Shown: positions 1 to 64,000 of the stretch, piece after piece | Position numbering within the stretch: position 1 is the stretch's first letter | How the letters are laid out: every line of letters starts with the position of its first letter | Source: Eledone cirrhosa | Taxonomy: Eukaryota | DNA: 64,000 bases | Reading direction: 5' to 3' | NCBI GenBank assembly: GCA_964016885.1 | Contig: OZ024744.1 | Coordinates: 36,208,001-36,272,000 of the forward strand | Program-made: the position numbers and the translations under genes | Notes under the pieces: generated by a model | Database searches by the model: none | Seen by the model: the letters and a program-made list of their open reading frames with translations, nothing else | Told to the model about the DNA's origin: nothing

Positions 1-422
1 GCTCTGGTGGTGCTACCTACGTAGAAGTTGCTGCATTTGTCACACTCTAGTCTGTATACGACGTAAGTCTGGTGGCATATGTCTGTGTCGTTGATGGGGC
101 AGTTGGCTAGCCTGCAGCAGTTGTCATGTCTGGTGGAGTGTCTTTTGGTTAGCTGTCCGCGTAGAGAAGGACCCGAGTGGGCCAGTTGGATATCTAGTCC
201 CTCGCGTCTGATAGCTCTGCGGATGGCTGTTGTTGTTTCGTCACTGAAGTGTGGGAGCTTCAGGAAGCAAGTGTTAGTGCCTCAGGTGTGGTGTCCTCTG
301 TTCTTTCTGGCACGGTTTGTGGTGGATGTCGTGTATCCGTTCAGTTTGAGTACTTCCAGGAAATGTGTGGTGTGTGTGTCTCGGTCTCTAGCGTCGGTGC
401 ATTTGTTCCGGATACGTGTTAG
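1..422 (-). mobile_element. Penelope-like element fragment (RT thumb/linker + GIY-YIG endonuclease), runs off the window start
   Basis: Minus-strand translation reads ...LKLPHFSDETTTAIRRAIRREGLDIQLAHSGPSLR...CRLANCPINDTDICHQTYVVYRLECDKCSNFYVGSTTR, a GIY-YIG motif pair; one in-frame stop. Confidence 0.85.
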
Positions 423-502
423 TTCTAACGTGTTAGTTCTAACACGTATCCGGAACAAATGCACTGACGCTAGACCATACTCGAGGCACTAACACTTGCT
501 TC

Positions 503-1300
503 TGACGTAGTGGTGAAGTTTTATGTTCTAACATAGTCTCCTGTGGACCAAGAAGCCAACTCCACCCTGTTTCCTGTCATCTGCTATGTTAAAGATTATG
601 TGTTTGTTGTTGAGTTCGATGATTTATTCTCCAGGTCTACGCATATCGCTGATTCAAATAGCATCTTACTTGGTATTTTAGAATTCGTGATTTAAGTTTG
701 GTGAGATGGCTTTCTTCCGAAAGTGTACGAATGTTGTAGGCAGCCAAGTTGTGAGTTGTGACTCAAACATGGAAACAATTTTGAATACACTAATTTTCTT
801 TTCTCCCCATAAAGTATTGTGGGTGAATTCACGTATAAAAAATTTAAAAAAGGGGAAACAAAAGGAGAGAAAGAATAGGGAAATATAGAAAAAAAGAGAG
901 AAAGAAAGAAGAAACAGGACGGGAAGGGGAAGGGTTGGCAATAGCTCTGGTGTCGCTGAAGAGAGGGGAGGGGTGAGGGGGAGGTTGATTGGGCTTTGGG
1001 CCTAGGACAGAAGTGCTGCGCCCCCTTGACAAGAAGGCAAGAGCATTCTACCGGAAGATGGCCAGTGACATCCGCTGCAACAGCCACCCAACCCCGCGGG
1101 GCTCCCTCCTCAGACGGGCCTCCGACGCTCCGATCTTGCCAAGGAGCTCGGCAGTAAGGCGTCCAATGCCATTGTCTTTTCGATATGATTGTTGATCTTG
1201 TCTTTGTTGCCTGAGTAGTCGAATTTGGAACATCGTTAAAGGTGCTTGGTATAACTTGAGTTTTCCTCGGTCAATGCAAGCCCCGTCACCACGTCAAGGT
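503..1300 (-). mobile_element. RTE-clade LINE 5' fragment (probable 5' UTR + decayed APE N-terminus)
   Basis: Minus strand shows LAAYNIRTLSE, (I)SDMRRPGE and DRKQGGVGFLVHR, which are APE motifs. Extent of the UTR is approximate. Confidence 0.6.
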
Positions 1301-1319
1301 GTCACATCTAGATAAAGCA

Positions 1320-1560
1320 AAGATCCTGGCGAATCGAAAGGTGCAGTTTTTATAGTTCTGTACAAAAAAAGCCGACCCACAGGAGATCTTCGATTACCGC
1401 CCCATAAGTCTTCTAAACAATATCTACTAACTGTTCATAAAGATCATCACGAACACTATCACAAGAGTACTCGGTGAAAATCAGCCCAGAGAACAAGCCG
1501 GCTTCAGGAAAGCCTTCTCCACCGAAGATCAAATTCACAAAGTGAACTATATCATCATAA
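1320..1560 (+). mobile_element. RTE-clade RT fragment
   Basis: Translation DYRPISLLNNIY*LFIKIITNTITRVLGENQPREQAGFRKAFSTEDQIH matches RT subdomains 1-2. Confidence 0.8.
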
Positions 1561-1781
1561 TTTATTGCGCATCAATACTTTGATAATAATCAAAGAAAAA
1601 ATTATTGTAATTCATTTAAATGGATGTAAAATAAAATATGTCAATGGCTGGATTGATAAGAGGAAAAAGGTCAAGGAAAATCGCGAATTCAAGCATCTTT
1701 ACATAGCATGTTGTAATCAAGAATTTAAGAATATATATACATACATACATATATGTGTGCGTATGTGTGTCTGTGTGAGTC

Positions 1782-2934
<1,153 letters not shown>

Positions 2935-3564
2935 ACTCTCTATATATATATCTCTCACTCTCTTTTACCCCCTTCTCTCTTAGTTAAAAGACTTGAGTTT
3001 TAATTGTTTATTATTTTTGTTTAAGTTAAAGTGGAAGGGATTTAAAGAAACTTTATTTGAAAACAGGACTTGGCATTACTCATCTCTTTGAAAGTAATTT
3101 GGCACGTTGTCAAAAAACGTTACTGCAGTCATGGGCGGGCCATTATGCAAGATTTAAAGACACATTATCTCAAAACCAGGATATTTAGTTAGAGAAAATA
3201 CCTTGATGTCTAACATTGGCATCCTTGAGGATGGACAGTTACACAAATTCTCCCCTCTCTCACCTCTAGCTCTGAGACACATTTCATCCACGACCCGATA
3301 ACTGCTTCTGTTGGCTGGCTAAACCTAGTTGAGGACTAGAAGGCTGCAGAGGAGATGCGCCAAGCATTTGTAAGGTACACTAAAATGCCATGTGAACACA
3401 GAGTAGAACGTTTAAGGTGGCACACAATGACATTATTAGGTTAAGCACTGCGTTTCTTGTTTTTCCACATTGCTTGTCGAAGGACATCTGTCCTATTGAT
3501 TCCGTCTTTTTCATTTTCGTCACATAGATTTTTCTTGTTTGTCATATGTCTGCCTAGTATGCAT

Positions 3565-3935
3565 TTCATCGAGCTGAACAATCACTACCCCGGTTCAATA
3601 TCCTCAGTTTACTCAGGGAGTTCTCTGAATTTGGATGTAATAGTATCTGCATACCTGATCCTGATTTCTTTATCCACCAGCGCCTCCCACTTTATTCTCT
3701 AGGTTGAGCTGGTCCTGCCAGTTTTATGGGTTTTCTTAGATTTGGGTAGTCTCAAACTGCAGATAACTAGATAGGGACCAGTAAGCAGCTCAGCTCCTCT
3801 ATTAACACGATCATCCAGCACATCAGAGATTAGAGACTACAAGAAAATCGATTATTGATCTCTGCTCCCGATGTCCCTTATACCATGTGTGTTTGTGAAT
3901 GTCTTTGTGCTGGAAGAAGGTGTGTTCATAATAAC
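3565..3935 (-). mobile_element. RTE (Expander/Rex3-like) APE C-terminus + linker, inverted segment
   Basis: HTFFQHKDIHKHTWYKGHREQRSIIDFLVVSNL...RGAEL...LVICSLR...RIKWEALVD. Confidence 0.8.
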
Positions 3936-3939
3936 GACC

Positions 3940-4890
3940 GAGAGTGACAGGAGGACTACATGGTTCAATCAGGAGGGTAATTATACCATCCGAGCAAAGA
4001 CAGGGGTACAAATATTGGCTCGGAAATAAGTACTCCTTCTTACACTAACGGTACAAGCAAGCACGAAGAATCGTAGCAACAGTAAAGACGTCAAAAGTTA
4101 TGACTTGGTCAAGACTTTGGGGTTAAGCTGGAATCCGACTTCAGTCCAGCAAATAAAGTATTCTGGCAGACTATCCACCGACTTCGAAATATGAGGTCCC
4201 TCTCCATGCCTGCTATCAAGAACGAGTCTGAGGTTCCCACTTCAGAGAGGTGCCTCTTTGCAGGTTGGAGAGAATATTTTCTTGACCTCCTAAACCCGGT
4301 TACAATAACATCTGATGTACATACAGTGGAACATGGAGTGATGACTAACCTCGCGGGGGCTGAGATCACCAGAACAATTAAAGAGCTCAAATGTAGCCAA
4401 GCCTCTGTGGGCGATGAAATTCGATCCAATATCTTAATAGCCTTGAATAGGCATTCTCTGGCTGACTCATGTGACCTGGATCTCTCGAAAGGCACATAAG
4501 CAATGGCAATCAGGGATGAAAACCTAATTTTCAAAAAAGGAAGACAAGAAAGATTGCTCTAATTACTCCGGTAAAATCGAAGGTCAATGCCTGGTAAAGA
4601 GATGAATGGATTTTGTCAAATCCAAGCTAGCTGACGAACAGTGAGGCTTTCGCCTTAGACGCAACACAACTGAGCAAATATTCACATTGTGGCAGGTCTT
4701 TGAAAATTCGTGGGAGTATTGTCAACAGGTGTATGCTTGTTTTGTAGTACTCGAAAGGACATACGAGCGCATTCCACGGTATCTGTTGTGGAAGGTTCTG
4801 CAGAAGTATAGGATCGATGGACAACTTGTTGCTCTCGAATTTTTATACGAATGCCCTAATATTTGTTTTCGGATAAACGATTCTACGTCG
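3940..4890 (+). mobile_element. RTE (Expander/Rex3-like) linker + RT N-half, decayed
   Basis: RRTTWFNQE; NKVFWQTIHRLR; WREYFLDLLNP; EYCQQVYACFVVLERTYERIPRYLLWKVLQKYRIDG. Multiple frameshifts. Confidence 0.8.
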
Positions 4891-5039
4891 AAACAATTCA
4901 ACTGGTCACATACTCATCTTTTTAGCCTGTTGTGTAAACCAACATTTACTCTTATACAGAGCGTCGAGAAATTAGTAACAAATTAAAATTATATTAGACT
5001 TTGTAAAGCTGCCAAAACGTATATTAACTATAGAAAATT

Positions 5040-8000
5040 AAACTCCATGCATGATTTTTTTGCTGAGAAGCATGCAGTTTTTCATACATGGATTCACTAC
5101 GATACTGCTGAGCGACTTCGCTGGGTGTGAGATTTTGATTATCACACAAGGAATATCTCTCGAGGAGTTCTTTCCCAACTCTCATGATCTTATCTGTTTC
5201 ATGCAGATAGACTTGCTCGAGAGACGGGCTCCTACGCTTCGAGGTTCATAGATGTTGTCGGAGGGATATGATGCGACATTCAAATGCTGTCTGGACTGAT
5301 GTTAGGCCTCTGCCTCACTGCTTATGTTTGAAGTAAAGGCGGTTTATGTCACTGTTTATATGGACGTTTCCGGTGTTGTTCAGTATTTGTCGAGTTCTAA
5401 CAGCAACTGCTCATATTTCGTCTATCGTCCAATTGAGTATTCCAAACGTTGGTGTTAGGACAGGCACAGCTAACACATTGTGAGCCACTGTTTTGTTTTG
5501 CGCAGAGAGTTCCGATGACCATATCTTTCTTAATCGGGCGTAGTATTCACTGGTTACGCGTTCCTTATTATAGATACCATTATAGGATATGTTCTCATCT
5601 ATATCCAGATATCTGTAGCAGTCCTCATCAGATATCGGTGAAACAGTTAGACCATTGATGACAATGTTGCTAGATTGGGCTATTGTTTTTCCCCGCTTTA
5701 CAGTCTATATGAGTATTTATCTTGGCCAAACTCCATTCCTATATCCTTTGAGAATGTTGTAACCAGGTCAAGATTTTTCTTGATCCCATCCTTGTTCTTG
5801 GCATAGAGTTTCGGATCATCCACAAAGAAATTATGGGTTAGGTTCGTAGTTCTGTCATCCTCTGAGCCAATGATGTATCCTTCACATTTCTTGAGCAGAA
5901 AGGACAAGGGATTTAATGGCAGGATGAATAATATCACAGAGAGACTATCTCCCTGAAATATACCTCTGCGATATTTTATTTTATCAGTGAAAATAGAGTC
6001 CTCCTTCTCTGTCTTTAACCTTAGGATAGAAGCCCAAGAAGAAGACAGCTTCTCTATAGCTCTGATAATAATGTCTGGGACTTTAGCAAGTAGGAGGGCC
6101 CCTATCATCCAAGAGTGGGCAACAGAATCGAAAGCTTTCCTGTAGTCCAGCCAGACTGTAGCCATATTCCTCCTAAGTTGTCGCACCTCCGACATCGCAG
6201 TTTTGTTGATTAGAAGTTGTTCAGCACATCTCCAAACCCCTTTCTCTCCAGCTGCTTGTTCATCTGTGATGATGTTATTATTTTCATAGTGATCTTGGTG
6301 GAATAGGTTCAGGCAGGCTGTATACATCTTATACATCAGGTTCTGGCATGCAATGTTTTTTGCCAAGTGGGTGTCTTTGTTCTTGGGGACCAGTAATGTT
6401 TGTGCTAATGTCAACCATTCTGGTATAAGTGTATCTCCCTTAAGAACCTGTTGGTAGAGGTCAGTAAGATACCTCCGATAGAATATCAGTTTTTTGTACC
6501 AGTAGTCGACAATGATGTCCCTTCCTGGTGTTTTCGTATCTTGGAGTTTTCCTATCATAGTTTCAAGGGTACGTACCCTCACTTATTTCGTATGTTTTTG
6601 TTGTAGTGTAAGAGCAATAGTTCTTTCGGATTTCTTTTAGCCACACTGCATCTTGGTTGAACTTCTTCTTTTCACCCCATATTTTCCTCCAAAAGGAATC
6701 TATGTCTTTCTGGGATGGGGCTTCAGTGACACATTTTATTTTGCCCTTCATATCTCTATAGACTGATGTTTGGTTTCGTCTGAATCTTTTATTAAGCACT
6801 TTTCTTTCATCTACCTTCTTCAGGTATTGCCGTTTTTCGTTAATAGCTATCAATTCTTGTTTGAGGATGATCAGCTTATATTGAAGAGTTCTAGTTCTAC
6901 TGTTACCAAACATCGTCTCTATTTTATTTTTCACGCTTTGCTGGTGAGGAGTGAGGTTTTTTGTGTTTGTTTGCATGTAAGGAGCATTGTCACATATCCT
7001 ATGGTTTTTCGTAGGTCAGCAAGCTTTTTTTCTATTTTAGTTATCTATGATGGTATTTTTGGTGGTGTTTTGTTCTTGTTAATATCTCTGCTATCACCAA
7101 GATAATGCTTCACTGTCATTGCTAAGGCATATAAACAGGCGTTGATTTGCCAAAATGCTGGGGTTTTTATCCGTCGTAAATATTCATCCCCTATTTCGTC
7201 AATAACACGTAATATTTCATTATTTTTTTAATTATTTTTTTTATTACGTTCAGCAAGAGAAATGTTTATACATGAATTAATTTCTCTCTGGAAGATTTCC
7301 TTGAGGGAAATTTTCAATTGTTTATACTTTTGATTATTTTCCACAACAGTCGAGGTAGACTCGGATGGTACACGTGGTGTCAAATTTCTTCGATTATTAT
7401 TATCATCGATAGTGTTTTCCCCAGCTTTCCAGGTAGACTTAGATGGTACACGTGGTGTCAAGTTTCTTACAGACATAGTTGTTTCAACATGGCTGCTAGA
7501 AGTTTCTTACAGACATAGTTGTTTCGATATGGCTGCTAGAAAGTCTAGTAGCAAGGCGACCTGTAGCACGTGTTGTTGATTCCATATTTGTTGTGGGAGA
7601 TTTACAATTAATAATATTTATCTTATTTTTACGTTCAACAAACGTCGCTTGTTGACGTAATTGTTTCGCTGTGAAATAATTTAGCTCTGGGTGTATTCTG
7701 TCCCAGTGTAGCTTCATTCTATTCATATAGCCAATGGAGGGACTGTTTTTTGCCATTTTATAACAATTAAATAAGTCATTATTAAGTTCGCAACTCCAAG
7801 AGAAATGCGATTTATAATTTCGGTTTCTTCTGTAGCTACAACTGAATAAATTTTGTTCACCTTTCTCGTTATTCTTCGGTACTACACTGATGTTGTTGTT
7901 GTTGATGTTGTATTCAGCCATACTGTTTGTAGCAAATCCTTGTAAAATGAATTGTGCATTTAGTCGGATATCTCTACGAATTCGAATAAAATGTGTCTTC

Positions 8001-8125
8001 CGTGGATACAGTTATTCAACATAACTGTAGTTGTGGCATTACTGTTGGAGATAGTATTCATCTTAAATGTAATAAAAAGTCTCCCACGCCAAACTATGCG
8101 ACTGATCGCGTTGACTGACTGACCA
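5040..8125 (-). mobile_element. R4/Dong-clade non-LTR retrotransposon, decayed, RLE 3' end not seen
   Basis: R4-type N-terminus (WSCELNNDLFNCY...GYMNRMKLHW...TAKQLRQQA, 7496-7921). RT motifs WLDYRKAFDSV, RRGIFQGDSLS, FFVDD (5698-6582). Internal tandem duplications at ~7353-7540. Confidence 0.88.
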
Positions 8126-8143
8126 TGTATATATGTATGTATG

Positions 8144-8370
8144 TCAGGTCGCTCTCGAGTCCTATTGGTAATATGTAACCCAGTACAACCTGTTAGCGAC
8201 TAAACCGGCAACCCCACCAAGCTACGTTGGTGATGAGTGTGAAATGTGGACACCCTGCGGGATGAAATACAAGCCCCGGCAAAAGGCGGAGGAACTTAGC
8301 AGAGTCAACGGCCATCCAAATAGTAGTCTTTTGTTTTGGAGTTTTTTTTTCCACCTGGGAGTGAAAGGCC
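8144..8370 (+). repeat. Interspersed repeat resembling an RTE 5' region; homologous copy on the - strand at ~22930-23165
   Basis: Shared CCCAGTACAACCTGT, GCGACTAAAC(C/T)GGCAACCC and GAGTCAA..GCCATCCAAA blocks. Confidence 0.6.
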
Positions 8371-8379
8371 CTTAGATAC

Positions 8380-9607
<1,228 letters not shown>

Positions 9608-9608
9608 T

Positions 9609-10630
9609 TAGTCTTAGATTCTTCCGCGCCGTTCGGCGCATCGAGCCGTGAGTATTCGCCAACGGTCACGATCAGCGGCAACGTTTTCGAGACCGTGACA
9701 GGTGATGTTGACTGCCATCAGATCCTTCCGGAACTTTCATCGCCAGGTGATCCTTGGGCAACCCCGCCTCCGTTTACCGCCAGGCGGAGTCCAGTTCATC
9801 GCTGTTTTCGAATGCCGTTCATTTGGCAGACGCAGAATATGGCCAGCCAGACCTCACCGACGCTCCGTGACCACTCTCTGTAGCGTCCACGACTCGGCTC
9901 TCCGCAGGATCTCCTTGTTTCGCTCTCGGTCGCGCCAGGACACACGAAGGATCTTTCGCAGGCACCGCTGGTGGCAAGCGTTCAGCCGTCTCTCTATTTT
10001 TGCCGTACTCTTTCAGGTTTCGCTTGCATAAAGCAGTGTCGGCAGCACGATGCTGTTGTACAGGCGGAGCTTGGTCTTGGTGCTAATGCATGAAGACGAC
10101 CATACTGGGCACAGCCGCTGGAATACTGCGGCTCCTTTGCCGATCCGACAGTTGATGTCGAGCTCCGCGTTGCCTCTGCTTGTCAGGATGCTACCCAGAT
10201 AGGTGAAGTGATAGACTTCCTCGAGGTCCTGTTGTTTGACTCTGATAACTGGACCTGTGTTGCTGGCCGTTCTCATGACCTTGGTCTTTTTGGTGTTGAT
10301 TCTCAGGCCGATCATTTCCGCACTCTCTTGTAGGGATGTTGTTAGGGCCTGCAGATCTGCACTGATTTCAGCGATCAAAACGATGTCGCCGGCGAATGCC
10401 AGGTCCCTCAGCCTCGACTGCCCTCTCCATGGGATTCCTCGACCGGGTTCTTCATCCATTCGCCTTAATACGAAATCGGCTGCCAGCAGGAACAACAGTG
10501 GAGAGAGAATGCAACCCTGTCTGACTCCCGAGACAATGTCAAAGAACTCCGTCGTACCGGACTCAGTCCGCACGCAGCAGCTGAAGTTTTCATACAGGGC
10601 CTTGAAAATGGCGATGAATCTTGCAGGAAT
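9609..10630 (-). mobile_element. 5'-truncated RTE-clade LINE (RT C-half + 3' end)
   Basis: GVRQGCILSPLLF, LAFAGDI (degenerate FADD), FTYLGS, TKLRLYNSIVLPTLLYASET. The 3' end abuts (TA)n. Confidence 0.9.
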
Positions 10631-10860
10631 TGTGATAAAGAACTAGAAGATTTCTTATCCGGATTAGAAAAAGAATGTTTATGATTGGAAAATCTCAGTT
10701 TAAAGTTCGATGAAGTTGCACCTATGTAGTTATAGGTAATATTATTATTTGCTTTAATGGTAGATTTATATATTAAGTTCTTATCAAGGCAGTTACTTTG
10801 CAAAGGTATTCAGATTTTCTTCTACAGTTACAGTTCGATTTCATGTTATTTCTATAATCT
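10630..10860 (-). mobile_element. Penelope-like GIY-YIG fragment
   Basis: CNCRRK...NCLDKNLIYKSTIK...YIGATSSNFKLRFSNHKHSF. Confidence 0.8.
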
Positions 10861-10881
10861 AAACTGTTCGCATTATCATTG

Positions 10882-10980
10882 CCGAGGTTGACTTTGCCTT
10901 TCATCTTTACGGGGTCGATAAAATAAAGTACCAGTAATGCACTGGTTAATTGCTGGCCTTGTGCCTAAAGTAGAAACAAT
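10882..10980 (+). mobile_element. SINE body/tail fragment (Deu/Nin-domain-like)
   Basis: GCCGAGGTTGACTTTGCCTTTCATC...GGGGTCGATAAAAT...GCTGGCCTTGTGCC; same family at 16000-16170, 44752-44845 and 48244-48420. Confidence 0.75.
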
Positions 10981-11377
10981 TATCATTGCTAATACTTGTA
11001 GGTGTTCTACTGTAAGTGCTTAAATTAATGTTATTGTTATTCTCTGTAACTATAGTATTATTATTATTAATATTGTCATTATCGCTAATTATTCCTTTTC
11101 TACTCTATTTAGCTCTCTCTCATTTGTTTTTTTCTCTAATACGGATATTTACATATTTATATTTAATTATTTAAATATTTAACAGTTATGTACTGATGTG
11201 TTTATGTATTTTACTTATCTATATATGTATGTATTTATTTTTTTCTAGACATTTTCCTACGTACCCTCTCAATTATATGTAGTTTGTCACTGCTTATGGT
11301 ATATAAATATGGTATATAAATATTGAGTTTTGTCATTACTAATCACTGCCAAGTTGAGGTATGTCAGACATCAATTC

Positions 11378-11441
11378 ATTTTATCTGATGAGGACGTACT
11401 GAGGAAACAGCACAGTACCTCTGAAATATATATAATAAAAT
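11378..11441 (+). ncRNA. Type I hammerhead ribozyme (PLE-type)
   Basis: ATTTTAT-CTGATGA-G..GTACTG/CAGTAC..-GAAA-TATATA-TA-ATAAAAT. Stem I is ATTTTAT/ATAAAAT; stem III is palindromic. Confidence 0.72.
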
Positions 11442-11947
11442 ATATTTGATCACATGAATGTCTATATTTATTAATATTTTGAATTAATATATTATATATA
11501 TATATATATTTCCACATGTGCGTTTTATTTTTCATAATCACGCATGATGGTGAACTAGCCTATTTTAAATTCCCTTTTTGGCATATTAATCTGTGAGAAT
11601 TTTGGTTATTGAGTTGAGCTCTGCTGAGGATCGAATTCCAACCGTGACCATCTCCACTGAAAGTTTTCGTGAAATAGTCTTTAAGACTATACAGAGCATT
11701 TGAAGTTTTTCCAAATTGAAGGATGAGTATTTTAGACTTTATTTTATCATGAGTTAAGGGTCTATTGATTTTTCCCTGGATTTCACTAAATTCTGTGGAT
11801 GACTTTATATCCTGATTCTCTTTGAGATGAGTTTGAATTATTTTTCCCACATCTTACGTTAACTATTTTTCACATTTTGACGCTATAGTCACTTATATAT
11901 TATGGAATACTGTTGGCTTTTTTGATACAATGTTTTCTATACCTTTC

Positions 11948-12034
<87 letters not shown>

Positions 12035-12060
12035 TATATATATGTATGTATATATATATA

Positions 12061-14256
12061 TCCTCGTGTCCTACACAATTTTGTGTCTCATCAACGTCAG
12101 TATGGATTTATACGAACTGGATTACTCCCTGAAGAACATTCCCACTCCCTCCAACCATGTTTACCAAAAAAGCTTCTCCTACAAAATGTCGTCAGACGCT
12201 TAGAATGGCGAGCCCTAGCTTTTGACGGAAAAATTACAGGCACGAATAACACCTTCGTTCTTTCCGACAAAACTAATAATATTTACGAAGTCGACAACAC
12301 CACTTTCCGCCACCTGGCCCATAACGCTATTACTTCTAAATATAAGAAATCTAAGCCTATGGCCTACCGCGACATTAATACAGAAGCCAAGGAACTTGCC
12401 GCCGACTTTAGGGTAGATAAGAGGTTACTATCTCTAGCTAAGCGGCAAGTGTTCCTCACCCTGAAAGATCACAAGGTAGACTTTACTTCTAACCCCACAT
12501 GTAGACTAATAAACTCGGCACACACAGACATGGGACTAGTCAGTAAGGCCACACTTAGAAACATAGTTAAGACCATTAGGACCGAGTCCAACCTGTCCAA
12601 GTGGGAGAACAGCGATTCCGTAATTAAGTGGTTTAACTCCTTAAAATCCAAAAAAGCGGAGTTCACACAGTTTGACATCGTCGATTTTTACCCGTCAATT
12701 TCAGAGACCCTGTTAAACAAAGCGTTGGACTTCGCTACCACTTACACCACCGTCGATGGTTTACACAGGGAAATCATCGCTCAGTGCCGGAAATACCTCC
12801 TCTTCAACGACGGAGTAGCCTGGGCAAAGAAGTCTACAACTTCAGACCTATTCGACGCCTCCATGGGATCGTTTGACAGTGCTGACGTATTTTAGACATA
12901 TTACGTGTTAGACTCCCGGACTTCCACACGGAAATATACGGCGAAGATGGACTGACCTTATCGAGCCATAAAATTGGTCACGACCTCGACCGGTTTAAAC
13001 AAAAATTAGCTTCTACCTTCAATGAGTTAGGACTTAGGATAACAGTAGCTACCAACCTCTCTAGCGTAGATTTCTTAGACATTAATTTAGACCTTCGCAC
13101 ACACACCTACAGACCCTTCCATAAGCTAAACAAAAAACTCAATTACATTCACAAGGACTCATGCCAACCTCCCACTGTTTTTAGCAAAATTCGTAAATAA
13201 TATCAGTACTAGAATCTCCAACCTCTCCTCTAACAAGGCTATCTTTGACAGGGCGGCACCCTACTGTAACACGGCGTTAGCTAACAGCGGCTTCTCGCAA
13301 CCTATCACTTACTCTCCCACTAGCAACAACAGCAATAATAAAAGAAAGCGCCACAATAGACAAACTATCTGATTCTCTCCTCCCTTCTCACTGAACGTTA
13401 AAACCAATGTAGGCAAAACATTTCTAGCCCTCTTACATAGACACATCCCCATAGGTCATAAATACAGCTCCATCTTTAACCGACACGAAGTAAAACTAGG
13501 ATACTCCTGCGCTAAGAGCATGAAGGCCCACATCACCAGCAGCCCTAGGAGCAACACCCCACCAGGGTGCTCTTGCCGTAAGCCCGAAGCTTGTCCCCTT
13601 CAACAGCAATGCAACACACCCGCTGTAATTTATGAAGCTGTGGTCACTTCCAACCGACCAAATCAACCACATGAGGTCAAATCCTATGTGGGTATGGCGG
13701 AGGGCCGATTTAAGGAACGCTTCCTGAACCACCAGTCGAACTTTAGGTACGCGGACAGACGTTAATCCACGAAACTCGCGAGCCACGTATGGTCCCTCAA
13801 GGACTCAAGTATAGACTACTCCATTCAATGGAAAGCCATCACTAAGTCCAAGCCATACGCAAGGGGAAATCCGTCGTGTGGACTTTGTATTGATGAACGA
13901 ATAGATATTTTAAAGAGATTATGCAATAGTGATTGCCTAAACACGAGAAATGAATTCTTCACACGTTGTCCACACGTCTCGAAACACCTCTTACATAACT
14001 ACAAAGCTCCGGATTGAATCACAAAAAAACATCCTAATTTTCTTATCAACTAGAAACTTTTCGGACTTTCGCAGTTATCTCCCTTACACCTCTCGCACGC
14101 ATTTTAGTATTGCCTGTGTGAAGTGATCGGTTTCTGCGCATGCGCGTTCGTACGGTTGTCCTTCCTGTTCCGTATAACCATGTCCATTACGAACTGAGGA
14201 TCTGGTAAGGTGAAATAATTGTTCTCGGTATGGTGAACTAACTGTTGTGTAACCAC

Positions 14257-14258
<2 letters not shown>
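12061..14258 (+). mobile_element. Near-full-length decayed Penelope-like element (Naiad-like; RT + C-terminal GIY-YIG), flanked by (TA)n on both sides
   Basis: YSLKNIPTPS; NPTCRLINS; FDIVDFYPSI; MGSFDSAD; CSCRKPEACPL..C...VIYEA..YVGMAEGRFKERFLNH; CGLC...LNTRNE...CPH. Degenerate minimal hammerhead at ~14189-14228 (CTGAGGA...GAAATAATTGTT). Confidence 0.88.
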
Positions 14259-14334
<76 letters not shown>

Positions 14335-14340
<6 letters not shown>

Positions 14341-14542
14341 CTTCAAAATATTAATAAATATAGACATTCATGTGATCAAATATATTTTATTATACATATT
14401 TCAGAGGTACTGAGCTATTTCAACAGTATGTTCTCACCAGATAAAATAAGTTGTTGAAATAGCTCAGTACTTCTGAAATATGTATAATAAAATATATTTG
14501 ATCACATGAATGTCTATATTTATTAATATTTTGAAGTAATAT
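14335..14542. repeat. 91-bp inverted repeat (26-nt spacer) of the hammerhead-bearing repeat family seen at 11378-11490
   Basis: 14335-14425 is the reverse complement of 14452-14542 with one mismatch. Confidence 0.92.
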
Positions 14543-14628
14543 TAATAACTCCAGAATACCTTACTGTAGAGTGCTTCTAATCTATTGTGAAACATTATTC
14601 ATTGATGAATTCATTGAACCTTTTAAAC

Positions 14629-14758
<130 letters not shown>

Positions 14759-14761
14759 GTT

Positions 14762-15200
14762 CTGGTTTTATATTTTCACAAAGTTTTACCAATAGAGAGA
14801 GAGTCGGTTTCTAACATAGACGCAGGACTCTCATTGGAATTTACACAACATCAACTAGGTAGATATATATGTCTGCATGCATGTGTAGATATGGATGTTA
14901 TTGTATGTGTGGATGTGTATGCTTTGAGTTGTATATGCTTTGTATCTGTACATGTGTATATGCAGTTATTAGATGCACAATTTTTGGAATGTTTTACATA
15001 TTTTTACTGTTCCATTAATGGATTGTACTTGTAATTTCCTAACTAGTTGTGTTCTTTCTGTCCCTCTGAAGCCTAGCTTCTCAAGATTTGTATTGAGGCA
15101 GTTACTAACATATCCCAGTGCCCCAATAATCACAGGCATAAATCTGAAGGTGTAATCAGGGTGGAGTGGAGTATCTGCAGATTTCTCATCAGTTCTGTAT
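14762..15200 (-). mobile_element. 5'-truncated R4-type RLE 3' end, between (TACA)n tracts
   Basis: PDYTFRFMPVIIGALGYVSNCL...LQVQSINGTVKICKTFQ, followed by a 3' UTR. Confidence 0.75.
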
Positions 15201-15999
15201 AAATGTATGTATGTATGTATGTATGTATGTATGTATGTATGTATGTATGTATGTATGTATGTATGTATGTATGTATGAGGGAGGTTATAGATAGGACAAC
15301 ACACGCTGTCTTTTCGTGGGGTAAGTTTTTTATTAATTTTTGTATTCTGAAACATCAAAATACAACAAATTTTGATCACTGGACTCGGAAATGTCACGAC
15401 AGAAGTTTGTGGAAGTTACACAAATATTTTAGTATATTTTAGCAGAGCAATCCTTATTTATATTTTACATTTTACATTTACTTACATCTCAATATAACAT
15501 GGCTAAAATTCAAATTTTGCAAAGAGAAGTAAACGGTCAAATGAACTAGATACATCGCACTGTCCCCCGCCACCACAATAACTTCTACACTCACTCCCCA
15601 CCATCACATTTCATTACCCTATCTACACTAAAGTCATCGACCTGTTGTCAAACTCTCTACTCTCTGTTGAATGTGTATATATATATATGTATGTATGTAT
15701 ATGTGTGTATATACATCACTCAGTCAAACGACCAGATTTCAACCCCAACATCTCCAACAACAACAACACCGACACTAATGTTTACAGCAACAACAGCTTC
15801 AGAATGAATTAAAATGAACATTTACAACAACACCAGCGGCGCCAAACGATTAAAAAAAAAGTTTAAAAAAACACAAACAAACAAAAAAACTAAAAATAAC
15901 AAAACACACACACACACAACACAACATTAACTGCCACCACCGCCGCCATCACCATCACCAGCGACCGGGCCTTAAGAAAACAACTTTAATAATAATAAT

Positions 16000-16170
16000 T
16001 TTTCTGCTTTTGGCACGGATCCAGCGACTGGACCAGCGCATTACTGGTACTCTCTTTTGTTGACTCCGTGGGGATGAAAGGCAAGGTTGACCTCGGCGGG
16101 ATTTAAGCTCAGAGCGTGGAGAGCCATATGTAAATGAGCTCAGAGCGTGGAGAGCTATGCTGTAAAGCAA
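16000..16170 (-). mobile_element. tRNA-derived SINE (same family as 48244-48420)
   Basis: Reverse complement of AAATCCCGCCGAGGTCAACCTTGCCTTTCATCCCC...; tail adjoins (TTA)n on the element strand. Confidence 0.7.
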
Positions 16171-16271
16171 TTATAATAATACTGGACTGTAATACGAACG
16201 GTTTCAACTATACAAACTCTTGAAAGTCAACAGTTGACATCATCTTGTAATTTGTATCAGTAATGACGGTA

Positions 16272-16307
<36 letters not shown>

Positions 16308-16494
16308 AAGTGTGTAGCGTGTGTGTGTTTGTTTGTATGTATGAGTGTTGCTGTGTGTGCGCGTATGTATGCGTGTGTGTGCGCACGTATGTATGCGCGT
16401 GTGTGTATGTCGTAGTATAAGTGTCAATAAGTGAATTTTTTTTGTTTTTTGCGCAGGGAGATAGAAATAATCGGGCTGGATGCCCGACCGCGCA

Positions 16495-16755
16495 GTTAAA
16501 CCACTGGGAGTGAAGAACCCCTAGCCCTTGTCAGGGCATTCTTCTAGGAGAAGGCATCTCAGGAAACTGGGTTAACTCCGACATAAAACCTGCAGCTCAG
16601 TAGTTACCGATGATGTTGATCTTTTCTTCTTTTCGGGTTATAGCTACTGTTGCTCAGAGAGTGGGATTGGCTCAGTGCACAATCTTTCCTCACTTTAAAA
16701 ATATTCGTCATGCACAGGCATTGCACGAGTGCATTAATAATTATTAATAGTGTAC

Positions 16756-16791
<36 letters not shown>

Positions 16792-16805
16792 TACTATTAT
16801 TATTA
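16495..16805 (+). repeat. Non-autonomous RTE-derived repeat ending in (TTA)n; second copy at ~23307-23630
   Basis: About 250 nt of clear identity (CCACTGGGAGT...GGAGAAGGCATCTCAGGAAACTGGG...CACTTTAAAAA...GCATTAAT), both followed by (TTA)n. Confidence 0.7.
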
Positions 16806-16879
16806 CATTTTTTTTTTTTTTTTTTTCCAATTCAATGATGTTCCAGAACAATATAAAAGATTGGCAATTTATGTTCTGG

Positions 16880-19800
16880 ACCACAAAAGATAATTGGCAA
16901 TAAGGGAAGGGGCCCCAGGATATCACAGCCTGGGCCCGCTCGTCATCGTGCCATTGTAATAGAGCCAAACAAGGCATTTAGTCTTGGCTGCTGGAACGTA
17001 CGGACGCTGCTTGACAGGGATTCCTTGGAGCGTCTTGAACGAAGGACCGCTCTTGTTGCAAAGGAGCATCGACGTTACGATCTTGACATCGTGGCTTTAT
17101 CTGAGACGAGGCTAGCTGGAGATAGTCATCTTACAGAATTTTGTGGAGAATATACATTCATCTGGAAAAGAAGAGATGAAGGAACCAGAAGAGAGGCTGG
17201 GGTAGGATTTGCTGTTAAGACTGTACTTGTGAATAAATTAGAAGAATTCCCAGTAGGGATTAGTGAGCGTGTTATGTCCATTAGAATTCCGCTGGACAAG
17301 GGAAGATATGCTACCCTGGTGAGTGTGTATGCTCCAACTATGAGTTCTGTCGATGAGGAAAAGGTGTCCTTTTACCATGCCTTGAAAGGTGTTTTAAGAA
17401 ATATCCCTCAGGCAGACAAGGTCATCGTGCTTGGTGACTTTAATGCTAGAGTGGGTAGGGATTTTAACACATGGAATGTAATCGGAAGGCATGGGGTGGG
17501 AAAGTGTAACAACAATGGTATGCTCCTGCTGCAGATGTGTGAGGAGCTGGATCTGTGTGTTACCAACACCATGTTCCAACAAAAGAACAAATTCAAGGCC
17601 ACATGGATGCATCCTGCATCTAAGGAATGGCATCTTTTGGACTACGTCCTAGTCAGGATGCGTGACAGACAAGATGTGCAGTGTGTTCGTGCTCTTCGTG
17701 GAGCTGAGTGCTGGACGGACCACCGCCTGGTACGCGCAAAACTGAAACTAATCACTAAACGTAAAATCCGGGCTCCTGGTGTTGCCCTACCCAAAAAATT
17801 GAATGCTGCTCGTCTTAAGGATAAAAATGTGAAGAGGGCATTGGAAGAAGAGATGCAGGCTGCAGATCTTGGTGAGGATTGGGCGACCCTTAAAAAGTCG
17901 GTTTATGATGTAGGCAGGCGTGTTCTGGGATTGGTGCAGAGAAAACATCAGGACTGGTTTAATGAGAATGATGTACATATAGAAGAGTTTTGGGCTGATA
18001 AGAGGCGTGCTCTGTCACGCTACTTGACGGCAAAACCACAGGAGAGGAATACGTTGCATGAGGAACTCAGGGATGTAAAATCACGTGTTAGGCGGAGTCT
18101 TTCTCAGATGAAGGGTCAGTGGTGGAGTGAGAAGGCTGGTGACATACAAACTGCGTCAATAACACAAAGCTGTTGTACAGTCTCTTGCGTGAGGTTTATG
18201 GACCGTCTTCTTCTCTGGTGACACCGCTTCGCAGCAAGGATGACAAAGACCTTCTTCGTGACTCACAAGGAATTCTACGAAGGTGGCGAGAGCACTTTGA
18301 TGATCTTTTGAATCAGCTGTCTGTCGTCAGTGAAGATTTCCTCAATCTCATTCCAGAAAGTCCTGTGAAAGTAGCTCTCGCAGAAACCTCCGACGCTTGT
18401 GGAGGTTGCAGTGGCTATCTCGAAGCTGAACAGTGGAAGATCTCCAGGTATGGATGGCATACATGCTGAGCTCCTACAATATGGTGGTGAGAGACTCCTG
18501 CAACATCTTCACTCTTTGTTTGGCAGGATATGGGCTAATGAATCCGTACCTGAGGACTGGAGAGATGCAGTAATGGTGGTCTTGTACAAGGGAAAGGGTA
18601 ACAGGAATGATTGTGGGAACTACAAGAGGTATATAATTGCTTTCTGTCGTAGGGAAATTTTTATGTAGGGTGCTTCTGGACCGTCTGCTGACACACATTG
18701 CAGATTGTGTTCTTCCTGAAAGTCAATCTGGTTTTCGTGCTGGACGCGGCACTGCTAATATGATCTTCTCAGCTAGACAGCTCCAGCAGAAGTGCACAGA
18801 ACAAGGCTTGGATCTGTATCAGGTTTTTGCGATAAATTTTTCCTGATAAGTTCCTTGCTTTAGTTAGGTCTTTCCATGACGACATGAAGGCTTGGGTTAA
18901 TGTCGGAAGTAACATGTCGGAACCTATCTCAGTAAAAAATGGAGTGAAAGAGGGGGATATTCCAGCTACGACCCTGTTTGCCATATACTTTGCAATGGTT
19001 TTCTGTATTGCATTCAGGAATTGCGAGCATGGTGTTTACATCCGATATCGAACCTCAGGCAGCATATTTAACATCAGGCGCTTTGCTGAAAAGACAAAAG
19101 TATTTACATCAATCATAAGAGAGCTCTTGTATGCAGATGATTGCGATCTTGTAGCGCACACAGAGAATGATATGCAGCACATTTTGAATGCATTTTCTGA
19201 CGTTTGCACTGCCCTAGGATTGACTGTCAGTCTCAAAAAAACCGTCGTCATGTACCAACCTGCCCCTGGTAAGCAGTACACTGAACCAAACATCTATATG
19301 TATGGTAAACGACTTGGAGTGGTTGATCAGTTTGTCTACCTGGGAAGCACTGTCAATCGATACAGCAATCTTGATAGTGAACTCTAACTTAGGATTAGGA
19401 AAGGAAGTGATGCTTTCGGAAAGCTAGAAAGGCGACTCTGAGGTCGGCGAGACATATGCAGGAGAACAAAGGTAAAGGTGTACAGGGCATGTGTGCTCTC
19501 TTGTCTTCTTTATGCCTGCGAGACCTGGATCACATATCGACACCACCTTAAGCAATTGGAGCGTTTCCATCAGATGTGTCTCAGACGGATCCATGGCGTT
19601 CACTGGAGGGACCACATCAGTGATGTCGAGATTTTGGAAAGCTCTATGTGTGAAAGTATAGAAGCTCTTGTGCTTAAGAAACGACTCCGTTGGAGTGGTC
19701 ACCTTGCCAGGATGAGATGAAGGATTCTAGAATACCAAAACAACTCTTTTATGGAGAGTTGTTTAAAGGAAAACGACCGCCACATAAACTAAAAAAGAGG

Positions 19801-20320
19801 TATAAGGATTCCTTGAAAGCCTCTCTGAAAGACGCTAACATCTCTGCTGATACATGGGAAAATATTGCTGCTGATCGTAATAAATGGAGAAAGACTGTAT
19901 ATGAGGGAAAAGTTGCCTTTGAGGCATCTCGAATCGCATACGAGAAAGTAAAGCGGGATGTGAGGAAGGGCATTGCTGTTACACTTCCAGACGGCGAGGG
20001 TCCTCCTATGGTGCTGGCATGCAGCGTCTGTGCGAAACTCTGCCTAAGCAAAGCTGGACTCGAAAGTCATCTTCGCAGTCATAAAGTAAGACCAGTGGTT
20101 GACTACCAGGCTGCTGTTGGAGATGCTACTCATCATGCTTGCCAAACATGTGGTAGAGAATGTAAATCAGCAGGAGGGCTCAAGCGACATGCAAAAGTAC
20201 ACGAACTCCAACCACAGCCGACTATTCCCGGTGAATGTTTTGGTTGCCGATTTGTGCAAGACATTTTAGATCATTGGCTGGGCTAAAAAGCCACATTCGA
20301 TCGCAGCGCTGTTACTTGTT
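16880..20320 (+). mobile_element. Near-full-length RTE-clade (BovB/RTE-1-like) LINE, frameshifted; APE-RT-C2H2 fingers
   Basis: GCWNVRTL, DIVALSETR, VYAPT, LGDFNARVG, WTDHRLV (17025-18221); SPGMDG; QSGFRAGR; ELLYADD; FVYLGS; C-terminal CxxC..H..H fingers. Confidence 0.93.
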
Positions 20321-20429
20321 ATCGTGTGTGTGTGTATAGATATGTTTATGTGTGTGCGTGTATGTGTATATATATATGTATATGTATATTATTATTGTTG
20401 TCGTTATTATTACTGTTATTATTATTATT

Positions 20430-20905
20430 ATGGTGGACCAGGTTGAAAGGACTAAAGACAGACACTTTTCTCTTCGGCCAATCCCTCATCAACTTCTTCA
20501 AGTTTCACCTGGAAAGGAGGGTGAGGGTGGAGAGAGAAGTGCTGCCCCCCAGTACATTTGCTAAAAGGTGGGTGAATGTGGCGAGAATGGCTCGTGTGAA
20601 TGGGCCTACTCTGACCATGCACCTATAGGCTGGCTAACTTGAGGAGAGGGGTGCCCTCCTGGGTGCCCTAGAAGCGCAGGGTGGTTCAGGATTGGTGGGG
20701 TGCCCGAATCACCCCAGGGTCGTCCACCCCCTATCGGGGAATTTATTTTGTTATATTTTGCATAGTTTATTTTATATTTTATATTTTCATTGTTAAATTA
20801 GTCTTGCCATTGTGCACTTTTGCTCGACCTTATTGTAAACCCCCACTGTCCCTATTTTTGTATTGTCCCCTACATGTCGGCCCTTGTGGCTAATAAATGA
20901 AATCA
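20430..20905 (+). mobile_element. 5'-truncated Tx1-like element 3' end (diverged relative of the 33-64 kb copies), flanked by (TTA)n
   Basis: WWTRLKGLKTDTFLFGQSLINFFKFHLERRVRVEREVL...RVNGPTLTMHL*, homologous to the ORF2 C-terminus at 44465; AATAAA then (ATT)n. Confidence 0.88.
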
Positions 20906-20963
20906 TTATTATTATTATTGTTATTAATATGTGTGTGTGTATATGTCTGTGTGTATGTGTGTA

Positions 20964-20996
<33 letters not shown>

Positions 20997-21194
20997 TTCT
21001 TTCTTTTATTTTAATTTTATTTTTTATTTTATTTTTTTTTTTTTTCTCTTCGTACAATGGCCATACTCGATAACGAGGGGGCAGCCATCATGCATGCATG
21101 TATGTAGTATGTAGTATGTATGTATGTATGTATGTATGTATGTATGTATGTATGTATGTATGTATGTATGTATGTATGTATGTATGTATGTATG

Positions 21195-21650
21195 TTTTCT
21201 CTTTCTCTTAATTTTGAGTATATTTTTTTGACCGGCCACCTTCCTGGTGGCAAGGTTGTAAAAGAAAAGAAATTGTCAGCCCTTGAATCGCAAGAATGTT
21301 TTGCAAATTTTGAAGGTGCCAGCTATCGCAGCCATTTGTAGACTATGAATTAGGGAGCTGCGCTTTTTGTCCGCAAATCCAAGTTCAGTCATACTTTGGT
21401 CCAAGCGGGTTGGTATATAACCCGTAGCACCAATAATGATGGGTATGAAGCTAAAGGTGTATCTTGGATACTGGATTTGTAAACTCCTCATCAATGGTCC
21501 GTAGATGTCCTCCTTCTCCTGTATTTTTCTGACAACGTTTACATCAAGTGGGCAGCTGATCTCCACAACAGAACACGTTTTCAATGTGTGGTCCCAAACT
21601 ACAATAGCAGGTCGGTTGTGCTTTAATTTGGTGGCAGTTTTTATTTTCAG
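21195..21650 (-). mobile_element. 5'-truncated R4-type RLE 3' end, tail running into (TACA)n
   Basis: KHNRPAIVVWDHTLKTCSVVEISCPLD...IPIIIGATG...GTFKICKTFL; 21-bp tandem duplication at the 5' junction (21630-21672). Confidence 0.82.
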
Positions 21651-21671
21651 GGGTGGCAGTTTTTATTTTCA

Positions 21672-21861
21672 GTTTATTAGAAATGCACCCACTGGTTTTA
21701 GGTTTTTTCGCAAATATTCACATATTTCAACGACGTTAAAGGCGACAAAGCCGCTAAACAGCAACACACTCACACGACAGAGGCATGTAATTACACCAAT
21801 CCAAACAAACACACAGGCAGTTATACACTTTCACACATACATACATGCATACATACATACA

Positions 21862-21919
<58 letters not shown>

Positions 21920-22635
21920 TGTATGTATGTATGTATGTATGTATTCGTTCAGCGCATCGGTAGGGGTTCTCCTACATGAATATAAAGTAGTGGCCATACT
22001 CGAAAACGAGTTGGCAGCCACCATGTATGTATGAATGCATGTATGTATGTGTGAAAGTGTATAACTGCCTGTGTGTTTGTTTGGATTGGTGTAATTACGT
22101 GCCTCTGTCGTGTGAGTGTGTTGCTGTTTAGCGGCTTTGTCGCCTTTAACGTCGTTGAAATATGTGAATATTTGCGAAAAAACCTAAAACCAGTGGGTGC
22201 ATTTCTAATAAACTTCCGATATTTGTTCTTCGACAATTTTCGCCGATAAACCTTTGTCTCTCTGGCCGTCGAGAAATGCACCGAAACAGTCATCACATCT
22301 ATCTGTACTTACTTGACCTGCTATTTAATGGACTTACATCTTAAAACATTTAGTAAATATCTTAACAGCATTTAGACATTTACTTATTGTATTTTGACGG
22401 ATATCCTCTTGTTATTGAAGATGTACTAATTTCCTTTTCAGGTTTACACACATATATACTTATGTATATATACATAAAAGGAAAAAAATGAAACGAAATT
22501 TCATTTCCCACTGTTAGTACGGCTGTTACTTAAATATAAGTATGTATACGTACATGGTGGCTGCCAACTCGTTTTCGAGTACGGCCACTACTTTATATCC
22601 ATGTAGGAGAACTCCTACCGATGCGCTGAACGAAT
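21672..22635. repeat. Interlocked inverted repeats (~190 bp and ~83 bp) around a (CATA)n/(TATG)n palindrome
   Basis: 21672-21860 is the reverse complement of 22023-22213; 21943-22026 is the reverse complement of 22552-22635. Confidence 0.9.
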
Positions 22636-23560
22636 GTGACTTTTTAGTCCAGCCAGCGACTTGAAAACTCTGGTACAAAGACTACACTTGTGACCATTAT
22701 TGACACATAGTGCAGGGCCCATGGTACCATGTGATGACAAGTGCAGAGAGATCTCCAGATATAAAGCAATGCCTGTGCTGTGAAGCTTTTATAGTGAGCA
22801 AAGGCACTGCACAAAGCCAGTCCCACTCTCTTAACCAAGATGATATTTACCAAAAAGAAGAACAAGTCAACATCATTGGATACCATCAGGGTTGCAGGTG
22901 TTATATCAGAGTTTTCCTTCTCCTAGAATTCTGCCTTGACAAAGGCTAAGGGGTCATCTCTCCCGGTGATTTTGGATGGCTATTGACTCTTAAGAGCTCC
23001 CTTTCCCTATGACAGGTTTTGTTTTTAGTCCTGCAGGATGTCCAAAGTCACCCTCCTCACCAAGAAACCTTGGTTGGGTTGCCAGTTTAGTCGCCAACGA
23101 CCCGACCATGGGACAGGTTGTACTGGGATACATGTTACCAGTAGCACCAACTGGTGACCTGACATGATTATGGGCTCGTATGGAATATTATACAGCACAC
23201 AGTTCAAATATGTGCAGGTCTTTACATACACTCTTAGTAGATTTTGCAAGTACGTATGTATGTAAATATGTAAATATGTATGTATGGATACCCGATCACG
23301 AGGTGAAACCACTGGGAGTAAAGCACCCCTAGCCCTTGTCAGGGCATGCTACTAAGAGAAGGCATCTCAGGAAACTGGGATAACTCCGATATAAAACCTG
23401 TGGCTCAGTAGTTACCGATGATGTTGATCTTTTCTTCTTTTCGAGTTATAGCTACTGTCGCTCAGGGAGTGGAATTGGCTTAGGGTACAGTCTTTTTTCA
23501 CTTTAAAAAATATCTTCACGCACGGACATTGCACGATTGCATTAATTAATAATTGTTAAT

Positions 23561-23632
<72 letters not shown>

Positions 23633-23639
23633 TTTATTA

Positions 23640-26600
23640 TTTGCATTTATCTTGCTTTATGTTCATACGAGTTATCACCAAGTCACAACCAGTGACCTCA
23701 AGAGACAACAAGGTCCGCCATGTTCAAGAAAGAACATACATATTCATACATGCATCCTTAGTGTTTAGACTTGTGATGTACTTATATTGACAGGATCTTC
23801 CTTAGTATATGGGCAGTTCCCATTAGTACTATCTTTTGTATTTCTCCTATACGCGGGTTTCCTGGGATTTGCGATAAGTAGTCGTTAGACCCCTTAGGTA
23901 TCATTCCCAGAGCGCCTACAACCACTGGTATTGTTTTAGTTCTCAATTTCCACATTTTTCCAATTTCTATCTCCAGGTCCTTATACTTGCTCAATTTTTC
24001 AAATGTTTTTATAGATACATTCTTGTCTATTGGAACAGACATATCAATTAGCAGGCATACCCTCCTTTGAAAGTCCTTCAATATTATATCAGGTCTATTT
24101 GCATCTATTTTTCGGTCTGTTTGGATGCTAAAGTTCCACAAGATTGAGATGTGATCTTTTTCAAGTATGGGAGGTGGTTGATGCTCCCACCAATTCTTTT
24201 GATGGGGCAGGTCAAAATGCTTACACATTATCCAATGTATGTATTGTGCAGCTCTGTCATGCCTGTTTAGGTATTCGGTTGGAGCTATAGGACTGCACAT
24301 TGAAATTATATGGTCAATGGTCTCTGGTTGTTTTTTTGCATACACGGCATAATGGGCTACATCCAATTATTTATTATGTTGGCTTGGTAATTTTTTGTTG
24401 GCAGACACTGATCTTGTGCTGATATAATCAGTCCTTCAGTCTCCGATTTCAGTCCAGAGGATGCCAACCACTGATGGGTTAAAGTTTTGTCAACATCAGG
24501 ATTGTTAGCTCGCTCTGGGTATTTTCCATACAGAGGCTTTTCTTGTCATTTCTTAGCCAGTTTCTGTAGCAGTTCTTTCTTTGCAGTTACTTTTACCTGC
24601 TTTGCTTTTTCTGTGTTTTCCATTTCAGCAGTAAATGGGACTTTTGAAATTTGTAGTCCATTACTGTATCTTTGTGCATCTTTTGTAATGGAATATGATC
24701 TTTTGATGCTTTCGTGTTTCAAAACGAGTTTGATCATCCAATCATGTGATTCCCTTAGATATGTGGATAATCCAATTGTTGCAGTTTTCAACGCAATGTC
24801 TAACTGGATTAACCCACGTCCTCCTTCTTTCCTAGGGAGATATATTCTATCTATATCTGCCTTAGGGTGATGCATTCTGTGGCATGGTTAAGAATTCTCG
24901 AATTTTTGTATCAAGCCTACGGATCTCTGTGCTTGACCAGTTGATGACATTGTAACTGTAGGTTACTACTGGTATGGCAAGCGTGTTTATGGCATCGATC
25001 CTATTCCTTGCATTCAATTCCGTTCTTAAGATTGCTCTTACTCTGCGGTAACATTCCTTCCTTATCCTTTCCCTCATTGTTGAGTGCTTGATTCCGTCTC
25101 CTTCACAAACACCTAGATATTTGTAAGTTTTTTCTTGATCACGTTTTCTTATCACGTTCCCCCGATCAAGATTAATGTCTGAACTCTTCAGCAGCTTTCC
25201 TCTGGTGAACGTTGCTTTGGCGCATTTATCTAGTCCAAACTCCATTTTAATGTCATCACTGAACTGCTCCACAGTGGTTAATAGCCCTTGCAATTGTTCA
25301 TCATTTTTGGCAAATAGTTTCAGGTCATCCATGTAGAACAAGTGATTAATGGTTTTGTCATAGACTTTATATCCATGTTTTGTTTCATTGAGCATTTTAC
25401 TTAATGGTATAAGTGCGATGCAGAATAAAAGCGGTGATAAAGAGTCACCCTGAAAAATTCCACAATTAATATTAACTTCTCCAGCTTCCAGTGATTTTGT
25501 TTCACTATTCAAAAGGAGTGTCGTTTTCCATGTCTTCATACTGAATGACAAAAACCTCCTGACAACGGGGGATATCTTGAAAATCTCTCAACATTTTTCA
25601 GTCCAACTGTGTGGCAAACTATCGAATGCTTTTTTATAATCTATCCAAGCAATTAATAGATTTTTGTGTCTATTATGACAATCTTCCAGTATCATTTTGT
25701 TAACCAAAAGCTGATCTTTACAGCCATATGAGCCTCGTTTACACTCTGTCTGCTCATTGGGCATAGATCATTTGTTATATGTATATTCAGTTAGGACTGA
25801 TGTTAAAATTTTATACATTGTGGTCAAGCAAGTTATCGGTCTGTAATGTTTGGGATTGTTTGTCTCATCATTCTTCGGAAGCAGGAATATAATACTGTTA
25901 ACTAGCCATGATGGTATCTTTTCTGGCTCCTTAACTATTTCATTGTAAAGTTGGGCTAACAACTCATGAGACTCTGTGAAGGCATTTATCCAAAAATTTT
26001 GTATTTTGTCTTTTCCTGGGGATTTCCATTTGCTGGTTTTCTTAGAGCCAAGCGCAACTGTTCAACTGTTATATTTTCCGATATTTTCTCCTCAAGGTGA
26101 GCTGTATCTTTCATTTGTCTGTCTGTCCATGGGGCATCTATGTTATGAACTTTTTCTTCGGCCCAGATCTTTTCCCAGAATTCTTGCACTTCCTCCTTGG
26201 GTGGTATTGATTTACCAGTTTTTGTTGACTTACCAATTTTTCTGTAGAAGTTTCTTTGGTTGTTTTTGAACATATTATTGTCCTTATAGAATCTAGATCG
26301 TTTTTCAAAGCGCCTTATACGAGCAGCTTTGGCCGACACTTTTTGCTTCATTATTTCTATCAGCATGTCTATGTCACTTGTTGATTTTATACTGTACTTT
26401 CTTTTCAATTTTCTAAGTTTAGTTTGTTTAACATGTTCACCTACTTTATAGTTTGATAAGATTTCTATGTCAGATTGGAGAAGGTTTATTTGGCGATTGA
26501 TGTTCTCTTGCCAAGTAGATTTCTTGTGGGAATTCCTTTGTTTTTTCATCTTCACTCCACATAAGTGAGTGGTGACTTTAACCGATGCATAATAGAGATG

Positions 26601-27280
26601 ATTTAAATTAGTAATGTTTAGGTTGTTTGTGATGATAATGTTTTTGATAATTATGTTAGTCTTGTGTATTATCTTTTGGTTCTGTTTGGAGTTCTGGATC
26701 TTAGGGAGGGTGTCTCAGTTAGTAACTTTTTTTTTACAATATTTCTTCGTATATTGGCTAGTTTGTTACTGTCAATATAGCCTCTTTTTTCGGGATGTTT
26801 CTTTTTCCAGTTGATATATGTCTGTTCTGTATTCGATGTATTTGATGGGTAGTACATGGCAGTGTAGAAAGCCTCAAGGACTTCTTTATTATCTTTCCTT
26901 GACCATTTTTCTCTCTTTTTCTTTGGATTTCTTGGTGGTGAGCATGGAGGGCCAACAGTAGGAGTATTCCGGTTATGGGAGGTCTCCAGCTCCGAAGTGA
27001 TGGGAAGGTTTGAACCATTAGCTGATTTTTCGACCTCAGTCTGGTTCCTCTCTGAGGGACGCGGCCCTTTTTTACCCGGGTGACGGCCGATCCTGTATGA
27101 GATTTTATCATTAGACATTTACTTTATTTTGTCGCGTTTTATCCTTATCCGCCAAGGGGTAATTATTTCGTGTTACCACTTCTAGAACGATTGTCAACCA
27201 AGACTAGAGGGGTCGTTCTCCCCTAGAGACACGGCTATTCCCCGCCGGCCGCCATCCCGGTATTTCTTGGTCACGGGGTT
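23640..27280 (-). mobile_element. Near-full-length R4/Dong element (family distinct from 28416-32020), frameshifted, 3' end in (TAA)n
   Basis: KWSRKDNKEVLEAFY; YRPITCL; GIFQGDSLSPLLF; HLFYMDD; ETIDHIISMC; ANRPDIILKD...LIDMSVP (RLE). Confidence 0.92.
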
Positions 27281-27419
27281 TTCTTTTTTGTTGTTTTTTT
27301 AAATTGTTATTATCATGAGTGGTTCCTTAATGTGAGCATTGCGTGGCTTAAGAATGAAATTATTAATAATTGTCTCCATTCCAGGCACAAGGCCAGCAAT
27401 CACCCAGTGCATTACCATA

Positions 27420-28350
27420 ATATAATATACTTTTTGCTGAAGTTGCCTGTTATTGTTGTCGGCTATGTCGGTGGTGGTGCTGGGGCTTTTTATATTGTTG
27501 GTGAGGAAGGGGGAGCCAGCAGTGCCATAGTTCTTGACGTTTGGCCGGTGGCCAGGTCACTAAGTCAATCTATTTTTATCTTTTGCTAGCCTCTCTCTTG
27601 TCTAGTGATACCGCCACCTTCCCCTTTCTTAAGTTAACAGGGGAATAGTGGTGGTAGCAATGAATGAGTGGTGCCGGCGGTGATGGGATAGTGGTAGCAA
27701 TGATGGATGGAGTGGTGGCGGCGTTGGTGTTGTCGTTACTGAGTTTTGTTGAATGGACTAGTATTTTTGATATGTAGTATCTGTGCGTTTGTGTCGCGTA
27801 TGTTTAATATATGTGTTGAATAGACTAGCTTTGTTTGATCTGTAGTATCTATGCGTTTCTGTCACGTATATTTAATATATGTGATGAGATATTCCCGTAA
27901 AATTGGAATTAAACATTTTGTTAAAACTTGAGACAATAATAATAGTAATTATTATTATGATGCTGGGATTGGTGGTGGTGGTGGTGAAATTGCCGTTATC
28001 TGGCTGTTATATTTAGTGTACACAGGGGGGTGATGGGGTAGGTGGTGTATCAAGTTTCTTGTGTTGGTGAAATTGCTGTTATTTGGCTGTTCTATATAGT
28101 GTAGACAGAGAGGGTTTTCTTCCATTTATAACCATTTTCTTTTTTGAATATAAAATATATAACACAAAATTGAATATTTGAGCGATATAACAATATATTA
28201 TGGATCCGAAATTTTATGAGACTTGATTCGGTGGTTTATGCATCATTTGTACTAAGAATTGTTATTTCACAATTGATTTAAATATGTTCAAAATCAAAAA
28301 CTTACGGGAGCGATTTCATGACCTTCTACCACCACGTGCGTCTTCTTCTC
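27420..28350 (-). mobile_element. Decayed Tx1-like 5' UTR + Pro/Thr-rich ORF1-like relic; homologues at 32330-33052, 48515-48990, and more weakly 15277-15960 (+)
   Basis: Shared AAAATGG(T/C)TA(T/C)AAATGG, GCTCAAATATT and CCCGTAAGTTTTTGATT blocks; short MEEN... Pro/Thr-rich frame (48564-48755). Confidence 0.55.
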
Positions 28351-28415
28351 TTATTATTATTATTATTATTATTATCATTATTATTATTATTATTATTATT
28401 ATTGTTATTGTTATT
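28351..28415. repeat. (TTA)n target tract
   Basis: Visible; further tracts at 33053-33110, 38806-38859, 44699-44751, 54351-54359, 56448-56469 and 62340-62387. Confidence 0.97.
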
Positions 28416-31400
28416 CCTTGAATCTCAGTCATTGATGTTGGTTAACTGGAAAGTCCGTTGGATTGAATATCAAGCCACTACCTGCAGCCTCAGATATTCA
28501 GGACGTATCGGAGGGTTCTTGCCGTTCCAAGCAAGCATGCCTTTTGAAGCGTTCCAAAAAGCGTGAAGGGGCCGATTTTCTTTAACCATCCCTGGAAACC
28601 TTTGGAGATAGTCCCCAGTGCGCCTATGACAATCGGGATCACTTTGACTTCATGGCAGTTCCAAATCCTTTTCACCTCCCACTTTAGGTCCTGGTATCGG
28701 TTAATTTTCTCCCTCTCCTTCTCTTGCACTCTCGTGTCGAACGGGCAGGCCACATCCACAATCAGGCACGATCTTTTTTCTTTGTCCACAACCACCAGGT
28801 CAGGTCTATTGTGTTCCAGTTTTTTGTCCGTCTGTATCCTAAAATCCCACAGCACCTTCACCTGACTGTTCTCCATCACCGCCTCTGGCCTATGCTCATA
28901 CCATTTCTCAGAATGTGGTAGATTGTTTACTTTGCACAGGTGCCAGTGCATCACCCTGCCCATCACATCGTGTCTCCAGCCCTTATAGTGGGTCTGGGCT
29001 AGGTGTTTACACTCGGACACAATGTGAGCCACAGTCTCCTCTCTCTCTCCACAGATCCTGCACAGTGGGCTAGCCTCCTCCTTGTAGATATGGTGCTTCA
29101 ACCACTTCGTTTTGAGGGCCTGCTCCTGCGCAGCCATTAGCATTCCTTCTGTAGCCTTTTTGAGGTCTCCTCTTCTCAACCAGTTCCATGTCTGTGGATC
29201 TCTAAATTCAGTTTTCTCAAAGAAGGTACTATGAAGGGATTTTCCCTTAAGGCTGCTCTTCCTCCTTGATGTTATTTCCTCCTTGGGTATCCCCTGGCCT
29301 ACTGTCCCCTCCTTCAGTACAGCTCTGAGCATTGGCTCCTTACTATAGGTCACGTATTTGTATAGGTTGTTTTTCTCCATCTGAACACAGTCCTCTATGC
29401 TGATAAGACCTCTTCCACCCTCAGATCTCCTTAGGTAGAGTCTATCGACATCACTCCTCTTGTGGAACATGTTGTAGATAGTCAATAGCTTCCTAGTCTT
29501 CCTATCCATTTCTTTTTGTTCAGCAACATTCCATCTCAGAATTCCCGCACTGTACCTAATAATAGACACAGCTCGGGAATTTACTGCGCTTATGGCATTT
29601 CTGCTGTTCAGATGTGACTTCAATACGCTCCTTACTCTCCGAATGTATTCAGTTCTTAACAATTCCTTCATTTTTTTTTTCTTTATGCCATCAGCCTCCA
29701 GAACGCCCAAATACTTGTATCCTTCCTCAGAGTCAATTTCCTTTATCATCTCACCTGTTGGTATCTGGATCCCGTTACTTCTGCTCAACCTACCCCTCCT
29801 CATCACAATGACTCCACATTTACCAATACCAAACTGCATACATATATCACTGCTGAAAATACGGACAGTGTCAACAAGCACATCCAACTCCTTCTCACTT
29901 TTCCCGAAGAGCTTAAGATCGTCCATGAAGAGGAGGTGATTGATGGTAAGCTCTCCCCTTCCCAACTTGTATCCTGCTCTCACTTTTCGCAGCATAATGG
30001 TCAAGGGCATCAGGGCAAGGACAGACAACAGAGGGGACAGGCTATCTCCCTGGAAGATACCTCTCTTGATCTTCACGCTTCCCAAGGATACTCCAGTTGA
30101 TGTCAACTCTGTCTCCCAGGACCCCATACTCCTGCCCAGCAACTGTCTGATGTTATCTGCCACCCTGAAGATCTCCAGGCTTTTGGTGATCCAGGAATGA
30201 GGCACCATGTCAAATGCCTTTCTGTAGTCTATCCATCCCATGGCAAGATCAGTGTGTCTCCTCCTGCAATTCCTCATTACCATCTTATCAATAAGCAACT
30301 GGTCCTTTGTACCACGTGACTTCTTTCGGCATCCTTTCTGTTCGTCCGGCAACAAGTTGTTTGTGTGGAGGTGATGGTAGATTTCCTCAGACACAATGCT
30401 CGTCAACAGTTTCCACATTACGGGCAGACATGTGATAGGTCTATAGTTGGTAACATCATTACCCTTGATTCGGTCTTTCATTATCAGAACTGTGGTACCT
30501 TTTGTCAACCACTCTGGCACCTCACCCGACACCAAGCAGTCATTGAACATGGCCGTCAGCTTCGGGTGGAGGGATGTTAAATGTTTAATCCAATACCCCT
30601 GCACACCATCTGGGCCTGGTGATTTCCAGTTGGTTAGTTTTTTGGCTTGCCCCTTAAGAGTTTCAACTGTGATACTCAAATCAGTCTGTTGCTGTGCCTG
30701 CTCACCGATCTCCCTCTGTACTGTCTCAATCCACCCTGCCTGGGCATTGTGTCTAACATCCTGCTCCCATATTCCTCTCCAGAATGTTTTAGCTTGTTCC
30801 GCCCCAGGGATCAAGTCGGTGCCTCTTTCTTTCCCCTCAAGCTGTCCAAACAGCATCTTCTGGTTGTTGTCGAACATGCGGTTCTGTTTATACTGACTGA
30901 CTCTGTTCTCGTATCGCCTGATTTTGGCACTCTTTGCTACAATGCGTTGCTTCAATTCCTCTATGATAATATTTAGCTTTTTACTCCTAGTTTTGTATTT
31001 TATTTCCAGTCTATTTTTAGTGCCTATGTTTTTTAGTGTCCCATTCAGTAGTGACTCAAGCTTTCCTATGTCATTTCTCATTTCCCCGATTTGCCCACTC
31101 AGTCGCTTCTTCCACCACGGCTCTGCTCTTTCTTGTCTGTTGTTTCCTCTCGCTTTTATACCAAGTAGTTTCCTCACCGTATTTGCTGTTGCTTTGAGGA
31201 TATTGTTGCACTGGTGAAGACTCCTCGCCTCAAGGTATGGGATGACTTTGTTTACCTTAGCTGTTGTTTCTTTTAACTTTTTCCTGTCTACAAATCTTAG
31301 GTTCATAGGTCTCCCACTATCATTGTTCAACTCATCTACCACTAAATTTAGGATATCAACCGAATCTTGTCCTAGCCCGTCAGCATTCATCTCCTCAGTG

Positions 31401-32020
31401 GCCGTATCTCTGTTCCAGGTATTATTTATCTCAGTATTCAGATCATTGTCTGCTTCGGGTGGTTCCTCCGCTCTCAGGACCTCCTCACCTTCATTTCCCG
31501 CCGGCTCGCTTGTCTGGCATACTACACCCGCCATCTCCAAGCCATTCTCTCTGCTCAGTTCCTCCAGTTCCAGCTCGCTTATCCACCCATTAGTTCTTAT
31601 TACCCGAGCCTGCCCGGCCAATTTTTGTTCATCTAATTTAAATAAACCAATCTCGTTCCAGATGTTATGCATCCGTCTCCTGTAGCCCCTCTCCTTGGGG
31701 TTACTTTTCAGGTAGCATTGCATAACAGTTCTATTCAATTCTTTCGTCCAGTTGGTTCTGGCCCCTTTCCTTCTTCTTCTTCCTCCAACATCAGCAGTAT
31801 TTCGTTGACAGTCAGGTTCCTGCTGCTGAGCCAGGGGGCACCTGTTGGGTGAGAGTCTGTCACATGACGTTCTAGTCTCCATTTCACCGTTATTCGAACT
31901 GTTTATGTTCGATATTTAAACACTCTTATCGAGGATTGGCGAATGTATGTTTACATAGCCATCTGTGGATCCGCCATCCCACTTGGCCCTTGTGTGGCAT
32001 TATCACCACGCTGTATACGG
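28416..32020 (-). mobile_element. R4/Dong-clade element, intact copy
   Basis: Single long ORF, short 3' UTR ending ...GAGATTCAAGG-(AAT)n. Confidence 0.95.
28490..31882 (-). CDS. 1130-aa R4/Dong polyprotein: N-terminal domain, RT, CCHC knuckle, PD-(D/E)xK restriction-like endonuclease
   Basis: NWTKELN..MQCY..GYRRRM; WKSPGPDG; NYRPITCL; WIDYRKAFD; RGIFQGDSLSP; FMDD; YKYLG; CRICGEREETVAHIVSEC; RH; RPDLVVVD...VDVACP...K. Confidence 0.95.
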   Translation of the reverse strand: METRTSCDRLSPNRCPLAQQQEPDCQRNTADVGGRRRRKGARTNWTKELNRTVMQCYLKSNPKERGYRRRMHNIWNEIGLFKLDEQKLAGQARVIRTNGWISELELEELSRENGLEMAGVVCQTSEPAGNEGEEVLRAEEPPEADNDLNTEINNTWNRDTATEEMNADGLGQDSVDILNLVVDELNNDSGRPMNLRFVDRKKLKETTAKVNKVIPYLEARSLHQCNNILKATANTVRKLLGIKARGNNRQERAEPWWKKRLSGQIGEMRNDIGKLESLLNGTLKNIGTKNRLEIKYKTRSKKLNIIIEELKQRIVAKSAKIRRYENRVSQYKQNRMFDNNQKMLFGQLEGKERGTDLIPGAEQAKTFWRGIWEQDVRHNAQAGWIETVQREIGEQAQQQTDLSITVETLKGQAKKLTNWKSPGPDGVQGYWIKHLTSLHPKLTAMFNDCLVSGEVPEWLTKGTTVLIMKDRIKGNDVTNYRPITCLPVMWKLLTSIVSEEIYHHLHTNNLLPDEQKGCRKKSRGTKDQLLIDKMVMRNCRRRHTDLAMGWIDYRKAFDMVPHSWITKSLEIFRVADNIRQLLGRSMGSWETELTSTGVSLGSVKIKRGIFQGDSLSPLLSVLALMPLTIMLRKVRAGYKLGRGELTINHLLFMDDLKLFGKSEKELDVLVDTVRIFSSDICMQFGIGKCGVIVMRRGRLSRSNGIQIPTGEMIKEIDSEEGYKYLGVLEADGIKKKKMKELLRTEYIRRVRSVLKSHLNSRNAISAVNSRAVSIIRYSAGILRWNVAEQKEMDRKTRKLLTIYNMFHKRSDVDRLYLRRSEGGRGLISIEDCVQMEKNNLYKYVTYSKEPMLRAVLKEGTVGQGIPKEEITSRRKSSLKGKSLHSTFFEKTEFRDPQTWNWLRRGDLKKATEGMLMAAQEQALKTKWLKHHIYKEEASPLCRICGEREETVAHIVSECKHLAQTHYKGWRHDVMGRVMHWHLCKVNNLPHSEKWYEHRPEAVMENSQVKVLWDFRIQTDKKLEHNRPDLVVVDKEKRSCLIVDVACPFDTRVQEKEREKINRYQDLKWEVKRIWNCHEVKVIPIVIGALGTISKGFQGWLKKIGPFTLFGTLQKACLLGTARTLRYVLNI

Positions 32021-32451
32021 ACACACATAAACAAACAAACACACGGGCAGAAAGGGCCCCAAAAATGAATAAGCATAAGTTTCATTGTAATGTAGTATTC
32101 GAATGTCTGACTTAGTTTTTGTTTTTTAAGTTTTACTTTTTCCCCCCTCTTCTCTGTCCGTCCGCCTGCTTCTCTCTTCATTCTTATTTTCTTTACGTTT
32201 TTGGGGTTTCTTTTTTTGTTTTTGTTTTTCTCTGTTTTTCTCGTTTTTTACTGTTGTTGCTGTGCTGCTTTTGTTGTTTGTTTTTTCTTTTTTCTTTTGA
32301 GTCTATCTATATATTTTGATGCCTTCCTCTTTGTTAATAGTAGGAATTCTATAATGTAGAAGTGGTAGCCAGCAGAGACTAGCGGCGTTGGCGATACTGA
32401 GACAGTGGTGGCGGTGATGTCGATACCGAGGCAGTGGTGGCGGTGATGCGA

Positions 32452-33048
32452 CCGTATTACTGTAGTGATGGTGCTGTAGCGGTGGCAGCAGCAGTGAAGG
32501 AGTCAGGGGGTGGTGGCGGCGGTGATGGGATAGTGGTGGTAATGATGGCCGTAGTGAGCGGTGGCGGTGAAGGTGAAAATGCTGTTGTGTTTAGTGTACA
32601 CAGATGATGGGGTGGGTGGTGTATCTAGTTTCTGGTGTTGGTGAGTTTCGCTGTCCTATATAGTGTAGCCAGAGGAGAGGAGGGGGGGGGGGGTTCTTCT
32701 TCTTCCATTTATAGCCATTTTATTTTTTTTTTTTTTTGGATATACAGTGTACAATACAAAGTTGAATATTTGAATATTTGAGCCGTATTACTGTAGTGAT
32801 GGTGCTGTAGCGGTGGCAGCAGCAGTGAAGGAGTCAAGGGGTGGTGGCGGCGGTGATGGGATAGTGGTGGTAATGATGGCCGTAGTGAGCGGTGGCGGTG
32901 AAGGTGAAAATGCTGTTGTGTTTAGTGTACACAGATGATGGGGTGGGCGGTGTATCTAGTTTCTGGTGTTGGTGAGTTTAGCTGTCCTATATAGTGTAGC
33001 CAGAGGAGAGGAGGGGGGGGGGGGTTCTTCTTCTTCCATTTATAGCCA

Positions 33049-33052
<4 letters not shown>
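32452..33052. repeat. Near-identical direct duplication, ~270 bp, period 331
   Basis: 32452-32721 repeats at 32783-33052. Confidence 0.9.
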
Positions 33053-33110
<58 letters not shown>

Positions 33111-36100
33111 GGCGACCTACGTAGGAAATCGTATTATCGTGAGCTCCGCAAACGTTTGTTATTTCCGTTTGTTTAAAAATTGCCATTTATGGAAAATTTT
33201 ATTGTAAACTGTTTATAAGCACACATACATTGTTTTCCGAAAAGGACACCCAAAAAGATTGGGGCCTTGTGCCCAAAATTTTAACTTTTATTATTATCCA
33301 AAATTTTCTTTGAAAAAAAATGGCTAATTCCCCTCTGCACGAAGCAGCTGAAAGCCTTCCTCACAAAATAACACCTCACACCGACACCACCATTGTAAAT
33401 GTTACTACGTTTGCCAACACAAAAAAAAAATATAAGCAGTAGCAATATTTTAAATTTGTCTCAGGCAGACATTCATTTCCCGCCATTACCAATGACTGCA
33501 GGTGTTAAACCCTCCACCACCACCACCACCGCGACAACCACCACCACCACCACCACCGCGACAACAGAAACAAAAGAAGAAAAAAATAAATTAACTCGTG
33601 ACGTCGAAATGAAATCAAGCAAAATGGACTCTTCCCCACCAAAGACGACTGACGTCACCACCACCACAACTGAAAATAAAATTAATATTAACGATAGCAA
33701 CAACAACAACAATGACATTATAAAACCGACCCTCAGTTTCGCCATCGTAGCAAAACAATTCGAAGCGTTCACGGTAACTCAAGAAGATTTAGAAAATGCC
33801 AAACAAATGGTAAAGAAAGATGGGTACAGGGTCAGCCTCACCCCCCACCTAATAAAATGGAGCATCGGCGCCTGTGCACCGTGTCGTATAGAACAATAAA
33901 TGTAAAATCGCGCCGAGTGGAACGGGCATCCGAGTCCCAAATCCAAAAAGCTTTGGGACATGTGTGGGCAAGAAAAACCCACATCAGACGTGGGCAAAAG
34001 TATGGAACCGTGGATGGGTTATTTGAAACACCAGAGGAGGCTAGAGAACACTCCATGGCCCCATTAAAAAGTGACGACTTCACACTCGTCCCAAGCTATT
34101 GTGGCCAGAGACTCGTAAAGATCAGGGTGACCCACGTTCCACCGGCCATCGAAATTCCCTGGCTAATAGCGGCTGTCATCGCCGGCATCGAGGCCAACAC
34201 GAAAATAATAACAATAGCAAAAGAAAAGCAGGAAAACTGGTCCGGATCTGGGATGGAGCTCCTGATCCAAGCGGACCAAAAAAGCATTGAGGAGATCCCA
34301 GAGGTAATAGACCTCACTGACGGCAGCCACCTCACGGTAATTGTCGAGGGCAGAAGACCTAGGTGTGTCGTTTGTGGTGAAGGAACCCACCTAAGGGCTT
34401 TCTGCCCTCAGGCTAAAAGGTTGAGGCCACCTCTCCTACCCACCCCAGTGACACAACCATCAACACCACCAGTAGCAGAGATGCCAGCAACAACTGTAGC
34501 AGCAACAACAGAAGCAACTATAACAGCAACAACCCCAGCAACAGTAGCAAAACCAACACCACCACCACCCAACGCTTCAGAACTAGCACCAGCGCCTACA
34601 CCATCCACCACACCACAACCAAAACTAACGGCTGTGGAGAATGTTCCACTCCCCGGCCTATCACAACTGGAGACAGATTGTGACGACGAGGTGTGGGAAA
34701 CGATATCCGGAAAAAAAAAAAGAAACCAAAAAAGAAAAAATTCTCTTCCTTCCCCCTCCAAAAACAAAATACAGAGGGAAACAAATAAACTAAGAAACAA
34801 AAAAGTTAGGACAGATATGCCACCATCCACACCAGCATCACCAACCCCATCAACCCAAACACAAACACAACACCAGCATCACAGAAAAAGACTACACAAC
34901 AACCCCAAAATTCACACCACCTCCACACATACAAATCACTCGCATCACACAGAAAACGTACATGACACTAAAACAAAAATTCCCCAAAGACATCGGAGAC
35001 TTCCGACAAGCACTCTCCAGGAGGATTTATAAGGACATCCTTCATGAGGAGGCCACAAGCAGTGAAAAGGATGGAAAAACCGTCCTTCCCCTACGCGAAG
35101 TAAGGTAAGTGGTCTTTCCCATCTTTTCCACTCCTTTTCAACATGACCTCACTCAGAATAGGCAGCATAAATGCGCGTGGCTTGGGGTCGTCATGGAAGC
35201 AGGGCCACCTGCTCAACGACCTCAGGTCACTAAACATAGATGTAGTGGCCATCAGCGAGACCAGAATCTCCGAAGCACAGGCTTTCGCACCGATCTTCGG
35301 CGGCTACGATGTGTACGCATATCCCAGCCGTCCTGGATCGGGGGGAGGAGTTGCTGTGCTTTTTCGGAGAGGTTTGGATCTTGCCATACGGGCCATCTTC
35401 CTGGACCCAGAAGGTAAGTTGGTGGTGCTGGACGTGACCAGCGGAGACGGGCAAGCTTTCAGGTTAGTGGCCGTCTATGCCCCGACAGGAGCAGGGCGGC
35501 CTGATTTCTTCCGGCGTCTGGAGACCTTTCTTGGAACGTCCCGCTCTTTAGTGTTAGTGGGCGACTGGAACGGGATCTTAGATGCACGCTGGGATTGTGT
35601 GGGATTAGTGGATAGGGAAGGGGGGTGCAAGAGTCTCACCAACCTGCTCAGACGTTTTGAACTGTCTGACAGGTACCGAATGGATTTCCCGAATGTACCA
35701 ATGTGGACTTGGACAAATCGCATAGGGTCATCCAGATCATATCTAGATAGAGTATTTTGTAGGGAAATAGATAGGTCTAGCATAGGCTGTCCACAATTCA
35801 AGATAGTCAGCTACACGGACCACAAATTCGTGATCTGTGTGCTTGACTTAGATAGGCTTCATAGATAAGGACCCGGCTACTGGAAGCTAAACGCGTCCTT
35901 ACCAGCGCGCAAGGCCTACAGAGACCGGATTAGCGAACTAGTTAAGCGAGCGTTGACGGGGGCCATCGTCAACAACAAGTGGTGGTTTGCTCTGAAAAGA
36001 GCAATTAGAATAGAGTCCATTAGGTTTAGTAAGACTTTAGCAATAGAGAAAAATAGAGCAGACGGAGAATTAGTTAGAAAATTAGATGAGGCGCTTAGCA

Positions 36101-38804
36101 AAGGCATCGCGACCGACGTACTTGCGGCGAAATTGGCCCTTGACCAATTCTTCAATGCAAAGCACGAAGGCTGCGTTGTCAGAGCTAGGGTGCGTGCTCT
36201 CAGACACGAGGGGACGAAAGCCGTTGAATGGGCCCGAGTGGCGGAGGCGCGTCGTGGCAACAAAGCCACGATCCGGTCTTTGGTGGACCACGACGGGCGC
36301 ATGCTACTCGATCCCGGGCAAATGTGTGAAGCTTTTCAGCGACACTTCGCTCAACTGTTCGGGGGCAGTGGCGGGCCGGATCGAGGGATGGACTTTAGTG
36401 TCTACCTCGACGGACTGCCGCGGCTTTCGGCCACTGAGGCGGAGTGTTGCGAAAAGCCGATAACAACCGCTGAAGTACGGGATGCAATGACTAGTTGCAC
36501 AAGGGGTAAATCGCCTGGTTTGGATGGTCTGCCCTATGAACTTTACGTACAAATGCCAAACTTGTTCGGAGGCCTCTTGGCGGACGTCTACTGCAACTGG
36601 CAACAGAACGGGAGAATTCCCAGCTCTGTGAGCCGAGGAGCGGTGGCGCTGCTGAGAAAGGATCCGAACAAGGGGGATAACATAGATAATTTTAGGCCCA
36701 TAACTCTGCTAAACACAGAGTTCAAGATTTTGGCCAAGGTGCTAGCAAAGAGGTTGGCGCTTGTCGTTGCTGGTCTGGTGGGAGAGGCACAGACATGCGC
36801 CATTCCCGACAGATCCATCCACGACAACCTCCACCTCATGCGATACATCGTAGAGAGGGTAGCTAGGGAACCTGGCACAGGTGAGTCTTTGATCAATTTA
36901 GATCAGTCGAAAGCCTTCGATAGGGTCGACCATCGTTACCTAACGGCAGTCCTGAGGGCGGCTGGCTTTGGGCCCGTCTTCAGAGGCTGGATCGCTGCCA
37001 TGCACAGCGACATCTGCTCTGTAGTGAGAGTGAACGGTCACCTTTCGGAACCGTTCAACATCATGCCCTCGGTCCGCCAACGATGTCCCCTCTCGTCCCT
37101 ATTGTACGTATTGACTCTCGAGCCATTACTGCACAAGCTGGAGACGATGAGGGGGGTCCCGCGCGAACTGGGGTGCGGAAGATCCGTGTCAGCATATGCC
37201 GACGATGTCACCGTAGTGGTGTCGAACGCCAAACACATCGAGGCGATCGGCACTACACTAAGAGAATACGAAGCGGTGACAGGAGCAATGATCAACCAGG
37301 AAAAGTCAGTGGGCCTGCAGCTCGGCACCTGGAGAGGCAGGTCCATGCCGTCCAACAGCGTCGTCGGGCGCTGGACAGACGGACCGGCTAAATTGCTGGG
37401 GGTCTGGTTCGGTCCAGACCTCCAGACGGACAAAAACTGGGACGAGGCGACGATCAGGGTGGCTTCTCTCACCCAGAAATGGGCGGAGAGGAAGCTATCC
37501 CTGAAAGGTCGAGCGGAGGTGGCGAATGCGTACATCGCATCCGTCATCTACTACCGCCTGACCGTCGTACCTTGTCCTAAGCCCCGCCTGACTGCGCTGG
37601 AGCGTTTGCTCTTTCGCTTCTTGTGGAAGGGGCGCGCTCCGATGGTCAGGCGGTCCATCTGCTGTCAACACCAGCTACGTGGAGGGCTGGGCATGCTGTG
37701 GCTGATGATGCGCAGACACGCGCTCAGGCTACGACATCTCCACCTCTTCCTCGACGGTGATCAGGTGTGGTCGCCGTTTGCAAGATACGTTTTTCCACAG
37801 CTCGTCTCCTTGACGGAGCTGCAGTCCTGGGTCAAGCGAAGACCGAGAGGGAGCGCTTGGAGACTGGAATGTCTTCAGGCGCTCACAGCCCTCGACCAAT
37901 CGGGCATTGTGATCGGTGGAAACTCCACCTTGGCGTTCTATAGGGGATTAGTGGAGGGGAAGTGCGACGACGTACTTGGAGAAACTCTAGGCGTCGACGA
38001 AAATCAACTAGCCAATCTCTTCGGAAGGACTTTCGGGCCGGGGCCTATGGACAGCTTCCAGAAATCCCTGGCCTGGCAGTGCTACCGAGGAGCTTTGCCA
38101 GTTCGGGATAAACTCTACAGGCATGGAGGTGCCGTCAGACGGGCATGTCCGAGATGCGCGCAGGGCGACGAAACCGTCATGCACGCACTCGTCCAGTGTC
38201 CGAGCATTGCTGACTTGTGGGTTTATGTCGAACACCTGCTGTCACGTGTAGGACGGATCCAGCTATCAGCTGAGTCCATCGTGAGGATTGCCCCACCCCC
38301 TTCCTTTAGCCTGGAAGGGCAGGCAGTTTTTATCTGTCTGGTGGCCATGGCGAAAGAGATAGTATGGTGGACACGTTTGAAAGGGCTGAAGACGAGCACT
38401 TACCTCTTCGGTGATGCCCTGATTAACTTTTTCAAATTTCATTTGAAAAGGAAAATCAGGGTAGAGAGGGAAGTGCTCTCTTCCCAGCATTTTGTTGAAA
38501 GATGGGTGAGAGAAGCAAGTATGGCCCGAATGAATGGGCCTTCTCTGAGTATGTGTCTGTAAATTAAAGGTGGAAAACTGGGAGAGGGCACTTGCCCTGG
38601 TGGTCAGGGCCACTGTGGTCTTTTAATGGGCTTTCTCCACAAATGTCCCTTGGAAGTCTCCCCCCTATTGGGGAATTTTTCTTTGTTATTTTATTTCAAC
38701 CTCTGTTTTTTTACACGCAGAAATGCCCATTTGTACCGTCCTGTATTGTCCTGTACTGTCCTTAATGTCTACTTTATGTGAACCCTTGTGGTTAATAAAG
38801 AAAA

Positions 38805-38805
<1 letters not shown>
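33111..38805 (+). mobile_element. Tx1-like L1-clade element, copy A (ORF1 frameshifted and partly deleted; ORF2 stop at 35866-35868)
   Basis: Starts GGCGACCTACG after (TTA)n; ORF1 knuckle CVVCGEGTHLRAFCP; ORF2 APE + RT (YADD) + CPRC..H..C; ends AATAAAGAAAAC-(ATT)n. Confidence 0.93.
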
Positions 38806-38859
<54 letters not shown>

Positions 38860-39068
38860 GGCGACCTACGTAGGAAATCGTATTATCGTGAGCTCCGCAA
38901 AGGTTTGTTATTTCCGTTTGTTTAAAAATTGCCATTTATGGAAAATTTTATTGTAAACTGTTTATAAGCACACATACATTGTTTTCCGAAAAGGACACCC
39001 AAAAAGATTGGGGCCTTGTGCCCAAAATTTTAACTTTTATTATTATCCAACATTTTCTTTGAAAAAAA

Positions 39069-41011
39069 ATGGCTAATTCCCCTCTGCACGAAGCAGCTGA
39101 AAGCCTTCCTCACAAAATAACACCTCACACCGACACCACCATTGTAAATGTTACTACGTTTGCCAACACAAAAAAAAATATAAGCAGTAGCAATATTTTA
39201 AATTTGTCTCAGGCAGACATTCATTTCCCGCCATTACCAATGACTGCAGGTGTTAAACCCACCACCACCACCACCACCGCGACAACAGAAACAAAAGAAG
39301 AAAAAAATAAATTAACTCGTGACGTCGAAATGAAATCAAGCAAAATGGACTCTTCCCCACCAAAGACGACTGACGTCACCACCACCACAACTGAAAATAA
39401 AATTAATATTAACGATAGCAACAACAACAACAATGACATTATAAAACCGACCCTCAGTTTCGCCATCGTAGCAAAACAATTCGAAGCGTTCACGGTAACT
39501 CAAGAAGATTTAGAAAATGCCAAACAAATGGTAAAGAAAGATGGGTACAGGGTCAGCCTCACCCCCCCACCTAATAAAATGGAGCATCGGCGCCTGTGCA
39601 CCGTGTCGTATAGAACAATAAATGTAAAATCGCGCCGAGTGGAACGGGCATCTGAGTCCCAAATCCAAAAAGCTTTGGGACATGTGTGGGCAAGAAAAAC
39701 CCACATCAGACGTGGGCAAAAGTATGGAACCGTGGATGTGTTCTTTGAAACACCAGAGGAGGCTAGAGAACACTCCATGGCCCCATTAAAAAGTGACGAC
39801 CTCACACTCGTCCCAAGCTATTGTGGCCAGAGACTCGTAAAGATCAGGGTGACCCACGTTCCACCGGCCATCGAAATTCCCTGGCTAATAGCGGCTGTCC
39901 TCGCCGGCATCGAAGCCAACACGAAAATAATAGCAATAGCAAAAGAAAAGCAGGAAAACTGGTCCGGATCTGGGATGGAGCTCCTGATCCAAGCGGACCA
40001 AAAAAGCATTGAGGAGATCCCAGAGGTAATAGACCTCAACGACGGCAGCCACCTCACGGTAATTGTCGAGGGCAGAAGACCTAGGTGTGTCGTTTGTGGT
40101 GAAGGAACCCACCTAAGGGCTTTCTGCCCTCAGGCTAAAAGGATGAGGCCACCTCTCCTACCCACCCCAGTGACACAACCATCAACACCGCCAGTAGCAG
40201 AGATGGCAGCAACAACTGTAGCAGCAACAACAGAAGCAACTATAACAGCAACAACCCCAGCAACAGTAGCAAAACCAACACCACTACCACCACCAGCAAA
40301 ACCAACACCACCACCACCACCCAACGCTTCAGAACTAGCACCAGCGCCTACACCATCCACCACACCACAACCAAAACTAACGGCTGTGGAGGATTTTCTA
40401 CTCCCCGGCCTATCACAACTGGAGACAGATTGTGACGACGAGGAGTGGGAAACGATATCCGGAAAAGAAAAAATTCTCTTCCTTCCCCCTCCAAAAACAA
40501 AATACAGAGGGAAACAAATAAACTAAGAAACAAAAAAGTTAGGACAGATATGCCACCATCCACACCAGCATCACCAACCCCATCAACCCAAACACCAACA
40601 CCATCACCATCATTATCCCCAGCACCACCATCACCTACACCACAAAAGTCGCCAAAATGCGAAACAGAAACAGACCCACAACAAACGCAAATAAAACAAA
40701 ACAACCAAAACGATACACACTACACAGCATTAAATTTGAACAACAAGCAATTATTACACTACATCCAACACAACACCAGCATCACAGAAAAAGACTACAC
40801 AACAACCCCAAAATTCACACCACCTCCACACATACAAATCACTCGCATCACACAGAAAACGTACATGACACTAAAACAAAAATTCCCCAAAGACATCGGA
40901 GACTTCCGACAAGCACTCTCCAGGAGGATTTATAAGGACATCCTTCCTGAGGAGGCCACAAGCAGTGAAAAGGATGGAAAAGCCGTCCTTCCCCTACGAG
41001 AAGTAAGGTAA
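39069..41011 (+). pseudogene. Tx1 ORF1 (RRM-like region + CX2CX4HX4C knuckle, Pro/Thr-rich), frameshifted near 40465
   Basis: ORFs 39069-40526 and 40445-41011 overlap; copy D is continuous across this point. Confidence 0.85.
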
Positions 41012-41045
41012 GTGGTCTTTCCCATCTTTTCCACTCCTTTTCAAC

Positions 41046-44000
41046 ATGTCCTCACTCAGAATAGGCAGCATAAATGCGCGTGGCTTGGAGTCGTCATGGA
41101 AGCAGGGCCACCTGCTCAACGACCTTAGGTCACTAAACATAGATGTAGTGGCCATCAGCGAGACCAGAATCTCCGAAGCACAGGCTTTCGCACCGATCTT
41201 CGGCGGCTACGATGTGTACGCATCTCCCAGCGGTCCGGGATCGGGGGGAGGAGTTGCTGTGCTTTTTCGGAGAGGTTTGGATCTTGCCATACGGGCCATC
41301 TTCCTGGACCCAGAAGGTAAGTTGGTGGTGCTGGACGTGACCAGCGGAGACGGGCAAGCTTTCAGGTTAGTGGCCGTCTATGCCCCGACAGGAGCAGGGC
41401 GGCCTGATTTCTTCCGGCGTCTGGAGACCTTTCTTGGAACGTCCCGCTCTTTAGTGTTAGTGGGCGACTGGAACGGGATCTTAGATGCACGCTGGGATTG
41501 TGTGGGATTAGTGGATAGGGAAGGAGGGTGCAAGAGTCTCACCAACCTGCTCAGACGTTTTGAACTGTCTGACAGGTACCGAATGGATTTCCCGAATGTA
41601 CCAATGTGGACTTGGACAAATCGCATAGGGTCATCCAGATCATATCTAGATAGAGTATTTTGTAGGGAAATAGATAGGTCTAGCATAGGCTGTCCACAAT
41701 TCAAGATAGTCAGCTACACGGACCACAAATTCGTGATCTGTGTGCTTGACTTAGATAAGCTTCATAGACGAGGACCCGGCTACTGGAAGCTAAACGCGTC
41801 CTTACCAGCGCGCAAGGCCTACAGAGACCGGATTAGCGAACTAGTTAAGCGGGCGTTGACGGGGGCCATCGTCAACAACAAGTGGTGGTTTGCTCTTAAA
41901 AGAGCAATTAGAATAGAGTCCATTAGGTTTAGTAAGACTTTAGCAATAGAGAAAAATAGAGCAGAGGGAGAATTAGTTAGAAAATTAGATGAGGCGCTTA
42001 GCAAAGGCATCGCGACCGACGTGCTTGCGGCGAAACTGGCCCTTGACCAATTCTTCAATGCAAAGCACGAAGGCTGCGTTGTCAGAGCTAGGGTGCGTGC
42101 TCTCAGACACGAGGGGACGAAAGCCGTTGAATGGGCCCGAGTGGCGGAGGCGCGTCGTGGCAACAGAGCCACGATCCGGTCTTTGGTGGACCACGACGGG
42201 CGCATGCTACTCGATCCCGGGCAAATGTGTGAAGCTTTTCAGCGACACTTCGCTCAACTGTTCGGGGGCAGTGGCGGGCCGGTTCGAGGGATGGACTTTA
42301 CTGTCTACCTCGACGGACTGCCGCGGCTTTCGGCCACTGAGGCGGAGTGTTGCGAAAAGCCGATAACAACCGCTGAAGTACGGGATGCAATGACTAGTTG
42401 CACAAGGGGTAAATCGCCTGGTTTGGATGGTCTGCCCTATGAACTTTACGTACAAATGCCAAACTTGTTCGGAGGCCTCTTGGCGGACGTCTACTGCAAC
42501 TGGCAACAGAACGGGAGAATTCCCAGCTCTGTGAGCCGAGGAGCGGTGGCGCTGCTGAGAAAGGATCCGAACAAGGGGGATAACGTAGATAATTTTAGGC
42601 CCATAACTCTGCTAAACACAGAGTTCAAGATTTTGGCCAAGGTGCTAGCAAAGAGTTTGGCGCTTGTCGTTGGTGGTCTGGTGGGAGAGGCACAGACATG
42701 CGCCATTCCCGAAAGATCCATCCACGACAACCTCCATCTCATGCGATACATCGTAGAGAGGGTAGCTAGGGAACCTGGCACGGGTGGGTCTTTGATCAAT
42801 TTAGATCAGTCGAAAGCCTTCGATAGAGTCGACCATCGTTACCTAACGTCAGTCCTGAGGGCGGCTGGATTTGGGCCCGTCTTCAGAGGCTGGATCGCTG
42901 CCATGCACAGCGACATCTGCTCCGTAGTGAGAGTGAACGGTCACCTTTCGGAACCGTTCAACATCATGCTCTCGGTCCGCCAAGGATGTCCCCTCTCGTC
43001 CCTATTGTACGTATTGACTCTCGAGCCATTACTGCACAAACTGGAGACGATGAGGGGGGTCCCGCGCGAACTGGGATGCGGAAGATCCGTGTCAGCATAT
43101 GCCGACGATGTCACCGTAGTGGTGTCGAACGCCAAACACATCGAGGCGATCGGCACTACACTAAGAGAATACGAAGCGGTGACAGGAGCAATGATCAACC
43201 AGGAAAAGTCAGTGGGCCTGCAGCTCGGCACCTGGAGAGGCAGGTCCATGCCATCCAACAGCGTCGTCGGGCGCTGGACGGACGGACCGGTTAAATTGCT
43301 AGGGGTCTGGTTCGGTCCAGACCTCCAGACGGACAAAAACTGGGACGAGGTGACGAGCAGGGTGGCTTCTCTCACCCAGAAATGGGCCGAGAGGAAGCTA
43401 TCCCTGAAAGGTCGAGCGGAGGTGGCGAATGCGTACATCGCATCCGTCATCTACTACCGCCTGACCGTCGTACCTTGTCCTAAGCCCCGCCTGACTGCGC
43501 TGGAGCGTTTGCTCTTTCGCTTCTTGTGGAAGGGACGCGCTCCGATGGTCAGGCGGTCCATCTGCTGTCAACACCCGCTACGTGGAGGGCTGGGCATGCC
43601 GTGGCTGATGATGCGCAGACACGCGCTCAGGCTACGACATCTCCACCTCTTCCTCGACGGTGATCAGGTGTGGTCGCCGTTTGCAAGACACGTTTTTCCC
43701 CAGCTCGTCTCCTTGACGGAGCTGCAGTCCTGGGTCAAGCGAAGACCGAGAATGAGCGCTTGGAGACTGGAATGTCTTCAGGCGCTCACAGGCCTCGACC
43801 AATCGGGCAATGTGATCGGTGGAAACTCCATTTTGACGTTCTATAGGCGATTAGTGGAGGGGAAGAGCGACGACGTACTTGGAGAAACTCTAGGCGTTGA
43901 CGAAAATCAACTAGCCAATCTCTTCGGAAGGACTTTCGGGCCGGGGCCTATGGACAACTTACAGAAATCCCTGGCCTGGCAGTGCTACAGAGGAGCTTTG

Positions 44001-44465
44001 CCAGTTCGGGATAAACTCTACAGGCATGGAGGTGCCGTCAGCCGGGCATGTCCGAGATGCGCGCAGGGCGACGAAACCGTCCTGCACACACTCGTCCAGT
44101 GTCCGAGCATTGCTGACTTGTGGGTTTATGTCGAACACCTGCTGTCACGTGTAGGACGGATCCGGCTATCAGCTGAGTCCATCGTGAGGATTGCCCCGCC
44201 CCCTTCCTTTAGCCTGGAAGGGCAGGCAGTTTTTATTTGTCTGGTGGCCATGGCGAAAGAGATAGTATGGTGGACACGTTTGAAAGGGCTGAAGACGAGC
44301 ACTTACCTCGTCGGTGATGCCCTGATTAACTTTTTCAAATTTCATTTGAAAAGGAAAATCAGGGTAGAGAGGGAAGTGCTCTCTTCCCAGCATTTTGTTG
44401 AAAGATGGGTGAGAGAAGCAAGTATGGCCCGAATGAATGGGCCTTCTCTGAGTATGTGTCTGTAA
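41046..44465 (+). CDS. 1139-aa Tx1-like ORF2: APE endonuclease, RT, C-terminal zinc finger
   Basis: GSINARG, ISET, VYAP, VGDWN, LDRVF, TDH, GPGYWKLN, KSPGLDG, NFRPITLLN, LDQSKAFD, VRQGCPLS, AYADD, CPRC..ETVLH..C. Confidence 0.95.
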   Translation: MSSLRIGSINARGLESSWKQGHLLNDLRSLNIDVVAISETRISEAQAFAPIFGGYDVYASPSGPGSGGGVAVLFRRGLDLAIRAIFLDPEGKLVVLDVTSGDGQAFRLVAVYAPTGAGRPDFFRRLETFLGTSRSLVLVGDWNGILDARWDCVGLVDREGGCKSLTNLLRRFELSDRYRMDFPNVPMWTWTNRIGSSRSYLDRVFCREIDRSSIGCPQFKIVSYTDHKFVICVLDLDKLHRRGPGYWKLNASLPARKAYRDRISELVKRALTGAIVNNKWWFALKRAIRIESIRFSKTLAIEKNRAEGELVRKLDEALSKGIATDVLAAKLALDQFFNAKHEGCVVRARVRALRHEGTKAVEWARVAEARRGNRATIRSLVDHDGRMLLDPGQMCEAFQRHFAQLFGGSGGPVRGMDFTVYLDGLPRLSATEAECCEKPITTAEVRDAMTSCTRGKSPGLDGLPYELYVQMPNLFGGLLADVYCNWQQNGRIPSSVSRGAVALLRKDPNKGDNVDNFRPITLLNTEFKILAKVLAKSLALVVGGLVGEAQTCAIPERSIHDNLHLMRYIVERVAREPGTGGSLINLDQSKAFDRVDHRYLTSVLRAAGFGPVFRGWIAAMHSDICSVVRVNGHLSEPFNIMLSVRQGCPLSSLLYVLTLEPLLHKLETMRGVPRELGCGRSVSAYADDVTVVVSNAKHIEAIGTTLREYEAVTGAMINQEKSVGLQLGTWRGRSMPSNSVVGRWTDGPVKLLGVWFGPDLQTDKNWDEVTSRVASLTQKWAERKLSLKGRAEVANAYIASVIYYRLTVVPCPKPRLTALERLLFRFLWKGRAPMVRRSICCQHPLRGGLGMPWLMMRRHALRLRHLHLFLDGDQVWSPFARHVFPQLVSLTELQSWVKRRPRMSAWRLECLQALTGLDQSGNVIGGNSILTFYRRLVEGKSDDVLGETLGVDENQLANLFGRTFGPGPMDNLQKSLAWQCYRGALPVRDKLYRHGGAVSRACPRCAQGDETVLHTLVQCPSIADLWVYVEHLLSRVGRIRLSAESIVRIAPPPSFSLEGQAVFICLVAMAKEIVWWTRLKGLKTSTYLVGDALINFFKFHLKRKIRVEREVLSSQHFVERWVREASMARMNGPSLSMCL

Positions 44466-44698
44466 ATTAAAGGTGGAAAACTGGGAGAGGCCACTTGCCC
44501 TGGTGGTCAGGGCCACTGTGGTCTTTTAATGGGCTTTCTCCACAAATGTCCCTTGGAAGTCTCCCCCCTATTGGGGAATTTTTCTTTGTTATTTTATTTC
44601 AACCTCTGTTTTTTTACACGCAGAAATGCCCATTTGTACCGTCCTGTATTGTCCTTAATGTCTACTTTATGTGAACCCTTGTGGTTAATAAAGAAAAC

Positions 44699-44751
<53 letters not shown>

Positions 44752-44752
<1 letters not shown>

Positions 44753-44845
44753 CCCACCGAGGTTAACTTTGCCTTTCATCCTTACGGCCTCGATAAAATA
44801 AATACAGTGGGATAATTGCTGGCCTTGTGCCAATTATAGAAACAA
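44752..44845 (+). mobile_element. 5'-truncated SINE inserted in the (TTA)n tail of Tx1 copy B
   Basis: CCGAGGTTAACTTTGCCTTTCATCC...GCTGGCCTTGTGCC...AGAAAC-(AATT). Confidence 0.78.
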
Positions 44846-44870
44846 TTATTATTATTATTATTACTGTTAT

Positions 44871-47800
44871 TTGAGTCTCAGACATTGATGTTATTTAACT
44901 GGAAAGTTTGTTGAAATGAATATCAAACCACTACCTGCAGCCTCAGACATTCAGGACGTATCGGAGAGTTCTTGCTGTTTCCAGCAAGCATGCCTTTTGA
45001 AGTGTTCCAAAACGCGGGGCTGGACTAATCTTCTTTAACCATCCTTGGAAACTCTTTGAGATATTAACTAGTGCGCCTATGACAATCGGGACGACCTCGA
45101 TTTCATGGCAGTTCCAAATCCTTTTTAACTCCCACTTTAAATCCTGATATCGGTTAATTTTCTCCCCCTCCTTTTTTTTTGCACTCTTGTGTCAAAGGGG
45201 CAGGCTACATCTACAATCAGGCACGATCTTTTTTCCTCGCCCCAAACCAGTAAGTCAGGCGTATTGTGTTCTAATTTCTTGTCCGTCTGTATCCTAAAAT
45301 CCTATAGCACCTTCACCTGATCGTTTTCTATCACCGACTCTGGCTTACGTTCATACCACTTCTCAGAATGTGGTAAATTGTTTACTTTGCATAGATGCCA
45401 GTGGATCACGCTGCCTATCACATCATGTCTCCAGCCTTTATAGTGAATCTGGGCTAGGTGTTTGCACTCGAATACAATGTAAGCCACAGTGAGCTAGCCT
45501 CCTCCTTGTCAATATGAAGTTTCACCCACTTCGTTCTGATGGCTTGCCCTTCTGTAGCTTTTTAAAGGTCTCCTCTTTTTAACCAGTTCCATGACTGTGG
45601 ATCTCTAAATTTCTTTTCTAAAAGAAGGTGCTATGAAGGGATTTTCCGTGAAGGTTGCTCTTCCTCCTTGTTGTTATTTCCTCCTTGGACATACCCTGGT
45701 CTATTGTCTTCTCCTTCAGTACAATTTTGAGCATTGGCTCCGTACTGTCAGTCACATATTTGTGCAAGTCGTTTTTCTCCATCTGAACAGAGTCCTCTAT
45801 GCTGATAAGACCTCTTCCACCTTCATATCTCTTTAAGTAGAGTCTATCGACATCACTCCTCTTGTGGAACATGTTGTAGATAGTCAATAGCTTCCTAGTC
45901 TTCCTATCCATTTCTTTTTGTTCAGCAACATTCCATCTCAGAATTCCCGCACTGTACCTAATAATAGACACAGCTCGGGAATTTACTGCACTTATGGCAT
46001 TCATACTATTTAGATGTGATAGTAATACGCTCCTTACTCTCCTTATGGACTTAGATCTCATAAATTCCTTCATTTTTTTTTTCTTGACGTCATCTGCTTC
46101 CAGAACACCTAAATATTTGTATCCATCTTCAGAGTCAATTTCCTTTTCCATCTCACCTGTTGGTACCTGGATTCCGTTGCTTCTGCTCAATGTACCTCTC
46201 TTCATCTCTAGAACTCCACACGTATTAATACCAAATTCCACACATATATCATTGCTGAAAATACGGACATCCAACTCCTTCTTACCCTTCCCAAAGAGTT
46301 TAAGATGGTCCATAAAGAGGAGGTGGTTGATGGTAAGCTCTCCTCTTCCCAACTTGTATCCTGCTCTCACTTTTCGCAATATAACGGACAGGGGTATCAG
46401 GGCAAGGTCAAATAGCAGAGGGGACACACTATCTCCCTGGAAGATAACTCTCTTGATCTTCACGCCTCCCAAGAATTCTCCACCTGATGTTAACTCTGTT
46501 TCCCAGGAATTCATACTTTTGCTCAACAACTGTCTGATGTTATCTGCATTCTTGAAAATCTCTAGGCTTTTGGTTATCCAAGAATGAGGTACCATGTCGA
46601 ATGCTTTTTTGTAATCTATCCATCCCATGGCAAGACCAGTGTGTCTCCTCTTGCAATTCCTCATTACCATCTTATCAATAAGTAACTGGTCTTTTGTACC
46701 ACGGGACTTCTTTCGGCATCCTTTCTCTTCATCCTGTAACAAGTTGTTTATGTGCAGGTGATGGTAGATTTCCTCAGACACAAAATCTTGTTAACAGTTT
46801 CCACATTACGGACAGACATGTGATAGGCCTATAGTTGATAACATCATTACCCTTGATTCGGTCTTTCATTACCAGAACTGTGGTACCTTTTGTCAACCAC
46901 TCTGATACTTCACCCGACATCAAGCAGTCCTTGAACATGGTTGTCAGTTTCGGGTGGATGGATGTTATATTTTTAATCCAATACCCTTGCACACCATCTG
47001 GGCCTGGTGATTTCCAGTTGGTTAGTTTTTTGGCCTGTATTTTAAGAGTTTCAGCTGTGATACTCAAATCAGTTTGTTGGTGTGCTTGTTCACTTATCTC
47101 CTTTTGAGCTGTCTCAATCCACACTGCCTGACTATTATGTTCAACATCCTGCTCCCATATTCCTCTCCAGAATGTCTTAGTCTGTTCCGCCTCAGGGATC
47201 ACGTCGTTGCCTCTTTCTTTCCCTTCAAGCTGTCCACACAACATCTTCTGGTTGTTGTCAAACATGCGGTTCTGTCTATACTGACTAACTCTGTTCTCAT
47301 ACCGCCTAATCTTTGCACTTTTTGCTACAATGCGTTGCTTCAGTTCCTCTATGATAATATTTAGCTCTTTCCCCCTAGTTTTGTATTTTATTTTCAATCT
47401 ATCTTTAGTGTCTATGTTTTGTTGTGTCCTATTCAGTAAAGACTCACACTTTCCAATGTCTTTTTGCCTCATATACTCCACTCTCCATTTCCAACTTAAT
47501 CTTTCTGCTCAGTTCCTCCAGTTTCAACTCGCTTATCCATCCATTAATTCTTATTACCCGAGCCTGCCCGGCCAATTCTTGTTCATCTAATTTAAATAGA
47601 CCAATCTCGTTCCAGGTGTTATGCATCCGTTTCCTATAGCCTTTTTCCATGGGGTTACTCTTCAGGTAACACTTCATGACAGTTCTATTCAATTCTTTCG
47701 TCCAGTTGGTTCTTGTCCCATTCCTTCTTCTTCCTCCAACACCAGCAGTATTTGGATTTGCTGGGCCAGGGAGCACTTGGTGGGTGAGAGTCTTTCATAT

Positions 47801-47920
47801 CATGTTCCAGTTTTCGAACTGTTTAGGTTCCACATTTAAACACTCATATCGGGGATTGGTGAATTTATGGTTACATAACTACCGGTGATTTTAGCGTGGC
47901 ACCATCACGCTGTAGACGGA
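44871..47920 (-). mobile_element. R4/Dong element copy 2 (decayed paralogue of 28416-32020)
   Basis: ORF pieces 47444-47776, 46774-47481, 45618-46781 and 45302-45487 are collinear with the 1130-aa ORF; same 3' UTR. Confidence 0.93.
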
Positions 47921-48243
47921 AGTAAATAAAGAAACAAATAAATAAATAAAAACATAAAAATTAAACATAAGTTTCATTGTAATGTTTGAATGTCTGACTT
48001 AGTTTTTTTTTTCCTTTTTGTTTTTCAAGGCCAGTAACATCGGTTACTAGTGTTGTTGTTGCTGCTGCCTTTTTTTAAATTTTAGCTACGCTAAGTTCGT
48101 AGTCGTAGCAACGAGGAAGATAGGGGAGGTGTTGTGTTCAAAACTTTTGAGATTTGTTTTTTTTTTGATGTTGCGTTTGTTTTTGTCTGTGTTCTGCTCA
48201 GTCATTTTTCGACTTGTTGCTTATCATTATTATTATTGTTTGA

Positions 48244-48420
48244 AGGGCGGTGGATTTGCAGTATCGGTAGAGGGTCGGATGCCATGCTTTGACGTATAGA
48301 GTTACGGCCCTTGCCATTCTGAGTTCAAATCCCGCCGAGGTTAACTTTGCCTTTCATCCTTACGGGGTCAATAAAATAATATACCAGGTAATTGCTGGCC
48401 TTGTGCCAAAAGTAGAAACA
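48244..48420 (+). mobile_element. Full-length tRNA-derived SINE with Pol III A/B boxes and (TTA)n tail
   Basis: A-box-like TTGCAGTATCGG, B box GAGTTCAAATCCC, body shared with the other copies. Confidence 0.8.
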
Positions 48421-48996
48421 ATTATTATTATTATTATTTGACATCGTTTAAACTAAACATTATGAGAGAATTTAAAGATACAACGACAATAATAATTATT
48501 ATTATGGTGTTGTTATTGGCTACTAAATCAGTCTATTTATATCTTTTGGTAGCTATCTCCTTTCTAGGCACTATTACCTTCCCTCTCCAGGAGGTAGTGA
48601 GGGAATAGTGGTGATAGCGATGATGGAGTGGCGACGGTGGTGATGGGGTAGTACTGTAGTGATGGTGTTGTTGCTGCTGTCGGTTTGTCTCTAGCTAAAT
48701 TTTGTGGTGGTGGTGGTGTTGGTGGTGAAATTATTTGGCTGTTGTTTTCTTCCATTTGTGACCATTTGTAACCATTTTCTTTTCTGACTATAACATTTCT
48801 GATACAAAATTAAATATTTGAGCCATATGCCAGAGTGTTATGTGTTGTCACTTCCTGAGAGTTAAGAAGGGTGCCTTATGTCCCATTTGTAATAATAATT
48901 ATTCTATCACAATTGTTTTAAATATGTAAATAATCAAAAACTTACGGGACCAATTCCATAACACTCTATCCACTATGTGCTTAGTCTTCCCTTATT

Positions 48997-51900
48997 CTCA
49001 AAATTTAAGCTTTATTTTATCAAACAAAAATTTCTTTGAAAAAAAAAAACATGGACGGCATTCAGCTACCCAAATCTACTGACAGCGTTTCTAACAGACT
49101 AACATCTCCCACTACCACCACCACCATTGTAAACCTTGCCACGGTTGCCAACACTGAAAATATAAGTAATATCAGTGACAATTATTTAGATTTGTCACAT
49201 GCAGACATGGATTTCCTGCCATTACCAATGTCTACAGGTGTTAAAGCTGCCATCCCCACCACCACAATGTCAAAAAGAACAACCAACACCACTGATACCA
49301 CCACCACCACCACTACAGCAACAACTGAAAAAAAAATTATTATCTCCTGATATCGAAATGGATTCTCCGAAAATCGACTCTTCCACGCCGAACGCCACTG
49401 ACACCATGTCGAGTGGAACGGGCATCCGAGTCCCAGATACAAAAAGCTTTGGGACATGTGTGGGCTCAAAAAACCCACAACAGACGTGGGCAAAGATATG
49501 GAACCGTGGACGTGTTCTTAGGAACCCCACGGGAAGCCAGAGAGCACTCCATGGCCCCATTATAAAGTGACGAGTTCACACTCGTCCCAAGCTATTGGGG
49601 TAAGAGGCTGGTAAGGATCAGGGTGACCCAGGTTCCGCCGGCCATTGAAATTCCCTGGCTAATGGCTGCCGTCCTCGCTGACACTAAATTAATTGAGGTG
49701 ATACAAATAAAGCAGGAGAACTAGTCCGGATCTGAGATGGAGCTCCTTTCCAAGCAGACCAAAAACACATACAGGAAATTCCAGAGGTGATAGACCTCAA
49801 TGACGGCAGCCACCTCATCGTAATCGTTGAGGGTAGAAGGCCTACGTGTGTCGTTTATGGCGAAGGAACCCGCCGAAAGGCTTTCTGCCCTCAAGCTAAA
49901 AAGTTGAGGCCACCTCTCCTGCCCACCCCAGTGACTCAACCAACAAAAACAGCAGCAGAATTGGCAGCAACAACTGTAGCAGCAACAACAGAAGCAACTG
50001 TAGCAGCAACAGTAGCAAAACCAACACCACCACCACGCACCGCGCCAGAATTAGCACCAGCGCCTCCACCATACCACACCACAACCAAAACCAACGCCTG
50101 TGGAGGATTTTCCACTGCCCGACCTCTCACAACTGGAGACAGATTGTGACGACGAGGAGTGGGAAACTGTATCTGGACAAAAGAAAAAAAAAGAAACCAA
50201 ACAAGAAAAAATCCTCTTTCTTCGCCCTCTAAAAACAAAATGTAGGGCGAAAGAAACCAACAAACTAACAACAAAGTTAAGACAGCTATGTCACCACCCA
50301 CACCAGCATCACCAGCCCCATCACCACAAACACCAACACCATCACCATCATTAACCGCAACACCACCATCACCTACACCACAAAAATCATTAACAAGCGA
50401 AACAGAAACAAACACAAACAAAACAAAACAACCAAAACGATACACACTACACAGCATTAAATTTGAACAACAACCAATTATTACACTACATCCAATACAA
50501 CACCAGTATCACAGAAAAAGACTACACAACACCGCAAAAATGAACGCCACCTCCACACATACAAATCACTCGCATCACACAGAAAACATACACGACACTA
50601 AAATTAAAATTCCCAAAAGACATCGGAGACTTCCGAGAAGACCTCTCCAGGAGGATTTATAAGGACATCCTTCCGTAGGGGGCCACAAACAGTGAGAAGG
50701 ACGGAAAAACCATCCTTCCCCCACAAGAAGTGAGGTAAGTGGTCTTTCCCATCTTTTTCAACTCCTTTTTAACAGGACCTTACTCAGAATAGGCAGTATA
50801 AATGCGCGTGGCCTGGGGTCGTCATGGAAGCAGTGTCAACTGCTGAACGACCTCAGGTCACTAAACATAGATGTGGTGGCCATCAGCGAGACCAGAATCT
50901 CCAGAGCACGAGCCTTAGCACCGATCTTCGGCAGCTACGATGTATACACATCTCCCAGCCTTCCAGGATCGGGGGGAAGGAGGGAGTTTCTGTGCTTTTT
51001 CGGAGAGGCTTAGATCTCACCATACGGGCCATTTTCCTGGACCCAGAAGGTAAGTTGGTTGTGCTGGACGTGGCCAGCGGAGACGGCCAAGCTTTCATGC
51101 TAGTGGCTGTCTATGACCCGACAGGAGCAGGGCAGCCTGATTTCTTCTGGCGTCTGGAGACCTTTCTTGGAACGTCCTGCTCTTTAGGGTTAGTGGGCGA
51201 CTGGAACGGGATCTTAGATGCACCCTGGAACTGTATGGGATTAGCGGATAGAGGAGGACGGTGTAAAATCGTCGCAAACCTGCTCAGACGGTTTCAACTG
51301 TCTGAAAGGTACCGTCTGATTCTCCCGAATGTGCCAATGTGGACATGGACAAAACGCATCGCGTCATCCAGATCATATCTAGATAGAGTATTTTGTAGGG
51401 AAATAAATAGGTCTAGCATAGGCTGTCAACAATCCAAAATATTCTACTACACGGACCACAAATTCGGGATCTGTGGGGTTGACTTAGATAGGCTTCATAG
51501 ACAGGGACCAGGCTACTGGAAGTTAAACGCGTCGATGACAGCGTGCAAGCCTACAGAGACCGGATTACCGAACTAGTTAAGCGGGCGTTGACGGGACCCA
51601 TCGTCAACAACAAATGGTAGTTTGCTCAGAAAAGGCCGATTAAAAGAGAGTCCATTAGGTTTAGTAAGGCGTTAGCAATAGAGAAAAATAGAGCAGAGGG
51701 ATAATAGAAAATTAGATAAGGCGCTTAGCAAAGGCATCGCGACCGATTGCAGCGAAATTGGCCCTCGACCAATTCTTCAATGCAAAGCACGAAGGCTGCG
51801 TTGTCAGTGGTAGGGTCCGTGCTCTCAGATACGAGAGCACGACAGCCGTTGAATAGGCCCGAGTGGCACGACGGACGCATGCTGCTCGAACCCGGGCAAA

Positions 51901-54350
51901 TGTGTGTAGCTTTTCAGCGACAATTCGCCTAGCTGTTCGGGAGAAGCGGCGGGCTGGATCACGGGATGGACTGCCGCGGCTCTCGGCCTCTGAGACGGAG
52001 TGTTGTGAAAAGCCGATAACAGCCGCTGAAGTACGGGAGGCAATGACTGGCTGCACAAGGGGTAAATCGCCTGGTTTGGATGGTCTGCCCTACTAACTTT
52101 ACGTACACATTCCAGACTTGTTCGGTGGCCTCTTGGCGGACGTCTACTGAAACTGGCAACAGTACGGGAGAATTCCCAAGTCTGTGAACCGAGGAGCGGT
52201 GGCACTGATGAGAAAGGATCCGAACAAGGGGGATAACATAGATAATTTCAGGCCCACAACTCAGCTAAACACAGAGTTCAAGATTTTGTCCAAGGTGCTA
52301 TCAAAGAGGTTGGCGTTTGCCGTTGGTGGTCTGGTGGGAGAGGCACAGACATGCGCCATCCCAGACAGATCCAACCACGACAATCTCCACCTCATGCGAT
52401 ACATCCTAGGGAACCTGGCACGGGTGGGTCCTTGATCAATTTAGATCAGTCAAAAGCTTTTGATAGGGTTGACCATCATTATCTGAGGGCGGCAGTCCTG
52501 AGGGCGGCCAGCTTTGAGCCCGTCTTCAGAGGCTGGATCGCTGCCATGCACAGCCACATCTGTTCTGTGGTGAGAGTGAACGGTCACCTTTCGGAACCGT
52601 TCAGCATCATGCGCTCGGTCCGCTAAGGATGTCCCTTCTCCTTCTTGTTGTACGTAGTGTCTCTTAATCCATTACTGCACAAACTGGAGACGTTAAGGGG
52701 GAGTCCCACGCGAATTGGGATGCAGAAGATCGGTTTCAGCATATGCAGATGATGTCACCGTATTGGTGTCGAACGCCAAACACATCGAGGCGCTCGGCAC
52801 TACACTAAGAGAATACGAAGCGGTGACAGGAGCAATGATCAACCAGGAAAAGTCGGTGGGCATGCAGCTCGGCACCTTGAGTGATAGGTCCATGCCGTCG
52901 AACAGCGTCGCCGCGCGCTGGACGGACGGACCAGTTAAATTGCTAGGAGTCTGGTTCTGTCTGGACCTCCAAACGGACAAAAACTGGGATGAGATGACGA
53001 GCAGGGTGGCTTCTTTCACCCAGAAATGTACCGAAACAAAGCTATCACTGAAAGGTCAAACGGAGGTGGCGAATGGGTACATCGCATCTGTCATCTACTA
53101 CAATCTGACCGTCGTGCCTTGTCCTAAGTTTCGCCTGACTGCGTCTGAAGGTTTGCTCTTTCGCCTTTTGTGGAAGGGACGCGCTCCGACGATCAGGCGG
53201 TCCATCTGCTGTCAACACCCGCTACGTGGAGGGCTGGGCATGCCGCGGCTGATGATGCACAGACACGCGCCCAGGCTACAACATCTCCACCTCTTCCTCG
53301 ACGGTGATCAGGTGTGGTCGCCGTTTGCTAGACGCGTCTTTCTCCAGTTCATCTCATTGATGGAGCTGCAGTCCTGGGTCAAGCGAAGACCGAGAGGAAG
53401 CGCTTGGAGACTAGAGTGTCACAAGCGCTCACAGCCCTCTACCAGTGGGGAAATGTGATCGGTGGAGACCCCACCGTGGCGTTCTATAGAGGATTAGTGG
53501 AGGGGAAGAGCACGACATACTTGGGGAAAATCTAGGTGTTGACGAAAATTAACTAGCCAATCTCTTCGGTAGAACTTTGGTACAACTTCCAGAAATCCCT
53601 GCACTGGAAGAGCTACCGAGGAGCTTTGCCAGTTTGGAATAAACTCTACAAGCATGGAAGTGCCGTCAGCCGGGCATGTCCGAGCTGCGCGCAGGGCGAC
53701 GTAACCGTCCTGCAAACACTCGTCGAGTGTCCGAGCATTGCTGAATTGTGGGTTTATGTCGAACACCTGCTGTCGCGTGTAGGACGGATCCGGCTATCAG
53801 CTGAGTCTATCGTGAGGATTGCCCCGCCCTCTTCCTTTAGCCGGGAAGGGCAGGGAGTTTTTATCTGTCTGGTGGCCATGGCGAAAGAGATAGTATGGTG
53901 GACGCGTTTGAAAGAGCTGAAGACGAGCACTTACCTCTTCGGTGATGCCCTGATTGACTTTTTCAAATTTCATTTGAAAATGAAAATCAGAGCAGAGAGG
54001 GAAGTGCTCTCTTCCCAGCATTTTGTTGAAAGATGGGTGAGAGAAGCAAGAATGGCCCGAGTGAATGGGCCTACTCTGAGTATGTGTCTCTAAATTAAAG
54101 GTGGAAAACTGGGAGAGGGCACTTGCCTTGGTGGTCGGGGTCACTGTTCCCCTTTAATGGGCTTTTTCCACAACTGTCCCTCCGAAGTCTTCCCCCTATT
54201 AGGGAATTTTTCATTGTTATTTTTTTTGTTACATCCTCTGTTTTTGTTTTTTTCACGCAGAAATGCCCATTTGTACCGTCCTGTATTGGACCGTCCTGTA
54301 CAGTCCTTAATGTCTACTTTATGTAAACCCTTGCGGTTAATAAAGAAATC
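48997..54350 (+). mobile_element. Tx1-like element, older decayed copy C
   Basis: Collinear with copy B with many stops, frameshifts and deletions; same 3' end. Confidence 0.92.
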
Positions 54351-54359
54351 ATTATTATT

Positions 54360-56447
54360 CTTTGAGTCTCAGTCATTGATGTTAGTTAACTGGAAAGTTT
54401 GTTGAAAGGAATATCAAGCCACTACCTGCAGCCTCAGATATTCAGGACGTATCGGAGGGTTCTTGCTGTTCCCAGCAAGCATGCCTTTTGAAGCGTTCCA
54501 AAAAGCGTGAAGGGGCCAATTTTCTTTAACCATCCCTGGAAACTTTTTGAGATAGTACCTAGTGCGCCTATGACAATCGGGACCGCTTTGACTTCATGGC
54601 AGTTCCAAATCCTTTTTACCTCCCAATTTAAATCCTGGCATCGGTTAATTTTCTCCCTCTCCTTCTCTTGCACTCTCGTGTCGAATGGGCAGGCCACATC
54701 CACAATCAGCCACGATCTTTTTTCATTGTCCACAACCACCAGGTCAGGTCTATTGTGGTCCAGTTTCTTGTACGTCTGTATCCTAAAATCCCACAGCACC
54801 TTCACCTGATCGTTTTCTATCACCGACTCTGGCTTATGCTCATACCACTTCTCAGAATGTGGTAAATTGTTTACTTTGCACAGGTGCCAGTGGATCACCC
54901 TGCCGATCACATCATGTCTGCAGCCCTTATAGTGGGTCTGGGCTAGGTGTTTACACTCGGATACAATGTGAGCCACAGTCTACTCTCTCTCTCCACAGAT
55001 CCTGCACAGTGGGCTAGCCTCCTCCTTGTAGATATGGTGTTTCAACCCCTTCGTTTTGAGGGCCTGCTCTTGCGCAGCCATTAGCATTCCTTCTGTAGCC
55101 TTTTTAAGGTCTCCTCTTTTCAACCAGTTCCATGTCAGTGGATCTCTGAATTCAGTTTTCTCAAAGAAGGTACTATGAAGGGATTTTTCCTGAAGGCTGC
55201 TCTTTCTCCTTGTTGTTATTTCCTCCTTGGACACACGCTGGTTTATTGTCCTTTTCTTCAGTACAGTTCTGAGCATTGGCTCCTTACTACCAGTCACGTA
55301 TTTGTGTAGGTTGTTTTTCTCCATCTGAACACAGTCCTCTGTGCTGATAAGACCTCTTCCACCTTCATATCTCTTTAAGTAGAGTCTATCGACATCACTC
55401 CTCTTGTGGAACATGTTGTAGATAGTCAATAGCTTCCTAGTCTTCCTATCCATTTCTTTTTGTTCAGCAACATTCCATCTCAGAATTCCCGTACTGTACC
55501 TAATAATAGACACAGCTCGGGAATTTACTGCACTTATGGCATTCCTACTGTTCAGATGTGACTTTAATACGCTCCTTATTCTCCGAATGTATTCAGTTCT
55601 TATCAATTCCTTCATTTTGTTGTTCTTGATGTCATCAGCCTCCAGAACACCCAAATACTTGTATCCCTCCTCAGTGTTAATTTCATTTATCATTTCACCC
55701 GTTGGTACCTGGATTCCGTTACCTCTGCTCAATTTACCCCTCTTAATCACAAGGACCCCACACTTACTAATACCAAATTACCTACATATATCATTGCTGA
55801 AAATACGGACAGTGTCAACGAGCACATCCAACACCTTCTCACTCTTCCCGAAGAGCTTAATATCGTCCATGAAGAGAGGTGATTGATGGTAAGCTCTCCT
55901 TTTCCCAACTTGTATCATGCTCTCACTTTTCGCAGTATAATGGTCAAGGACATCAGGGCAAGGACAAACAACAGATGGGACAGACTATCTCCCTGGAAGA
56001 TACCTCTCTTGATCTTCACGCCTCCCAAGGATTCTCCAGCTGATGATAACTCTGTTTCCCAGGACTTCATACTTTTGCCCAACAACTGTCTGATGTTATC
56101 TGCCACCCTGAAGATCTCTAGGATTTTGGTGATCCAAGAATGAGGCACCATGTGTGTCTCCTCTTGCAATTCCTAATTACCATCTCATCAATAAGTAACT
56201 GGTCCTTTGTACCACAGGACTTCTTTCGGCATCCTTTCTGTTCGTCCGGTAACAAGTTTTTTGTGTGGAGGTGATGGTAGATTTCCCCAGACATAATGCT
56301 TGTCTTCCTGTCAAGAGTTTCCACGTTACGTATAGGTCTATAGTTGGTAACATCATTACCCTTGATTCGGTCTTTCATTATCAGAACTGTGGTACCTTTT
56401 GTCAACCACTCTGGTACCTCACCTGACATCAAGCAGTCATTGAACAT
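54360..56447 (-). mobile_element. R4/Dong element copy 3, 5'-truncated, frameshifted
   Basis: ORF pieces 54434-54976, 54980-55750, 55915-56169 and 56118-56447; (TAA)n at both ends. Confidence 0.93.
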
Positions 56448-56469
56448 TATTATTATTATTATTATTATT

Positions 56470-59400
56470 GGCGACCTACGTAGGAAATCGTATTATCGTG
56501 AGCTCCGCAAAGGTTTGTTATTTCCGTTTGTTTAAAAATTGCCATTTATGGAAAATTTTATTGTAAACTGTTTATAAGCACACATACATTGTTTTCCGAA
56601 AAGGACACCCAAAAAGATTGGGGCCTTGTGCCCAAAATTTTAACTTTTATTATTATCCAACATTTTCTTTGAAAAAAAATGGCTAATTCCCCTCTGCACG
56701 AAGCAGCTGAAAGCCTTCCTCACAAAATAACACCTCACACCGACACCACCATTGTAAATGTTACTACGTTTGCCAACACAAAAAAAAATATAAGCAGTAG
56801 CAATATTTTAAATTTGTCTCAGACAGACATTCATTTCCCGCCATTACCAATGACTGCAGGTGTTAAACCCTCCACCACCACCACCACCACCACCGCGACA
56901 ACAGAAACAAAAGAAGAAAAAAATAAATTAACTCGTGACGTCGAAATGAAATCAAGCAAAATGGCCTCTTCCCCACCAAAGACGACTGACGTCACCACCA
57001 CCACAACTGAAAATAAAATTAATATTAACGATAGCAACAACAACAACAATGACATTATAAAACCGACCCTCAGTTTCGCCATCGTAGCAAAACAATTCGA
57101 AGCGTTCACGGTAACTCAAGAAGATTTAGAAAATGCCAAACTAATGGTAAAGAAAGATGGGTACAGGGTCAGCCTCACCCCCCACCTAATAAAATGGAGC
57201 ATCGGCGCCTGTGCACCGTGTCGTATAGAACAATAAATGTAAAATCGCGCCGAGTGGAACGGGCATCCGAGTCCCAAATCCAAAAAGCTTTGGGACATGT
57301 GTGGGCAAGAAAAACCCACATCAGACGTGGGCAAAAGTATGGAACCGTGGATGGGTTATTTGAAACACCAGAGGAGGCTAGAGAACACTCCATGGCCCCA
57401 TTAAAAAGTGACGACTTCACACTCGTCCCAAGCTATTGTGGCCAGAGACTCGTAAAGATCAGGGTGACCCACGTTCCACCGGCCATCGAAATTCCCTGGC
57501 TAATAGCGGCTGTCATCGCCGGCATCGAGGCCAACACGAAAATAATAACAATAGCAAAAGAAAAGCAGGAAAACTGGTCCGGATCTGGGATGGAGCTCCT
57601 GATCCAAGCGGACCAAAAAAGCATTGAGGAGATCCCAGAGGTAATAGACCTCACTGACGGCAGCCACCTCACGGTAATTGTCGAGGGCAGAAGACCTAGG
57701 TGTGTCGTTTGTGGTGAAGGAACCCACCTAAGGGCTTTCTGCCCTCAGGCTAAAAGGTTGAGGCCACCTCTCCTACCCACCCCAGTGACACAACCATCAA
57801 CACCACCAGTAGCAGAGATGGCAGCAACAACTGTAGCAGTAACAACAGAAGCAACTATAACAGCAACAACCCCAGCAACAGTAGCAAAACCAACACCACT
57901 AGCACCACCAGCAAAACCAACACCACCACCACCCAACGCTTCAGAACTAGCACCAGCGCCTACACCATCCACCACACCACAACCAAAACTAACGGCTGTG
58001 GAGGATTTTCCACTCCCCGGCCTATCACAACTGGAGACAGATTGTGACGACGAGGAGTGGGAAACGATATCCGGAAAAAAAAAAAGAAACCAAAAAAGAA
58101 AAAATTCTCTTCCTTCCCCCTCCAAAAACAAAATACAGAGGGAAACAAATAAACTAAGAAACAAAAAAGTTAGGACAGATATGCCACCATCCACACCAGC
58201 ATCACCAACCCCATCAACCCAAACACCAACACCATCACCATCATTATCCCCAGCACCACCATCACCTACACCACAAAAGTCACCAAAATGCGAAACAGAA
58301 ACAAACCCACAACAAACGCAAACAAAACAAAACAACCAAAACGATACACACTACACAGCATTAAATTTGAACAACAAGCAATTATTACACTACATCCAAC
58401 ACAACACCAGCATCACAGAAAAAGACTACACAACAACCCCAAAATTCACACCACCTCCACACATACAAATCACTCGCATCACACAGAAAACGTACATGAC
58501 ACTAAAACAAAAATTCCCCAAAGACATCGGAGACTTCCGACAAGCAATCTCCAGGAGGATTTATAAGGACATCCTTCCTGAGGAGGCCACAAGCAGTGAA
58601 AAGGATGGAAAAGCCGTCCTTCCCCTACGAGAAGTAAGGTAAGTGGTCTTTCCCATCTTTTCCACTCCTTTTCAACATGACCTCACTCAGAATAGGCAGC
58701 ATAAATGCGCGTGGCTTGGGGTCGTCATGGAAGCAGGGCCACCTGCTCAACGACCTCAGGTCACTAAACATAGATGTAGTGGCCATCAGCGAGACCAGAA
58801 TCTCCGAAGCACAGGCTTTCGCACCGATCTTCGGCGGCTACGATGTGTACGCATCTCCCAGCCGTCCGGGATCGGGGGGAGGAGTTGCTGTGCTTTTTCG
58901 GAGAGGTTTGGATCTTGCCATACGGGCCATCTTCCTGGACCCAGAAGGTAAGTTGGTGGAGCTGGACGTGACCAGCGGAGACGGGAAATCTTTCAGGTTA
59001 GTGGCCGTCTATGCCCCGACAGGAGCAGGGCGGCCTGATTTCTTCCGGCGTCTGGATACCTTTCTTGGAACGTCCCGCTCTTTAGTGTTAGTGGGCGACT
59101 GGAACGGGATCTTAGATGCACGCTGGGATTGTGTGGGATTAGTGGATAGGGAAGGAGGGTGCAAGAGTCTCACCAACCTGCTCAGACGTTTTGAACTGTC
59201 TGACAGGTACCGAATGGATTTCCCGAATGTACCAATGTGGACTTGGACAAATCGCATAGGGTCATCCTGATCATATCTAGATAGAGTATTTTGTAGAGAA
59301 ATAGATAGGTCTAGCATAGGCTGTCCACAATTCAAGATAGTCAGCTACACGGACCACAAATTCGTGATCTGTGTGCTTGACTTAGATAGGCTTCATAGAC

Positions 59401-62338
59401 GAGGACCCGGCTACTGGAAGTTAAACGCGTCCTTACCAGCGCGCAAGGCCTACAGAGACCGGATTAGCGAACTAGTTAAGCGGGCGTTGACGGGGGCCAT
59501 CGTCAACAACAAGTGGTGGTTTGCTCTGAGAAGAGCAATTAGAATAGAGTCCATTAGGTTTAGTAAGACTTTAGCAATAGAGAAAAATAGAGCAGAGGGG
59601 GAATTAGTTAGAAAATTAGATGAGGCGCTTAGCAAAGGCATCGCGACCGACGTACTTGCGGCGAAATTGGCCCTTGACCAATTCTTCAATGCAAAGCACG
59701 AAGGCTGCGTTGTCAGAGCTAGGGTGCGTGCTCTCAGACACGAGGGGACGAAAGCCGTTGAATGGGCCCGAGTGGCGGAGGCGCGTCGTGGCAACAAAGC
59801 CACGATCCGGTCTTTGGTGGACCACGACGGGCGCATGCTACTCGATCCCGGGGAAATGTGTGAAGCTTTTCAGCGACACTTCGCTCAACTGTTCGGGGGC
59901 AGTGGCGGGCCGGATCGAGGGATGGACTTTAGTGTCTACCTCGACGGACTGCCGCGGCTTTCGGCCACTGAGGCGGAGTGTTGCGAAAAGCCGATAACAA
60001 CCGCTGAAGTACGGGATGCAATGACTAGTTGCACAAGGGGTAAATCGCCTGGTTTGGATGGTCTGCCCTATGAACTTTACGTACAAATGCCAAACTTGTT
60101 CGGAGGCCTCTTGGCGGACGTCTACTGCAACTGGCAACAGAACGGGAGAATTCCCAGCTCTGTGAGCCGAGGAGCGGTGGCGCTGCTGAGAAAGGATCCG
60201 AACAAGGGGGATAACATAGATAATTTTAGGCCCATAACTCTGCTAAACACAGAGTTCAAAATTTTGGCCAAGGTGCTAGCAAAGAGGTTGGCGCTTGTCG
60301 TTGGTGGTCTGGTGGGAGAGGCACAGACATGCGCCATTCCCGACAGATCCATCCACGACAACCTCCACCTCATGCGATACATCGTAGAGAGGGTAGCTAG
60401 GGAACCTGGCACGGGTGGGTCTTTGATCAATTTAGATCAGTCGAAAGCCTTCGATAGGGTCGACCATCGTTACCTAACGGCAGTCCTGAGGGCGGCTGGC
60501 TTTGGGCCCGTCTTCAGAGGCTGGATCGCTGCCATGCACAGCGACATCTGCTCTGTAGTGAGAGTGAACGGTCACCTTTCGGAACCGTTCAACATCATGC
60601 GCTCGGTCCGCCAAGGATGTTCCCTCTCGTCCCTATTGTACGTATTGACTCTCGAGCCATTACTGCACAAACTGGAGACGTTGAGGGGGGTCCCGCGCGA
60701 ACTAGGATGCGGAAGATCCGTGTCAGCATATGCCGACGATGTCACCGTAGTGGTGTCGAACGCCAAACACATCGAGGCGATCGGCACTACACTAAGAGAA
60801 TACGAAGCGGTGACAGGAGCAATGATCAACCAGGAAAAGTCAGTGGGCCTGCAGCTCGGCACCTGGAGAGGCAGGTCCATGCCGTCCAACAGCGTCGTCG
60901 GGCGCTGGACGGATGGACCGGTTAAATTGCTAGGGGTCTGGTTCGGTCCAGACCTCCAGACGGACAGAAACTGGGACCAGGTGACGAGCAGGGTGGCTTC
61001 TCTCACCCAGAAATGGGCCGAGAGGAAGCTATCCCTGAAAGGTCGAGCGGAGGTGGCGAATGCGTACATCGCATCCGTCATCTACTACCGCCTGACCGTT
61101 GTACCTTGTCCTAAGCCCCGCCTGACTGCGCTGGAGCGTTTGCTCTTTCGCTTCTTGTGGAAGGGACGCGCTCCGATGGTCAGGCGGTCCATCTGCTGTC
61201 AACACCCGCTACGTGGAGGGCTGGGCATGCCGTGGATGATGATGCGCAGACACGCGCTCAGGCTACGACATCTCCACCTCTTCCTCGACGGTGATCAGGT
61301 GTGGTCGCCGTTTGCAAGACACGTTTTTCCCCAGCTCGTCTCCTTGACGGAGCTGCAGTCCTGGGTCAAGCGAAGACCGAGAGGGAGCGCTTGGAGACTG
61401 GAATGTCTTCAGGCGCTCACAGCCCTCGACCAATCGGGCAATGTGATCGGTGGAAACTCCACCTTGGCGTTCTATAGGGGATTAGTGGAGGGGAAGAGCG
61501 ACGACGTACTTGGAGAAACTCTAGGCGTCGACGAAAATCAACTAGCCAATCTCTTCGGAAGGACTTTCGGGCCGGGGCCTATGGACAACTTCCAGAAATC
61601 CCTGGCCTGGCAGTGCTACCGAGGAGCCTTGCCAGTTCGGGATAAACTCTACAGGCATGGAGGTGCCGTCAGCCGGGCATGTCCGAGGTGCGCGCAGGGC
61701 GACGAAACCGTCCTGCACGCATTCGTCCAGTGTCCGAGCATTGCTGACTTGTGGGTTTATGTCGAACACCTGCTGTCACGTGTAGGACGGATCCAGCTAT
61801 CAGCTGAGTCCATCGTGAGGATTGCCCCGCCCCCTTCCTTTAGCCGGGAAGGGCAGGCAGTTTTTATCTGTCTGGTGGCTATGGCGAAAGAGATAGTATG
61901 GTGGACACGTTTGAAAGGGCTGAAGACGAGCACTTACCTCTTCGGTGATGCCCTGATTAACTTTTTCAAATTTCATTTGAAAAGGAAAATCAGGGTAGAG
62001 AGGGAAGTGCTCTCTTCCCAGCATTTTGTTGAAAGATGGGTGAGAGAAGCAAGTATGGCCCGAATGAATGGGCCTTCTCTGAGTATGTGTCTGTAAATTA
62101 AAGGTGGAAAACTGGGAGAGGGCACTTGCCCTGGTGGTCAGGGCCACTGTGGTCTTTTAATGGGCTTTCTCCACAAATGTCCCTTGGAAGTCTCCCCCCT
62201 ATTGGGGAATTTTTCTTTGTTATTTTATTTCAACCTCTGTTTTTTTACACGCAGAAATGCCCATTTGTACCGTCCTGTATTGTCCTGTACTGTCCTTAAT
62301 GTCTACTTTATGTGAACCCTTGTGGTTAATAAAGAAAA

Positions 62339-62339
<1 letters not shown>
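56470..62339 (+). mobile_element. Tx1-like element, copy D (ORF1 split at a C-run; ORF2 TGA at 59268-59270)
   Basis: ORFs 56679-57236, 57194-58642, 58677-59270 and 59364-62096. Confidence 0.95.
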
Positions 62340-62387
<48 letters not shown>

Positions 62388-64000
62388 GGCGACCTACGTA
62401 GTAAATCGTATCATCGTGAGCTCCGCAAAGGTTTGTTATTTCCGTTTGTTAAAAATTGCCATTTATGGAAAATTTTATTGTTAACTGTTTATAAGCACAC
62501 ATACATTGTTTTCCGAAAAGGACACCCAAAAAGATTGGGGCCTTGTGCCCAAAATTTTAACTTTTATTATTATCCAAAAATTTCTTTGAAAGAAAATGGC
62601 TAATTCCCCTCTGCACGAAGCAGCTGAAAGCCTTCCTCACAAAATAACACCTCACACCGACACCAGCATTGTAAATGTTACTACGTTTGCCAACACAAAA
62701 CAAAATATAAGCAGTAGCAATATTTTAAATTTGTCTCAGGCAGACATTCATTTCCCGCCATTACCAATGACTGCAGGTGTTAAAGCCTCCACCACCACCA
62801 CCACCGCGACAACCACCACCCCCACCACCGCGACAACAGAAACAAAAGAAGAAAAAAATAAATTAACCCGTGATGTCGAAATGAAATCAAGCAAAATGGA
62901 CTCTTCCGCACCAAAGACGACTGACGTCACCACCACCACAACTGAAACTAAAATTAAGATTAACACAAATAACGATAGCAACAACAACAACAATGACATT
63001 ATAAATCCGACCTTCAGTTTCGCCATCGTAGCAAAACAATTCGAAGCGTTCACGGTAACTCAAGAGGATTTAGAAAATGCCAAACAAATGGTAAAGAAAG
63101 ATGGGTACAGGGTCAGCCTCACCCCCCACCTAATAACATGGAGCATCGGCGCCTATGCACCGTGTCGTATAGAACAATAAATGTAAAATCGCGCCGAGTG
63201 GAACGGGCATCCGAGTCCCAAATCCAAAAAGCTTTGGGACATGTGTGGGCAAGAAAAACCCACATCTGACGTGGGCAAAAGTATGGAACCGTGGATGTGT
63301 TCTTTGAAACACCAGAGGAGGCTAGAGAACACTCCATGGCCCCATTAAAAAGTAACGACTTCACACTCGTCCCAAGCTATTGTGGCCAGAGACTCGTAAA
63401 GATCAGGGTGACCCACGTTCCACCGGCCATCGAAATTCCCTGGCTAATAGCGGCTGTCCTCGCCGGCATCGAAGCCAACACGAAAATAATAGCAATAGCA
63501 AAAGAAAAGCAGGAAAACTGGTCCGGATCTGGGATGGAGCTCCTGATCCAAGCGGACCAAAAAAGCATTGAGGAAATCCCAGAGATAATAGACCTCACTG
63601 ACGGCATCCACCTCACGGTAATTGTCGAGGGCAGAAGACCTAGGTGTGTCGTTTGTGGTGAAGGAACCCACCTAAGGGCTTTCTGCCCTCAGGCTAAAAG
63701 ATTGAGGCCACCTCTCCTACCCACCCCAGTGACACAACCATCAACACCACCAGTAGCAGAGATGGCAGCAACAACTGTAGCAGTAACAACAGAAGCAACT
63801 ATAACAGCAACAACCCCAGCAACAGTAGCAAAACCAACACCACTAGCACCACCAGCAAAACCAACACCACCACCACCCAACGCTTCAGAACTAGCACCAG
63901 CGCCTACACCATCCACCGCACCACAACCAAAACTAACGACTGTGGAGGATTTTCCACTCCCCGGCCTATCACAACTGGAGACAGATTGTGACGACGAGGA
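62388..64000 (+). mobile_element. Tx1-like element, copy E (5' part, cut by the window end)
   Basis: Same 5' end after (TTA)n; ORF1 62596-63180 plus a downstream frame with a stop. Confidence 0.93.

Follow-up and report, generated by a model that had tools for sequence, protein, structure and literature searches.

Do the short sequences that precede R4/Dong-like LINEs in Eledone cirrhosa belong to these elements, and could they derive from the Tx1-like LINEs among which they sit? The question is raised by a window of 64,000 nucleotides (positions 36,208,001-36,272,000 of its contig, within a 3.0-Gb genome), in which an array of LINEs with (TAA)n between the copies occupies everything from 23.6 kb onward, Tx1-like copies being on the + strand and R4/Dong-like copies on the - strand. 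A young R4/Dong-like copy, Dong-A (28416..33052, -), holds a single ORF of 1141 aa from stop to stop (28490..31915, -) behind a 5' leader (31916..33052, -) made of a head remnant, an A/C-rich low-complexity tract and an A-rich spacer. This copy is 5'-truncated, beginning within the head at about position 215 (where Dong-A is complete, elsewhere in the genome, it is 4.50 or 4.85 kb long), and the low-complexity tract of its leader carries a 331-bp duplication (32452-33052, -). A decayed old Dong-A copy (44871..48990, -), which has lost an internal segment and received a SINE in its leader, has the head variant that is nearest to Tx1 5' UTRs (48771..48990, -). The order leader-spacer-Dong-(TAA)n put forward in the original prediction does occur twice on the - strand, at 48990-44871 and 33052-28416, and the motifs common to both spacers are where they had been placed. 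The “third relic” reported at 28350 is also present: ~219 nt long and finishing with an A-run and ATG (28132..28350, -), it is the 5' end of a copy of a second R4/Dong family, Dong-B (23642..28350, -), whose ORF is broken in this copy and whose 3' end is approximate.

On the opposite strand, the 5' UTR of a young Tx1-like element (33111..33323, +; 213 nt through the ORF1 start) stands head-to-head with Dong-A across (TAA)n and opens a copy with two ORFs (33111..38805, +), which is followed by a copy with an intact ORF2 comprising APE, RT and zinc finger (38860..44699, +). An older Tx1-like copy, 5'-truncated, adjoins the old Dong-A head (48990..54350, +). Beyond it lie a 5'-truncated Dong-A fragment (54351..56447, -) and two more Tx1-like copies in tandem (56447..64000, +), the second of which extends past the window end. 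A (TAA)n target/tail array is found at 28351..28415 (unstranded) and similar ones at 23565-23641, 33048-33110, 38806-38859, 44700-44751 and 62340-62387. As a negative control we used Dong-C, a third R4-like family inserted in (CATA)n repeats (5279..8120, -), which has a ~60-nt 5' UTR and no head; across 25 loci, Dong-C starts ~60 nt before its ORF and gave no match to the head.

The elements were assigned to R4/Dong by ORF layout, motifs and target, the homologues in our RT tree carrying no element names. In a Pfam scan, the one long ORF of Dong-A matched RVT_1 (E=2.6e-22) and had no match to Exo_endo_phos (APE). Its C-terminal part has a CCHC finger at aa 952 and a PD..D restriction-like endonuclease motif at aa 1038, and triplet runs are found at both ends of Dong-A and Dong-B copies. 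The accessible part of PMC7998251 describes the structure and the TAA target of Dong and gives a Myb/SANT-like domain at the N-terminus as a feature of R4/Dong; with Pfam profiles, the N-terminus of the Dong-A ORF, where such a domain is expected in the clade, had no match. The Tx1-like partners have two ORFs, an ORF2 with APE, RT and zinc finger, and a specific target, and their ORF1 had no match in the Pfam scan; the label Tx1 comes from this architecture and from the original prediction, not from a tree with named Tx1 or L1-group elements.

By searching the genome with the spacer and ORF start of Dong-A, we found 40 places at 100% identity. The leader was contiguous with the Dong body in all 30 loci fetched, and 18 of these start at positions 1-6 of one head. 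With an ORF-internal query, 15 of 30 Dong-A loci start at head positions 1-6 and the others are scattered to position 820 (one locus of this set is cut by the locus edge and 11 repeat those of the previous search). Among copies chosen by their ORF sequence, the same head lies within 8 nt of the element start in 15/30 Dong-A and 13/30 Dong-B. The nine full-length Dong-A candidates all extend over 4.50-4.85 kb, counted from the head up to (TAA)n, the 331-bp duplication distinguishing the 4.85-kb form from the 4.50-kb one, and eight of the nine have an intact 1141-aa ORF. In each of the ten Dong-B copies fetched at 6 kb, a (TAA)n run comes after 4.8-5.2 kb. Also, raw reads from a further sample labelled as the same species show the head's first base adjoining a triplet repeat. 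What was called a “relic” is where R4/Dong-like LINEs truly begin and, as had been proposed, the leader moves with Dong genome-wide as one unit, of 4.5 or 4.85 kb for Dong-A and ~5.0 kb for Dong-B. An alternative is that a local accident, either segmental duplication or nested relics, created the relic-Dong junction. Nothing was found in favour of this, and the junction is present in 30/30 loci on three chromosome-scale contigs with varied flanks. When 25 loci, of which some are redundant, were compared, their flanks sorted into 13 groups. Since the junction recurs with differing flanks, segmental duplication is excluded, and the local-accident explanation is refuted with virtually no probability left to it.

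Among sequencing runs, contigs of X7 and X11 cover the Dong-A ORF and not the head, those of X4 and X6 cover the head and Dong-A and almost nothing of the Dong-B ORF start, and absence in these contigs is uninformative.

The two families that share the head are distant from each other. The ORFs of Dong-A and Dong-B are 35-44% identical in amino acids over most of the protein and 44-46% in the RT core, and compared as DNA these ORFs show no similarity; over the first 350 nt, the nucleotide identity is 79%. In a quick-method RT tree with 67 rows, which took in 57 of 120 homologues among the matches listed, Dong-B groups with Dong-D (55-62%) and other outside proteins and Dong-A sits beside outside proteins that reach 69% identity; by this tree, Dong-A and Dong-B are not sister families. 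Among 30 loci found by the 28350 relic, 29 match the relic all the way, and the remaining one, L034, has this type of head in front of a Dong-A body. The head of young Dong-A is 85% identical to that of Dong-B, 97.8% to that of a subfamily, B2, and 73% to that of old Dong-A. B2 amounts to five of 30 Dong-B loci, which are dispersed and combine young-A leader sequence with a B body reaching the B 3' end; the main Dong-B leader shares a segment with old Dong-A at 68-71%. With the old head as query, all 30 loci had the head, most of them continuing into the Dong-A body before the fetched flank ends. The tree of heads disagrees with that of RT, a conflict that suits two or more transfers of the leader between Dong-A and Dong-B, and A-to-B is the simplest direction because old Dong-A copies already carry the head. 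On these comparisons, the leader is almost certainly common to the unrelated families A and B, and it was likely passed from Dong-A to Dong-B at least twice.

Where could this head come from? More Tx1-like lineages came to light among neighbouring elements: T2-T5 and perhaps T6, all having a UTR of 205-230 nt that finishes with an A-run and the ORF1 ATG. The UTRs of the Tx1 lineages are 41-57% identical among themselves. T1 and T2 have ORF2 ~95% identical, with UTRs at 43% and ORF1 cores at ~53%, so an exchange of 5' modules occurs among the Tx1 lineages of this genome too.

The resemblance between the leader and Tx1 5' UTRs, as originally noted, was upheld for old heads and was marginal for the pair on which it had been based. 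Compared with the young Tx1 UTR, the 28350-type head reached z 3.5 in local alignment, where its score was surpassed by the best of 500 shuffles, and 4.0 in global alignment, whereas the old head at 48990 reached 9.2 and 8.0. By using a profile made of Tx1 sequences only (20 Tx1 UTRs, including 4 of 11 T4 heads), we found that all eight old Dong-A heads scored above every shuffle (12-30 bits against at most 9.6 bits for the best of 600). Over 925 kb of partly redundant loci, 36 of 37 old-head matches scored 10.7-29.9 bits; the best of 42 unassigned matches (28.4 bits) is T5 and the next, at 8.5 bits, is the best unrelated match. Held-out Tx1-like heads scored 12-57 bits with the same profile. 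Young Dong-A heads (at most 8.4 bits) and Dong-B heads (at most 4.1) were both at background and, not being significant alone, are tied to Tx1 only via old Dong-A. The matches of old heads to the profile are collinear with Tx1 UTRs and finish at the ATG. In pairwise comparisons, z was 3.0-8.0 between Dong and Tx1 heads versus 3.5-11.5 among Tx1 heads, and after trimming the A-run and ATG the Dong-Tx1 values were still 2.6-7.5, with 30 natural AT-rich controls at 3.4 or less. The reciprocal profile test was weaker: T3 and T4 heads scored 10.7-24.9 bits and T1 and T2 less than 10, and one of 900 shuffles reached 14.3 bits.

Capture from the co-resident young Tx1, as first suggested, does not fit, since the Dong heads match none of the four aligned Tx1 lineages closely (41-53% identity). 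A targeted pattern search for a closer Tx1 donor returned two loci, neither of them a donor. In a head tree, for which alignments this divergent are weak, Dong heads form a separate branch that is not nested in any Tx1 lineage. The Dong head is a probable distant member of the Tx1 5' UTR family of this genome, with an ancient homology and no close donor found, and we judge a Tx1 origin of the head to be probable. One could argue that the leader was swapped between Dong-A and Dong-B, but that it came to resemble Tx1 UTRs by converging on promoter motifs of the host, or was recruited separately from some third source. The missing close donor, the low identity, the background scores of young heads and the separate branch of Dong heads would all suit this explanation. 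So would Dong-D, which is nearer to Dong-B than Dong-A is and has its own 1.5-kb leader of similar layout, suggesting that such leaders may arise by other routes; as a candidate homologue of the head, this leader was not supported (z at most 3.1, within the control range). We nevertheless regard convergence or a third source as unlikely, given that Dong heads and Tx1 UTRs align collinearly, and with like spacing, over most of the 220 nt, and that the similarity survives trimming, exceeds the natural AT-rich controls and is higher in older Dong heads.

If the homology with Tx1 is real, its direction has to be considered as well. The head could have been born on Dong, or as a free module, and then taken up by Tx1, or have flowed both ways, and the different 5' modules of T1 and T2 would suit such an uptake by Tx1. 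We find this improbable, because five or more Tx1 lineages, all divergent from one another, have the head, against only two non-sister Dong families, and because its ATG opens ORF1 only in Tx1. As the head is general in the Tx1 lineages seen and patchy in Dong, where both Dong-C and Dong-D are without it, the direction Tx1-to-Dong appears the better supported one, although Dong heads do not nest among those of Tx1 in the head tree. What follows the ATG in Dong is a frame of only 14-89 aa that varies between copies, shifting among 30 young loci with a C-run of 5-14 nt. Behind the Dong head, the search for ORF1 homology gave low-complexity similarity only, with no conserved frame, and a short likeness to the C-terminus of Tx1 ORF1 was not seen in other Tx1 lineages; the proposal that Dong carries a stub of Tx1 ORF1 was abandoned.

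Dong copies have a sharp common 5' end at the head's first base. According to the accessible part of PMC3774820, the precise 5' end is where ribozymes of Dong and R4 cut, and the head might be no promoter but, as in silkworm Dong, a self-cleaving ribozyme or another RNA structure by which the 5' end is set. This is very improbable here: the first 150 nt of the head fold no better than shuffles (z 0.5-0.6), an Rfam scan gave no match at gathering level, and an HDV-like descriptor, used without a positive control so that an unusual ribozyme may escape it, had no match in the head and matched elsewhere at shuffle level. A ribozyme at the head was rejected on these grounds. An internal ribozyme marking an older 5' end was also discarded: a fold preceding the Dong-A ORF (z -2.5) recalls HDV ribozymes, but it fails the descriptor and none of 30 5' ends falls there. 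The head likely acts as an internal promoter of the Dong families.

The explanation we prefer, and consider reasonably probable from sequence comparison, is that Dong-A and Dong-B share a 220-nt head which would be a Tx1-type 5' UTR captured by the ancient Dong-A lineage, passed at least twice to Dong-B, and used as internal promoter. A Dong copy may have come to sit in sense behind a Tx1 5' end, by insertion or template switch. The relative orientation of the two groups, described as opposite in the window, holds in 94/96 adjacent Tx1-Dong pairs of the fetched, partly redundant loci; sense-oriented neighbours (2/96) are rare, which counts against a route by sense fusion. One direct sense junction from Tx1 to Dong was found (L304), and a rare fusion of this kind could have put the Dong body behind the Tx1 5' end. 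The fused copy would be transcribed from the Tx1 promoter, the Dong protein, starting at its own 3' end, would reverse-transcribe the whole fused RNA, and the ORF1 start of Tx1 would have decayed to short upstream frames. Dong-Dong neighbours are in the same orientation in 215/223 pairs of the fetched loci. Such same-orientation insertion of Dong families in shared arrays would ease later leader transfer by the same route, which fits the more recent A-to-B swaps. A wider proposal, about which we are more doubtful than confident, is that Tx1 and Dong, from deeply separate clades, share a pool of promoters in one microsatellite niche, where transcription driven by the 220-nt module, born in Tx1, would have taken the place of ribozyme release from host transcripts and repeated transfers among Dong would each have launched an expansion.

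To our knowledge, R2/R4-type elements are generally thought to have no promoter of their own and to depend on being co-transcribed and then released by a ribozyme, and LINE 5' switching is known while its sources are rarely identified. Parts of different LINE clades can occur in one element, as in Dualen/RandI elements, which have both endonuclease types, and in the exchange of ORF1 among APE-type clades; unlike these, Dong here gains a non-coding 5' module only and no coding part. As far as the accessible texts go, Bombyx mori Dong, ostracod Dong (PMC7998251) and the Octopus vulgaris families (PMC13282606) have the same single ORF with RT, CCHC and restriction-like endonuclease, and the same (TAA)n. 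Unlike them, the Dong elements described here have a composite leader of 1.0-1.4 kb with a Tx1-related head, and whereas silkworm Dong self-cleaves at its 5' end (PMC3774820), no 5' ribozyme was detected in them. For O. vulgaris, PMC13282606 reports five recently active Dong-R4 and 13 L1-Tx1 families, and the terms UTR and chimer are absent from its main text; the part of PMC9115989 available to us gives an octopus Dong consensus with full ORF. A conserved body that has acquired new 5' UTRs, as seen here, is described for tobacco RTE LINEs, with template switching or insertion beside a promoter as proposed routes, in the accessible part of bioRxiv 10.1101/2022.11.04.512097, which also cites 5' UTR replacement in mammalian L1. 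In those sources the exchange is within one clade or its source is not known, whereas here RT lineages with just 45% identity have the leader in common, and its head traces to an APE-type clade (RT ~24% identical). Capture of a UTR across clades, from Tx1 to R4, was not found in the literature searched, as far as its accessible texts go; repeat libraries in supplements, Repbase, Dfam and subscription journals were outside this scope and may hold such leaders already. What appears new is a cross-clade case of the already known LINE 5' switching, in which the source of the 5' module is traceable and seems to cross the RLE/APE divide. The shared target site suggests how unrelated elements could be brought close enough for recombination, and the young, intact, near-identical copies make promoter capture directly testable. 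Repeat libraries would split or mislabel such leaders.

Finally, some minor features were noticed around these 5' ends. Most heads have a donor-like motif and an acceptor-like site precedes the Dong-A ORF; an exact search for the spliced junction of such a leader returned 0 genomic copies. The segment preceding the ATG had no good fold in T1 and Dong heads, and in T2, T3 and T4 the same segment forms a well-folding hairpin (z -2.3 to -5.7).

By comparing two Tx1 lineages, T1 (window 38860-44699, + strand) and T2 (L201-L203), we found that their ORF2 sequences are ~95% identical, whereas their 5' UTRs differ (43% identity) and their ORF1 cores are ~53% identical. At the sequence level, this disparity indicates that 5' modules were exchanged within Tx1 too. 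A direct joint between a Tx1 body and a 5'-truncated copy of Dong-A, one of the two R4/Dong-like LINE families that share a 5' head, was found on the same strand at L304 (2727-2729). We also noticed that a hairpin in the Tx1 5' UTR (window 33250-33280, + strand) gave weak profile matches to the 3' tails of a SINE and of Tx1 itself.

This SINE, which we take to be of tRNA type, has inserted repeatedly within the leaders of old Dong-A copies, and lies in the window at 44753-44862 and 48241-48438. In the second family, Dong-B, a 3' portion of the SINE is fixed in the leader in sense orientation (window 27355-27410, - strand). Before some Dong-B heads, i.e. the first ~220 nt of the leader, (GAA)n replaces (TAA)n (flanks of L035, L037 and L050), and echoes the bases with which the head itself begins.

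Most Dong and Tx1 heads carry a splice-donor-like motif near position 30-53 (window 28296-28305, - strand), and an acceptor-like site lies 5' of the Dong-A ORF (window 32010-32040, - strand). An exact-match search for genomic copies of the Dong leader spliced between these donor-like and acceptor-like sites found none. Directly 5' of the same ORF, a conserved fold (window 31870-31990, - strand; z -2.5) displays HDV-like traits; it does not satisfy the strict descriptor, and is possibly a decayed ribozyme.

The 1.5 kb leader of family D, a further R4-like family (L313-L332), contains two related units of ~210 nt each, the second ending with an A-run and an ATG followed by an A/C-rich tract. This layout is that of the Dong-A/Dong-B leader, with no homology detectable between the two in the loci compared (L313-L332). 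Another R4-like family, C, which targets (CATA)n and has a 5' UTR of ~60 nt, yielded 1766 candidates in the genome search and occupies window positions 5279-8120 and 21291-21659 (- strand). Finally, a decayed RTE-like LINE at window 16830-20320 (+ strand) encodes APE, RT and C2H2 fingers, with TAT runs on both sides.
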